Part shown: positions 1 through 32,000 of the stretch, piece after piece
Layout of the letters: every line of letters starts with the position of its first letter
How positions within the stretch are numbered: the stretch's first letter is position 1
NCBI GenBank assembly: GCA_963705375.1
Contig: OY970071.1
Location: forward strand, 330,001-362,000
DNA from: Candidatus Saccharimonadota bacterium
GTDB lineage: Archaea; Micrarchaeota; Micrarchaeia; Micrarchaeales; Micrarchaeaceae
Direction: 5' to 3'
DNA length: 32,000 bases
Position numbers and translations under genes: made by a program
The notes under the pieces: model-generated
What the model was told of the DNA's origin: nothing
What the model saw: only the letters and a program-made list of their open reading frames with translations
Databases searched by the model: none

Positions 1-116
1 ATGCATAGTATCACAGCATTATCCTTGCTTATTGAATCGTATGCGATTTAGGAGATATTTAAGTCTTACAGGTAAGACGGTTGGGGGGCTTACGCCCTGT
101 GACGTTATGAAGGAAA

Positions 117-188
117 TGGGCCCGCTGGGAATCGAACCCGGAATCTCTACCTTGTCAAGGTAGCGTCTTGCCATTCGACTACGAGCCC
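117..188 (-). tRNA. tRNA-Val (anticodon GAC), 72 nt, CCA not encoded
   Basis: The reverse complement folds as a cloverleaf. Acceptor GGGCTCG/CGGGCCC; anticodon stem CTACC/GGTAG with loop TTGACAA; T-arm CCGGG-TTCGATT-CCCAG (one C-A mismatch). Discriminator A is followed by TTTCCTT. Confidence 0.85.
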
Positions 189-1094
189 CTATAATTCTAT
201 GGACATGCCGTCCTTTGCTATCTCGGTGTTCGGAAACACCGCTCTTGCTTCACTCAAAAGCGTTTTTAAGCTCTTATACCTTGCGCTTGTGTGCACCAGC
301 ACGAGCCTCTTCGACTTTGCACCCTTTGCAAGCTGCGCGCTCTCTTGCGACGTGGAATGCTGTCGCTCTAACGCAAGCTTTTTCTCTGCGCTCGCGTATG
401 TCGCCTCGTGGACGAGAAGGTCGGCGCCCTTTGCGGCTTCCTTCGCTTCGGCCGAGGGCCGCGTGTCAGTTGCATAGACTATCTTTATGCCGTGCCGCAG
501 CACAGTGACGTCCTTGAGCTTTATGAGAGTGCCGTTAACCCTCAGACGGCCTTTGCTCAACAGTTCGGAGAACATCGTGCCTTTCAGGCCTGTGCCCTGT
601 ATCTTCTCCTTTATGAAACGCAGCTTGTCCGCTTCTTTGAACACGAAACCGTACGTGCTCACCGTATGCCTTAGCTTGAACGCGCTCACGTCGAAGCCGT
701 TGCCGCGGTAAATGGCACCCTTCCGTATGGCTTTGACATTTATCTTGAATCCAAGTTCTGCTCCGTCGAAAGTTATGAGTGAACCTATGGCTTTTTCATA
801 GCCGGCAGGCACGTAGATGTCCAAAGGAGCTTCGCGCCTGTTGAGGGCAAGGGTCCTTATGAGGCCTGCTACGCCTATCGTGTGGTCGCCGTGTATGTGC
901 GAAAGGAATATCGCGCAGACTCTGGAGGCGTTGAGGCCGCAACGCATCATCTGGCGCTGTGTGCCCTCGCCGCAATCGAACAGAATAAGCTTTCCATTAT
1001 ACTCTATCGCAAGAGCTGGAAGCGCCCTGGCCTTTGTAGGCGTGGAACCCGAAGTCCCTAGGAAAATCACTCTAACCATGAACACACTCGTCAT
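189..1094 (-). CDS. rnz: Ribonuclease Z (tRNA 3' endonuclease, metallo-beta-lactamase fold)
   Basis: N-terminus VIFLGTSGSTPT, LFDCGEGTQRQ and the HxHxDH motif SHIHGDH. Start ATG at 1094 forms an ATGA overlap with the upstream stop; an alternative ATG lies at 1079. The ORF-track extension to 1253 overlaps the neighbouring gene. Confidence 0.9.
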   Translation of the reverse strand: MTSVFMVRVIFLGTSGSTPTKARALPALAIEYNGKLILFDCGEGTQRQMMRCGLNASRVCAIFLSHIHGDHTIGVAGLIRTLALNRREAPLDIYVPAGYEKAIGSLITFDGAELGFKINVKAIRKGAIYRGNGFDVSAFKLRHTVSTYGFVFKEADKLRFIKEKIQGTGLKGTMFSELLSKGRLRVNGTLIKLKDVTVLRHGIKIVYATDTRPSAEAKEAAKGADLLVHEATYASAEKKLALERQHSTSQESAQLAKGAKSKRLVLVHTSARYKSLKTLLSEARAVFPNTEIAKDGMSIEL

Positions 1095-2206
1095 ATCTCT
1101 ATGCGCACGCTCTTGTCCTTGAGATCCACAGCCAATATCCTTATTCCTTGCGCAACGGCTTGCACATCCTCTTTTGTTGCATGCCTGTTCTGTTTTAGGA
1201 AGTCTATGATCGCATTTATTCGGTGCATATCGCCCAATATAAGACGCGCACAAGCGGAAAGTTCTTTGCTTTCAGTTTCTATCTGCACAAGGTGAGAGCG
1301 CTGCTTCTCGATGCTCTTCTCGAGCTCGAGAGACTCACGGCTCTCCTTAACCTCTTGCACAACCTGCTGGTTGTAGAATGTATCTAGTAGATTTTGGAAC
1401 GATTGCGCATTCTGAACAGGCAGCGCATCATATTTCTTAATGCCGCACAGAGAAAAATCAACCAGTGCACCGTCTTTCGAGTAAAGCGTCAGCATTCGGG
1501 AGTTTATGCATTCGTTAATCACGCCGTTCACTTGCACTTCAAGCCTATTGAAAGCGCGTGCGTCCACATCCTTGACTTTTGAAGCAGGATCCACTTCCGC
1601 CCTCGCCAGTGCCTCTTCGACATAGAGCCTGCCGATACCAACTGCGCTGGCCAATGCGGACAGCACGTCCGAATCGCGCATGTATCCGTTCTGCACGTTC
1701 TTGATCGCAGTATTGACTCGAGCTATCCCGAACGCGTCGATGCCAGCACCTGAAGGCGGTTTGTATGTGGCACCGACCCTCACTGACCGGTCCTTGAAGT
1801 CGTGGGATATGTACGCAAGCGTTATCCGCATATTTCCGTCAGCAAGTATGAAGTTGCCCCTGCCAAAGAGCTCTATTATCGCTTCGCTCTTCGCGTCGCC
1901 ATTCCTGAGCTTTATGAGCACTATCCTGTCGCAGTTCAGCTGCTCGACGCTTTCTATGACCGAGTCTTCAATGCGCTTCCTTGCAGCCGCTGCAAAGCCG
2001 GTCGGTTCCGGGCTCTGCGGCACATATTCTGTGACGTTCAGCGTGTACGGAAGGATGCACTGCATGTTTGCCTTTTCGTCGCCTTTACGAAGCCTGAAAA
2101 AGAAGCGTCCGTTCCCGGTGTCGTAGAACCGGCTGACGCGAAAGCCTTCAAGGAACTTGAGCTCCTTTATCAGCACAGGAAACTCAATAGAGTACAGAGC
2201 ACGCAT
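1091..2206 (-). CDS. NFACT-N (FbpA/Rqc2/RqcH-like) ribosome-quality-control family protein, short form
   Basis: The N-terminal pattern is typical of NFACT-N domains (PTGFAAAARKRIEDSVIESVEQLNCDRIVLIKL ... ELFGRGNFILAD). The C-terminal part looks like a coiled coil. At 371 aa there appears to be no room for an NFACT-R/DUF814 domain. Confidence 0.7.
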   Translation of the reverse strand: MRALYSIEFPVLIKELKFLEGFRVSRFYDTGNGRFFFRLRKGDEKANMQCILPYTLNVTEYVPQSPEPTGFAAAARKRIEDSVIESVEQLNCDRIVLIKLRNGDAKSEAIIELFGRGNFILADGNMRITLAYISHDFKDRSVRVGATYKPPSGAGIDAFGIARVNTAIKNVQNGYMRDSDVLSALASAVGIGRLYVEEALARAEVDPASKVKDVDARAFNRLEVQVNGVINECINSRMLTLYSKDGALVDFSLCGIKKYDALPVQNAQSFQNLLDTFYNQQVVQEVKESRESLELEKSIEKQRSHLVQIETESKELSACARLILGDMHRINAIIDFLKQNRHATKEDVQAVAQGIRILAVDLKDKSVRIEI

Positions 2207-2207
2207 G

Positions 2208-2999
2208 CTAAGCCCTTAGCTTCTTCAGGCCCTCCTCTTTTGTGACCTTCGCGAAAGACTTTACCATCTGGTAGGTCTTGTCAGGGTTCTGGTCGAATGC
2301 GGTGCCTATCTGCACGATGTCAGCGCCACTAGCGTAGACGCTCTTGAGCTCATCCGCATTGGAGATCCCACCACCTACAATGTATGGCACTGTGATTGCG
2401 CTCTTCACTGCGCGTATCATCTCTTCGGGCACGTGCCCTGAGTTCTGAAGGCGTGGATTTGAGCCTGTGTCGGTGAGTATGAACCTGTTGCCCAGGAACT
2501 CGCCGGCCATTGCAAGCGATGCCGCAAGCTTTGGCTTCTCCCTAGGGATGAAGTTCGCGTCGCTCACCCAGCCAACCGTGCCGCCAGGGTATACGACAAT
2601 GTAGCCTAACGGTATAGGCTCGAGCCCGAACTTCTTGACAGTAGGCGCAGAAAGCATCTGCGCCTGGGTTATCCAATAGGGATTCCTTGCATTGAGCAGG
2701 GACATGAAGTATATCGCATCGGCATACTTCGTAACCGAGGATATGTTCGACGGGAAGAGTATGACCGGCACGTCGACCGACTCTTTTATGCCGTTAACAA
2801 TGTTGTCGAGGATCTCGCCCTGCACTTCCGTGCTGCCGCCGATCAGCATCACATCGGCACCCCCGTTGGCAAGCTGCTTGGAGGCCTCTATCGCGACATC
2901 CTCGCTCTTGTAGTCGATAGGATCTATCAGGCAGAACAGCAGCGCGCCGCTGCTTTCCAGTTTTTCATATATGTATCGTTCTATTTTTCCTTGTTTCAT
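2208..2999 (-). CDS. Geranylgeranylglyceryl phosphate synthase (PcrB/GGGPS family)
   Basis: TIM-barrel GGGPS signatures: GGADVMLIGGS, ILFPSN, YIVGGGISN, IVQIGTAF. The length of 263 aa is typical for the family. Confidence 0.85.
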   Translation of the reverse strand: MKQGKIERYIYEKLESSGALLFCLIDPIDYKSEDVAIEASKQLANGGADVMLIGGSTEVQGEILDNIVNGIKESVDVPVILFPSNISSVTKYADAIYFMSLLNARNPYWITQAQMLSAPTVKKFGLEPIPLGYIVVYPGGTVGWVSDANFIPREKPKLAASLAMAGEFLGNRFILTDTGSNPRLQNSGHVPEEMIRAVKSAITVPYIVGGGISNADELKSVYASGADIVQIGTAFDQNPDKTYQMVKSFAKVTKEEGLKKLRA

Positions 3000-3008
3000 G
3001 CGTATCGC

Positions 3009-4046
3009 CTATTCCCTGTTCTCTGCGGTTTTCACGTGCAGGGACAGGTATTGCTCTGCAAGCACCTTGCTCTCCTTTTCCAGATTTCTAGAGGGCTTGA
3101 ATCCAAGTTCCTTCCTTGCCAGGTCTATGTTAACCATACGATCGCTGTTGAGGAAGTCGTGTTCGTCGAACCTTATGTCGCCCCTGCGAGCCAGGATCCT
3201 TGCCAGGAAAGGATAAGAAGCGCTTTTTATCTGGTTTGCGTTCATCAACTTAGCCACAAGGTCCAGGAGCTCCTTCTGCGTGTGCGCAATGCCGTCAGTG
3301 AGGTTGTACACCTTGTTCGCGCTCTTGTCGGCGTTATCGTATATCTTAATCATGGCATCGACTGCATCGTCGATGTGAATGAGCGCAAGATGGTTGGAAC
3401 CTTTCCTGAAATAGTACATCTTGTTTTCGCTCACAAGCTTGAAAATCCTGAAGAAGCGCGATTCGTAGCCTTCGCCGTAGAAAGCCCCCAGCCTGGCTAC
3501 AGTGTAACTGAGCCGTGGATTGGCTGAGCACCACGACTCTATTACATGAGTGGCCATATACTTGCTCATGGCGTAAGGCCCCTCCGCCTTGACCTCTGAA
3601 CGCTCGTTGAGAAGCTCTCCGGGCCTGCTATGGCCGTAAACTGAGACTGTGCTCGAAAATATCATACGGCCCTTTGCAGTTGCAGGATTTGCATCGAGCC
3701 ACGCCTTTATCACGTTCTCGGTGCCGATGACGTTTATGTCGATGAGCTGGTCGTACGTGTTCTTGGAATTGTACGATGCGCCAGCTATGTGGAATATGTT
3801 GGTCACGCCCGCGCACGCCTGCGATAGCGCGTCCTGATTCTTGTGATCGCTCAGCGCTATGTTTGAAACGTAAGGCACAACGCCCGCAGGCAGCATGCGC
3901 CATTCGTCGCTCGCGTTGGGATCGTTCTTCAGTATCACCCTGACGGTGTGGCCATCTTCCACGAGCCGCTCAGCTACTTTCCTGCCGAGCATTGACGTGG
4001 CGCCGGTCACCAGGGATATGTTAGTTTTTGCGGCCATGCTCATCAT
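3009..4046 (-). CDS. NAD-dependent epimerase/dehydratase (extended SDR family)
   Basis: N-terminal Rossmann motif VTGATSMLGRKV; YxxxK-like region PYAMSKYMATH. The start is ambiguous (ATG at 4046, 4043 or 4037). It overlaps the upstream gene's 3' end. Confidence 0.8.
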   Translation of the reverse strand: MMSMAAKTNISLVTGATSMLGRKVAERLVEDGHTVRVILKNDPNASDEWRMLPAGVVPYVSNIALSDHKNQDALSQACAGVTNIFHIAGASYNSKNTYDQLIDINVIGTENVIKAWLDANPATAKGRMIFSSTVSVYGHSRPGELLNERSEVKAEGPYAMSKYMATHVIESWCSANPRLSYTVARLGAFYGEGYESRFFRIFKLVSENKMYYFRKGSNHLALIHIDDAVDAMIKIYDNADKSANKVYNLTDGIAHTQKELLDLVAKLMNANQIKSASYPFLARILARRGDIRFDEHDFLNSDRMVNIDLARKELGFKPSRNLEKESKVLAEQYLSLHVKTAENRE

Positions 4047-4902
4047 CCTTTCCGTCGAGTAATGCCACGGCTATATGCCCTATCCTGCCTTCGGCGAATC
4101 TGCCGATCAGGTATGGCACCCAATCCCGACCAAACGGCACATAGACACTAAGATCGAGCTTGTACTGCTGCAGCTGTTTTAGTTTGCGTGCGCTGTACCC
4201 GAATGGGATCTCGAATGCGACATTCTTCTTGTAGTTCGGGTTTGACGAAGTAAGTTTTCGTATCATGTCGAAGTCGCGCTCCCACACGGAGACCTCTGCG
4301 CGATCTGAAAGCAGCAAGTCTATGTAGTCAGCATACATTCCTGCAGCGCCCTTCTGCTTGAGCTTCCCATCACCATCGGGACGGCACCGCACCTTGACAC
4401 GGTCTTTTGGCTCTATTCCGCCATCGAGCGTTATTTCTGCGCCATCATGCACAGGCTGTATCTCGACTCCGACGTTGCCGTACTGACTCCGCAGTTTACG
4501 GTACAGGGCTATCTGGTCCTGCATGCTTGATGCGCTATCATGTTCGATCCAGAGGCTTATCTTGTTTTCTTGCGCTGCGCCCGCTATTTCTTCGAGGTTC
4601 CTGTACATGAGAGACTTGTCAACGCTATAGCCGATCTGCACAGGCCGTATAGACACGGCAGAGTCGAGATTAAGCCGCGAGACCTGCCGTATGAGCTGCA
4701 GATATGCGTTTGTGTTGTACCTGGCTTTGGCGATGTTCGAAACGCTATCGTTCAGCAGCGTCAGGGTGGTGTGCAGACCTTTGGCGTTCATCTCCCTGAC
4801 AGCTTCAAGCGCAGAAGCACTTGTTGGCCCGGCAATGTGCTTCTTGACAAGCCTAAACACAAGACGTTCTATTATGCTCCTCTGTTCTACCAATTGTACC
4901 AC
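4021..4902 (-). CDS. Proline dehydrogenase family protein (divergent)
   Basis: The N-terminal AG...ALEAVREMNAKGL..TL and the C-terminal VYVPFGRDWVPYLIGRFAE resemble monofunctional PutB/PRODH proteins (VYVPYG.DW..Y..RR.AERP). The central region is divergent. Confidence 0.6.
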   Translation of the reverse strand: MVQLVEQRSIIERLVFRLVKKHIAGPTSASALEAVREMNAKGLHTTLTLLNDSVSNIAKARYNTNAYLQLIRQVSRLNLDSAVSIRPVQIGYSVDKSLMYRNLEEIAGAAQENKISLWIEHDSASSMQDQIALYRKLRSQYGNVGVEIQPVHDGAEITLDGGIEPKDRVKVRCRPDGDGKLKQKGAAGMYADYIDLLLSDRAEVSVWERDFDMIRKLTSSNPNYKKNVAFEIPFGYSARKLKQLQQYKLDLSVYVPFGRDWVPYLIGRFAEGRIGHIAVALLDGKDDEHGRKN

Positions 4903-4995
4903 ATCTATGCTTGAGATCCGCCTTCCAATACTCTTTTAATTCATGGTTTAATAACCTATTTGTTGATACTGAAAGGCATTTAGAGTTTGCACGTG

Positions 4996-5003
4996 TATAA
5001 AAA
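4996..5003 (+). promoter_or_regulatory. TATA-box-like element (TATAAAAA) upstream of the HAD gene
   Basis: TATAAAAA lies about 32-39 bp upstream of the ATG at 5035. This fits an archaeal promoter with a very short or absent leader. Confidence 0.45.
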
Positions 5004-5034
5004 GGGCACCTGCGACATTTTGAGAGGGTTTTCG

Positions 5035-5802
5035 ATGGACTATGCAAAAAAGAAGATAGTTGTTGCTGACATGGATGGGACGCTCACGCCGAGCAAGGCC
5101 ATGGTAGAGCCCAGCATGGTAAAGCTCATAACAAAACTGTTAAGCTGTAAGGACCTCGCGGTAATAGGCGGCGGCAGGTATTCGCAGTTCCAAAGCCAGT
5201 TCGTGGCGGGGCTGCCAGCCAAAAGCGCGGCATTCTCGCGCCTTTATATGTTCCCCACAAACGCCACGGCATTCTACAGGTTTGTAGGCAACCAGTGGAA
5301 GCAAGTATACCTAGAGAATCTAGGTGCCGAAGAGATAACGAAGATAATGCATGCGTTTGATGTCGCGCTTGATGAAGTGGGATTCAAGAGGCCTGAAAAA
5401 GTCTTCGGGGAGATCGTGGAAGACAGGAGTACGCAGGTCACATTCTCCGCGTTCGGACAGCAGGCGCCGATAGATGTCAAGAAGGTGTGGGACCCTGATG
5501 CAAAGAAGCGTCTTGAGATCAAGAAGCATCTTGAGAAGCACATACCAGAATTCCAGATATCGATTGGCGGGATGACCTCTATAGACGTCACAAGGAAGGG
5601 CATAGACAAGTCATACGGGATAATGAAGATAAAAGAGATACTCGGCTATGGCGTTGATGAGATGGTGTTCATAGGCGACGCACTGTTCGAAGGCGGCAAC
5701 GATTATCCCGTCAGGAAGACTGGAGTCGAATGCATACAGGTCAGCAATTCTCATGATACAGAGAAAATACTCGAAGAGATAATAGCCACGTGCGAGTCAT
5801 GA
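5035..5802 (+). CDS. HAD-IIB hydrolase, phosphomannomutase-like
   Basis: Motif I DMDGTLTPSK, the cap region GGMTSIDVTRKGIDKSYG, and motif IV GDALFEGGNDYP resemble eukaryotic-type PMM. The start was moved to the ATG at 5035; the ORF-track start at 4987 is a TTG. Confidence 0.65.
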   Translation: MDYAKKKIVVADMDGTLTPSKAMVEPSMVKLITKLLSCKDLAVIGGGRYSQFQSQFVAGLPAKSAAFSRLYMFPTNATAFYRFVGNQWKQVYLENLGAEEITKIMHAFDVALDEVGFKRPEKVFGEIVEDRSTQVTFSAFGQQAPIDVKKVWDPDAKKRLEIKKHLEKHIPEFQISIGGMTSIDVTRKGIDKSYGIMKIKEILGYGVDEMVFIGDALFEGGNDYPVRKTGVECIQVSNSHDTEKILEEIIATCES

Positions 5803-6858
5803 GCGCGCAACGTCGCAGATTGCGTGACTCAGACGCTTCATCGCCTTGATCTTCTCTTCCTTCTCGATGTTAGCCGCATCCATTATGTTGTCCATGCTTG
5901 CGATCACGCTGTCGTACGTGTTCCTATTCACCTTGAAGGGTATGCCATCCTTACCTCCCAGATTGTACGAGAACATGACAGGATCCCTGTACGCCAGCTC
6001 TTTGTCAAATATTAGCGAGGAGACGAACGCAAGAGAACGTATTGTGCTGCGGCCAACGCCCTTGGTGAGCAGCAGCTCACGGTAGTCCTTAGGATCCAGC
6101 TCCGCCGCATTCCTTATTGCTTTTCTTGCGGCATCGCCTATGTCCACATTCTTGAGTATTTCGTGCCTGTCCGGATAAGAGTTCTTTAGCACGTGGTCAC
6201 ACTCCTGCAGCGCGTCGGGGAGAGCGCGTCTTGCCCATTCGTTGCTGCTGTACGTCAGGTCCGCACTCTTGGTATGAAGCTGCGTCTGGATGCCCGTGTG
6301 CGGCTCATTGGCGATGTCTTTCTGGTTTATGAGGTCGCTCAGCCACTGGAACCGTATCGCTTCCCTGCGCTTCGTGTCCATCGCCTGCTGTATCACGGCC
6401 CATCTTTTGCTTCTTGTGAACAGGAAAGAGTGCTGGTATATCCCTATGCTGTCGTAGACCATGCACGAGTCCACCTTTGCTGCGATTTTGCTGCATTCCC
6501 CAAAGGCGTGGGACTCGCCAGGTATTGAAAGGACGTCGGTGCCCGCAACTATCTCTTCAGGGGTCTTCAGGCCCTGCTTTCCCTTGCCTCCAGCTATATA
6601 GATCGTGCCGCTGTCGTTGAGAGCTTCCTTGAGCGCAGCCAGAGTCACAGTGGTGGTCCCGCTGCTGTGCCAGTCGTAGCCTATGGCGCAAGCCAGTGCC
6701 TGGAACCAGTTGGTGTCGCTCAGCCGTGTGAGAAGCTCGTCGGTGCCGAACTGGTCAATTATGACAAGAGATATCGCCCTGCCGAGCTTCACCATCCTGC
6801 TGTACAGCCAACGAGGAGCCTTGCCATAGTGCAGCGGCAGCACCGTAGCATTGTGCAT
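5797..6858 (-). CDS. DUF763-like conserved archaeal protein
   Basis: The N-terminal LPLHYGKAPRWLYSRMVKLGRAI ... RLSDTNWFQALACAIGYDWHSSGTTTV matches my memory of the DUF763 signature. The stop overlaps the HAD gene's stop within the palindrome TCATGA. Confidence 0.5.
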   Translation of the reverse strand: MHNATVLPLHYGKAPRWLYSRMVKLGRAISLVIIDQFGTDELLTRLSDTNWFQALACAIGYDWHSSGTTTVTLAALKEALNDSGTIYIAGGKGKQGLKTPEEIVAGTDVLSIPGESHAFGECSKIAAKVDSCMVYDSIGIYQHSFLFTRSKRWAVIQQAMDTKRREAIRFQWLSDLINQKDIANEPHTGIQTQLHTKSADLTYSSNEWARRALPDALQECDHVLKNSYPDRHEILKNVDIGDAARKAIRNAAELDPKDYRELLLTKGVGRSTIRSLAFVSSLIFDKELAYRDPVMFSYNLGGKDGIPFKVNRNTYDSVIASMDNIMDAANIEKEEKIKAMKRLSHAICDVARS

Positions 6859-6999
6859 GCTTATTTTTGCGAAAGATAATTAATAAGGCATGCGAAGAGC
6901 CTGTTGGCGCACACTATTTATATTCTAAGAAAGACATTTCCTGTAAGTGATTGCTTGAAAACAAAGCTTGCGTTGGACAATCAGACTAAGATCAAAAAT

Positions 7000-8124
7000 A
7001 TGGTAGACCGCACTGATGGTAATTGGGCAACGCTTATTGACGTGAAGAGAATAGTGAATCCCAATGACGGGCCCATCAAGCTTATTTATCTCGCATCCGG
7101 CTCTGATGTAGCATATCCCCTCGCAGCAACAGGAGCCACGGACATGAGTTACATTGACGAAGTGGATTGTGTAAGGCAGATAAGTGACAATGTAAAACAG
7201 GTCGGCGGAAGATACCGTAGGGAATTAGGCTTGGGAGAAGATAGAACCGAGATAAACTTCAAGTGGAACAAGGAAGACAGGAAGCTTATCTTCCACAAGC
7301 TAAACATAACGAATGAGACGATCGGCCAACTTCAAGCAGATATGCAGGATATCGATGTTGTTTTTCTGAAGTTTTCTGTGTACAAGGGATACGTCCCGAC
7401 TGAAAAAGCCATAGAGGCGCTCAAGATTGGAGGCTTCTTTATATCGGATGCTTCATCGAGCCCATTGCACTTGGGTGAGGATAGCAGCCTAACACCGAAT
7501 AGTCTAGGATTGAAAGAAATACCGCTCAAATCTAGCCACAATTCCTTTAAGTGGATGGGAGGAGGAAACAGTCTGCTGCTATACCAGAAGACAAGGCAGA
7601 TGCCCAAGATCGGAGAGATGTTAGAGTTCGACGAGCTTTTTGGCAGGATTCGCAGCATCAGAAACGGCTTAATTAACGACGAAGATGTTGGTTCTAGTAA
7701 GAGCGAAAATGGCACAGGCCAATTTTCAGAGCTTGTTGGACGCGGTTACAAGAAAAAATTGATAGATCTGAAAAGACGGTTTGATGAATTGCCGTCTGAA
7801 GCCAGAGAAGAGATTAAACGAAGAACGATAAGCATATTGGTGGATGCGCCGGACATGAAGCTCGATGCTTATGATATTCATAGTCTAGGAGGATATTTCG
7901 AACCTGGATATGAAAGAAGGATTATTGTAGATTCTGAAACTGGTCGTTTAGTCCCGATATCCGAATCTCTGGCTAGAAAGCTAAACCTAGAAGATACGCA
8001 ACACGGCAGAGAGCTGAGTATAGAGGATGTGAATCGGTGGGAGAAGACGATCCAGAAACAGTTTGAGAGATATGTAGAAGATCGGAGGAATGATTTTAGA
8101 GAAGTCTTTAAGGACGGGGTTTAG
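7000..8124 (+). CDS. Hypothetical protein with a possible Rossmann/methyltransferase-like N-terminal half
   Basis: Long ORF with an ATG at 7000; the track start at 6904 is a TTG. LIYLASGSDVAYPLAATGA...YIDE, DVVFLK and LKIGGFFI loosely resemble class I MTase strands. No firm motif. Confidence 0.55.
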   Translation: MVDRTDGNWATLIDVKRIVNPNDGPIKLIYLASGSDVAYPLAATGATDMSYIDEVDCVRQISDNVKQVGGRYRRELGLGEDRTEINFKWNKEDRKLIFHKLNITNETIGQLQADMQDIDVVFLKFSVYKGYVPTEKAIEALKIGGFFISDASSSPLHLGEDSSLTPNSLGLKEIPLKSSHNSFKWMGGGNSLLLYQKTRQMPKIGEMLEFDELFGRIRSIRNGLINDEDVGSSKSENGTGQFSELVGRGYKKKLIDLKRRFDELPSEAREEIKRRTISILVDAPDMKLDAYDIHSLGGYFEPGYERRIIVDSETGRLVPISESLARKLNLEDTQHGRELSIEDVNRWEKTIQKQFERYVEDRRNDFREVFKDGV

Positions 8125-8189
8125 GCATCGGCAGAACACTTAGAGCAGAATGATCCTCTAGCAACCAGTAAACTGGAAGCTTGTAGAAC

Positions 8190-8206
8190 CTCGGTTCCGG
8201 ACCGAG
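8190..8206. terminator. Hairpin between convergent genes (CTCGGT-TCCGG-ACCGAG)
   Basis: A perfect 6-bp stem in the 132-bp gap between the convergent CDSs ending at 8124 and 8257. Confidence 0.3.
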
Positions 8207-8256
8207 CAGAAACAGGAATAGCAATAAAACGCATTGGTTTTAAGCAACCCCATTAC

Positions 8257-10041
8257 TTAGTCTTCGACATAGTCTCCGGACGCTTCCTTCTGCGCCTTTA
8301 ATTCTTGTTTTGATGGGATGTGGGCAGGGATCGCGATGTCCATGAGCCTCAAGAATGAATTGGTGAGGTTTCCAGACCAGATTATGTCCGTATCGAAAGC
8401 GTGTTGCGATTTGTACGTTTCGGCAAGAGCGGCCTGCTCATACATTATTCGGTCAAAGAGCAGCTTATATGCGTATTCTGGGCCAACTGTGCCCCGCATC
8501 TTCGTAAGGAACGCCTGGAACTCTTCTTGATCGAAAATTGATGGCGAGAAAGTGAGCTCATGGAATTCTAAGAGTGCTGCAAACCACGAGAGCTTGTAGG
8601 AATATAGTTGATTTGCGTGTGGAAGGGTCTGGAATTTTTTAGCACCTTGCCCATCAAGCCACGCTATTGTGAATAACAAATTGGGTTCGATACCGACCGC
8701 TCCGTGTTCCATCATTTCTTTCAATTTGCCATTAACATAAACTAATGTGCGTTCTAGATTATGGTTTTCGAAGTGGGCGTCCAGAGCATTTATCATGCCA
8801 TTAAGTTCTTGGTCAGAAGTGACTGGAGGTTTCTCGACCACAGGCTCTGTGTTCTTGAGTATGCGCTTTAAAATTTCGATGCGCGTTTCTTGCTTATTGT
8901 TCCCAGGGGGAATTTCGTCGTAGAAAACCTTATTGGGCTTCGGATTACTTTTGACATGCATACGAACCTCTTCAGGGAGAGCATCTTCGTCAGAAGGGTA
9001 TAAACCGACCTCTCGGCATATTCCCTGGAGATGTGCAGAATAGGATTCGCCGTCATAGGCTATTGCCCTGTTTATGACGTCATCTAGATCTGCCCCTCTG
9101 CCAGTAGTATAATAACCAATGAGTGTCTTGACGAGTTCGTGCACATAAGGCCTTTGGTCATGGGCTATCTCTCTAAAGCTTGACCAGTTGAGGTCGATGG
9201 CATCGGTCCTGTTTTGATCCAACTTTGCCAGTGTGGTGCCCGGAACCTGTCTCATGTCCATCAGAAGCTCGTTTATGTGCAAAGGCGTTACATCGAGGGC
9301 GTAGCAACGGATCACCAGATCTCCAAGACCAAATTCACCGTGCCCCATTGCAAATATGTTTTTGTCCACCGCACGCAATATGTCCACTTGCGGATCATTA
9401 TTCACGAGGGCAGGGAGCAGCTTGTTTATAAAACTGTCCGCACTTCCCTTGGCCAATAAATGGTTGGAGGCATAATAGTCGATGGATTCGATGAATAGTT
9501 TTTGTATGTCAGCATCGAGTTGTGGCACCTTCTTGTAAAGGTCCAAAAGCAAGAGCGTCTGCTCTGGACTATGCATAGATACGCCATCCCTTATTGCACG
9601 CATTGCCCAACCACGAAGCGAGCCACATTCAATATTTTCTGGTTTTGAAAAGACATAGGTGAAAACTTCGAGCGCGGCATCGAAATGTTCTCTTAGATCT
9701 TCCAGACCCAGAGGGGGCCTGCAACTCATTAGCTCCAGGAGGAGGTGCTCATATGCCCGACCGCGTTCCTTAACAGCATCAGCGTCTTGTCCTTTGAAGA
9801 ACAGCTCACCCCAGGCGTGTGCCTGGTGTTTGAAGAAGCGGGTTACGCCTTCAGGATCTTGGAGAAGCGTGGGCAGATCATTGGACGCACTTGGTTTCAT
9901 GATGTGTTCGATTTCTGACAGCATGCCCCCCATGGACTTGCCATACTGTGCTATCGATGCCACCTTATCTCGCGAAGGTTTTGCTTCCTCATCATGATTG
10001 GGTTTTTCTTCCTGCTGTACGTTGCTTTTCGTGGCTTTCAT
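8257..10041 (-). CDS. Hypothetical protein, 594 aa, apparently alpha-helical, no recognisable domain
   Basis: Long uninterrupted ORF. An ATATATAT box at about 10071-10078 lies roughly 30 bp upstream of the ATG at 10041. Confidence 0.6.
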   Translation of the reverse strand: MKATKSNVQQEEKPNHDEEAKPSRDKVASIAQYGKSMGGMLSEIEHIMKPSASNDLPTLLQDPEGVTRFFKHQAHAWGELFFKGQDADAVKERGRAYEHLLLELMSCRPPLGLEDLREHFDAALEVFTYVFSKPENIECGSLRGWAMRAIRDGVSMHSPEQTLLLLDLYKKVPQLDADIQKLFIESIDYYASNHLLAKGSADSFINKLLPALVNNDPQVDILRAVDKNIFAMGHGEFGLGDLVIRCYALDVTPLHINELLMDMRQVPGTTLAKLDQNRTDAIDLNWSSFREIAHDQRPYVHELVKTLIGYYTTGRGADLDDVINRAIAYDGESYSAHLQGICREVGLYPSDEDALPEEVRMHVKSNPKPNKVFYDEIPPGNNKQETRIEILKRILKNTEPVVEKPPVTSDQELNGMINALDAHFENHNLERTLVYVNGKLKEMMEHGAVGIEPNLLFTIAWLDGQGAKKFQTLPHANQLYSYKLSWFAALLEFHELTFSPSIFDQEEFQAFLTKMRGTVGPEYAYKLLFDRIMYEQAALAETYKSQHAFDTDIIWSGNLTNSFLRLMDIAIPAHIPSKQELKAQKEASGDYVED

Positions 10042-10305
10042 AGCACATCAAACATATTGGGGCGTGGACGATATATATGCCTTGCGTAGTTAAGTGACAA
10101 AAACGAAAGGGGAGTCTTCTGAAAAGAAAAATTTGCAACTGCGCAAAACCGGCCAGTACATTTTATTGTACTGTTCTTTGCTTATTAAGCAGGATGAGGC
10201 CCTGGCGGGCTCGCGCCTGCCAGGGTGGGTGGTTGGTGAAAATGGGCGTTAGCGTTAATCAAAAAATAAAGATGGGGTGGATTTCTCCATCCCGTCTGCA
10301 GAACA

Positions 10306-10557
10306 TCACTTGTTTCCGCCTAGTCTCTGAATTCTGTCTGCAAGTTTAGAACTACCGCTGAATTGAACGTCCAAGGTGTCGTAAGCGAAGTCCTGCGCTT
10401 TGGCTTTTCTATTGCCTTCATACTCTCCTTGCATTGCCATATGTTGGGTCATGTGCATTTTTTGCATTCGATCACTGCTACATATTATTCTTTTTCCAGA
10501 TATATATGCATTGCCAATTATTGCAATTTCTTTGTTAAAGTTTGTTATTTTGCACAT
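10306..10557 (-). CDS. Small hypothetical protein (83 aa), possibly the 3' part of an IS-interrupted ORF
   Basis: Its ATG is the first 3 nt of the IS target duplication (minus strand TGTCCGATG). See the finding at 10306-11685. Confidence 0.4.
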   Translation of the reverse strand: MCKITNFNKEIAIIGNAYISGKRIICSSDRMQKMHMTQHMAMQGEYEGNRKAKAQDFAYDTLDVQFSGSSKLADRIQRLGGNK

Positions 10558-10563
10558 CGGACA
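10555..10563. repeat. Target-site duplication, left copy (CATCGGACA)
   Basis: An identical 9-mer directly flanks both inverted repeats of the IS at 10564-11571. Confidence 0.8.
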
Positions 10564-11571
10564 GGTTCTGTAGAAATCCTCCTGACGTCGTAAATGTCTG
10601 ACACTTCCACTATTTCGGAAGGGGTATAAACCCCTCCTATCATTCTGTTTTTGGCGACAAAATGATAGTAGATAATTGGAACTCTAGATATAAGAAATTT
10701 GTAGAAATTGCGTTTCGCGAAGTGAAACGGGTGCTTAGGCCATATTCTGGAAAATTTTCAAAGAAAACATATACCCAATATCAACATGCAGTTGCAATAT
10801 TGTTGATGAAATACGAGAACAAACCGTATCGTGATGTAACCGATCTCTTGAAGGAGTTATGGACTTATTTTCGATTTGAAAAATCAGTACCGCATTTTAC
10901 AACATTGCAGAAATTTCTTAGCAGGATACCTGCATATGTGTTGGAATTCCTTTTGTCTAAGACGTATCAATTATTTGAGGCAAAAACGGCGAATGTCGGA
11001 GTAGATGGAACTGGATTCGGTGAGAACTACATGTCTTATTATTATAGGTTAAGACTGGCAGAATTTGGAGTTGAATTAAGTAAACGTAGGAAATTCATGA
11101 AACATTCTATCGCAGTAGACACAAATAATCAGGCAATAATTGCATCAGTAACCAGACAAGTGCCAAGACACGATACTATCGACTTTAAACCGCTTGTAGA
11201 GGCAAGTAGCGAATTAGTTGAGATAAGAAACGTAACCGCAGACAAAGGATATGATTCAGAGGCAAACCACGAATTTGTACGTGAAGTAATAGGTGGTAAA
11301 TCAATAATACCTCTGAGGCCAGTAAAATCTGGGTTAAATATGAAGGGTAAGTACCGGAGAATGTTACTTCTGCACTTTCCAATTCGACAGTACCATCAAA
11401 GAAGTAAGGTAGAAACAGTGAATTTTGTAGAAAAGAGGAAATTTGGGAGTGAATTACATAGCAGACTTTTGCGTTTACGAAGAAGAGAGCTGAAAATGAT
11501 CGACATTGTATACAATATTTACCGATATATGAAAATTAATTCTATGTCGATAATAGGATTTCTACAGGGCT
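10564..11571 (+). mobile_element. IS element, IS5 family (IS903-like), 1008 bp
   Basis: IRL is GGTTCTGTAGAAATCCT. The reverse complement of IRR is AGCCCTGTAGAAATCCT, with the inner 13 nt perfect. It has a 9-bp direct repeat and a single DDE transposase ORF. Confidence 0.85.
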
Positions 11572-11594
11572 CATCGGACAGAAGGACGAAATAA
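10662..11594 (+). CDS. DDE transposase (IS4/IS5 superfamily)
   Basis: Candidate catalytic triad contexts: VGVDGTGF, TADKGYDS, YHQRSKVETVN. The ORF reads through IRR and the TSD and stops in flanking DNA. A TATAAA box lies at about 10625. Confidence 0.85.
   Translation: MIVDNWNSRYKKFVEIAFREVKRVLRPYSGKFSKKTYTQYQHAVAILLMKYENKPYRDVTDLLKELWTYFRFEKSVPHFTTLQKFLSRIPAYVLEFLLSKTYQLFEAKTANVGVDGTGFGENYMSYYYRLRLAEFGVELSKRRKFMKHSIAVDTNNQAIIASVTRQVPRHDTIDFKPLVEASSELVEIRNVTADKGYDSEANHEFVREVIGGKSIIPLRPVKSGLNMKGKYRRMLLLHFPIRQYHQRSKVETVNFVEKRKFGSELHSRLLRLRRRELKMIDIVYNIYRYMKINSMSIIGFLQGSSDRRTK
11572..11580. repeat. Target-site duplication, right copy (CATCGGACA)
   Basis: Identical to 10555-10563 and directly abuts IRR. 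Confidence 0.8.
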
Positions 11595-11709
11595 CATGGC
11601 GCATAAGCGTTTGGCGTTCTGCATGTTCGCAGTTTTGGAGCGTCACAGTACAGGCGTCCGACGACAAAGCCGTCTGTAGCATCATTTGCAATTATTATCC
11701 GGAGACACC

Positions 11710-11988
11710 TCATATCGGAGAGGTATTTGTCCTGCCTTTGTTGCTTGCGCCGCGTGCATGACTGTGAGACGCCATTCTGTTCATCGCCGCACTATAAGTA
11801 TCCTGGAAATGACCTGATTTTTTGGATGGATCGAAATGCCCGGCATGGCCGGATGTACCCTGCGCTGCGTCCTTCAGTGCATCGTGCATTTCATCGCCCT
11901 GCCCTGTGCTCTGCTTGCTACGAAGAATTCTGCATATGCGACTATCATCGAACCTCTCATTTGACATGAAATCACTGCCGCATATCAC
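11710..11988 (-). CDS. Hypothetical small protein (92 aa, or less from an internal Met)
   Basis: The only sizeable ORF in this gap. Low-complexity His/Gly/Ser-rich sequence with no motif. Confidence 0.3.
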   Translation of the reverse strand: MICGSDFMSNERFDDSRICRILRSKQSTGQGDEMHDALKDAAQGTSGHAGHFDPSKKSGHFQDTYSAAMNRMASHSHARGASNKGRTNTSPI

Positions 11989-12135
11989 TCCATTAACGAA
12001 TAAATACCTTGTGTTTTATTGCAATTTGATTGAAATAATCTGCGATTTTGTAAAACAGCAAACGGTGTGCAAAGAGCGATCGAGAGATCATTTCAGAGTT
12101 CGCGTGTTTTCGCATGCCACGAACTCGATGATTAC

Positions 12136-12143
12136 TTTATAAA
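12136..12143 (+). promoter_or_regulatory. TATA-box-like element (TTTATAAA) for the 2-oxoacid dehydrogenase operon
   Basis: It lies about 30-37 bp upstream of the only in-frame start candidate, a TTG at 12173. An in-frame stop at 12140 excludes any start further upstream. Confidence 0.45.
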
Positions 12144-12172
12144 TTTTTGCAGATATATGGTGCAGTGGTTGT

Positions 12173-13243
12173 TTGCTTAAGAGGATTTTTGATAGTTCTA
12201 TAGACTATCTGCAGGTGCTTGACGAGAATAGCAACGTAGACTCTGCACTATTTCCCAAGGGCCTTGACGACAACAAGATAGCAGAGATGTACAAGTTCCT
12301 CTCATTCACAAGAGCGGTGGATGCGAAATGCGTGAGCCTGCAAAGGCAGGGAAGGCTTGCGACATATGCCCCGTCGCTCGGAGAGGAGGCGACGCAGGTG
12401 GGCAGCGCAATGGTGATGCGCCAGAATGACATATTCGTGCCTAATTTCAGGCAGCATGGCACTTTCATAGTAAGAGGCATGCCCCTTGACATATTCTTCT
12501 TGTACTGGAGAGGATTCGAGAACGGGTGCGTGATACCGCAGAACGTGAAAGGGCTTCCGTACATAGTGCCGGTTTCTACGCAGCTTCTTCATGCGGCAGG
12601 CATGGCTTTTGCGCAGAAATATGCGAAGAAAGACGTCGCAGTAATAACGTATGTCGGCGATGGCGGCACTTCTGAAGGAGACTTCTACGAGGCGATGAAC
12701 TTTGCAGGAGTCTTCAAGGTACCTCTAGTCACGATCATAGAAAACAACCAGTGGGCAATATCTGTGCCGAGAAGCAGGCAGAGCGCAGCCCAGACGCTTG
12801 CGCAGAAGGGCATCGCCGCAGGAATAAAGTGCCTGCAGGTTGATGGGAACGACGTCATTGCAGTGTACAAAGCTGTCAGCGACGCGATAGCGGATTCGAA
12901 GAACGGACCTACGCTCATAGAGTGCGTCACATACAGGATGGGCATGCACACGACATCGGACGATCCTACGAAATACAGGAGCGACGAAGAGGCAAAGGCA
13001 TGGGAAAAGAAAGATCCCATACTTCGCGTCAGGAAGTACCTTACCGGCAAAGCGCTCTGGAACGATACCCTGGAGGCAAGCATGCAGGATGACTTCAAGA
13101 AAAAGATAGACGAAGCGGTAGAAAAGGCAGAAGCGTTCAAGCCGGATCCAAAAGAGATGTTCGAGCACGTTTACAGCTTCATGCCGCAGGCTCTGAAAGA
13201 CGAGTACGATGAGGCAGTGAAGGAAAACTTCTGGCAGGTGTGA
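12173..13243 (+). CDS. 2-oxoacid (pyruvate/branched-chain) dehydrogenase E1 alpha subunit, TPP-dependent
   Basis: TPP-binding motif GDGGTSEGDFYEAMNFA...ENNQWAIS, and MGMHTTSDDPTKYR (the region of the E1a phospho-loop). TTG start inferred; an alternative GTG lies at 12215. Confidence 0.88.
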   Translation: MLKRIFDSSIDYLQVLDENSNVDSALFPKGLDDNKIAEMYKFLSFTRAVDAKCVSLQRQGRLATYAPSLGEEATQVGSAMVMRQNDIFVPNFRQHGTFIVRGMPLDIFFLYWRGFENGCVIPQNVKGLPYIVPVSTQLLHAAGMAFAQKYAKKDVAVITYVGDGGTSEGDFYEAMNFAGVFKVPLVTIIENNQWAISVPRSRQSAAQTLAQKGIAAGIKCLQVDGNDVIAVYKAVSDAIADSKNGPTLIECVTYRMGMHTTSDDPTKYRSDEEAKAWEKKDPILRVRKYLTGKALWNDTLEASMQDDFKKKIDEAVEKAEAFKPDPKEMFEHVYSFMPQALKDEYDEAVKENFWQV

Positions 13244-13247
13244 TATT

Positions 13248-14213
13248 ATGCAAATGAACATGGCAGCAGCAATAAACAATGCGCTTGATAGCATACTTGC
13301 CGAGAATCCAAATTCAGTGATACTTGGAGAGGACATTGGAAAAGATGGCGGAGTCTTCAGGGTCACTGACGGTTTGTTTGACAAATACGGCCCTAGCAGG
13401 CTGATGGACACGCCGCTTGCCGAATCCGGCATAATAGGCGTTTCGATAGGCATGGCGCTTGCGGGCATGCTTCCGATTCCAGAGATACAGTTTGCAGGAT
13501 TCTCATACTTGAGCTTCGATCAGCTCGTAAGCCACGCTGCGAGGTACAGGAGCAGGACACGCTCAGTTTTCGCAGTGCCGATGATAGTCAGGATGCCGGT
13601 AAGCGGAGGGGTAAGGGCGCTGGAGCACCATTCGGAGAGCCCGGAAACATACTATGCACATCCTGGTGGATTGATAGTGGTAGAGCCATCAACGCCTTAC
13701 GATGCAAAGGGCCTACTCATACGCGCATCGCACATGCACGACACTGTGATGTTCCTCGAACCAACAAAGCTTTACAGGTTGTTCAAGCAAGAGGTCCCAG
13801 AAGACAGTTACGAAGTTGAGATAGGCAAGGCAAGTAAGATCAGGGACGGTGATGACCTGAGCATAATCACCTACGGCACGATGGTGAACGTTGTGAAGAG
13901 CGTGACGGAGAAGAAGAACCTCTCTGCGGACATAATAGACCTGCGCACCATAAACCCGATAGACAACGACGCAATAATAAAGAGTGCGAAGAAGACAGGC
14001 AAGGTGCTCATAGTGCATGAAGCACAGAGAAGTTTCGGAGTAGGGGCGGAGATCTCTGCAAGAGTGGCTGAAGAGGCAATATTCGAACTGGATGCGCCGA
14101 TAATGCGCGTAGCAGCACCTAGCATACCGTATCCGTTTCCTGGTTATGAGCAGTTCTACTTACCAAACGAAGACAAGATATCGAAGGCGATAGACAAACT
14201 GCTTGCGGAGTGA
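13248..14213 (+). CDS. 2-oxoacid dehydrogenase E1 beta subunit
   Basis: A transketolase-like pyrimidine-binding and C-terminal domain pattern (DTPLAESGIIGVSIGMALAG, EIQFAGF). It starts 4 nt after the E1a stop. Confidence 0.9.
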   Translation: MQMNMAAAINNALDSILAENPNSVILGEDIGKDGGVFRVTDGLFDKYGPSRLMDTPLAESGIIGVSIGMALAGMLPIPEIQFAGFSYLSFDQLVSHAARYRSRTRSVFAVPMIVRMPVSGGVRALEHHSESPETYYAHPGGLIVVEPSTPYDAKGLLIRASHMHDTVMFLEPTKLYRLFKQEVPEDSYEVEIGKASKIRDGDDLSIITYGTMVNVVKSVTEKKNLSADIIDLRTINPIDNDAIIKSAKKTGKVLIVHEAQRSFGVGAEISARVAEEAIFELDAPIMRVAAPSIPYPFPGYEQFYLPNEDKISKAIDKLLAE

Positions 14214-14217
14214 GCGT

Positions 14218-15435
14218 GTGAAGGAGATACGATTTGTAGATGTCGGAGAGGGCATAACGGAAGGCCACCTGCAGAAGTGGCTCGTCAAGGACGGCGACCA
14301 GGTGAAAGAAGACCAGAGCATAGTGCAGGTAGAGACCGACAAAGCGATCGTAAACGTCCCTGCACCAATAGACGGAATGCTAAGGATAGTCGCAAAGGAC
14401 GGCACAACGCTTCATGTGGGCGACACGCTTGCGTACATAGGAACACCGCAGGAGCTCACCAACATTCCAAAGCAGCAGACGCAGCCAGCTCAGAAAAGCG
14501 CACCGTCAGCTGCAGAAAAACCTGCAGCAGCACGTGCAACAGCAAAGGCAGATATACTTGCAACGCCTGCGCTGCGCAAGCTAGCGCATGAACTCGGCGT
14601 TGACATGACGCAGGTGCACGGCACCGGACCTGCAGGCCGAATACTCGAAAACGACGTGAGAGCGTATGTAGGAGGGACGCAGCAGAAAGCAGTGCCCAAG
14701 TTCTCAGAGCTGCTCGAAGAAAAGCACGAAGAAGAGATAGAGCGCATTCCGCTCACGCAGACCAGAAAAGCAATCGCAAAGAACATGGAGGCTTCGTTGG
14801 CGATACCGGCAGCGGTCCACATGGACCTTATTGATGCGCAGGCGTTGTTCAATGTTGTGCAAAAGGAGAAGGCACGGATCCATAAAGATCTGGGAGTGAA
14901 GCTGACGTTCCTGCCCTTCATAATAAAAGCCACTGTAGAAGCGCTTAAATTGAATCCGAATTTCAATGCGAGCTACGACCATGATAAACTCGAGATAATA
15001 AGGAAGAAATACTACAACATGGGGTTGGCCGCAGAGGCGCCGGACGGGCTCAAGGTCGTAGTCATAAAGAACGCTGACAAGAAAAGCATCATAAGCATTG
15101 CAAAAGAGATACAGCAGTTCCACCAGAAGCTGATCGACCAGACAATAACTCTTGAGGAGATGCGTGACAACACATTCACAATAACGAACATAGGCAGCCT
15201 CGGAGGAGGCTTCCTCTCGGTTCCGATAATAAACCACCCTGACGTTGCGATACTTGGCACGCACCTGATAAGGGACATGCCGGTGGTAAAGGACGGCAAG
15301 ATTGTTGTCGGCAAGGTGTTCCCCGTTTCTCTAGTGTTTGACCACAGGGTCGTGGACGGAGCAGAAGCAGTCCGTTTCTGCAACGACATAAGAGAGCGCA
15401 TAGAGGATGTTGACTTCTTAGAGTTAGAAGAGTAG
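14218..15435 (+). CDS. Dihydrolipoamide acyltransferase (E2)
   Basis: Lipoyl domain with VETDKAIVNVPAP. Ala/Pro linker. Subunit-binding domain ATPALRKLAHELGVDMTQVHGTGPAGRI. Catalytic DHRVVDGA. GTG start at 14218 chosen because it gives MKEIRFVDVGEG; the track start at 14203 overlaps the E1b stop. Confidence 0.9.
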   Translation: MKEIRFVDVGEGITEGHLQKWLVKDGDQVKEDQSIVQVETDKAIVNVPAPIDGMLRIVAKDGTTLHVGDTLAYIGTPQELTNIPKQQTQPAQKSAPSAAEKPAAARATAKADILATPALRKLAHELGVDMTQVHGTGPAGRILENDVRAYVGGTQQKAVPKFSELLEEKHEEEIERIPLTQTRKAIAKNMEASLAIPAAVHMDLIDAQALFNVVQKEKARIHKDLGVKLTFLPFIIKATVEALKLNPNFNASYDHDKLEIIRKKYYNMGLAAEAPDGLKVVVIKNADKKSIISIAKEIQQFHQKLIDQTITLEEMRDNTFTITNIGSLGGGFLSVPIINHPDVAILGTHLIRDMPVVKDGKIVVGKVFPVSLVFDHRVVDGAEAVRFCNDIRERIEDVDFLELEE

Positions 15436-15448
15436 GTGTGTTGATTAC

Positions 15449-16816
15449 ATGGTCATGGGTTCGTTGCCTCAGCAAGTTGATTTGGCAGTCATAGGAGGAG
15501 GTGTCGGCGGCTATTTTGCGGCGATACGCGCAGCGCAGCTTGGCATGGATGTCGCCATTGTCGAAAAGGACAGGTTAGGAGGGCACTGCCCAAACTATGC
15601 GTGCATACCATCCAAGACGCTGATACGAATAGCTGACATTTTCTATACAGCACAGCATTCCCAACAGTTCGGAATAAAGGCATCTGCGACTATCGATGCC
15701 AAGAAGATGCTCGAATGGCGCATGGGCGTGTCGAAGAAACTTGAGGATGGCGTCGCATATCTCTGCAAGTCCAACGGCATTGACGTAATCAATGCAACGG
15801 CCACATTCATTTCGCCAAATTCACTCCAACTCACCAACGGAGTAACCTTGACATTCAAGAAGGCAGTGATTGCAACTGGTTCCGAGCCTACGCCGCTCAA
15901 GGGATTCGAGTTCGGCAACGGCATATTAGATTACAAACAGGCACTCATGCTTGATTACATACCGAAATCGCTGGCGATAATCGGCGCGGGCTATGTCGCA
16001 GTGGAACTCGGCATGCTCTTTTCGAAATTGGGATCCGAAGTGCACATAGTAGCAAGGTCCGATGTGCTTCGTACGTTCGACAGCGATGCAGTATCTGTAA
16101 TAAAGAAGTGCATGCAGGAGCTAGGGATAACGGTGCACACAGGAGTTACTCCAGTGGCACACGACAGCAACTCTGTGACGCTAAGCAATGGAGACAGGCT
16201 CACTGCAGCCACGATCATTGTTGCGATAGGCTTATCGCCATACACAGCAGGCCTTGAGCTCGAGAACGCGAAGGTCGAACTCGACGAGAAGGGCTTTGTA
16301 AAGGTCGACGATTCGTTGAGAACATCAAATCCGAGCATTCTCGCTGTAGGTGACGTGATAGGAGAACCTATGCTGGCGCACAAGGCAATGCGCCAGGGAA
16401 TAGTGGCGGCAGAGGTCGCTTCCGGAACGAACACATCCTACGACAACACAGTAGTTCCTGCAGTCATATTCTCCGATCCTGAAGTGGCAATTGCAGGTAG
16501 CGTCGAAGAGACTGAAAGGATAAAAGTGACTAAATTCCCGATGACTGCGATAGGGCGTGCGATCGCACTGAACACTACAAAGGGCTTCGCCAAGATAGCA
16601 TACGACGAGAACAGCATAGTGAAGGGAATTGAGATTGTATCCGAAGACGCAAGCGCCATGATATCAGAGGCCGCACTCGCGATAGAGATGGGTGCGACGC
16701 TGGAAGACATAGCGGACACGATACATCCGCACCCCACATACAGCGAAGCAGTGCAAGAAACGGCGGAGGCAGCCCTCGGAAGGCCTATACACTTTTTCTA
16801 CGGCAACAAGAAGTAA
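15449..16816 (+). CDS. lpdA: Dihydrolipoamide dehydrogenase (E3)
   Basis: FAD motif VIGGGVGG. Redox disulfide GGHCPNYACIPSK (CxxxxC). NAD motif IIGAGYVAVE. C-terminal HPHPTYSE. Confidence 0.9.
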   Translation: MVMGSLPQQVDLAVIGGGVGGYFAAIRAAQLGMDVAIVEKDRLGGHCPNYACIPSKTLIRIADIFYTAQHSQQFGIKASATIDAKKMLEWRMGVSKKLEDGVAYLCKSNGIDVINATATFISPNSLQLTNGVTLTFKKAVIATGSEPTPLKGFEFGNGILDYKQALMLDYIPKSLAIIGAGYVAVELGMLFSKLGSEVHIVARSDVLRTFDSDAVSVIKKCMQELGITVHTGVTPVAHDSNSVTLSNGDRLTAATIIVAIGLSPYTAGLELENAKVELDEKGFVKVDDSLRTSNPSILAVGDVIGEPMLAHKAMRQGIVAAEVASGTNTSYDNTVVPAVIFSDPEVAIAGSVEETERIKVTKFPMTAIGRAIALNTTKGFAKIAYDENSIVKGIEIVSEDASAMISEAALAIEMGATLEDIADTIHPHPTYSEAVQETAEAALGRPIHFFYGNKK

Positions 16817-16852
16817 GATATAGAAACATGATGTTGTTAGTATACGCAGGAT

Positions 16853-17590
16853 GTGTGCATGGACCCGAAGCCTATGCAATTGCAGCACAAGAAATACACC
16901 ATAAGCTACAGGAACAGTGAAACGCCTGACGTCTGCCTGTTCAGGTTCAAATCCAGCGATTCGACAAAGGTGGACTTCAGGCCAGGCATGTTCGTGATGC
17001 TCGAATATTGTGATACTGTGGCCTGCACCACATTGTCACGCGCATATTCGATAGCTTCTGCACCACAGCAGGACTTTCTTGAATTCCTGATCAGCATGGT
17101 TCACGGCCCATTCACGTCGCACCTTGACACGGCGAAGGTCGGGGACGAATATTTCATCACAGGCCCTTATGGCCAGTTTGCGTTCTCGCCAGATACAGAC
17201 AAGAAGGTGCTTTTCATCGCCGGAGGCACTGGTGTTTCACCGTTCATGTCGATGCTCAGGGAGATAAAGCTGATGGGGTTGGACACTGACGTGTGCATGA
17301 TATACAGCATCAGATACCCAAACGAGATAATAAGGAAGGCAGAGCTCGAAGAGCTCGCCAGCCAGATAAAGCTAAAGCTAAGCGCGACAGTGACAAGGCC
17401 ACAGCCGGGTGACGGCTGGACAGGCGAAACCGGGCACATAGACGCCAGCATGATAAAGAGACTGGTGCCGGACTACGCGCAGAGGGTGCCGTACATATGC
17501 GGACCTCTGGCTTTTTCAAAGGCCATGAAAGAGGCTCTTGCCGCAGTAGGCGTGCCTGCCGCAGGAATCAAAGCAGACATATGGGGCTGA
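16853..17590 (+). CDS. FNR-family FAD/NAD(P)-binding oxidoreductase
   Basis: FAD-binding RAYSIAS, and NAD(P)-binding FIAGGTGVSPFMSM followed by CGP. The start is either GTG at 16853 or ATG at 16859. Confidence 0.75.
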   Translation: MCMDPKPMQLQHKKYTISYRNSETPDVCLFRFKSSDSTKVDFRPGMFVMLEYCDTVACTTLSRAYSIASAPQQDFLEFLISMVHGPFTSHLDTAKVGDEYFITGPYGQFAFSPDTDKKVLFIAGGTGVSPFMSMLREIKLMGLDTDVCMIYSIRYPNEIIRKAELEELASQIKLKLSATVTRPQPGDGWTGETGHIDASMIKRLVPDYAQRVPYICGPLAFSKAMKEALAAVGVPAAGIKADIWG

Positions 17591-17692
17591 ATAGACCATT
17601 CATAGGATCATGTACATTATTGAGCATTTGTTGCGGAGGGCGTTGGGACACAATTTCCACTTTTCGCACCCTGCGAACTAACCTATGGTGCG

Positions 17693-19471
17693 ATGATGAA
17701 AAAACTTGCGATATTCCTATCATTGGCGACACTTTCACTTTTCTTCTCAACTTCACTATTCAACGGCAAGCAGTATTTTTCTTTTGCAGCTTCGCTTGGT
17801 TTGATAGTTCTGGGAGGCTTGGCCGCAGTAATGTTTGTGGCACCATACACCACTAAAGAGCAAGGATGGCGCAAAGAAAGGATTCTGATAGGTGTTGCGG
17901 CGCTGTCTACGGCTTTGATTATTTGCGAATATGTTTTCGCTTACACAAACCCGATAGCGCTCGCGAGCGTGAATCAACGCAATGGAGCTGCAACGCTGAT
18001 CACCGCATGTTTATCTGCAGCCATATCCTTGTCAGGGATATACTTCGTAAGCAAGTTTGCTGAAGGCAGAAATCGAAAAGTCACCTACGCCCTTATTATT
18101 GCAGGTGCAGTCTTTATCGCGTTCATTGTTTATTTCTTAGTGGTAGGGAGAGGCTACGGCACTGGTGCTTCTGATGAATTGGCCTTTAACTACTATGCCT
18201 CACAGCTCTTCCTGAGAGGGCAGAACCCATACACAACCAGCATGCAGCCCGCGCTCTCTATGTATTACAGCGCCAGGCCGACCATAAGGCTGAATGGCAG
18301 CATAGAAGATGCATACGTGTACCCCGCATTCAGCTTTATTTCACTTGCACCTATTTCTGTCTTTGAACCGCACTCGATATCTGCGGCCTATTGGCTCACA
18401 ATCCTATTGAGCGTTTGCTCGGCATTCATAGTCTTCATAGCAGCAGGCAGGAAGGTCGAAGTGCTGCTTCCGATAGGCGTATGGCTGACGATAAACTTCT
18501 ATTTCATAACGACTTTTGTGGAGCCAATAGCAATTTCAGTGCTGCTGCTTCTCGCATATCTCAATAGAAAGAACGTGTTACGCGCAGGAGTTCTTGCAGG
18601 GTTTGCCGCAGGAACGACGCAGCTTGCATGGTTTGGCATTCCGTTTCTGCTCGTGCTTGTGCTCAGGGAGCAAGGCCGAGGCCAGTTTTCAAGACTGCTT
18701 GCAGCCGCTATCCTCACCTTCCTAGTGCTGAACAGCTACTATCTGATCGCGTCACCGAGAGCAGTCTTGTCCGATTTAATCGGGACATTCGCAGGATTGA
18801 CGGTCAACGGCACCACGCTGGTGCAGTTGCTGGTCTCATTCTATCCAGTCGCATATTCTTACGCCCTTTTCCTTTTTGTATCGTCGTTCGCGCTTCTTCT
18901 TTTGCTTTTCTATCTGCACACCGAGACACTGAAACCGCTGGCTGCAGTCGCACCATTTGCGATTTTCTTTCTCGCCTGGAGGAACCTTGTTACTTACGGA
19001 ATGCCATTCGTGCCTGTTTTGATAGCTCTGCGATACGCGCACGACGGCACCGGCTGCGAGGATATAAAAAAATACGACAAGTGGTTTGTACCTGCCTTCG
19101 TTGCGTTTGTGCTTATATCTGCAGTGCTGCTTGTATACGCCCATGCGAGTTATGAGCGCAGCAACACGCTCAAGATAAACAGCGCCGCGCTGACTGCACT
19201 AGCCTTGAAAAACGGATCAGAAGCCAACTACGTGATAATAAACATATCGAATGATGCGAACACCGAAAGAAACGTCTCCGTTTACATATACTCGATAAAT
19301 CCGTCGCTCTTCATAACAGTACCAGGCTACATGGGCCACAGTGGCGTGCCTGCAGAGTCTTACGCACTCTTCGCAGATGCATATCCGTTAGGCGTCGAGA
19401 ATAATACGCGGTTATTCATCCTTGCTTTCGCGAACGGATCAATAACGAGCAAGCACATTGACGGTAAATGA
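17693..19471 (+). CDS. Polytopic membrane protein, GT-C-type glycosyltransferase-like (DUF2029/GT87-like)
   Basis: More than 10 hydrophobic segments. First loop motif SDELAFNYYASQLFLRGQNPY resembles the D-x-x-Y...G-x-x-P-Y loop of DUF2029/GT87 enzymes. About 120 aa at the C-terminus are non-membrane. No WWDYG (AglB) motif. Confidence 0.5.
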   Translation: MMKKLAIFLSLATLSLFFSTSLFNGKQYFSFAASLGLIVLGGLAAVMFVAPYTTKEQGWRKERILIGVAALSTALIICEYVFAYTNPIALASVNQRNGAATLITACLSAAISLSGIYFVSKFAEGRNRKVTYALIIAGAVFIAFIVYFLVVGRGYGTGASDELAFNYYASQLFLRGQNPYTTSMQPALSMYYSARPTIRLNGSIEDAYVYPAFSFISLAPISVFEPHSISAAYWLTILLSVCSAFIVFIAAGRKVEVLLPIGVWLTINFYFITTFVEPIAISVLLLLAYLNRKNVLRAGVLAGFAAGTTQLAWFGIPFLLVLVLREQGRGQFSRLLAAAILTFLVLNSYYLIASPRAVLSDLIGTFAGLTVNGTTLVQLLVSFYPVAYSYALFLFVSSFALLLLLFYLHTETLKPLAAVAPFAIFFLAWRNLVTYGMPFVPVLIALRYAHDGTGCEDIKKYDKWFVPAFVAFVLISAVLLVYAHASYERSNTLKINSAALTALALKNGSEANYVIINISNDANTERNVSVYIYSINPSLFITVPGYMGHSGVPAESYALFADAYPLGVENNTRLFILAFANGSITSKHIDGK

Positions 19472-19502
19472 CCGGAATTTTGCCACAAAGTAAGGTAAAG
19501 CC

Positions 19503-19511
19503 CATCAAACC
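19503..19511. repeat. CATCAAACC copy 1 (target duplication, left of element E1)
   Basis: The same 9-mer occurs at all four junctions: 19503, 20769, 21043 and 26750. The shared string is CCATCAAACCG if the flanking bases, which could belong to the IRs, are counted. Confidence 0.8.
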
Positions 19512-19531
19512 GACTCTGGGACAAAAGTCGA

Positions 19532-19693
19532 TTACTTTGATTTCCGCACCATGACGTAAACCATCTTGCCAATGTACTCTTTAGGACAATCGATTTTTGC
19601 TCCTGTTCCGAACCGAGTTACAGGTTTCTCAAAAACAACTACAACATCGTCTCCGATTTTAAGTTTGTTCTTTATTACTTCAATTTTCCTCAT
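19532..19693 (-). CDS. Small transposon-encoded protein, DUF2080/AbrB-SpoVT-like (53 aa); below the ORF-track cutoff
   Basis: Hand translation: MRKIEVIKNKLKIGDDVVVVFEKPVTRFGTGAKIDCPKEYIGKMVYVMVRKSK. The pattern fEK.V..fG..AkI..PKeyiGK.VyV matches my memory of archaeal DUF2080. GGTGTG lies 4 nt upstream of the ATG. Confidence 0.55.
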   Translation of the reverse strand: MRKIEVIKNKLKIGDDVVVVFEKPVTRFGTGAKIDCPKEYIGKMVYVMVRKSK

Positions 19694-19756
19694 TTACCAC
19701 ACCGTATAATATATATTAATATATATTTAAATACTTTTCCTTTCAATAATAATATC

Positions 19757-20752
19757 ATGGCAAAAACCAAAAGGTTAACGAATAGACAGTTCCGAAGATT
19801 TTTCAAGGAGTTCAAGAAACTGATTGAGATTTACGGCGAAAAAACGGCAGAAAAACACACTGACTGGAAAACATATGAAGAAGAATATGCAAATAGGATA
19901 AGATATGTCGCGAAAGAGTTGAACATTCTTACAAAATCAGCAATAGACTCTATTGAGATGAAGGTATCCAAATTCGGAAGACCTGCAAAATTGTCTCTCC
20001 AACAGAAGGTGGTTGCGCTTATCCTAAAATCGATTTTCTGCAAAAACAACAGACCAATGGCCGGACTGATGTCCCTTTTTGGCGCATTTTGTGGCATTGA
20101 CATTAGTTACAAAACTGTCGAAAGGATGTATTCTGATGAACTGGTGCGAATTGTTTTGCACAACATGTTTATTCTGACGATAAAACGAAAATGTGATAAG
20201 AAAATAGATGTGAGCGGAGACGGAACGGGTTACACACTAACAGTAACGAAACATTACCGTACACAAGTCGATAAAGAAGGGTACAGGAAATTCGTGTATT
20301 CGTTCAATCTCATCGACATAAAGAATGGGTTGTACATATGTTATGGCTCGGGTATACGATCTGAAAAGGAAGCATTCGAAAATGCAATGAAGCTGCTCAG
20401 AAATGTAGAGGTGGCCACAGGGATAACAGTCAATAGTGCAAGGTTAGACAGGTACTATAGTTACCAATCAACTTTGAAGTATTTTGACGACAAAACTGTT
20501 TTGTACATAATCCCAAAGAGCAACACAACAATAAATGGCCCGTCTAGATGGAGGAAGATATTCAGACGGATGATGAAGGATCCTCTGTCCTACTTGATAG
20601 AGTACTACAAAAGGGAGAAGTCTGAGAATGGTTGGTCTGTAGATAAACGGATGGTTGGGTGGAAAATATGGCAGAAAAGAAATGACAGAATCGATACAGC
20701 AATAAGTTGTACTGCAACACTTCACAACTTATTCAGAATCGGTTATGGATGA
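19757..20752 (+). CDS. DDE transposase of E1
   Basis: VSGDGTGY, ARLDRYYS and REKSENG contexts. The block YIIPKSNTTINGPSRWRKIFRRM is homologous to YIPFKSNTTAIGGGNKARLWRRMF in the transposase at 22530-23723. Confidence 0.8.
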   Translation: MAKTKRLTNRQFRRFFKEFKKLIEIYGEKTAEKHTDWKTYEEEYANRIRYVAKELNILTKSAIDSIEMKVSKFGRPAKLSLQQKVVALILKSIFCKNNRPMAGLMSLFGAFCGIDISYKTVERMYSDELVRIVLHNMFILTIKRKCDKKIDVSGDGTGYTLTVTKHYRTQVDKEGYRKFVYSFNLIDIKNGLYICYGSGIRSEKEAFENAMKLLRNVEVATGITVNSARLDRYYSYQSTLKYFDDKTVLYIIPKSNTTINGPSRWRKIFRRMMKDPLSYLIEYYKREKSENGWSVDKRMVGWKIWQKRNDRIDTAISCTATLHNLFRIGYG

Positions 20753-20768
20753 CTTTTGTCCCAGAATC

Positions 20769-20777
20769 CATCAAACC
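20769..20777. repeat. CATCAAACC copy 2 (between E1 and E2)
   Basis: It directly abuts the IRR of E1 and the IRL of E2. Confidence 0.8.
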
Positions 20778-21042
20778 GAGTCTGGGACATAAGTCAACCA
20801 TTATTTTGGCACTCTACCTTTTCAGGTCTTCTATATTATCTCTGCCAAAATCTTTATCGTTTTGCATCCAAATTATATTGACCAGAGCAAGGCGGATCAG
20901 TAATAATGTCCGTTCTGTCGTCAAAGAACGATAGAAAAAGGCCGTTTAGACCGAGTGAATCCAAAAGGCATCTTAAAACAGCAAGTAGCCTTTTCTATTC
21001 TGGTTCTTATCTAGGAGTGAGAAGGACTTTTGTCCCAGAGTC
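20778..21042. mobile_element. MITE E2 (265 bp, non-autonomous relative of E1)
   Basis: IRL is GAGTCTGGGACATAAGTC. The reverse complement of IRR is GACTCTGGGACAAAAGTC (16/18, and identical to the IRL of E1). No credible ORF. Flanked by CATCAAACC. Confidence 0.8.
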
Positions 21043-21051
21043 CATCAAACC
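21043..21051. repeat. CATCAAACC copy 3 (between E2 and E3)
   Basis: It directly abuts the IRR of E2 and the IRL of E3. Confidence 0.8.
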
Positions 21052-21076
21052 GGCTTTGTGTAAAAAGGTGTGAAAA

Positions 21077-22078
21077 ATGATGGGTTCTTACACAATAAAA
21101 GGCGTTTTTACACAAAAATATGCTCTCTATCTTTATGCATCCAATACAAACCTTTTTAATAATCTCATCAGAAGTAGATATATGGTAGACAGTAAATTCT
21201 ATTACTATAGGATGTGGTGCAAAGATTATAAATTCAATAAAGACCTCAGTAATTTAGCTGCGAAACAAAATTGGCAAGAAAATACTAAAAAATACAAGAT
21301 ACCTCATGAGGATGGGACTTTAGAGGAAATCGCCATAGAAAAAGTTGATGATAGATATTTTGGCAAAATAATGAAAACAAAACCCAAAAAGCAACATTTT
21401 GGCAAAAATGAGGGGGAAGTTAAAGTCGGAGAGCTAAAAACAAAATTTGAATTGGTTGGAGAGAAAGAAAGAGATATAACATATTTTGCGTTTTTACCTT
21501 ATAAATTAAAAGACCTATTATTTTTAACAGAGATTCACTCTGGAAATAGGGGTATGAATACAATTAAAGAGTTCTTTAATAAATGCATGCCATCAACTTA
21601 TGAATTTAAATCTGAGCCACTTAAAACCCCCAAATTACTTGATTTGAAAAAATTTGCACCAAGAGAAATTAAAAAGATTCTACTCACGTATAAACGGGAT
21701 GTTCCAGAAGGCATACCTGTTGAAGATGCAATCAAAAAACTTAGGATTGAAGAAGATTGGCAAGTTATTGTTGGGGCAAAGATTAGATTGCAAAGAAAAA
21801 AACAGAATGTTTTTGTCACTCTTGACAACGCATTTAAAACGCTTTTTGGAAATGCATTAACTTCGGCAATCGATGAAGGGGTTGACCTTCCTAATATCCT
21901 ATCTAACATAGGTGTTGCTTTCAAAGAAGACAAAAGTAATAGAACACAGGATATTTTGAAAGACTATGAGAGGGAAGTGATATATCTGCAAAAGGGTAAT
22001 TTGAATGATGCGCAAATTAGTGATACTCTATTTGAAAAACTTACTACAAAACTAAAAGAGTTGGAGAAACATGGATAG
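21077..22078 (+). CDS. Hypothetical protein, 333 aa, Lys-rich, soluble, no recognisable domain
   Basis: Long ORF. GGTGTG lies 4 nt upstream of the ATG at 21077. An alternative ATG at 21182 has a TTTTAATAA box about 25 bp upstream. The stop overlaps the next ORF's start. Confidence 0.65.
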   Translation: MMGSYTIKGVFTQKYALYLYASNTNLFNNLIRSRYMVDSKFYYYRMWCKDYKFNKDLSNLAAKQNWQENTKKYKIPHEDGTLEEIAIEKVDDRYFGKIMKTKPKKQHFGKNEGEVKVGELKTKFELVGEKERDITYFAFLPYKLKDLLFLTEIHSGNRGMNTIKEFFNKCMPSTYEFKSEPLKTPKLLDLKKFAPREIKKILLTYKRDVPEGIPVEDAIKKLRIEEDWQVIVGAKIRLQRKKQNVFVTLDNAFKTLFGNALTSAIDEGVDLPNILSNIGVAFKEDKSNRTQDILKDYEREVIYLQKGNLNDAQISDTLFEKLTTKLKELEKHG

Positions 22079-22544
22079 CCGTTCAGTATTTGCTGATTTT
22101 ATATACACCTTAATTATCGTGAGTATATACTTTTTGATAATGTTTTACGGAGTTCATAATTCCAGTCCATTCTCATATTTACAAGATACTTCTGTAGTGT
22201 CCTCATTAATCATAATTATCACTTCGATATTGGGCGTTATTGCAGTTATAATTACATTATTCTCCGTTTTTGAAGAAGCATTCAAAAATAACGAGATTAT
22301 CAAAGCATTAAAGAAAAGAAACGATTTTATTCAGATTTTTAAAAGATATAGTGATTCTATTTTTGTTATGTTTTTTTCAATTATTGTGATAATTATTACT
22401 TGGATTGCATCCAACAATTTGAAACAATTAGCACCTTATCTATTACCAATAATGACTTTTGCCATAATCATCTCTTTTATTAGGACGTATAGATGCTTTA
22501 AAATATTCAAATTATTGACTGATGCAATCTCAGATAGTAGATGA
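22071..22544 (+). CDS. Small membrane protein, 157 aa, four predicted TM helices
   Basis: Hydrophobic segments: FADFIYTLIIVSIYFLIMFYGV, VVSSLIIIITSILGVIAVIITLFSVF, SIFVMFFSIIVIIITWIA, LAPYLLPIMTFAIIISFI. ATG at 22071 overlaps the upstream TAG (ATGGATAG), with GGAG upstream. Confidence 0.65.
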   Translation: MDSRSVFADFIYTLIIVSIYFLIMFYGVHNSSPFSYLQDTSVVSSLIIIITSILGVIAVIITLFSVFEEAFKNNEIIKALKKRNDFIQIFKRYSDSIFVMFFSIIVIIITWIASNNLKQLAPYLLPIMTFAIIISFIRTYRCFKIFKLLTDAISDSR

Positions 22545-23723
22545 ACTTTGAATTTCGTTGTTCACAATTACAATATTATGGCACAGCACTTTCAGCAACA
22601 ACTCATTAATCTGTGCCGTTTCTGTTTTGCTTCTTATAAGGTCGCTAAACTTTGCCTTTATCATACTGAATGTGCTCTCCACATTAGACCTTAGATGATA
22701 GTGGTTCAGAAATTCCTCTTGCTTTAACTGATAATACCAAAACATTCTGCGCCACAACCTTGCCTTGTTGCCACCACCTATTGCGGTTGTGTTGCTCTTG
22801 AAAGGGATATACGCCTGTCCGCCTATCTGTTGCACGGCGTTGTAGTTGGCAATTGAGGAATACGCCTTATCTGCCGAGACCTCGTTCATTATGAAGCCAG
22901 CGTCAAAAGTAGCATTTACAAGAGGTATAAACTTAGGGCAGTCCGCACCTTGACCTATCTCTGCCTCTACTCCAGTTATGATATTGGTTTTAACTCCTGT
23001 AATTATGTGTGCCTTAATCCAAACATGCTCTTTCTTCAGGTGGTGCTTCTCCCTGCAATAGTCGTTGAAGTGTGTAGTCCTAAAACCGCTACTGTCTACT
23101 GCGAATTTGTCCTCAACGTTTCTTAGGGGCAAGGACGATATTTGTATGAGCCTTGACAGAATTGGTGTTAATTCTGGCTTCTGTATGAAATGACCCACAG
23201 AAGCGAAGCAAGGCTTAGAAGATACAAGACTCTTATCCCTCGCTGTGCTAAGGTCGCTCATAAACCTGCGAAGTGAGAACTGGCTATACACCTTCAAAGC
23301 TGATGCAAAGATGAGGTCTCTATAACTAGTCTTGGGGCGTCCTGTTTCACTCTGCATAGGCTCTGGCACTTCTTGGCACAGGTCTTTCAGCAATTCCATA
23401 AACTTGGTCTTTTCCTGCTCCTGATTTATGTTGTAGTTGTGCCAGTCTTGCGGATAAACTTTCTTCTTTATCGTTATCGTGGTTTCATTACCTTGCTTGT
23501 CAAACCATTTGAGGACTATGGTCATTACGGCGTAGACGTGCTTGCACGGCTGTTGCCTCAATTCATAGTCAGGGCAGTTGCACTTGAAGCCACCTTCAAG
23601 ACTTCTGCTTACCGTATAAGTGCCTCTGCCTGACTGACTCGGCACTATCCAGTTGTAAGCATCCTTTTTCTGTATTTGGCGCATCTGTGCTATCTGTTGT
23701 CCTTTCAATCTTCGTTCATCCAT
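22530..23723 (-). CDS. SWIM zinc-finger + DDE transposase of E3
   Basis: SWIM motif CNCPDYELRQQPCKH. DDE contexts FAVDSSGF, VSADKAYSS, HLRSNVESTF. ATG at 23723 is preceded by GGTGTGCAA; the track start at 23729 is a GTG. Confidence 0.85.
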   Translation of the reverse strand: MDERRLKGQQIAQMRQIQKKDAYNWIVPSQSGRGTYTVSRSLEGGFKCNCPDYELRQQPCKHVYAVMTIVLKWFDKQGNETTITIKKKVYPQDWHNYNINQEQEKTKFMELLKDLCQEVPEPMQSETGRPKTSYRDLIFASALKVYSQFSLRRFMSDLSTARDKSLVSSKPCFASVGHFIQKPELTPILSRLIQISSLPLRNVEDKFAVDSSGFRTTHFNDYCREKHHLKKEHVWIKAHIITGVKTNIITGVEAEIGQGADCPKFIPLVNATFDAGFIMNEVSADKAYSSIANYNAVQQIGGQAYIPFKSNTTAIGGGNKARLWRRMFWYYQLKQEEFLNHYHLRSNVESTFSMIKAKFSDLIRSKTETAQINELLLKVLCHNIVIVNNEIQSSSTI

Positions 23724-23736
23724 TTGCACACCTTAC

Positions 23737-23795
23737 ATATCATACATATAATATATATTATATAGCAAAGGTATTTATACCTATGTGTATGATAT
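23737..23795. promoter_or_regulatory. Divergent promoter region with a 12-bp inverted repeat (ATATCATACATA ... TGTGTATGATAT)
   Basis: The arms at 23737-23748 and 23784-23795 match 11/12 as an inverted repeat. They lie between the transposase and the RHH/RM genes. A TATTTATA box sits at about 23773-23780. Confidence 0.4.
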
Positions 23796-23802
23796 ATATA
23801 AT

Positions 23803-23964
23803 ATGGTAAAAGCAAAAAAACGCGAGGACAAAGCAGTCGCCAAATCCATTACCATAACGATAAGGCATCAGCTATTCATAGAAGCCCGAAGCATAAATCT
23901 ATCTAAATTTGTTCAGAAGAAGTTAGACGAGGAAATAGAACTGCAAAAATGGACAGAAGGTTAG
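23803..23964 (+). CDS. Ribbon-helix-helix (CopG/Arc-like) small DNA-binding protein, 53 aa; below the ORF-track cutoff
   Basis: Hand translation: MVKAKKREDKAVAKSITITIRHQLFIEARSINLSKFVQKKLDEEIELQKWTEG. A beta-strand (ITITI) followed by two helices is the RHH pattern. It ends 4 nt before the RM gene's ATG. Confidence 0.6.
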   Translation: MVKAKKREDKAVAKSITITIRHQLFIEARSINLSKFVQKKLDEEIELQKWTEG

Positions 23965-23968
23965 ATTG

Positions 23969-26695
23969 ATGGACAAAGAGCTTCTAAAGAAGAACCTTAT
24001 CAAGAAGATTGAGGACTTCGATAGTAAAGACCATGATGGGGAATCTGAAAGGGATGTATGCAGAGCGTACATAGAACCACTTTTTTCTTATCTCGGCTGG
24101 GACATGAGTAATACGGATGAGGTAAAAGAGCAAAAGAACGAACCAGAGGGAAGACCAGATTATATTTTTTATCTGAATGGTAGTATTGCACTTTTCTTGG
24201 AAACAAAGAAAGTCAAAACGATTGATGAAGCTGACATAAAGCAAGCCCTAAACTATGGCAGAAGCCGAAATAAACGCTGGTCTGTTCTATCTAATTTTGA
24301 AGAAACAATAATCTTGATATGTGATACTAAAGAAACATCTCTATCGAATCATATCTTTAGGCGCATTTCCTATAAGAAAATGACTGAAGACTTAGACAGT
24401 TTGCTATTGCTATCAAGAGAAAGTTTTGAAACTGGTTTTATAGATTCTAAAGCGCAAGATGAAGGAAGGATAAAGAAAACCATCAGAATAGATGAAGAAC
24501 TACTTAACGACATTTTGCTTTGGAGAAAAGAGCTTATAAAGTCCATAAAGACCGAAAACAAAAAGCAATACTCAAAAGAAACATTAGAAGAAATAGCTCA
24601 GATACTACTCAATCGCATAATATTCATAAGAACAGTAGAAGATAGACGGATAGAAGCACAACCAGACGAAACTATAAAATCTATCCTAAATCAGTATGAA
24701 AATAACAAATCTGTAAAAATCAAGGATAAACTAAACAAACTGTTTGAAGAATACGATAAGACCTATGACAGTAAACTATTCACTTACGATGAGCATAATT
24801 TCGGGAATAGGCATGAAAGCGAGAAAGTAGAGATAGACAATAAAACATATTATAAGATACTAAAAGAGACTTACGAGAAGAACGAGATTTACTCGTACAA
24901 GTTCGGGGATATTGATGCAGATATTCTTGGAGATATGTATGAACGGTATATAGGAAATATAGATGAGTTTAGAAAGAAACAAGGAATTTATTATACACCT
25001 ACTTGGGTAGTAGATTACATAGTAAATAATACAATCGGGCTTATGTTTGGCAATAAGTCTAAAAAAACAATTTCAGAACTGAAAATATTGGATATGGCTT
25101 GCGGTTCTGGGTCATTTCTCCTAAAGGCTTTTGACAGTTTTAATGACCATTACAAATTAAACAGAAAGAAATATTTTCAGTCTGGTCTGGATTTAATTAG
25201 CGAATCTTCAATAATAACACAAAAAACTAAGATACTAAAAGAGCACATATTCGGCGTAGACCTTGACGTAAAAGCAGTAGAGATTGCACAACTAAACCTA
25301 TTGTTGAAGATAGCAGAAACAAAACATAGATTGCCTGATTTGAAGAATAATATAAAGCAAGGAAACTCATTAGTTGAGGACAAGAACGTTGATACCGAAT
25401 ATGCTTTTGACTGGGAAAGTAATTTCAAAGAGATAATGGATAATGGTAGATTTGACATAGTAATAGGTAATCCACCATACTCCTTTACCAGAGATGCTGA
25501 TTTTACAGACTTAGTAAAAGAGTATGCTAATGAGCATTATTTCAAAGGGTTAGATTCAGTATCTAAGGGTCATGCAAGGCAGTCAGGAAAAATCAATTTA
25601 TATTCCCTATTCTTAATTAGAGGAATTCAATTACTAAAAGAAAACGGCGTATTAGGATTTATCATACCAAATAATCTACTGAGAACTACAACCTATGACA
25701 TAATAAGAGAATTTATATTGAAGAACTGCAAGATATTGCAGATAGTAGATTTAGGTGCGGGAGTTTTTGAGAATGCAACAGTAGCGACCACAATAATTAT
25801 ACTTCAAAAAGAGAAAAGCCAAATCAAAAGAAATAGAAATAAAGTATCAATAATATATGACGTAGTTAATTTTGACTTGTCGAACAAGAAGTATAAAACT
25901 CATACAGTCGGGCAAAATGAGTTTTTAGAGAATACAAGCCATGCTTTCAACATAACATCAGATAAAGAAGCAACAGAATTGCTTAATACGGTGGGCAAAA
26001 ATTCCAAACTATTGGGCGATATAACCACAATTCATGCTGGTGGGATTGCAACAGGTTCAAATAAGAAAGAAATGATACTTGATTATCCTAAAAACTCTAA
26101 ATACAAACCCATGTTAGAAGGAAAGGACATAAAACCATTTCTTGCAGAGTTCTCTAATAGATATATCTTATATGACAGAGAAAAATTGAGGAGAGCGAGG
26201 GACGAAAATATATTCTTAAGTTCGGAGAAGGTAATAACCCAGAGAATTGGAGGAGGGAAACGGGTTATTGTTGCTTCTTATGATGACAAACAGTACTATA
26301 CGTTTAATTCTACTAATTCCATTCTTCAGAAAGATAAGGAATATTCACTAAAATACATAACAGCGTTGCTAAATTCTAATCTTCTTAACTATTATTATGT
26401 TAATAAATTTACAAATGAATCTATGCTGACGGTTAATATATCCAAAACCTTTTTAGAGAACCTACCAATCAAGAGGGTAGATGAATCCAAACAAAACCCT
26501 TTCATAAAATTAGTAGATGAAATTTTGGAATTATCCAAAACTATGAATAAGGATTATAATACTAATTCGGGGATAGAAAACAGAGACAAGATAGTGGCAA
26601 AGATGGATGCAATAAATGAATTGGTATACGACTTATATGGTTTAACAGAAACCCAAAAGAAACTTGTAAAAGCATGGATAGGTGTCGGAAAATGA
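23969..26695 (+). CDS. Type IIG restriction-modification enzyme (PD-ExK nuclease fused to an N6-adenine gamma-class methyltransferase and a specificity domain)
   Basis: N-terminal nuclease motif RPDYIF...ALFLETKK (PD...ExK). SAM motif I LDMACGSGSFLL. Catalytic motif IV IGNPPY. A long C-terminal region plausibly recognises the target. Eco57I/MmeI-like architecture. Confidence 0.85.
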   Translation: MDKELLKKNLIKKIEDFDSKDHDGESERDVCRAYIEPLFSYLGWDMSNTDEVKEQKNEPEGRPDYIFYLNGSIALFLETKKVKTIDEADIKQALNYGRSRNKRWSVLSNFEETIILICDTKETSLSNHIFRRISYKKMTEDLDSLLLLSRESFETGFIDSKAQDEGRIKKTIRIDEELLNDILLWRKELIKSIKTENKKQYSKETLEEIAQILLNRIIFIRTVEDRRIEAQPDETIKSILNQYENNKSVKIKDKLNKLFEEYDKTYDSKLFTYDEHNFGNRHESEKVEIDNKTYYKILKETYEKNEIYSYKFGDIDADILGDMYERYIGNIDEFRKKQGIYYTPTWVVDYIVNNTIGLMFGNKSKKTISELKILDMACGSGSFLLKAFDSFNDHYKLNRKKYFQSGLDLISESSIITQKTKILKEHIFGVDLDVKAVEIAQLNLLLKIAETKHRLPDLKNNIKQGNSLVEDKNVDTEYAFDWESNFKEIMDNGRFDIVIGNPPYSFTRDADFTDLVKEYANEHYFKGLDSVSKGHARQSGKINLYSLFLIRGIQLLKENGVLGFIIPNNLLRTTTYDIIREFILKNCKILQIVDLGAGVFENATVATTIIILQKEKSQIKRNRNKVSIIYDVVNFDLSNKKYKTHTVGQNEFLENTSHAFNITSDKEATELLNTVGKNSKLLGDITTIHAGGIATGSNKKEMILDYPKNSKYKPMLEGKDIKPFLAEFSNRYILYDREKLRRARDENIFLSSEKVITQRIGGGKRVIVASYDDKQYYTFNSTNSILQKDKEYSLKYITALLNSNLLNYYYVNKFTNESMLTVNISKTFLENLPIKRVDESKQNPFIKLVDEILELSKTMNKDYNTNSGIENRDKIVAKMDAINELVYDLYGLTETQKKLVKAWIGVGK

Positions 26696-26749
26696 GTTTT
26701 TACACAAGCAGGTTAGTTTTTACACAGAAAGAGGTTAATACACAAAGCC

Positions 26750-26758
26750 CATCAAACC
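26750..26758. repeat. CATCAAACC copy 4 (right of E3)
   Basis: It directly abuts the IRR of E3. Confidence 0.8.
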
Positions 26759-27034
26759 GAAAGCCATATATATCTAGATAGCTCTATATCTATCAGAAGA
26801 AGAAGTTCAGATAAGGTACAGCAGTTGAATAAATCTTATCCTTGAACAAGTCAAGAAAGCACATAAAATATAAAGGTTTCATAACGGAAAGTTCTGAAAT
26901 TTTTAGCTGCTTTTGCAGCAGTCTGGGCGGCTTGAAATCTGTTAGCCGCTGAAGTTCTTCTTCTCTGATTTTTAATAAATAAACTTATTCTAGAAATTTC
27001 TTTCTGAAAGTTTGCATTAAAACGACAAAGCAGT

Positions 27035-27412
27035 TTACAGCAATATATAGAGCACGAGAGCCAAGAGTGCCGCAGTAACCAGCGAATAGAGATGTATCTT
27101 CATCGCTTTTTGCACGTCCTGCGCATGTGCCTTGTCGCTGGTCACTCTGCCCTTTTCATCGCTAGAGCCGGAAAAATCAAACATACTCGCAGCGGCAAAC
27201 CCTGCGCAGAATTTGAAGCGACCCTGGTAAATACCCTCAGAGGCCATAGTAAACGGAATAAAACAAAAGAGCAGAAGCCATCTTTGCAAGGAGAAGAAAT
27301 TTATCAGGCCGGCAAACAAAAGTGCGATGGCAAATCCGGCAATGCCAAGCACGTATCTCTTCCGTATCTCGTTTTTTCCTATGTTGCAAACACCGGGCAC
27401 ATACTTGCTCAT
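27035..27412 (-). CDS. Small membrane protein (125 aa, about 3 TM)
   Basis: Hydrophobic segments (LGIAGFAIALLFAGLINFF, WLLLFCFIPF, LVTAALLALVLYILL). N-terminal GVCNIGKNEIRKR. A TTTAAAT box lies about 27 bp upstream on the minus strand. Confidence 0.6.
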   Translation of the reverse strand: MSKYVPGVCNIGKNEIRKRYVLGIAGFAIALLFAGLINFFSLQRWLLLFCFIPFTMASEGIYQGRFKFCAGFAAASMFDFSGSSDEKGRVTSDKAHAQDVQKAMKIHLYSLVTAALLALVLYILL

Positions 27413-27522
27413 GATTATCTATAAAAGTTGCATGATTTAAACCTAGCGCACTTTGAGCGAAAGCGTGCAATAGCCCGCACATCGTACAAAATCTTAAATA
27501 CAGTAGGAGAACAAAGTCGAAC

Positions 27523-28131
27523 ATGAAGAGTTGGGAGAACATTTTCAAGAAAGCGGGCAGATACTATGACAAGCCGTCAAAAGATGTCGTCAAGCTGGCG
27601 CGTATGCTGAAAAGGCAGAAAGTGAAGAGGATCCTGGATCTCGGCTGCGGGTCTGGAAGGCACTTGGTCTATCTTGCAAAGCTAGGCTTTGACGTTTACG
27701 GATTTGATTCTTCGCCAACCGGGGTCAGAATGGCAAAGGAATGGCTTGAGAAGAAGCACCTCAAGGCACACGTTCTGCTCCATGACATGGGCAAAAGATT
27801 TCCGTATGAAGATAGATTCTTTGATGCAATAATCTCGACGCAAGTATTACACCATAACCTTCCAGGCAGGATAAAGGCCACCATAAGAGAGATCGAAAGG
27901 ACGATAAAGCCGAAAGGCATTCTGTTCTTCACGGTGCCAAGCCACAAAGACAAAGGAGTGTTTTACAGACTGGCAGGCTTCAGAACATACGCACCATTAA
28001 ACGGAGATGAGAAAGGCATACCCCATTTCTACTTCACAGAGGAGCTTATCAGGAAATTCTTCAGCGATTTTCACATACGCAAGATCTACTCCACAGAACA
28101 TAAGCGCTTTGCCGTGATTGCAACCAAATGA
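27523..28131 (+). CDS. Class I SAM-dependent methyltransferase
   Basis: Motif I ILDLGCGSGRH, post-I acidic residue in GFDVYGFD, and motif II/III-like DAIISTQVLHH and LKPKGILFF-type strands. Confidence 0.8.
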   Translation: MKSWENIFKKAGRYYDKPSKDVVKLARMLKRQKVKRILDLGCGSGRHLVYLAKLGFDVYGFDSSPTGVRMAKEWLEKKHLKAHVLLHDMGKRFPYEDRFFDAIISTQVLHHNLPGRIKATIREIERTIKPKGILFFTVPSHKDKGVFYRLAGFRTYAPLNGDEKGIPHFYFTEELIRKFFSDFHIRKIYSTEHKRFAVIATK

Positions 28132-28823
28132 TGCAGATGATCTTTATGCAGTATAAACCCATGCTAGTTCGTGGCGTGCAGCTCGTAGTGATTTTCGCGA
28201 TATATGTTGGTCTTTACCTTGCAGGATCGAAAGGAGTGCTTGCCTCGCGCGCCTTGCTCTTTTTCTCCATGTACTTTGCCTACGTGATAATAAACGCGGC
28301 AATAATGCTAAACCATCAGCCGGAGCTGATAGGCGCCAGAAGCCATTTCGGCAAGGCAGAAAAATGGGACAAGGCAATAATGCTTGCTTACACTGTGTTG
28401 TTGTTCACGATATTCTACGCGGCCGGGCTTGATGCAATGCAAACGGGGAGCCTGCAAAGTTTGCCGTATATGATAATTGGTGTGATGCTATTTCTTATCG
28501 GAGGCGCGATGATAACATGGGCAATGTATGTCAACAAGTTCTTCGAGAGCGGGGCAAGGATACAGAAGGATAGGAAGCAGACGGTCATAAAAACGGGACC
28601 GTATGCAATAATACGCCATCCAGGCTATGCAGGCATGATTATGTTCTTCATCTCCATCCCTTTGATTTTTGGATCGGTAAAGGCACTTGAAGCCGGAGCC
28701 CTTATTGTTGCGCTCTTGATCATACGGACATATTTGGAAGACTCGATGTTGCGTAAAAAGCTAATCGGCTACGGCATCTACGCATGCAAAGTCAGATACA
28801 GGTTAGTTCCGCTTGTTTGGTAG
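28128..28823 (+). CDS. Isoprenylcysteine carboxyl methyltransferase (ICMT)/PEMT-family membrane methyltransferase
   Basis: Polytopic, with the C-terminal signature TGPYAIIRHPGYAGMIMFF...YLEDSML. ATGA overlap with the upstream MTase. Confidence 0.7.
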   Translation: MMQMIFMQYKPMLVRGVQLVVIFAIYVGLYLAGSKGVLASRALLFFSMYFAYVIINAAIMLNHQPELIGARSHFGKAEKWDKAIMLAYTVLLFTIFYAAGLDAMQTGSLQSLPYMIIGVMLFLIGGAMITWAMYVNKFFESGARIQKDRKQTVIKTGPYAIIRHPGYAGMIMFFISIPLIFGSVKALEAGALIVALLIIRTYLEDSMLRKKLIGYGIYACKVRYRLVPLVW

Positions 28824-28877
28824 GACCTTGTCAGAAAATAGTCGCAGAACATGTAATGCCTGACAGCTTAGCAAGTG

Positions 28878-29636
28878 TCATCTGACCGGGCAAACAGGCG
28901 CAAGCTCCATGACAAAGTACGTCTGGTTGCTAGTCTTGACTGTGCAGTTGTATTGTGCGAAGAACTGCGGTATGTTTATTCCTGCGGATGGTATCTCTGT
29001 GACAGGGCACATGCCGCCGGCTGGGCCAAGAACCTCGTATGTGGGCCCTGTTGCGAAATAGTAGCCGTAATCGGTTATATTGCGATTTGCCAGCCCTTGC
29101 CAGTGTTCAGGCGCACTGCTTACGATTTGGCTCACGAATTCACTCGGCGACTGATTAACAGGATAGAACACTTCCTCTACGAATGCATAATACGTAAGAC
29201 CGTTATAAGTATAGCCTTCGGGCCAATACGTGCCGAAATCTTGGGCGTAGCCGTAATGGCTTAGTTCATAATTGGCCGACATCGTCTCAAACCTGGTCTG
29301 CGAGAACCGGCTTAGCAGGGGACAGTAGCGGTACAGTGCGCCGCGTGTGCTGCTGACATTCTGGAAGAATTCAGTAGCCCATGTGGTATTCTGAGAGGTT
29401 TCGTATATTGTGGTAGTCGTTGTAGGGATTGATGATGTTGTGGTTTGCACAGAAGTCGTATAAGTGATGAGGATACTTGTCGGGGGAGTCGTGCTCGTGG
29501 TCGGGGAAATAGTCCGCCCCAGCACACCTGATGGCGCAATTGCTATGAAATAGATTGCTGCCACTACAAAGATTCCTGCAAGAGCAATAATGAGCCATTT
29601 TCCTATTGACATGCAACGACCTTGTAAATATTTCAT
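28878..29636 (-). CDS. Secreted or anchored hypothetical protein with a Thr-rich linker
   Basis: N-terminal hydrophobic anchor WLIIALAGIFVVAAIYFIAIA, then TSTTPPTS...TTTSSIPTTTTT, then an aromatic-rich globular domain. The start may be the ATG at 29612. Confidence 0.6.
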   Translation of the reverse strand: MKYLQGRCMSIGKWLIIALAGIFVVAAIYFIAIAPSGVLGRTISPTTSTTPPTSILITYTTSVQTTTSSIPTTTTTIYETSQNTTWATEFFQNVSSTRGALYRYCPLLSRFSQTRFETMSANYELSHYGYAQDFGTYWPEGYTYNGLTYYAFVEEVFYPVNQSPSEFVSQIVSSAPEHWQGLANRNITDYGYYFATGPTYEVLGPAGGMCPVTEIPSAGINIPQFFAQYNCTVKTSNQTYFVMELAPVCPVR

Positions 29637-29703
29637 TGCTTAAACTTTGGTGCCCAGCCCACCTTGTGGCAGCACGTATAGGCACAATCAAACTTGAAAC
29701 TAC

Positions 29704-30576
29704 TCACTGCACTGTTGTCAAGTAAGTTTCTAGTTTATACCTTGATTCTAAATCCTTGGCAGGACGTTCGGATATCTCCTTAAGATTACCCCGTTTCCTC
29801 TTACCACTGCTTTCACCCGAAAGAGGCTCCAGTTGAACGGTCTTTGCTTTTGGATCGTAATCGGTAAGCTCTGCCGGAATGAACAAGCCGTGCTCAGAGC
29901 GCAGCGCCACTAGGTCTCCTATTTTTGCATTGCCTTTGGCGATATCTGAGCCCGAAACTACCTTGGGCCGCTCATCAAGCCCTCTAGCCCAGTCTGCGGC
30001 CTTCGTGCCCCTCCTGCTTTGCTCCGCAGATATGCTCTCAAGAGGATTCCAGGGATTAGAAATCGGTTCATCGTAGAGCAGATCAGAGTATCTGTATGAT
30101 ACGAAGTCTGTCAAGTGCTTCTCATTCGGAGGCATGAGGCCTTTATTGCATTTTGAGAGTATCGGCCTTAGATCAGAGATTATTCTTATAGCTTCGGCCC
30201 TGCTTGGCACATAAATCGTCAATAGTTTTCCTTGCTGGACAGTGCCATCTTGGGGCATCGGTACGCTTGGTTTCCATATTTTAAAAATGGCATTCGCTTT
30301 TCCAAGCGCAGGTACTGCTTCTTTAAGGAAATTCAGGGTATCCTGTTCTGAAACATTAACATGTAGTTTGTAGCCAGATGATCGGTCTTGTAGGATCTCT
30401 GTATTGTCAGAATGAATGAAAGCGTCAGTCGCGCTTGCGATATATTCGATTTTCATTCCTCCGATGCCTTGCTCGAATATATTAATCACTTCGATGTCGC
30501 TTACCTTGCTATAAGGAGTGATCCCGTCCATATCATCACCAACATATTCGATCTCAGAAATGATATATATTACCAT
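29704..30576 (-). CDS. Hypothetical protein, 290 aa, with a possible K-x-H lyase-like (HopA1/OspF/LanKC-N-like) core
   Basis: GYKLHVNV...FKIWK...QQGKLLTIYVP resembles, from memory, the GWKLH.S...FK...GKFIT.YP pattern of that fold. The C-terminal part is small and looks SH3/KOW-like. Weak call. Confidence 0.45.
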   Translation of the reverse strand: MVIYIISEIEYVGDDMDGITPYSKVSDIEVINIFEQGIGGMKIEYIASATDAFIHSDNTEILQDRSSGYKLHVNVSEQDTLNFLKEAVPALGKANAIFKIWKPSVPMPQDGTVQQGKLLTIYVPSRAEAIRIISDLRPILSKCNKGLMPPNEKHLTDFVSYRYSDLLYDEPISNPWNPLESISAEQSRRGTKAADWARGLDERPKVVSGSDIAKGNAKIGDLVALRSEHGLFIPAELTDYDPKAKTVQLEPLSGESSGKRKRGNLKEISERPAKDLESRYKLETYLTTVQ

Positions 30577-30632
30577 GTGTAGGGCATTATTTTAACCTTT
30601 CTTGGCCATTTTCAGAAAAAATTCAGTGCTCC

Positions 30633-30714
30633 CTTTGGATTTGAATCTGAAGTAAGTAGCAATTAAGATATTTAAGCAAGCATGGTTGAATTCTTCTGAG
30701 TTCGAACCCGAAAA
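30633..30714 (+). repeat. Direct repeat R1 (82 bp)
   Basis: About 95% identical to 31846-31928. Contains AAGATATTTAAGC (TATA-like) and a degraded copy of the GGTTCGAA/TTCGAACC hairpin, with 1 nt deleted. Confidence 0.8.
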
Positions 30715-30776
30715 TTTATTTCCTATTACGTGCCTTGGTCCTACATCTAAATACTTTCCAGTAAAATAAACGCATA

Positions 30777-31508
30777 ATGGAGAAAACGACAGAGCACCCG
30801 ACGATACTTGATCAGAAAGGCCAACTAAGTATTCCTATCATTTCCAGTTCTGAAAAGTACAAATCTCTAGAACAGTTATATGAGAAGGCGATGAGTGAAC
30901 TTGACGCCTTCTTCGAATTGAATTGGACAAATGATCGTCCAAGACTAATCGTAGTCCGTGACCGGGAAACGATAGACCAGCTCAAAGGGTATGAAACAAA
31001 GGAATGGCTCAGAGCCTGGATTGACAATGGTGACGTTTATATTCTGGATAAGGACCGTCTCGCCAAGGAAAGGTTCCACGGGTACTTGGACGAAAAACAG
31101 TTGAATGATGAATATTTCAAATTGATAAAACATGAATTAGCTCATTTGTTCTCTCAGCGTCTTGCAGGTTCTTCTAATTCAGAACCTCATCGGGATGCGG
31201 GACCTCTCTGGCTCTGGGAGGGCATTTCTATCTACCTTGCCGGGCAGATTTCTGATATGAAAACTAATCTGAGCACTTTCCTAGAGTATTATAATAAGAG
31301 CGGGGATAGTATGTATACTGAAGGAGGTCTTGCAGTAAAATACCTTGTTGAAAATCATGGGAAAGACAAGTTGTTAGAGCTCATCAGATCCATGAACACG
31401 ATCAATTCTGAAGATGAGTTCAAAAAGACATTCAAACAGATTTATGGGTTTGAGTTAGATTATAGTAGCTTTACAAATACAGACAAAACACTTACAAAGA
31501 AGAATTGA
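30777..31508 (+). CDS. Putative zinc metallopeptidase (HExxH, peptidase-MA-like)
   Basis: HELAH at IKHELAHLF, followed by WLWEGISIYLAG. This matches the HExxH...W..EG.A.Y pattern of the Peptidase_MA_2-type family, recalled from memory. Confidence 0.5.
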   Translation: MEKTTEHPTILDQKGQLSIPIISSSEKYKSLEQLYEKAMSELDAFFELNWTNDRPRLIVVRDRETIDQLKGYETKEWLRAWIDNGDVYILDKDRLAKERFHGYLDEKQLNDEYFKLIKHELAHLFSQRLAGSSNSEPHRDAGPLWLWEGISIYLAGQISDMKTNLSTFLEYYNKSGDSMYTEGGLAVKYLVENHGKDKLLELIRSMNTINSEDEFKKTFKQIYGFELDYSSFTNTDKTLTKKN

Positions 31509-31845
31509 TGCAAATTCTGCAATATCTCTATGGCCTGGCAGGCTCGCCATGAAAGATTTTGCGCTGTGCCGCATTTTCTCATTGAGGCCCGGTAATTATC
31601 TCAACAAGCGCTCAGTTTTCCTTTCGCCCAACGCGTTCGCCCCGGTCATGAGGGGCGTTGCGGCAACACACCTTAAGCTTTTCAGGTAGATTCGGACTCG
31701 GGATTGTTGAAGAAAGAATCAGATGCTCCCAACGGAATTTGGATCCGTGTTTCGAGCGTGATAGGCTCGCGTCCTTGACCGGTTTCAGCGTTGTTTTCCA
31801 GCTTCATTTTATCGCCGCACTTCTGCGCAAAGCCTTAAGCATTTT

Positions 31846-31928
31846 CTTTGGATTTGAATCCGAAGTAAGTAGCGTTTAAGATATTTAAGCAAGCATGGTT
31901 CGAATTCTTCTGAGTTCGAACCCGAAAA
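31846..31928 (+). repeat. Direct repeat R2 (83 bp)
   Basis: It differs from R1 by 3 substitutions and 1 indel. It has a perfect 8-bp hairpin: GGTTCGAA (31897-31904) and TTCGAACC (31915-31922). Confidence 0.8.
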
Positions 31929-32000
31929 GTTGGATATGCTATTCGGGATTTCGAACACTTTTGAGATGAAGGAGAAATGACACTCCGAAATTAATTCTTT

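Follow-up and report, generated by a model that had tools for sequence, protein, structure and literature searches.

Three mobile elements of the DDE-transposase type stand in tandem in the window, by which we mean the whole 32,000-nucleotide stretch of DNA analyzed here, separated only by copies of one 9-bp sequence, CATCAAACC. We favor the explanation, with a probability of roughly 0.6, that the array arose from three successive DDE insertions, all cut at one 9-bp stagger to which termini already in place, or sequences resembling termini, had guided them. An earlier note on this DNA had proposed that new insertions re-used a target copy duplicated beside an element already present, and this proposal is supported: the three units are DDE-type mobile elements with inverted repeats (IRs) and a 9-bp duplication, neither a recombinase gene in the array nor a tRNA gene near it was found, and junctions recur in an independent assembly. 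The features, in order along the window, are as follows.

19497..19502, + strand: chromosomal flank AAAGCC (a "pseudo-end"), identical to the final 6 bases of the E3 right end
19503..19511, + strand: T1, first copy of the 9-bp target duplication CATCAAACC; junction also in Logan contig L003
19512..20768, + strand: E1, an autonomous insertion sequence (IS) of 1257 bp with 18-bp IRs at 19512-19529 and 20751-20768
19532..19693, - strand: E1 accessory gene for a 53-aa DUF2080 transposase-associated protein (PF09853, NF033496); gene call also in L001
19757..20752, + strand: E1 transposase, 331 aa, a distant IS5-family relative (NCBIfam NF033579 IS5_2, weak match)
20769..20777, + strand: T2, second copy of CATCAAACC, between the E1 right IR and the E2 left IR (24-nt arms, 9 nt between)
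20778..21042, + strand: E2, a non-coding MITE of 265 bp with E1-type termini, likeness at the ends only
21043..21051, + strand: T3, third copy of CATCAAACC, between E2 and E3; junction in Logan contig L015
21052..26749, + strand: E3, an IS903-like unit transposon of 5698 bp with IRs GGCTTTGTGTA at 21052-21062 and 26739-26749
21077..22544, + strand: two E3 passenger ORFs of 333 aa (21077-22078) and 157 aa (22071-22544), without a match in family and PDB searches
22530..23723, - strand: E3 transposase, 397 aa, SWIM zinc finger plus DDE_Tnp_1 (PF01609, PF04434, NCBIfam IS5_2)
23803..23964, + strand: small ORF, 53 aa, weakly CcdA/ribbon-helix-helix-like (Pfam CcdA at 19.9 bits, short of its 22.4-bit cut-off)
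23966..26695, + strand: type IIG restriction-modification (RM) enzyme, 909 aa, an E3 passenger (Pfam Eco57I, N6_Mtase, TaqI_C; PADLOC REase_MTase_IIG, 7e-97)
26750..26758, + strand: T4, fourth copy of CATCAAACC, at the E3 right end and followed by the chromosomal flank GAAAGCC

The four plus-strand copies of the 9-mer start at 19503, 20769, 21043 and 26750, and between successive copies lies exactly one element with its inverted repeats abutting the 9-mer; a single minus-strand copy, unrelated to the array, lies within a gene at 7778. By chance 0.29 copies would be expected per window, and none of 100 shuffles reached five. The earlier description of four 9-mers for three elements, with IRs directly against them, was thus accurate (IR matches of 17/18 in E1, GACTCTGGGACAAAAGTC; 16/18 of the E1 motif in E2; 11/11 in E3, which has subterminal TGTGTAAAAA repeats besides), as were its element lengths and its count of 31 bp between the first 9-mer and the stop codon of the upstream gene, which ends at 19471 and, although labelled GT-C in that description, has no match in Pfam or NCBIfam. 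The insertion site is intergenic, in a spacer of ~316 bp with the 3' ends of two convergent genes on either side. With the AAAGCC flank included, the array is enclosed by a direct repeat of 17 bp, AAAGCCCATCAAACCGA at 19497 and 26744, and the longer flank TTTTGCCACAAAG..AAAGCC is similar to the E3 terminus and IR (p about 0.02 by shuffling).

The junctions were checked independently in Logan contigs (k=31) from run ERR11594402 of the same sample, which are 100% identical to the window. One of these (L001) is E1 base for base with exact boundaries, L003 spans the flank-T-E1 junction and L015 the E2-T-E3 junction, and L002 covers the E3 end and the genes to its right, being placed in the window by gene layout and its first bases rather than by alignment. 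Three of the four junctions are thus reproduced in the k-mer assembly, that at the E3 right end by inference, and E1-T-E2 is seen in the window's own assembly. No empty site was found.

E1 combines a DUF2080 protein and 18-bp IRs with the 9-bp target-site duplication (TSD) seen here and in its relative L006 (CAGGCATTA), these being the only two E1-type copies with a verifiable TSD. Its transposase aligns end to end with the NF033579 IS5_2 model, yet weakly, at 37 bits where the cut-off is 140, and has no Pfam match; the accessory protein exceeds the 22-bit cut-off of NF033496 with 27.8 bits and also matches PF09853. Transposase relatives with 70-80% identity are present in DPANN archaeal metagenome-assembled genomes (MAGs). 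A TSD is absent in three of four complete E1-type relatives, all on MAG or metagenome contigs, perhaps reflecting chimeric assembly across a repeat. E2 is a MITE in being short, non-coding, multi-copy, flanked by a 9-bp TSD and furnished with the ends of its partner: its likeness to E1-type ends is confined to the terminal 18-24 nt, with 16-18 of 18 positions identical to the E1 IRs and 23/24 to the right end of L007. Since L015 begins 30 nt before the E2 end, this end must recur elsewhere in the sample with another flank.

E3, with a GC content of 33% against about 50% in the host, is not a simple transposase-only IS of ~1 kb, as it has five further ORFs including the type IIG RM gene, and all the complete relatives found are likewise passenger-carrying unit transposons, of 3.1-6.1 kb. 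Its transposase matches PF01609 (6e-19, 69 bits, cut-off 23) and PF04434, and aligns end to end with NCBIfam IS5_2 (1e-27), where its 97 bits fall below the cut-off of 140, so that it is not an equivalog; the family has 6361 matches at E<=1e-20. The 53-aa ORF is possibly a regulator of the RM gene, and a small ORF occupies the equivalent position in L016, L017 and L175. The E3 IRs begin with GGC and have CATCAAACC on both sides, a pattern repeated, each time with its own 9-bp duplication, in eleven relatives, whose TSDs are exact, and in the bacterial ISAba10. That the three elements are related, as had been suggested, is true only in part: E1 and E2 share their ends, whereas E3 is of a different and only distantly related lineage. 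The E1 and E3 transposases both match the IS5 model (E1 weakly) and align in BLASTP with 30% identity over 91 aa (E=0.003). The IR tips of the two types are similar, having a tip and an A-rich core in common, and GGCTTTG..AAAAG is present in the E3 ends as well as in the E1 relatives L006 and L010.

Two further claims of the earlier note had to be revised. It held that the length of the TSD could be fixed no more tightly than 9-11 bp, but relatives with unambiguous flanks in both lineages have duplications of 9 bp, namely L006 for the E1 type, and nine IMG/VR elements, L172, L175/L177 and the bacterial ISAba10 for the E3 type; hence the repeat is a 9-bp target-site duplication. It also considered strong site specificity for the 9-mer. 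However, the 14 E3-type duplications compared are all different, each of the twelve E1-type right flanks compared differs from the others, and Logan contigs break exactly at the E1 and E2 ends, indicating that the sample contains further copies of both in different surroundings. Strict specificity for the 9-mer is ruled out by these varied flanks of E1-, E2- and E3-type copies. Half of these E3-type TSDs, seven of 14, resemble the element tips in having CC at the end or GG at the start, where the background rate is 14% (p=0.0014, post hoc); this speaks for end-like targets.

The other option raised earlier, an attraction to existing ends, gains independent support from unrelated contigs on which ends of this family lie 9, 10 or 15 bp apart. 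In L017 an E3-like RM transposon lies 9 bp from the end of another IS of the family with its own transposase gene, in L187 an element whose TSD is intact is offset by 1 bp from a related element's end, which makes the spacing 10 bp, and in L186 two related elements have 15 bp between them. The 9-bp length of the L017 spacer is that of the E1/E2 and E2/E3 junctions, and the looser spacings of L187 and L186 show adjacency, not exact re-use of a TSD. No end-like flank was seen at about 10 of the 14 complete E3-type insertions. For the E1 type, one relative (L006) lies beside an IR-like motif, GGACAAAGTC, and the case for end-targeting by this type is thin. Taken together, these contigs suggest that elements of this family tend to insert beside resident ends.

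We accordingly envisage a scenario in which three DDE-transposase insertions would have occurred, one after another, in one intergenic spot between convergent genes of a ~1.2-Mb archaeal genome, probably of DPANN/Micrarchaeota type judging by its size and by the hosts of relatives, each with staggered cuts 9 bp apart at the identical two positions. Such identical cuts would add one CATCAAACC per event, and thus yield four copies for three elements. The signal would not be the 9-mer; rather, insertion would favor DNA that immediately adjoins a transposon terminus or a sequence resembling one. Such a resemblance may have been present in the chromosome at AAAGCC|CATCAAACC, AAAGCC being the tip of the E3 right end, and the empty site, read as its reverse complement, is GGCTTTC-GGTTTGATG-GGCTTT, in which tip-like motifs are clustered. 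Once the first element was resident, its end and the adjoining duplication would form an even better target for the next, and a resident end of one lineage could attract the other, given the tip and A-rich core common to E1-type and E3-type ends. Any order of insertion is inferred, as is the contact of the transposase or transpososome with the resident end that would set the register.

The principal competing explanation, which we consider rather unlikely, is that CATCAAACC with its native flanks is intrinsically preferred through its local sequence or structure and was struck three times independently, resident ends being irrelevant. Nine consecutive in-register bases, AAACC|GAAA, are common to the window and the unrelated L172 across the right TSD boundary; this points to some plain sequence preference and counts against end-targeting. 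The CC/GG enrichment in E3-type TSDs leans the same way, as does the degenerate palindromic target preference known for IS903-group elements (WTTYA-N9-TRAAW in IS903, a motif that is not end-like; PMC2577343), and after an E3 insertion the right-hand copy, T4, retains the 17-bp context of the empty site. However, the first insertion strips a native flank from all copies of the target but one, and two later hits were nonetheless in perfect register; moreover, E1-type flanks elsewhere are unlike the window site, the 14 E3-type TSDs are otherwise unrelated, and an intrinsic preference leaves unexplained the tandem pairs of L017, L187 and L186, whose spacer sequences differ. Insertion guided by termini remains our preferred reading.

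The other accounts fare worse. An assembly artefact, in which E1, E2 or E3 would be alternative occupants in different cells threaded into one path, is improbable. E1 and E2 are indeed multi-copy in the sample, chimeric joins at repeats of such length are frequent in metagenome contigs, several relatives lack TSDs and the E1-T-E2 junction comes from a single assembly; but the source is a single contig of 1,209,602 bp, and the reads contain k-mers across the E2 end-T-E3 start (L015) and flank-T-E1 (L003), whereas single alternative occupancy predicts flank-T-E3 and E2-T-flank k-mers instead. Slightly less credible again is random insertion followed by survival solely at a harmless spot. A site between the 3' ends of convergent genes in a small, compact genome of ~1.2 Mb would suit it, but selection cannot fix cut positions to the base, and hundreds of equally harmless positions were available in the ~316-bp spacer, E2 and the passenger regions, yet the identical 9 bp were hit thrice; this register argument makes it implausible. 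We give least credence to a composite island moved or assembled by a site-specific recombinase, in which the two 17-bp copies of AAAGCCCATCAAACCGA would be attL and attR, and the 9-mers between them hybrid att sites. The entire array does lie between perfect direct repeats of 17 bp, and tandem re-use of one att site is well known in integrase-borne elements and casposons (PMC6563490). Against this, the ORFs of the 19.5-26.8 kb interval yielded no tyrosine or serine recombinase domain, Cas1 casposase, TnsD-like protein or other dedicated target selector, and the only tRNA gene of the window is distant, at 117-188. Each unit has its own IRs, and E1 and E3 each encode a DDE transposase; in the 17-mer, the 6+2 bases beyond the 9-mer belong to the E3 IR tip and the E1 IR start, as the partner IRs and relatives confirm; and varied 9-bp duplications are the rule in both families. 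An island of this kind is thus largely refuted.

If insertion is indeed guided by termini, a broader generalization is conceivable, though we hold it to be doubtful and advance it tentatively. In archaeal IS903-like transposases, comprising the lineages of the SWIM-DDE transposons and the DUF2080-associated ISs, any resident terminus of the family might serve as a landmark for target capture, with one strand transfer at the terminus or at most 1-2 bases from it, even across lineages. An array would in this way build itself up at a single site, and, with restriction-modification and other defence genes on the larger members, this could be a transposase-driven route to defence islands in very small DPANN genomes.

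Among known systems, the IS903-type elements of the IS5 family are like E3 in the DDE_Tnp_1 transposase (IS5 model), the tip GGCTTTGT and the 9-bp target duplication, and ISAba10, tested here, has the same tip, with the IR GGCTTTGTTGCATAAATA and a 9-bp TSD, CTTTTAACT. IS903 itself starts with GGCTTTGTTG. The E3 transposase is just 22-24% identical to the bacterial members and, unlike them, has an N-terminal SWIM zinc finger; they are about 1 kb long with one ORF, whereas E3 spans 5.7 kb with five passenger ORFs and has an archaeal host. IS903 has no reported tendency to land by resident ends. E1 is like the DUF2080-associated archaeal ISs in its small DUF2080 gene (NF033496) divergent from the transposase, but this transposase falls below every curated family cut-off, and E2 is a classical MITE with the ends of its partner, like the MITEs of those ISs. 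The alternation of repeat and element downstream of a gene, with n+1 repeats for n elements, is shared with casposons, Tn7-like elements at attTn7 and integrase islands, for which tandem arrays of site-specific elements are described (PMC6563490; see also PMC11014353). Those elements depend on a fixed site read by a selector (Cas1, TnsD or an integrase), whereas the array in the window is without such a protein and the same elements use many other targets. IS30 and IS911 insert adjoining their own IRs, for IS30 with a spacer of duplication length and head-to-tail IR-IR junctions (PMC9333248). The likeness is in the placement of a new copy directly against a resident IR and, for IS30, in the duplication-length spacer, here 9 bp. 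These are copy-out-paste-in elements of the IS30 and IS3 families, with circle or dimer intermediates, 2-4 bp spacers and their own IRs as targets, whereas here IS5-type elements of two lineages and a MITE are set 9 bp apart; neither an IR-IR circle junction of a single element nor a dimer was seen, and our non-exhaustive literature search found no report of IR-targeting by IS5-family elements. With these differences, the behavior that we propose would resemble the IR-targeting of IS30 and IS911.

The 9-mer CATCAAACC is present in four copies on the forward strand of the window, starting at 19503, 20769, 21043 and 26750; a fifth copy, on the reverse strand at 7778, lies within a gene and is unrelated to the array. 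By chance 0.29 matches per window are expected, and five were reached in none of the shuffles. The intervals between the 9-mers of the array are 1257, 265 and 5698 bp, in agreement with the sizes in the earlier note, and each carries its own inverted repeat (IR) at both termini, flush with the 9-mer. The coordinates and IR boundaries thereby confirm the observation made there of three elements separated by four copies of the target. The features of the array are:

19512-20768: E1, an IS with the IR GACTCTGGGACAAAAGTC (17/18)
19532-19693, reverse strand: DUF2080 'transposase-associated' protein of E1, 53 aa
20778-21042: E2, bearing the IR motif of E1 (16/18)
21052-26749: E3, a transposon with the IR GGCTTTGTGTA (11/11) and, inside it, subterminal TGTGTAAAAA-like repeats
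21077-22544: passenger ORFs of E3, of 333 aa and, hydrophobic, of 157 aa
within E3, reverse strand: transposase, 397 aa, with a SWIM zinc finger and DDE_Tnp_1; IS5_2 at 1e-27
23803-23964: small ORF of E3 between the transposase and restriction-modification (RM) genes, weakly CcdA/ribbon-helix-helix-like, under the Pfam cut-off
within E3: type IIG RM enzyme, 909 aa

The stop codon of the upstream ORF, at 19471, is 31 bp 5' of the first 9-mer, as had been stated before; searches of this ORF, labelled a GT-C gene in the earlier note, against Pfam and NCBIfam gave no match that would bear out the label. The array is bounded by a perfect 17-bp direct repeat, AAAGCCCATCAAACCGA, composed of the 9-mer, AAAGCC and GA, of which AAAGCC is the right tip (the outermost IR bases) of E3, matched by the left chromosomal flank of the first 9-mer, and GA is the first two bases of E1, matched by the right flank. 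Compared with a GC content of about 50% in the genome on either side, that of E1 and E2 is 40% and that of E3 33% (19001-27000 versus the rest of the window), a drop that fits a foreign origin; another low-GC stretch, with 40-42%, lies at 10001-12000.

Every copy of the 9-mer is preceded by C and followed by G, so that the window alone is ambiguous between a duplication of 9 and one of 11 bp. The range of 9-11 bp given previously is settled as 9 by the relatives: an E1-type element (L006) has CAGGCATTA at both flanks, E3-type elements have AGCTAAACC around L172 and GTGTGGGCC around L175/L177, nine complete E3-type elements in IMG/VR have exact 9-bp duplications, and ISAba10 in L181 has the IR GGCTTTGTTGCATAAATA and the 9-bp duplication CTTTTAACT. 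The repeat of the array is therefore a 9-bp target-site duplication (TSD). Complete relatives on five MAG, metagenome or viral contigs (L004, L005, L009, L182 and L193) are without matching duplications, for which assembly chimeras spanning multi-copy elements, or copies recombining with one another, may be the reason.

The window is drawn from a single contig of 1,209,602 bp. For an independent comparison we used Logan de Bruijn contigs (k=31) of run ERR11594402, which match the window with 100% identity and end at the points expected of a repeat-resolved graph. One of these (L001) comprises bases 19512-20768 only, i.e. exactly E1; L003 leads from the upstream genes across the first 9-mer to 30 nt inside E1; L015 extends from the last 30 nt of E2 across the third 9-mer into E3; and L002, placed by its gene layout and first bases, contains the end of E3 along with the genes on its right-hand side. 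With respect to the assembly artefact that the earlier note had envisaged, three of the four junctions of the array thus have independent support: flank-T-E1 and E2-T-E3 (T being the 9-mer) from k-mers present in the reads, and E3-T-flank from the gene layout of L002. At the Logan contig breaks, E1 and the end of E2 recur in the sample beside a different base, and hence neither element is tied to CATCAAACC. The gap between L015 and L002 corresponds to 23395-24106 inside E3, covering the 5' portion of the gene for the transposase and the spacer between it and the RM gene; from this break the segment appears to be multi-copy in the sample, and the passenger genes of E3 single.

The E1 transposase (331 aa) aligns weakly, from end to end, with the NCBIfam model IS5_2 and had no match in a Pfam search. 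Relatives with 70-80% identity occur in MAGs of Micrarchaeota, Woesearchaeota and Marsarchaeota, and scans of genomes and metagenomes recovered 11 loci; a profile of E1-type transposases found no relatives in IMG/VR, and literature searches covering DUF2080 and the IS elements of Micrarchaeota brought up nothing pertinent to targeting. E2 has no coding potential and resembles E1-type ends only in its terminal 18-24 nt (23/24 with L007); on these sequence features it is a MITE. As the similarity ends there, an origin of E2 by in-situ deletion of a duplicated E1 is ruled out.

E3 has six ORFs, including the transposase, the RM enzyme, the small ORF and two ORFs without a family match. The 333- and 157-aa ORFs had no match in Pfam, NCBIfam or PADLOC, nor did the former, the one of the pair searched there, have any in PDB; their position is taken in relatives by a 174-aa ORF and DUF4747 (L175) or by ORFs of 197 and 267 aa (the P0006 contig). 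The small ORF, also seen at the equivalent position in L016, L017 and L175, may encode a controller of the RM system or a regulator resembling an antitoxin. The SWIM+DDE unit transposons to which E3 belongs form a very large family in archaea (6361 transposase matches at E<=1e-20), whose members are 3-6 kb in length, with passenger genes in every complete member found; those surveyed were window 21052-26749, L017, L172:2503-8437, L175:3494-~9700 and loci L185-L199. The passengers are often defence modules, exchanged between close relatives: a type IIG RM gene in E3 of the window, L017 and L175; a HinfI endonuclease with an N6/N4 methylase, adjoining an at least 90%-identical transposase, on the P0006 contig; and a DUF87 ATPase with DruA in L172. 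The closest bacterial plasmid relatives of the E3 transposase are IS5-like, including ISAba10, ISPpa3 and ISRhba5, at 22-24% identity. The Klebsiella plasmid matches are not IS903, the one record inspected being a transposase remnant that lacks annotation and is situated between ISCR1 and armA, and ISAba10 was therefore taken for the comparison of IRs and TSDs.

The transposases of E1 and E3 share 30% identity over 91 aa (E=0.003) and are distant relatives only; the element starts are alike, with GGCTTTGGGACAAAAGTC in the E1 relatives L006 and L010 and GGCTTTGTGTAAAAAGGT in E3. Thus, the description of the three elements as related was partly right: they fall in one broad IS5-type group, but represent two distinct lineages, E2 being a MITE of one of them. 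All three are new members of already known kinds.

In a genome of 1.2 Mb, two more insertions in exactly this register cannot be put down to chance, and a targeting bias is therefore needed, for which strong site specificity and attraction to existing ends had been offered. The former fares poorly: the other flanks of E1 and E2 in the sample, 12 of 12 right flanks of E1-type elements and 14 of 14 E3-type duplications all differ, and strict sequence specificity for the 9-mer is excluded by these comparisons. A softer target sequence preference does exist, with half of the E3-type duplications (7/14) starting with GG or ending with CC, like the tips, against a background of 14% (p=0.0014, post hoc), and with AAACC/GAAA across the duplication boundary (slash) being common to the sites of the window and L172; a plain sequence hot spot might thereby contribute to the repeated insertion at the 9-mer. 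That insertions survive only in a harmless spot between convergent genes is an implausible explanation, selection being unable to set insertion positions to the base. The movement of one larger element by a site-specific recombinase, an alternative named in the earlier note, is not supported: the array holds no recombinase, Cas1 or Tn7-type gene, no tRNA gene lies nearby, and the 17-mer resolves into the 9-mer and the tips of E3 and E1. Entry of E1+T+E2 into T as a single composite was also rejected, because its inner spacer would equal the new target only by chance.

Attraction to existing ends is supported by end-to-end adjacency recurring in unrelated contigs, which is the strongest new evidence for it. 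In L017, which comes from another sample, an RM transposon resembling E3 starts 9 bp (CCAAGATTG) past the end, ...ACAAAGCC, of a different member of the family, which has its own partial transposase gene with about 64% nucleotide identity to that of E3. In L187 the spacing is 10 bp, as an element with the intact duplication AAATGATCC misses the end of a related element by one base; two related elements are spaced 15 bp apart in L186, one family member is nested within another in L175, and in L006 an E1-type IS adjoins the IR-like motif GGACAAAGTC.

The nested element (L175:9255-15197), the second GGCTTTG-ended one, interrupts the first transposon in its DUF4747 gene and encodes a DDE transposase of its own, of 335 aa, along with Vsr, a Dcm-type methylase and a HATPase protein; its site is uninterrupted in L177. 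Beside the E1-type IS of the Woesearchaeota MAG, an imperfect small palindrome (L006:2215-2256), GCTTTTGTC-N10-GACAAAGTC, is similar to the inner part of family IRs and may be a footprint, a solo-end relic or a hairpin target.

The chromosome itself offers an end-like motif: the longer left flank, TTTTGCCACAAAG..AAAGCC, is similar to the E3 terminus TTTTTACACAAAGCC (p about 0.02), and the empty site, read on the opposite strand as GGCTTTC-GGTTTGATG-GGCTTT, has clustered tip-like motifs. Tested across the E3 family, a flank mimicking the element's own tip (AAAGCC/N9) occurs in the window and next to real neighbours, but not at most solitary insertions, making it a contributing preference and no rule. 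DNA-pattern scans of IMG/VR gave chance matches only (hairpins or lone, unpaired ends), namely 33 for the tip-N9-tip pattern ACAAAGCC N9 GGCTTTGT, 11 for the E3 IR and 110 for the E1 IR. No empty site was present among the 11 E1-transposase loci, and exact-protein look-ups of the flanking genes gave contigs of the same sample only.

We propose that the transpososome of these IS5-type elements would prefer target DNA abutting a terminus or a terminus look-alike, with one strand transfer at the tip and the other 9 bp distant. The first element would have been drawn by the chromosomal pseudo-end, AAAGCC, and the next target would each time be a resident end with its adjoining duplication, the 9-mer being duplicated anew; cross-attraction between the lineages would operate via their similar tips. 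We infer the part played by transposase-end contacts, and the support for the mechanism comes from comparisons within a sample of modest size. The behaviour amounts to two IS5-type lineages and a MITE re-using one 9-bp duplication exactly, together with a recurrent, looser adjacency in relatives.

If this is true, end-targeting extends beyond the copy-out-paste-in families (IS30, IS3) of its first description and also operates across related element lineages. It would likewise provide a simple account of the accumulation of mobile elements and defence cargo at few sites in streamlined archaeal genomes, which spares genes from disruption. Were only a hot spot involved, the array would be a tidy, ordinary case of IS clustering. 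With its three elements, four identical duplications and empty-site sequence, the array is a clean natural substrate for target-capture tests.

The nearest documented behaviour is the IR-targeting of IS30 and the targeted transposition of IS911, in which a new copy is set against a resident IR, the spacer in IS30 having the length of the normal duplication (PMC9333248). Both move by copy-out-paste-in and direct insertion to their own ends, whereas the array consists of IS5-type elements of two lineages along with a MITE. The presence of n+1 repeats for n elements is known from casposons, Tn7-like elements and integrase-borne islands (PMC6563490), which share this arithmetic with the array but depend on a fixed-site selector. 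Finally, the target consensus of IS903, WTTYA-N9-TRAAW as tabulated in PMC2577343, is not end-like.

What the first reader, a model, noticed from the sequence alone, without database searches (positions are those of the whole stretch)
21052..26749. 5.7-kb IS903-like cargo transposon carrying a defence payload in an archaeon
E3 has perfect termini GGCTTTGTGTA/TACACAAAGCC and a 9-bp duplication. From memory, IS903 (IS5 family) has 18-bp IRs beginning GGCTTTGTTG and makes 9-bp duplications, so the ends and the TSD fit that group. A typical IS holds only a transposase. E3 instead carries a SWIM-finger DDE transposase in the middle, on the opposite strand, with passenger genes on both sides. On the left is an unknown two-gene module; on the right are an RHH gene and a Type IIG RM enzyme. 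I found no separate IRs around the transposase, so the whole 5.7 kb appears to be a single mobile unit. By eye the block is far more AT-rich than its flanks, consistent with recent acquisition.
Basis: partly seen in the sequence, partly recalled or inferred. Interest (0 to 1): 0.75.

Follow-up and report, generated by a model that had tools for sequence, protein, structure and literature searches.

The report
Archaeal defence-carrying IS903-like cargo transposon
A 5.7-kb jumping gene in a small archaeal genome belongs to a large, apparently undescribed transposon family whose members always carry passenger genes; this copy carries two anti-virus modules, a restriction enzyme and a lambda-Rex-like pair.

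Summary
Window 21052-26749 is bounded by a perfect 11-bp inverted repeat and a perfect 9-bp direct repeat (CATCAAACC). GC is 0.35 inside against about 0.49 in the host. The reading as one mobile unit is supported. I delimited 32 related elements, most with perfect 9-bp duplications at unrelated sites. They share the tip (G/A)GCTTTG and the same three-repeat end layout. They measure 2.5-7.3 kb, so none is a bare IS. No nested IS surrounds the transposase. The SWIM+DDE transposase is a distant IS903-group relative: same best NCBIfam model but below cutoff, 22% identity, same GGCTTTGT tip, 9-bp duplication.

The small RHH gene belongs to the conserved core of the close subclade and is not cargo. 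The "unknown" left gene pair looks like lambda RexA/RexB, on fold and architecture only. The same 9-mer also bounds two neighbouring elements (IS 19512-20768, MITE 20778-21042), which is unexplained.

Cargo across the family is rich in restriction-modification genes. The Rex-like and RHH modules recur in an IS6-family transposon. Verdict: a real new family-level variant of a transporter IS / unit transposon, with defence cargo, in DPANN-type archaea.

The parts
21043..21051 (.). Left copy of the 9-bp target-site duplication CATCAAACC. It is also the right flank of the neighbouring MITE.
21052..21114 (+). Left end. Tip GGCTT plus repeat TGTGTAAAAA (21057-21066, direct), then two inverted copies (TTCTTACACA at 21085-21094; TTTTTACACA at 21105-21114).
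   Evidence: Sequence. The same 6/36/56 layout is seen in most related elements.
21182..22078 (+). ORF1, 298 aa, predicted RexA-like fold. The mechanical ORF starts at 21077, but homologues start at the invariant Met36.
   Evidence: start. (AF2 pLDDT 84, pTM 0.81). (the only significant PDB match is lambda RexA 8twq_B, E 5.6e-6). (five phage proteins, E 5e-9 to 8e-7).
22071..22544 (+). ORF2, 157 aa, with four hydrophobic segments. It overlaps the ORF1 stop by 8 nt. Proposed RexB-like membrane partner.
   Evidence: hydropathy segments 4-29, 38-72, 92-117, 119-138. Length 157-158 aa in the four homologues seen, three of them aligned at 71-79% identity.
22530..23723 (-). Transposase, 397 aa. N-terminal SWIM zinc finger (C48, C50, C60, H62) plus a DDE_Tnp_1 catalytic domain (D210, D285, E349, Y-R-E-K signature).
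   Evidence: Invariant columns. More than 6000 homologues.
23724..23798 (.). Divergent control region between the transposase and RHH genes. It holds the palindrome TACATATCATACATATA / TATGTGTATGATATATA (23734-23750 / 23782-23798).
   Evidence: I17. Nucleotide similarity to relatives spans this region.
23785..23964 (+). RHH (ribbon-helix-helix) protein; the likely start is Met7 at 23803. It is part of the conserved core of the close subclade, not cargo.
   Evidence: Weak CcdA hit. 66-68% identical in L001-L003. 65% identical in the IS6-type element L093. The HMM finds it only in the close subclade.
23966..26695 (+). Type IIG restriction-modification enzyme, 909 aa. Motifs: PD-x13-ExK nuclease (res 64-81), motif I DMACGSG (376), NPPY (502), TaqI_C specificity domain. 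It starts 2-5 nt after the RHH stop.
26697..26749 (-). Right end. Three direct copies of the repeat, read inward from the tip (26735-26744 TGTGTATTAA; 26717-26726 and 26697-26706 TGTGTAAAAA), with tip GGCTT.
   Evidence: Sequence. 92% identical to the L007 end. Family layout 6/24/44.
26750..26758 (.). Right copy of the 9-bp target-site duplication CATCAAACC.

Best explanation
E3 (21052-26749) is one autonomous DNA transposon of the transporter-IS / unit-transposon kind. It belongs to a large family with a SWIM-zinc-finger + DDE (IS5-superfamily, distantly IS903-group) transposase.

Proposed mechanism (inferred). The transposase binds three short repeats at each end, spaced about 20 bp apart. 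These are TGTGTAAAAA in this copy, and the motif differs from element to element. The transposase then cleaves at the GGCTT tips and inserts into a 9-bp staggered cut, giving the duplication CATCAAACC.

Between the ends lie two cargo slots. The left slot runs from the left end to the transposase 3' end. Here it holds a translationally coupled RexA-like/RexB-like pair, proposed to be an abortive-infection module. The right slot lies directly downstream of the small RHH gene and is probably co-transcribed with it. Here it holds a single-chain type IIG restriction-modification enzyme. The RHH protein probably regulates the divergent promoter region.

Shown here: boundaries, duplication, family membership, end layout, variable cargo, intact catalytic and zinc-finger residues, intact restriction-modification motifs.

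Inferred: which protein binds the repeats, cut-and-paste chemistry, co-transcription, and defence activity of either cargo.
For: Perfect 11-bp inverted repeat plus perfect 9-bp direct repeat; no such pair arose in 100 shuffles of the window.

Thirty-two related elements were delimited. All have (G/A)GCTTTG tips and sizes of 2483-7290 bp. Thirty have perfect 9-bp duplications, all different from one another. L008 and L009 were delimited by eye from one tip-mismatched end each.

In most elements the repeats sit at positions 6, 24 and 44 at one end and 6, 36 and 55/56 at the other, while the motif itself differs.

The closest relatives (94%, 81% and 80% transposase identity) also carry RHH plus a type IIG enzyme. 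Window versus L006 nucleotide identity is 80% over 22549-25356 and is lost in the specificity domain.

Cargo reassorts. L140 has the same left pair, the same transposase type and a different gene after RHH. L008 has a type IIG enzyme on the right and different genes on the left.

Family cargo includes N6, N4 and C5 methyltransferases, an EcoO109I-like endonuclease, Vsr, a UvrD/PD-(D/E)XK protein, PIN, a superinfection-immunity protein and HTH/M78 pairs.

No nested inverted repeat. Catalytic DDE and C-C-C-H residues are invariant. Restriction-modification motifs are present. RexA-like fold and a four-segment membrane partner.
Against: Only one copy is visible in the window, and no empty site was recovered; the Logan contig L010 breaks inside the neighbouring IS. 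Recent mobility is therefore inferred from perfect ends only.

The same 9-mer also bounds IS-A and MITE-B. A plain random-target model does not explain this.

The RexA/RexB assignment rests on fold and gene architecture only. PADLOC, Pfam and hhalign against lambda RexA and RexB are all negative, and the global TM-score is 0.33.

The transposase scores below the curated cutoff of the IS903-type model.

ISfinder and REBASE could not be queried.
Confidence: 0.82

Rival explanations
1. A simple IS (transposase + RHH, about 1.5 kb) sits inside a non-mobile genomic island, and the outer 11-bp repeats and 9-bp repeats are coincidental.
For: Nucleotide similarity to the first relatives found covers only the transposase + RHH block, window 22551-23961.
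Against: No inverted repeats or duplication around that block. In every delimited relative the tips and the 9-bp duplication lie outside the passenger genes. L008 and L007 share E3's outer ends. The outer repeat pair did not arise in 100 shuffles.
Confidence: 0.03
2. The four CATCAAACC copies are cores of a site-specific recombination (att-like) site. E3, IS-A and MITE-B would then be cassettes integrated by a recombinase, not products of transposition.
For: Four identical 9-mers bound three different elements in tandem.
Against: No integrase or recombinase was identified among the annotated ORFs of 19500-27000. Each element has its own inverted repeats. Thirty relatives of E3 have thirty different 9-bp duplications. 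A 9-bp duplication is what the IS903 group is known to produce (established knowledge, ISfinder).
Confidence: 0.04
3. ORF1-ORF2 is not a defence module but an accessory of transposition: a RexA/RdgC-like DNA-binding protein with a membrane partner that helps target choice or regulation.
For: The pair occupies the same position in elements with two unrelated catalytic transposases, IS5-like in the window and L140 and IS6-family in L093. Lambda RexA binds DNA non-specifically and has an RdgC-like fold (PMC11077077).
Against: The pair was found in none of the 32 delimited relatives, which nevertheless have intact ends and, in most, perfect duplications. It survives in decayed elements that have lost the transposase (L096; possibly L138).
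Confidence: 0.12
4. E3 is an immobile fossil. Its restriction-modification and Rex-like genes are kept by the host and the transposase is no longer active.
For: Only a single copy is seen; no identical copy was found in public data.
Against: The transposase is full length with all invariant catalytic and zinc-finger residues. The tips and the duplication are perfect.
Confidence: 0.15

Closest known systems
IS903 / IS903B (IS5 family, IS903 group)
   Same: DDE_Tnp_1 transposase whose best NCBIfam model is the same one, NF033579. Tip octamer GGCTTTGT is identical. 9-bp target duplication.
   Different: Only 22% identity over about 186 aa, and the score is below the curated cutoff. The transposase has an extra N-terminal SWIM domain of about 95 aa. 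The ends are three-repeat arrays rather than one 18-bp inverted repeat. The element is 2.5-7.3 kb and always carries passenger DNA, against 1057 bp with a single gene for IS903B.
Transporter IS (tIS) and unit transposons of bacteria
   Same: A single pair of ends encloses the transposase and integral passenger genes (definition in PMC9330008).
   Different: This is an archaeal/DPANN-centred family. Every delimited member carries extra DNA beyond the transposase gene. There are two defined cargo slots. No resolvase or other accessory transposition gene was identified.
Tn7-like transposons with defence cargo (PMC8649781); Tn7 family in archaea (bioRxiv 10.1101/2025.07.27.667033)
   Same: Several transposase-binding repeats at each end in an asymmetric layout. 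Cargo is rich in defence systems. Tn7-family elements have been reported in archaea.
   Different: No TnsA/B/C or target-selector genes. A single IS5-type DDE transposase. 9-bp rather than 5-bp duplication. Much smaller.
Lambda RexA/RexB exclusion system
   Same: A roughly 300-aa soluble protein with a RexA-like predicted fold, followed by a roughly 150-aa protein with four hydrophobic segments.
   Different: No detectable sequence similarity. It is carried by a transposon in an archaeon rather than by a prophage next to a repressor. Function is untested.
Type IIG enzymes (MmeI/BsaXI-like; Eco57I family)
   Same: Single chain with a PD-ExK nuclease, a gamma-class N6-adenine methyltransferase and a TaqI_C-type specificity domain.
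   Different: Closest solved relative by sequence is RM.BsaXI at only E 3.5e-15. Recognition sequence unknown. Here it is transposon cargo placed downstream of an RHH gene.

Membership tests
IS5 family, IS903 group | DDE_Tnp_1 transposase that meets the curated family model | tested here: inconclusive
   Best model is NF033579, covering the full profile length (positions 3-288 of 289), but at 97 bits against a cutoff of 140. IS903B scores 329 bits on the same model.
IS5 family, IS903 group | 9-bp target-site duplication | tested here: met
   CATCAAACC on both sides. Thirty relatives have perfect 9-bp duplications.
IS5 family, IS903 group | Terminal inverted repeats beginning GGC | tested here: met
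   GGCTTTGTGTA against GGCTTTGTTGAATAAATC in IS903B, read from a plasmid copy.
IS5 family, IS903 group | Compact IS of about 1 kb with the transposase as its only gene | tested here: not met
   5698 bp with five genes. No family member is shorter than 2483 bp.
Transporter IS / unit transposon | One pair of ends encloses the transposase plus passenger genes, and independent copies at different sites keep those ends | tested here: met
   L008, L007, L138, L140 and the other delimited elements.
Transporter IS / unit transposon | Demonstrated movement of the whole unit | not testable with these tools
   No empty site was recovered. Needs an assay or population reads.
Type IIG restriction-modification enzyme | Nuclease, methyltransferase and specificity domains in one polypeptide, with catalytic motifs | tested here: met
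   PD-x13-ExK, DMACGSG and NPPY motifs with TaqI_C; PADLOC REase_MTase_IIG at 7e-97.
Type IIG restriction-modification enzyme | Cleavage and methylation activity, and a recognition site | not testable with these tools
   REBASE was not available and no methylome data were at hand.
RexAB-type exclusion system | RexA homologue | tested here: inconclusive
   Fold match to 8twq_B is full length with E 5.6e-6 and probability 1.0, but TM-score is 0.33. Sequence profiles are negative.
RexAB-type exclusion system | Adjacent small membrane partner with four transmembrane helices | tested here: met
   ORF2 has four hydropathy segments, is 157 aa and overlaps the ORF1 stop. RexB is 16 kDa with four transmembrane helices (PMC11077077). 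No sequence similarity.
RexAB-type exclusion system | Exclusion of superinfecting viruses | not testable with these tools
   Needs an experiment.
Tn7 family | TnsA/TnsB/TnsC core genes | tested here: not met
   No such domains in any E3 protein.

The most novel reading that the evidence does not exclude
This may be a widespread, previously undescribed family of defence-shuttling transposons centred on DPANN and other archaea. It would be built as a chassis: three-repeat ends, a SWIM-domain transposase and two cargo slots. Both the cargo (restriction-modification systems, a Rex-like pair, toxin-type genes) and even the catalytic transposase core (IS5-like versus IS6-family, behind a related SWIM N-terminus) would be exchangeable. 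The family would also bring Rex-type abortive infection into archaea.
Probability: 0.4. Interest if true: 0.8.

Novelty: new variant of a known kind. Interest (0 to 1): 0.66.

Why it matters
Transposons with integral passenger genes are a main route of gene spread in bacteria. A 2019 survey of thaumarchaeal mobile elements stated that they had not been detected in archaea (PMC6563490). Only Tn7-family elements have been reported there since.

This element points to a second and much simpler archaeal route. It is a single-transposase family, with more than 6000 homologous transposases in public data, and every member I could delimit carries extra genes, often restriction-modification systems.

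It offers a concrete vehicle for moving defence genes among small-genome DPANN archaea and perhaps between them and their hosts.

It also gives a compact system for studying how a SWIM-domain DDE transposase reads multi-repeat ends, and a candidate Rex-like abortive-infection system in archaea.

Tried and rejected
Exact look-ups of the transposase with two alternative start codons, and of the flanking 592-aa host protein, found nothing. The host protein with a corrected start (P0121) led only to a 5.3-kb Logan contig that breaks 30 bp into the neighbouring IS, so no empty site was obtained.

The cluster look-up gave no organism names.

The first structure model of ORF1, from 7 sequences, was unusable at pLDDT 48.7. 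It was replaced by a model from a 29-sequence alignment.

hhalign of the ORF1 and ORF2 families against lambda RexA and RexB was negative. Pfam, NCBIfam and PADLOC gave nothing for ORF1 or ORF2.

A viral-contig scan for the IS-A inverted repeat returned only single hits consistent with chance.

A scan for the E3-type right end found two end-like sequences on predicted viral contigs. No homologues of E3 proteins were present in the stored stretch, and I did not pursue this.

The RHH profile did not detect an RHH in the distant family members at 43-60% identity. The claim 'RHH is core' is therefore limited to the close subclade and to L093.

Literature searches for SWIM + IS5 + archaea found nothing.

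Greedy ORF calling in GC-rich relatives produced antisense artefacts. For that reason, cargo was scored by domain hits only.


Full report
**1. Observation**

The sequence reads gtcCATCAAACC|GGCTTTGTGTAAAAAGG... at 21043-21062 and ...TTAATACACAAAGCC|CATCAAACCgaaag at 26739-26758. The tips form a perfect 11-bp inverted repeat, and a perfect 9-bp direct repeat flanks them.

A scan of the whole window for an inverted repeat of at least 11 bp with 9-bp flanking direct repeats finds E3 and one other pair. That other pair is made by the neighbouring IS-A and MITE-B, which share the same 9-mer. One hundred shuffles of the window gave none.

GC is 0.346 for E3, 0.493 for window 1-19502 and 0.451 for 27035-32000. 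Within E3 the transposase gene is less AT-rich (0.44) than the cargo genes (0.28-0.33).

**2. Gene content**

- ORF1, 21077/21182-22078, plus strand.
- ORF2, 22071-22544, plus strand.
- Transposase, 22530-23723, minus strand. SWIM finger, E 1.9e-6; DDE_Tnp_1, E 6e-19.
- RHH-like 59-aa ORF, 23785-23964, plus strand.
- A 909-aa type IIG restriction-modification enzyme, 23966-26695, plus strand. It carries Eco57I, N6_Mtase, TaqI_C and HSDR_N domains and hits PADLOC REase_MTase_IIG at 7e-97. Its motifs are PD-x13-ETK, DMACGSG and NPPY.

**3. The host is an archaeon**

The window encodes a GGGP synthase (TIGR01769, 190 bits against a cutoff of 162). An archaeal RqcH model is the only hit for a neighbouring ORF, though below its cutoff.

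The 592-aa gene left of the insertion is 100% identical to a protein on a 1.2-Mb contig. Its named homologues, at 34-36% identity, come from Micrarchaeota. A DPANN (Micrarchaeota-like) host is therefore likely but not proven.

**4. Is the 5.7 kb one mobile unit?**

A scan of species-representative genomes found transposases 72% identical in Micrarchaeota and Marsarchaeota MAGs. Nucleotide similarity to the window covers only 22551-23961, that is, the transposase plus RHH, and ends at the two stop codons.

The mobile boundaries in those genomes nevertheless lie further out. My inverted-repeat/duplication script found GGCTTTGTCC tips with perfect 9-bp duplications enclosing 2.9-3.0 kb in L001, L002 and L003. 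Each has passenger ORFs on both sides of the core, mostly different from one element to the next.

The closest relatives of the window transposase (94%, 81% and 80% identity) all have RHH plus a type IIG enzyme next to the transposase.

- L008 is a complete 6.0-kb element. It has tips (A/G)GCTTTGTGTAAAAA, the duplication CCACTATAC, and two unrelated genes in the left slot.
- L007 shows the same right end, 92% identical to E3's, at another site.

A metagenome scan with a transposase alignment gave 80 loci at 43-60% identity. In 27 of them the script found (G/A)GCTTTG tips with perfect 9-bp duplications, all different.

Together with L001-L003, L008 and L009, the delimited relatives number 32. 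Their sizes run from 2483 to 7290 bp; counting E3 makes 33 elements. None approaches the roughly 1.6 kb expected for a bare IS.

Around the window's transposase/RHH block there is no inverted repeat beyond chance (6 hits against a mean of 10 in shuffles) and none with flanking repeats.

**5. End architecture**

Read inward from the tip, one end carries three direct copies of a 10-12-bp repeat starting at positions 6, 24 and 44. The other end carries a copy at position 6 and two more at about 36 and 55/56. The copy at 36 is inverted. The last is inverted in E3 and some relatives and direct in others.

E3 follows this layout exactly:

- Left end: 21057-21066 (direct), 21085-21094 and 21105-21114 (both inverted).
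- Right end: 26735-26744, 26717-26726 and 26697-26706.

The spacing is kept in most elements, while the motif differs from element to element (TGTGTA, TGTCC, TGCCC, TGCAC and others). This is what co-evolving protein-binding sites would look like. Which protein binds them, the SWIM domain or the RHH, is an inference. In L071, L072, L079 and L082 the core is flipped relative to the two end types.

**6. Relation to IS903**

I read IS903B from a plasmid. Its ends are GGCTTTGTTGAATAAATC, and its transposase scores 329 bits on NF033579. That model is also the best one for the window transposase, over its whole length, but at 97 bits against a cutoff of 140. BLASTP gives 22% identity, E 5e-7.

The shared tip octamer, the 9-bp duplication and the shared best model support a distant IS903-group affinity. 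The extra SWIM domain, the multi-repeat ends and the ever-present cargo argue against filing it as an IS903-group IS.

**7. Cargo**

Domain hits among 103 cargo ORFs from the related elements include the following:

- N6_Mtase (3), N6_N4_Mtase (2), C5 DNA methylase (2), Eco57I (2)
- Vsr, PD-(D/E)XK nucleases, a UvrD helicase
- HTH_3 (3), Peptidase_M78, a superinfection-immunity protein, PIN

Examples:

- L020 carries a Vsr-C5 methylase fusion plus a UvrD/PD-(D/E)XK protein.
- L064 carries a C5 methylase, an EcoO109I-like endonuclease and an HhH-GPD glycosylase.
- L022 carries an 800-aa HSDR_N + N6_Mtase + Methylase_S protein.

Restriction-modification genes are thus recurrent cargo.

Window versus L006 is 80% identical in nucleotides from 22549 to 25356, and the similarity stops before the specificity domain. 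This fits a change of recognition specificity on an otherwise conserved element.

**8. The left gene pair**

ORF1 has few relatives: 7 close ones, and 33 cluster representatives by profile search. Its real start is the invariant Met36, at 21182.

A model built from 29 sequences has pLDDT 84 and pTM 0.81. Its only significant match in the PDB is lambda RexA (8twq_B, E 5.6e-6, probability 1.0, aligned over its full length). In the viral library it matches five uncharacterised tailed-phage proteins of 277-322 aa (E 5e-9 to 8e-7).

The global TM-score against RexA is low, at 0.33. RexA is a two-domain protein with flexible hinge and swivel loops (PMC11077077), which could account for this, but I could not test the domains separately.

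ORF2 (157 aa) overlaps the ORF1 stop codon and has four hydrophobic segments. RexB is a 16-kDa protein with four transmembrane helices.

No sequence-level similarity to RexA or RexB is detectable. I therefore read ORF1-ORF2 as a RexAB-like abortive-infection pair with moderate confidence, about 0.55.

**9. Modularity**

- L140 has the ORF1-ORF2 pair behind a TGTCC-type left end. It has a 75%-identical SWIM-DDE transposase, an RHH, and a different gene after the RHH.
- L138 has an E3-type left end plus the pair, at another site.
- L096 is a decayed copy with a truncated transposase.
- In L093/L094 the pair (74% nucleotide identity) and the RHH (65% amino-acid identity) flank a different transposase. 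That transposase belongs to the IS6 family (NF033587, 129 bits against a cutoff of 125). Its N-terminus resembles the window's SWIM region (29% identity over 70 aa, E 4e-7). The element has IS26-like tips GGCTTTGTTGCA / GGTTCTGTTGCA, an 8-bp duplication TTTTTTAG and a GNAT acetyltransferase as right cargo.

The Rex-like and RHH modules are thus shared between transposons with unrelated catalytic cores.

**10. The shared 9-mer**

CATCAAACC occurs at 19503, 20769, 21043 and 26750. These copies separate the following:

- Host DNA.
- IS-A (19512-20768). Its inverted repeats are GACTCTGGGACAAAAGTC. It has a 331-aa transposase with a weak IS5_2 hit and a DUF2080 accessory ORF.
- MITE-B (20778-21042), with the same inverted repeats.
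- E3.
- Host DNA again.

Relatives of E3 use unrelated 9-mers, so E3 itself is not specific for this site. The simplest reading is three successive insertions by enzymes that make 9-bp staggered cuts. Each insertion would have hit the duplicate that still kept an original host flank. The order is not resolved.

After E3's insertion, its left junction reads AAAGCC-N9-GGCTTT, which is a symmetric context. Many family targets are palindromic, but I could not test whether this matters here.

**11. Literature**

- A 2019 survey of archaeal mobile elements stated that transposons with passenger genes had not been detected in archaea (PMC6563490).
- A 2026 archaeal IS census does not mention passenger genes, SWIM or IS903 (PMC13343696).
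- A 2025 preprint reports Tn7-family elements in archaea, and Tn7-like cargo is known to be rich in defence genes.
- The tIS concept is established for bacteria (PMC9330008).
- I found no description of this family, but ISfinder could not be queried.

**12. Verdict**

E3 is a new family-level variant of a known kind (transporter IS / unit transposon).

- Its affinity to IS903 is distant.
- It carries two probable defence modules.
- It belongs to a large family that always carries cargo.

Confidence:

| Claim | Confidence |
|---|---|
| Single-unit transposon | about 0.8 |
| Type IIG enzyme encoded intact | 0.9 |
| Rex-like function | about 0.55 |

Noticed in passing
window 19503-21051 and 26750-26758: The 9-mer CATCAAACC occurs four times in tandem register (19503, 20769, 21043, 26750). 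It bounds three different elements in a row: IS-A, MITE-B and E3. Relatives of E3 use unrelated 9-mers, so the repeated use of this site is unexplained. The junction AAAGCC-N9-GGCTTT at E3's left end is symmetric.
   Followed up: partly
window 19512-20768: IS-A is 1257 bp with 18-bp inverted repeats GACTCTGGGACAAAAGTC. It has a 331-aa transposase (19757-20752, weak NF033579 hit at 37 bits) and a 53-aa DUF2080 transposase-associated ORF on the other strand (19532-19693).
   Followed up: partly
window 20778-21042: MITE-B is a 265-bp non-coding element with the same inverted repeats as IS-A (GAGTCTGGGACATAAGTC / GACTTTTGTCCCAGAGTC).
   Followed up: partly
window about 10559-11576: A separate simple IS. 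Its 310-aa transposase (10662-11594) scores 174 bits on NF033579, above the cutoff, so it is a genuine IS903-group member. Its ends are GGTTCTGTAGAAATCCT / AGCCCTGTAGAAATCCT and its 9-bp duplication is CATCGGACA, which shares CATC..AC with CATCAAACC.
   Followed up: partly
L093 232-3863 (the same element in L094 and L095): A 3.6-kb IS6-family transposon. Tips are GGCTTTGTTGCA / GGTTCTGTTGCA and the 8-bp duplication is TTTTTTAG. It carries homologues of E3's ORF1-ORF2 and RHH plus a GNAT acetyltransferase. Its transposase has a SWIM-like N-terminus related to that of the window's IS5-like transposase.
   Followed up: partly
L049, L051, L052, L064, L067, L092, L022; L071, L072, L082: Many family insertion sites are palindromic, with the 9-bp duplication at the centre (for example CCCTCT-CCCGTGGGG-AGAGGG). 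Three related elements sit in the same kind of repeated inverted-repeat sequence (TTTAG-AGTTCAACC-TTTAG).
   Followed up: partly
L071, L072, L079, L082: In these elements the transposase core is flipped relative to the two end types: the end with three direct repeats lies next to the transposase 3' end.
   Followed up: no
window 22530-23723 versus the rest of E3: The transposase gene has GC 0.44, while the cargo genes have 0.28-0.33. The composition within the element is mosaic.
   Followed up: no
L009 3907-6423: A 2.5-kb family member (duplication ATGCGGATA) lies in a contig of many small genes with Hjc, TBP-like and C5-methylase hits, which looks like a virus or plasmid. Two E3-type right ends also occur on IMG/VR contigs (L141 at 3534-3565, L142 at 8785-8816).
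   Followed up: partly
L096 7885-10298 (= L097); L138 186-?: These are decayed derivatives that keep the family tips and the ORF1-ORF2 pair. L096 retains only a truncated transposase remnant. In L138 no transposase was called downstream, and its extent was not examined.
   Followed up: partly
window 26795-26964: A 16-nt inverted repeat (AGAAGAAGAAGTTCAG / CTGAAGTTCTTCTTCT, arms 138 nt apart) lies in the AT-rich 276-bp stretch between E3 and the next host gene. It could be another small element or a terminator.
   Followed up: no

Follow-up and report, generated by a model that had tools for sequence, protein, structure and literature searches.

We find that two overlapping genes, here called A and B, within a 32,000-nucleotide stretch of DNA (the window) form an obligate and ancient pair with a conserved order, A then B, and conserved coupling, and that the first of them encodes a protein whose structural model resembles RexA of the phage lambda exclusion system. 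On this basis we consider it moderately probable that A and B together constitute a two-component module of the RexAB type, serving exclusion or abortive infection. In such a module, A would be a cytosolic, RexA-fold protein, probably dimeric and DNA-binding, which would sense a nucleic-acid or nucleoprotein cue from a virus or plasmid and then activate B, a membrane partner kept in fixed proportion by translational coupling; B would oligomerise and permeabilise or depolarise the membrane, so that growth of the infected cell stops. DNA binding, dimerisation of A, the A–B interaction, membrane damage and a protective phenotype are what we infer for the pair. In this genome it lies within a 5.7-kb transposon, also bearing a SWIM-DDE transposase and a Type IIG restriction–modification (RM) enzyme, of which the module would be cargo.

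An earlier, sequence-only reading of this locus had proposed a new defence module composed of a soluble sensor and a membrane effector. The pairing itself, its mobile carriers and the RM or candidate defence genes near it in 6 of 13 lineages lend that proposal computational support in outline, whereas its categorical novelty gives way to the RexA fold. Because A appears from its model to have that fold, and because gene order, protein sizes and the four-transmembrane (four-TM) partner all fit RexAB, we regard A–B as a diverged form of an already known type of system.

A conserved two-gene unit

The two open reading frames, as read, occupy the same strand (21077–22078 and 22071–22544, both forward). 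Coordinates derived afresh reproduce the 8-nt overlap already reported for them (ATGGATAG, 22071–22078) and the GGAG ahead of B, a Shine–Dalgarno-like element with purine-rich counterparts before B in homologues as well (Table 1). Junctions measured in 12 lineages are overlaps of 4–14 nt in eight and gaps of 2–99 nt in four. Sequence identity of A falls to ~17–20% across lineages, yet a homologous B still directly follows it in 13 of the 13 lineages sampled, a pairing far beyond chance that bears out the coupled partnership first proposed from the layout. Both genes are under purifying selection, with pN/pS of 0.16–0.27 across the pair (~0.2 in the core of A, 0.16–0.27 in B).

The length of 333 residues originally given to A is probably that of an over-extended reading frame. 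Homologue starts and pN/pS favour Met36 (nt 21182) as the probable true start, giving a protein of 298 residues: the close homologues P0002, P0004 and P0007 and most distant family members begin at the equivalent methionine, nearly all profile matches to A start at profile positions 29–33, and pN/pS in the 35-codon extension is ~0.7–0.8 as against ~0.2 in the core. The extension probably goes untranslated and belongs to the promoter and transposon end; it holds the subterminal repeats TGTGTAAAAA/TTTTTACACA as well as a TATA-like box, TTTTTAATAAT, and related A/T-rich boxes occupy the same position in L001, L003, L005 and L011. Known archaeal promoter geometry points to a promoter role for this box, and its distance of ~24 nt from the ATG would imply a leaderless gene A transcript.

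Table 1. Features of the gene pair and its carrier transposon, in window coordinates.
Feature	Position	Strand	Remarks
Left terminal inverted repeat	21052..21062	+	GGCTTTGTGTA; direct repeat CCATCAAACCG (21042-21052) before repeat
35-codon 5' extension of the gene A reading frame	21077..21181	+	pN/pS 0.7-0.8; homologue starts at Met36
TATA-like box	21153..21163	+	TTTTTAATAAT; archaeal type, ~24 nt upstream of Met36 ATG
Gene A	21182..22078	+	298 aa from Met36 (probable start); proposed cytosolic sensor / DNA-binding subunit
Shine–Dalgarno-like GGAG	22063..22066	+	Inside the end of gene A, 4 nt before gene B ATG; read from sequence
Gene B	22071..22544	+	157 aa, four-TM; proposed membrane effector
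SWIM zinc-finger + DDE_Tnp_1 (IS5-like) transposase	22530..23729	-	Convergent with B, covers last 15 nt of B
Small 59-aa ORF	23785..23964	+	Surrounding DNA conserved (blastn)
Type IIG RM enzyme, transposon cargo	23966..26695	+	Eco57I/N6_Mtase/TaqI_C/HSDR_N
Right terminal inverted repeat	26739..26749	-	Direct repeat CCATCAAACCG (26750-26760) after repeat

Fold of the first protein

Neither A nor B was recognised by sequence models from Pfam, NCBIfam, PHROG, the PDB or PADLOC, the last being the defence-model check suggested when the pair was first described. The family of A is very small: a profile search placed it in 33 clusters among 1.84 billion representatives, close homologues number 7–8 in 5.8 billion clusters, and a profile-based homologue round, bounded by its word index, gave five further, distant members. 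As had been noted at the outset, the protein is soluble and lysine-rich; it is basic, with a pI of 9.1 and 56 lysines plus arginines in its 298 residues.

An AlphaFold2 model of A built from 7 close sequences was unusable (pLDDT 48.7), and modelling was redone with a 27-sequence alignment, reaching pLDDT 85.9 and pTM 0.82. Searched against the PDB with Foldseek, this model returned a single match at E≤1e-3, chain 8twq_B, which is lambda RexA (E 9e-6, probability 1.00, 319 alignment columns; next PDB match E 1.2e-2). The model comprises an N-terminal β-sheet domain (residues 1–136), an inserted domain of four strands and helices (140–247) and a long C-terminal helix (276–297), an order of secondary structure that agrees with the plan of RexA, in which a split globular domain (1–139 and 248–279) accompanies a four-stranded, four-helix dimerisation domain (143–234) and a long α8 helix (PMC11077077). 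The global superposition on 8TWQ is poor (TM-score only 0.33–0.35, rmsd 18.7 Å), which a differing inter-domain angle in the model may explain. Among viral models, the five best BFVD matches to A are uncharacterised caudoviral proteins of 277–322 residues (E 6e-9 to 3e-7, TM-score up to 0.53). Judged by its model, then, the gene A product has the lambda RexA fold; the structural check proposed earlier, carried out on A alone, thus yielded a recognisable architecture and a known relative for the soluble protein.

Sequence comparison gives a far fainter trace of the same relationship. Aligned by hhalign with a 4-sequence RexA alignment, the A family matched at E 0.03 (probability 1.6%), the match falling in the N-terminal domain, co-linear, and ending at a common EPL motif just before the hinge; the comparison with the single lambda RexA sequence gave nothing. 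The RexA models of Pfam and PADLOC matched 0 of 27 A members even at E≤10, the PADLOC models having recovered lambda RexA (E 9e-110) and lambda RexB (E 8.6e-61) as positive controls.

The membrane protein

The description of B as a minimal four-helix membrane protein with an amphipathic loop stands. Its four hydrophobic segments (residues ~10–26, 46–62, 97–113 and 121–137) are spaced much as those found by the same analysis in lambda RexB (9–25, 50–66, 84–100 and 117–133), a protein of 144 residues to the 157 of B, and the loop sequence EEAFKNNEIIKALKKRNDFIQIFKRY occupies residues 68–93. The predicted topology is N-in/C-in, with an amphipathic, basic cytosolic loop (63–96) and a basic C-terminal tail. 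Homologues of B from 13 lineages are four-TM proteins of 156–184 residues; in the alignment of 12 of these lineages (A5), D9, G55, F67 and L80 are invariant and E68, R138, R141 and F146 nearly so. Four membrane helices are in themselves a generic design, a point that tells against the RexAB reading. The PADLOC RexB model did not match B of the window, L012 or L013, Pfam RexB (PF15968) appeared once among 12 B members (E 0.53), and hhalign of B against RexB, as a single sequence and as a small alignment, gave no signal (E 0.5–0.7).

The carrier transposon

The placement of the pair on a mobile, AT-rich element with a Type IIG RM enzyme was confirmed in each of its parts. GC content drops from ~50% to 33–41% across roughly 19.5–27 kb of the window, and inverted repeats at 21052 and 26739–26749 match exactly over 11 nt on opposite strands; in L003 and L011, too, A is preceded by this left transposon end. 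The reading frame convergent with B matches Pfam DDE_Tnp_1 (E 6e-19) and SWIM (E 2e-6) and NCBIfam IS5 (E 1e-27), and its product is likely the transposase of the 5.7-kb element; it is syntenic in L011. The cargo enzyme matches Pfam Eco57I (E 1e-37), N6_Mtase, TaqI_C and HSDR_N as well as PADLOC REase_MTase_IIG (E 7e-97), and a diverged Type IIG enzyme takes the same position in L011. Between these genes, DNA at ~23736–23957 is conserved beside the transposase in L005–L009 and L011 (blastn). The 59-residue reading frame there has weak family matches only (CcdA, E 1.2e-3, below cut-off; a HicB-like PHROG, E 0.05), and may encode a small DNA-binding regulator.

An identical 15-nt overlap of three transposase reading frames with B raised the idea of a precise insertion hotspot at the end of that gene; this was rejected, since B conserves a TCA codon whose reverse complement, TGA, is a stop for frames on the opposite strand, and the overlap reflects no more than that. 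No convincing terminal inverted repeats were found around the L005 and L019 elements, and the island has no tRNA integration site nearby, the window's one tRNA being at 117–188.

Distribution and neighbourhoods

All identified hosts are archaeal (Micrarchaeota, Aenigmarchaeota and Haloferax), and occurrence among them is sporadic and patchy, on transposons, one plasmid and one integrase-bearing island. Scans of IMG/VR viral contigs, which reach close relatives only, returned no relatives, and in the window and the sampled loci alike the pair has neither a cI-like repressor nor provirus genes beside it. RM or candidate defence genes occur near the pair, at most a few kb away, in 6 of 13 lineages, and the other seven have no recognised defence gene nearby; of the co-occurrences put forward earlier for checking, that with the B partner holds throughout and that with defence genes in part. 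Neighbours include a C5-methyltransferase, HNH and Vsr in L019/L020; an N6-methyltransferase, a type I RM system and HicA on plasmid pHGLR3 (L018); a type I RM system in L029; and an integrase, a GIY-YIG gene, PADLOC PDC-M57A (E 8e-29) and an AAA_5 ATPase in L012. In L001 the pair is flanked by SUF/NifU genes and dnaJ–dnaK–grpE. Plasmid pHGLR3 belongs to Haloferax gibbonsii LR2-5, a cultured host in a virus–host model; its spontaneous loss left HFTV1 infection of H. gibbonsii unaltered (bioRxiv 10.64898/2026.09.13.751334).

Alternative explanations

The possibility that A–B is an accessory of the adjacent SWIM-domain transposase, acting in target choice, transposition immunity or regulation, draws on a recurrent association: SWIM-domain transposases lie directly against the 3' end of B in four separate contexts, convergent and with an IS5-like core in the window and L011; decayed remnants persist in L001 and L003, and a transposase with an IS240/rve core takes the same position in L005–L009, as is also the case next to a highly diverged pair in L019/L020. 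The pair also sits inside inverted repeats in the window, and the modelled fold of A is of the DNA-binding RdgC/RexA type (Foldseek; PMC11077077). Strict co-occurrence nevertheless fails, as at least seven lineages have no transposase near the pair (L012, L013, L018, L021, L023, L024 and L029). The catalytic cores of the associated transposases are, moreover, unrelated, and therefore no single transposition chemistry is served by A–B; in L001 and L003 the pair is intact and purifying selection on it persists after transposase decay; and DDE transposition has no known role for a membrane protein. We hold this explanation to be improbable, and service to the transposon, offered in the sequence-only reading as its own alternative, does not account for the pair in general, even though SWIM transposases recur beside it. 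Less probable still is a housekeeping role, outside genetic conflict, in which a membrane-tethered factor akin to RdgC would act on the nucleoid or in recombination. RexA is structurally related to RdgC (PMC11077077), and the L001 and L021 loci have housekeeping neighbours only; the extreme rarity and patchiness of the family, its different genomic position in every lineage and the low-GC island that holds the pair in the window make such a role highly unlikely.

An addiction module resembling toxin–antitoxin systems, with B as membrane toxin and A as DNA-binding regulator or antidote, would stabilise the carrier transposon or plasmid rather than block viruses. Consistent with it are the invariably tight two-gene unit and its mobile carriers (the transposon in the window, plasmid pHGLR3 and the integrase island of L012), other toxin–antitoxin-like genes nearby (HicA on pHGLR3 and a small reading frame beside a GNAT gene in L005), the growth arrest caused by RexB-type effectors once activated (PMC12894663) and the indifference of HFTV1 infection to pHGLR3 loss. 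That same spontaneous loss, with no killing reported, argues against strong post-segregational killing; the nearest structural relative of A comes from an exclusion system and not from an antitoxin family, and RM neighbours are a usual feature of defence islands. We regard addiction as unlikely, and it and the defence reading are not mutually exclusive. Somewhat more doubtful is the view that A–B belongs among the known membrane-anchored defence systems, Kiwa-like or other, or is a wholly new one that resembles RexA through convergence or an artefact of modelling. Kiwa likewise combines a four-TM protein (KwaA) with a soluble partner about 300 residues long (KwaB, DUF4868), and the TM-score of A to RexA is low. 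Yet PADLOC Kiwa and Pfam DUF4868 match none of the window proteins and none of the 27 A members, with the cut-off relaxed to E≤10 for the latter; the top 50 PDB matches of the A model include no Kiwa structure, RexA being the sole significant one; and the order soluble then membrane in A–B is opposite to that of kwaA–kwaB. In favour of this view, one of the 27 A members, P0023, has a weak match (E 8.3e-4) to PDC-M67A, of the uncharacterised PADLOC candidate PDC-M67, on which we found no literature; it is co-linear, with residues 73–176 on profile positions 80–181 of 329, and overall lengths are alike.

Implications for archaeal defence

Beyond the RexAB-type reading of this locus, we advance more tentatively, as possible, an archaea-wide Rex-type abortive-infection system, a sister of RexAB beyond sequence recognition, whose four-TM effector would arrest or kill the cell, and which would occur even in genome-reduced DPANN episymbionts (Micrarchaeota, Aenigmarchaeota), repeatedly packed with RM systems and SWIM transposases into small defence transposons. 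If so, the Rex design of sensor plus pore would be ancient, or would have been exchanged between mobile elements of both prokaryotic domains, and a RexAB-like pair in archaea would mean that a phage-exclusion system among the oldest known spans both domains. The pair is most likely an archaeal version of RexAB that has gone unrecognised, a Rex-type system having no earlier report in Archaea; present HMM-based defence finders miss the A–B family entirely. In a survey of 7,747 archaeal genomes, nearly one-third had no detected defence beyond CRISPR-Cas and RM, and neither Rex nor Kiwa appears in its main text (PMC12988326); given this gap, a RexAB-like pair would add membrane-acting abortive infection to the archaeal repertoire. 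Suicide defence in DPANN episymbionts, themselves dependent on a host cell, would pose evolutionary questions of its own. The prediction is directly testable, since a homologous pair (WP_193494199/WP_193494201) is carried by pHGLR3 in the cultured H. gibbonsii LR2-5.

Comparison with known systems

Lambda RexA dimerises and binds DNA non-specifically, and activated RexB depolarises or permeabilises the membrane, excluding superinfecting viruses. Like A–B, lambda RexAB is a two-gene operon borne by mobile DNA, in which a soluble protein of ~280–300 residues comes first and a four-TM protein of ~145–157 residues second, and RexA (8TWQ) shares its domain order with the A model. The differences are also clear: B has no detectable sequence homology to its counterpart and A a marginal one at most; the hosts of A–B are archaeal; the pair resides on a transposon, a plasmid or a genomic island, whereas lambda RexAB lies beside cI in the immunity region of a prophage; and the A–B junction is an overlap with translational coupling, while 15 nt separate lambda rexA from rexB.

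More divergent Rex systems offer a closer parallel. In RexABpp of Pseudomonas putida (PP_5643/5644), RexA was found by remote homology and structure and RexB merely as its four-TM partner, with experimental validation following (PMC12894663). RexABpp, gp30/31 of actinophage Sbash, gp44/43 of CarolAnn and the Butters system all combine, as A–B does, a RexA-like fold or HHpred match with an adjacent four-TM protein, and the partners in RexABpp and the actinophages, like B, show no sequence similarity to RexB (PMC12894663, PMC11077077). These systems are bacterial and prophage-encoded, with proven phage exclusion, whereas A–B is archaeal, absent from the viral contigs scanned and predicted computationally. 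The bacterial systems show that Rex sequences can diverge to an extreme with the architecture retained.

A coupled gene pair in a mobile element

The sequence-only reading had proposed that two overlapping same-strand ORFs, encoding a soluble protein (A) and a four-TM protein (B), form a defence or abortive-infection module. The pair and the GGAG before B are present as claimed, with an 8-nt overlap (ATGGATAG; Table), while the 333 residues assigned to A are probably over-extended: the start of A is most probably Met36 (nt 21182), for a protein of 298 aa. The equivalent methionine is the start in three close homologues and in most distant A-family members; the 35-codon 5' extension has a pN/pS of 0.7-0.8, against ~0.2 in the core, and evolves almost neutrally; and a TATA-like box (TTTTTAATAAT) lies ~24 nt 5' of the Met36 ATG, with comparable A/T-rich boxes at the equivalent position in four other loci. 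The position of this box is consistent with a leaderless archaeal transcript for A and with Shine-Dalgarno-driven, coupled initiation for B.

The pair lies just inside the left boundary of an element of 5.7 kb, which has CCATCAAACCG on both flanks and carries, along with A and B, a SWIM-DDE transposase, a short ORF (59 aa) and a Type IIG restriction-modification (RM) gene. GC falls from ~50% to 33-41% at the pair's locus, and this drop, with the family matches, bears out the earlier description of the neighbours as a transposase and a Type IIG enzyme on an AT-rich element. The element's left end also lies 5' of A in two other sampled loci, L003 and L011; in L011 the gene order of the element is fully retained, though with a Type IIG enzyme that has diverged. 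Four copies of CCATCAAACCG(A) in the window (at 19502, 20767, 21042 and 26750; stretches 19497-21053 and 26750-26761) divide the order chromosome, IS, MITE, 5.7-kb transposon, chromosome; the IS, MITE and transposon are three tandem insertions at one common 11-12-nt target. DNA around the 59-aa ORF is ~70% identical beside the transposase in other loci, but the cargo 3' of it varies, being a GNAT acetyltransferase in L005 and Type IIG RM in both the window and L011; the ORF's sole family matches are weak (CcdA, HicB-like), and it may encode a regulator or antitoxin. The window also holds a complete 2-oxoacid dehydrogenase operon, whose E3 is a dihydrolipoamide dehydrogenase (E 3e-102 to 1EBD); an operon of the same type adjoins the A-B pair in L005-L010. 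Given this likeness to the L005 surroundings, the window probably derives from a Micrarchaeota-like archaeon.

Features of the A-B pair, its surroundings and its relatives (nucleotide positions, except residues for protein domains; RexA boundaries and alpha-8 helix from PMC11077077)
Feature	Sequence	Position	Strand	Details
Gene A ORF, as first read	window	21077..22078	same as B	333 aa
Gene B ORF	window	22071..22544	same as A	157 aa
GGAG	window	22063-22066		4 nt 5' of B's ATG
Inverted repeats of 5.7-kb element	window	21052-21062 and 26739-26749		exact, 11 nt, GGCTTTGTGTA
B-abutting transposase	window	22530..23729	minus	SWIM + DDE_Tnp_1 (IS5-like) core
59-aa ORF, 5' of RM gene	window	23785-23964		counterparts L005 11694-11855, L011 ~3579-3806
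Type IIG RM enzyme	window	23966..26695		PADLOC REase_MTase_IIG, E 7e-97
IS	window	~19514-20766		18-nt inverted repeats
DUF2080 gene in IS	window	19532-19693		
IS5-like transposase in IS	window	19757-20752		
MITE	window	~20779-21041		263 bp; inverted repeats same as IS
2-oxoacid dehydrogenase operon	window	12173-16816		complete
B-abutting transposase	L005	10460-11611		DDE_Tnp_IS240/rve core
B-abutting transposase	L019	11555-12730		DDE_Tnp_IS240/rve core
A-B homologue	L018 (NZ_CP063208.1, Haloferax gibbonsii LR2-5 plasmid pHGLR3)	12001-13418		WP_193494199 + WP_193494201, both annotated hypothetical
N-terminal beta-sheet (globular) domain	A model; lambda RexA	1-136; 1-139		
Inserted domain	A model; lambda RexA	140-247; 143-234		four strands + helices
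C-terminal part returning to globular domain	A model; lambda RexA	276-297; 248-279		long helix in A; long alpha-8 helix in RexA

A rare, obligate two-gene family

Neither A nor B matches Pfam, NCBIfam, PADLOC, PHROGs or PDB sequences, and among 5.8 billion clusters the close homologues number seven for A and eight for B. An A-family profile search of 1.84 billion representatives returned 33 clusters, with full-length matches of ~300-345 aa beginning at the Met36 equivalent. In all 13 lineages for which genomic context was recovered, a B-alignable four-TM protein of 156-184 aa lies directly 3' of A, an order kept by pairs whose A shares no more than 17-20% identity with that of the window; 8 of 12 measured junctions are overlaps of 4-14 nt and the other four are gaps of 2-99 nt. 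Both genes are under purifying selection (pN/pS 0.16-0.27 for B). This pairing at such divergence, the junctions and the selection on B establish that A and B form a two-gene unit that is both ancient and obligate.

Every host identified is archaeal: close relatives occur in Candidatus Micrarchaeota MAGs, others in one Candidatus Aenigmarchaeota MAG and on the Haloferax plasmid. Scans of viral contigs, which reach close relatives only, returned no A-B relative. On one Micrarchaeota chromosome (L016, OY969114.1, 10001-10534) the match is limited to the N-terminal 180 residues of A (57% identity), possibly a truncated or pseudogenised copy.

Protein A resembles RexA in fold and B resembles RexB in architecture

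AlphaFold modelled A poorly from seven close sequences (pLDDT 48.7) and confidently from a 27-sequence family alignment (pLDDT 85.9, pTM 0.82). Foldseek returned a sole PDB match at E<=1e-3, RexA of the bacteriophage lambda exclusion system RexAB (8twq_B; E 9e-6, probability 1.00, 319 alignment columns), with the second-best match three orders of magnitude weaker; among predicted viral structures, five uncharacterised caudoviral proteins of 277-322 aa matched significantly (E 6e-9 to 3e-7, TM up to 0.53). The order of secondary structures agrees with the published RexA architecture (PMC11077077). The global TM-score against 8TWQ, a caveat to this match, is low (0.33-0.35, for whole-chain superposition), plausibly reflecting a different inter-domain hinge angle in the model, since large inter-domain movements are reported for RexA. 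In sequence the link is at best marginal: PADLOC and Pfam RexA models matched none of 27 A-family members (lambda RexA, as positive control, scored E 9e-110 in PADLOC), and comparison of the family with a small alignment of RexA sequences in hhalign gave E 0.03, co-linear across the N-terminal domain and stopping at a common EPL motif immediately before the hinge. One metagenomic A-family protein, P0023, aligns weakly and co-linearly with the PADLOC candidate PDC-M67A (E 8.3e-4; residues 73-176 on profile positions 80-181 of 329), perhaps the family's counterpart in bacteria; our literature search on PDC-M67 returned nothing published.

Protein B has four strongly hydrophobic segments (~10-26, 46-62, 97-113 and 121-137) and the basic amphipathic loop first described, upholding its reading as a four-TM protein; the positive-inside rule would place the N and C termini, together with the basic central loop, on the cytoplasmic side. 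Its homologues have in common the motif TILGxLxxILxI..TFE, the basic loop and a C-terminal R..YRCF.IF.LL, with D9, G55, F67 and L80 invariant. B is comparable in size to lambda RexB (157 versus 144 aa), with four helices at similar positions; no significant sequence similarity between them was found.

Genomic neighbourhoods

SWIM-domain transposases repeatedly abut the 3' end of B, even beside a pair of ~20% identity. Their catalytic cores are of two unrelated types, IS5-like and IS240/rve-like, and only the N-terminal SWIM zinc-finger region is common to both (29% identity, E 1e-7). The IS240-type gene of L005 fills exactly the slot of the window's IS5-type gene, from B's stop codon to the conserved small ORF. 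The alternative raised initially, that the pair serves the transposon as an accessory, is nevertheless contradicted by the many A-B occurrences lacking a transposase and by the intact pairs in L001 and L003, where the transposase has decayed.

Carriage is patchy, on mobile elements and frequently close to RM genes. The expected co-occurrence with defence genes held in part. Besides the window and L011, the pair has as neighbours a C5-methyltransferase, HNH and Vsr in L019/L020; an N6-methyltransferase and a type I RM system, with HicA close by, on pHGLR3; and, on the metagenomic contig of L029 (268 kb), a type I RM system. In L012 it is part of an island that also includes an integrase, a GIY-YIG protein, an AAA_5 ATPase and a protein of the PADLOC candidate family PDC-M57A (E 8e-29). 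Seven of the 13 lineages have no recognised defence genes near the pair, and some (L001, L021) have only housekeeping neighbours. On pHGLR3, whose host is a cultured virus-host model haloarchaeon, a SprT-like protease is also adjacent and the type I system is complete. In the stretches of L012 beside its distant pair (neighbouring genes at 4688-5110 and 5429-9371), the PDC-M57A match is a DUF6884 protein and the ATPase (861 aa) has a 454-aa partner of unknown family; this gene set looks like a defence island.

Discussion

A defence or abortive-infection role gains from the RexA-like fold of A, the four-TM B, their obligate coupling and the proximity of RM genes; the novelty first proposed does not stand, as we regard A-B as an archaeal variant of the RexAB kind rather than as categorically new. 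The family's extreme rarity and variable location speak against a housekeeping, RdgC-like role and contradict it, and no model or structural match supports an assignment to Kiwa or to any other known system. Most of the data would also fit an addiction or toxin-antitoxin module serving the mobile element, a role that does not exclude defence.

We hold with moderate confidence that A-B works like RexAB. By analogy with the lambda system, A would be a cytosolic, probably dimeric, DNA-binding sensor; on a nucleic-acid or nucleoprotein signal from an invader, it would interact with B and activate it; B would oligomerise in the membrane, its putative pore activity causing a loss of membrane integrity or potential that stops the infected cell and may thereby confer protection. 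Lambda Rex has a narrow trigger range. HFTV1 infection of H. gibbonsii was unchanged after spontaneous loss of pHGLR3 (bioRxiv 10.64898/2026.09.13.751334), so the Haloferax pair is at least inactive against HFTV1, a caution that is compatible with such a range yet gives a RexAB-like role no support.

Neither Rex nor Kiwa is mentioned in the main text of the largest survey of immunity in archaea to date (PMC12988326), and PADLOC does not detect the A-B family. The pair credibly and testably extends a classic exclusion system to Archaea, DPANN lineages included, with a cultured Haloferax carrier usable for experiments. It differs from lambda RexAB in host domain and in carrier element, and sequence tests place neither subunit in RexAB. 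The discovery of RexABpp in Pseudomonas putida took the route mirrored here, a RexA-like fold with a four-TM partner lacking RexB sequence similarity: HHpred and structure identified its RexA, its RexB was recognised only as the adjacent four-TM protein, and growth arrest and membrane damage by the pair were subsequently demonstrated (PMC12894663).
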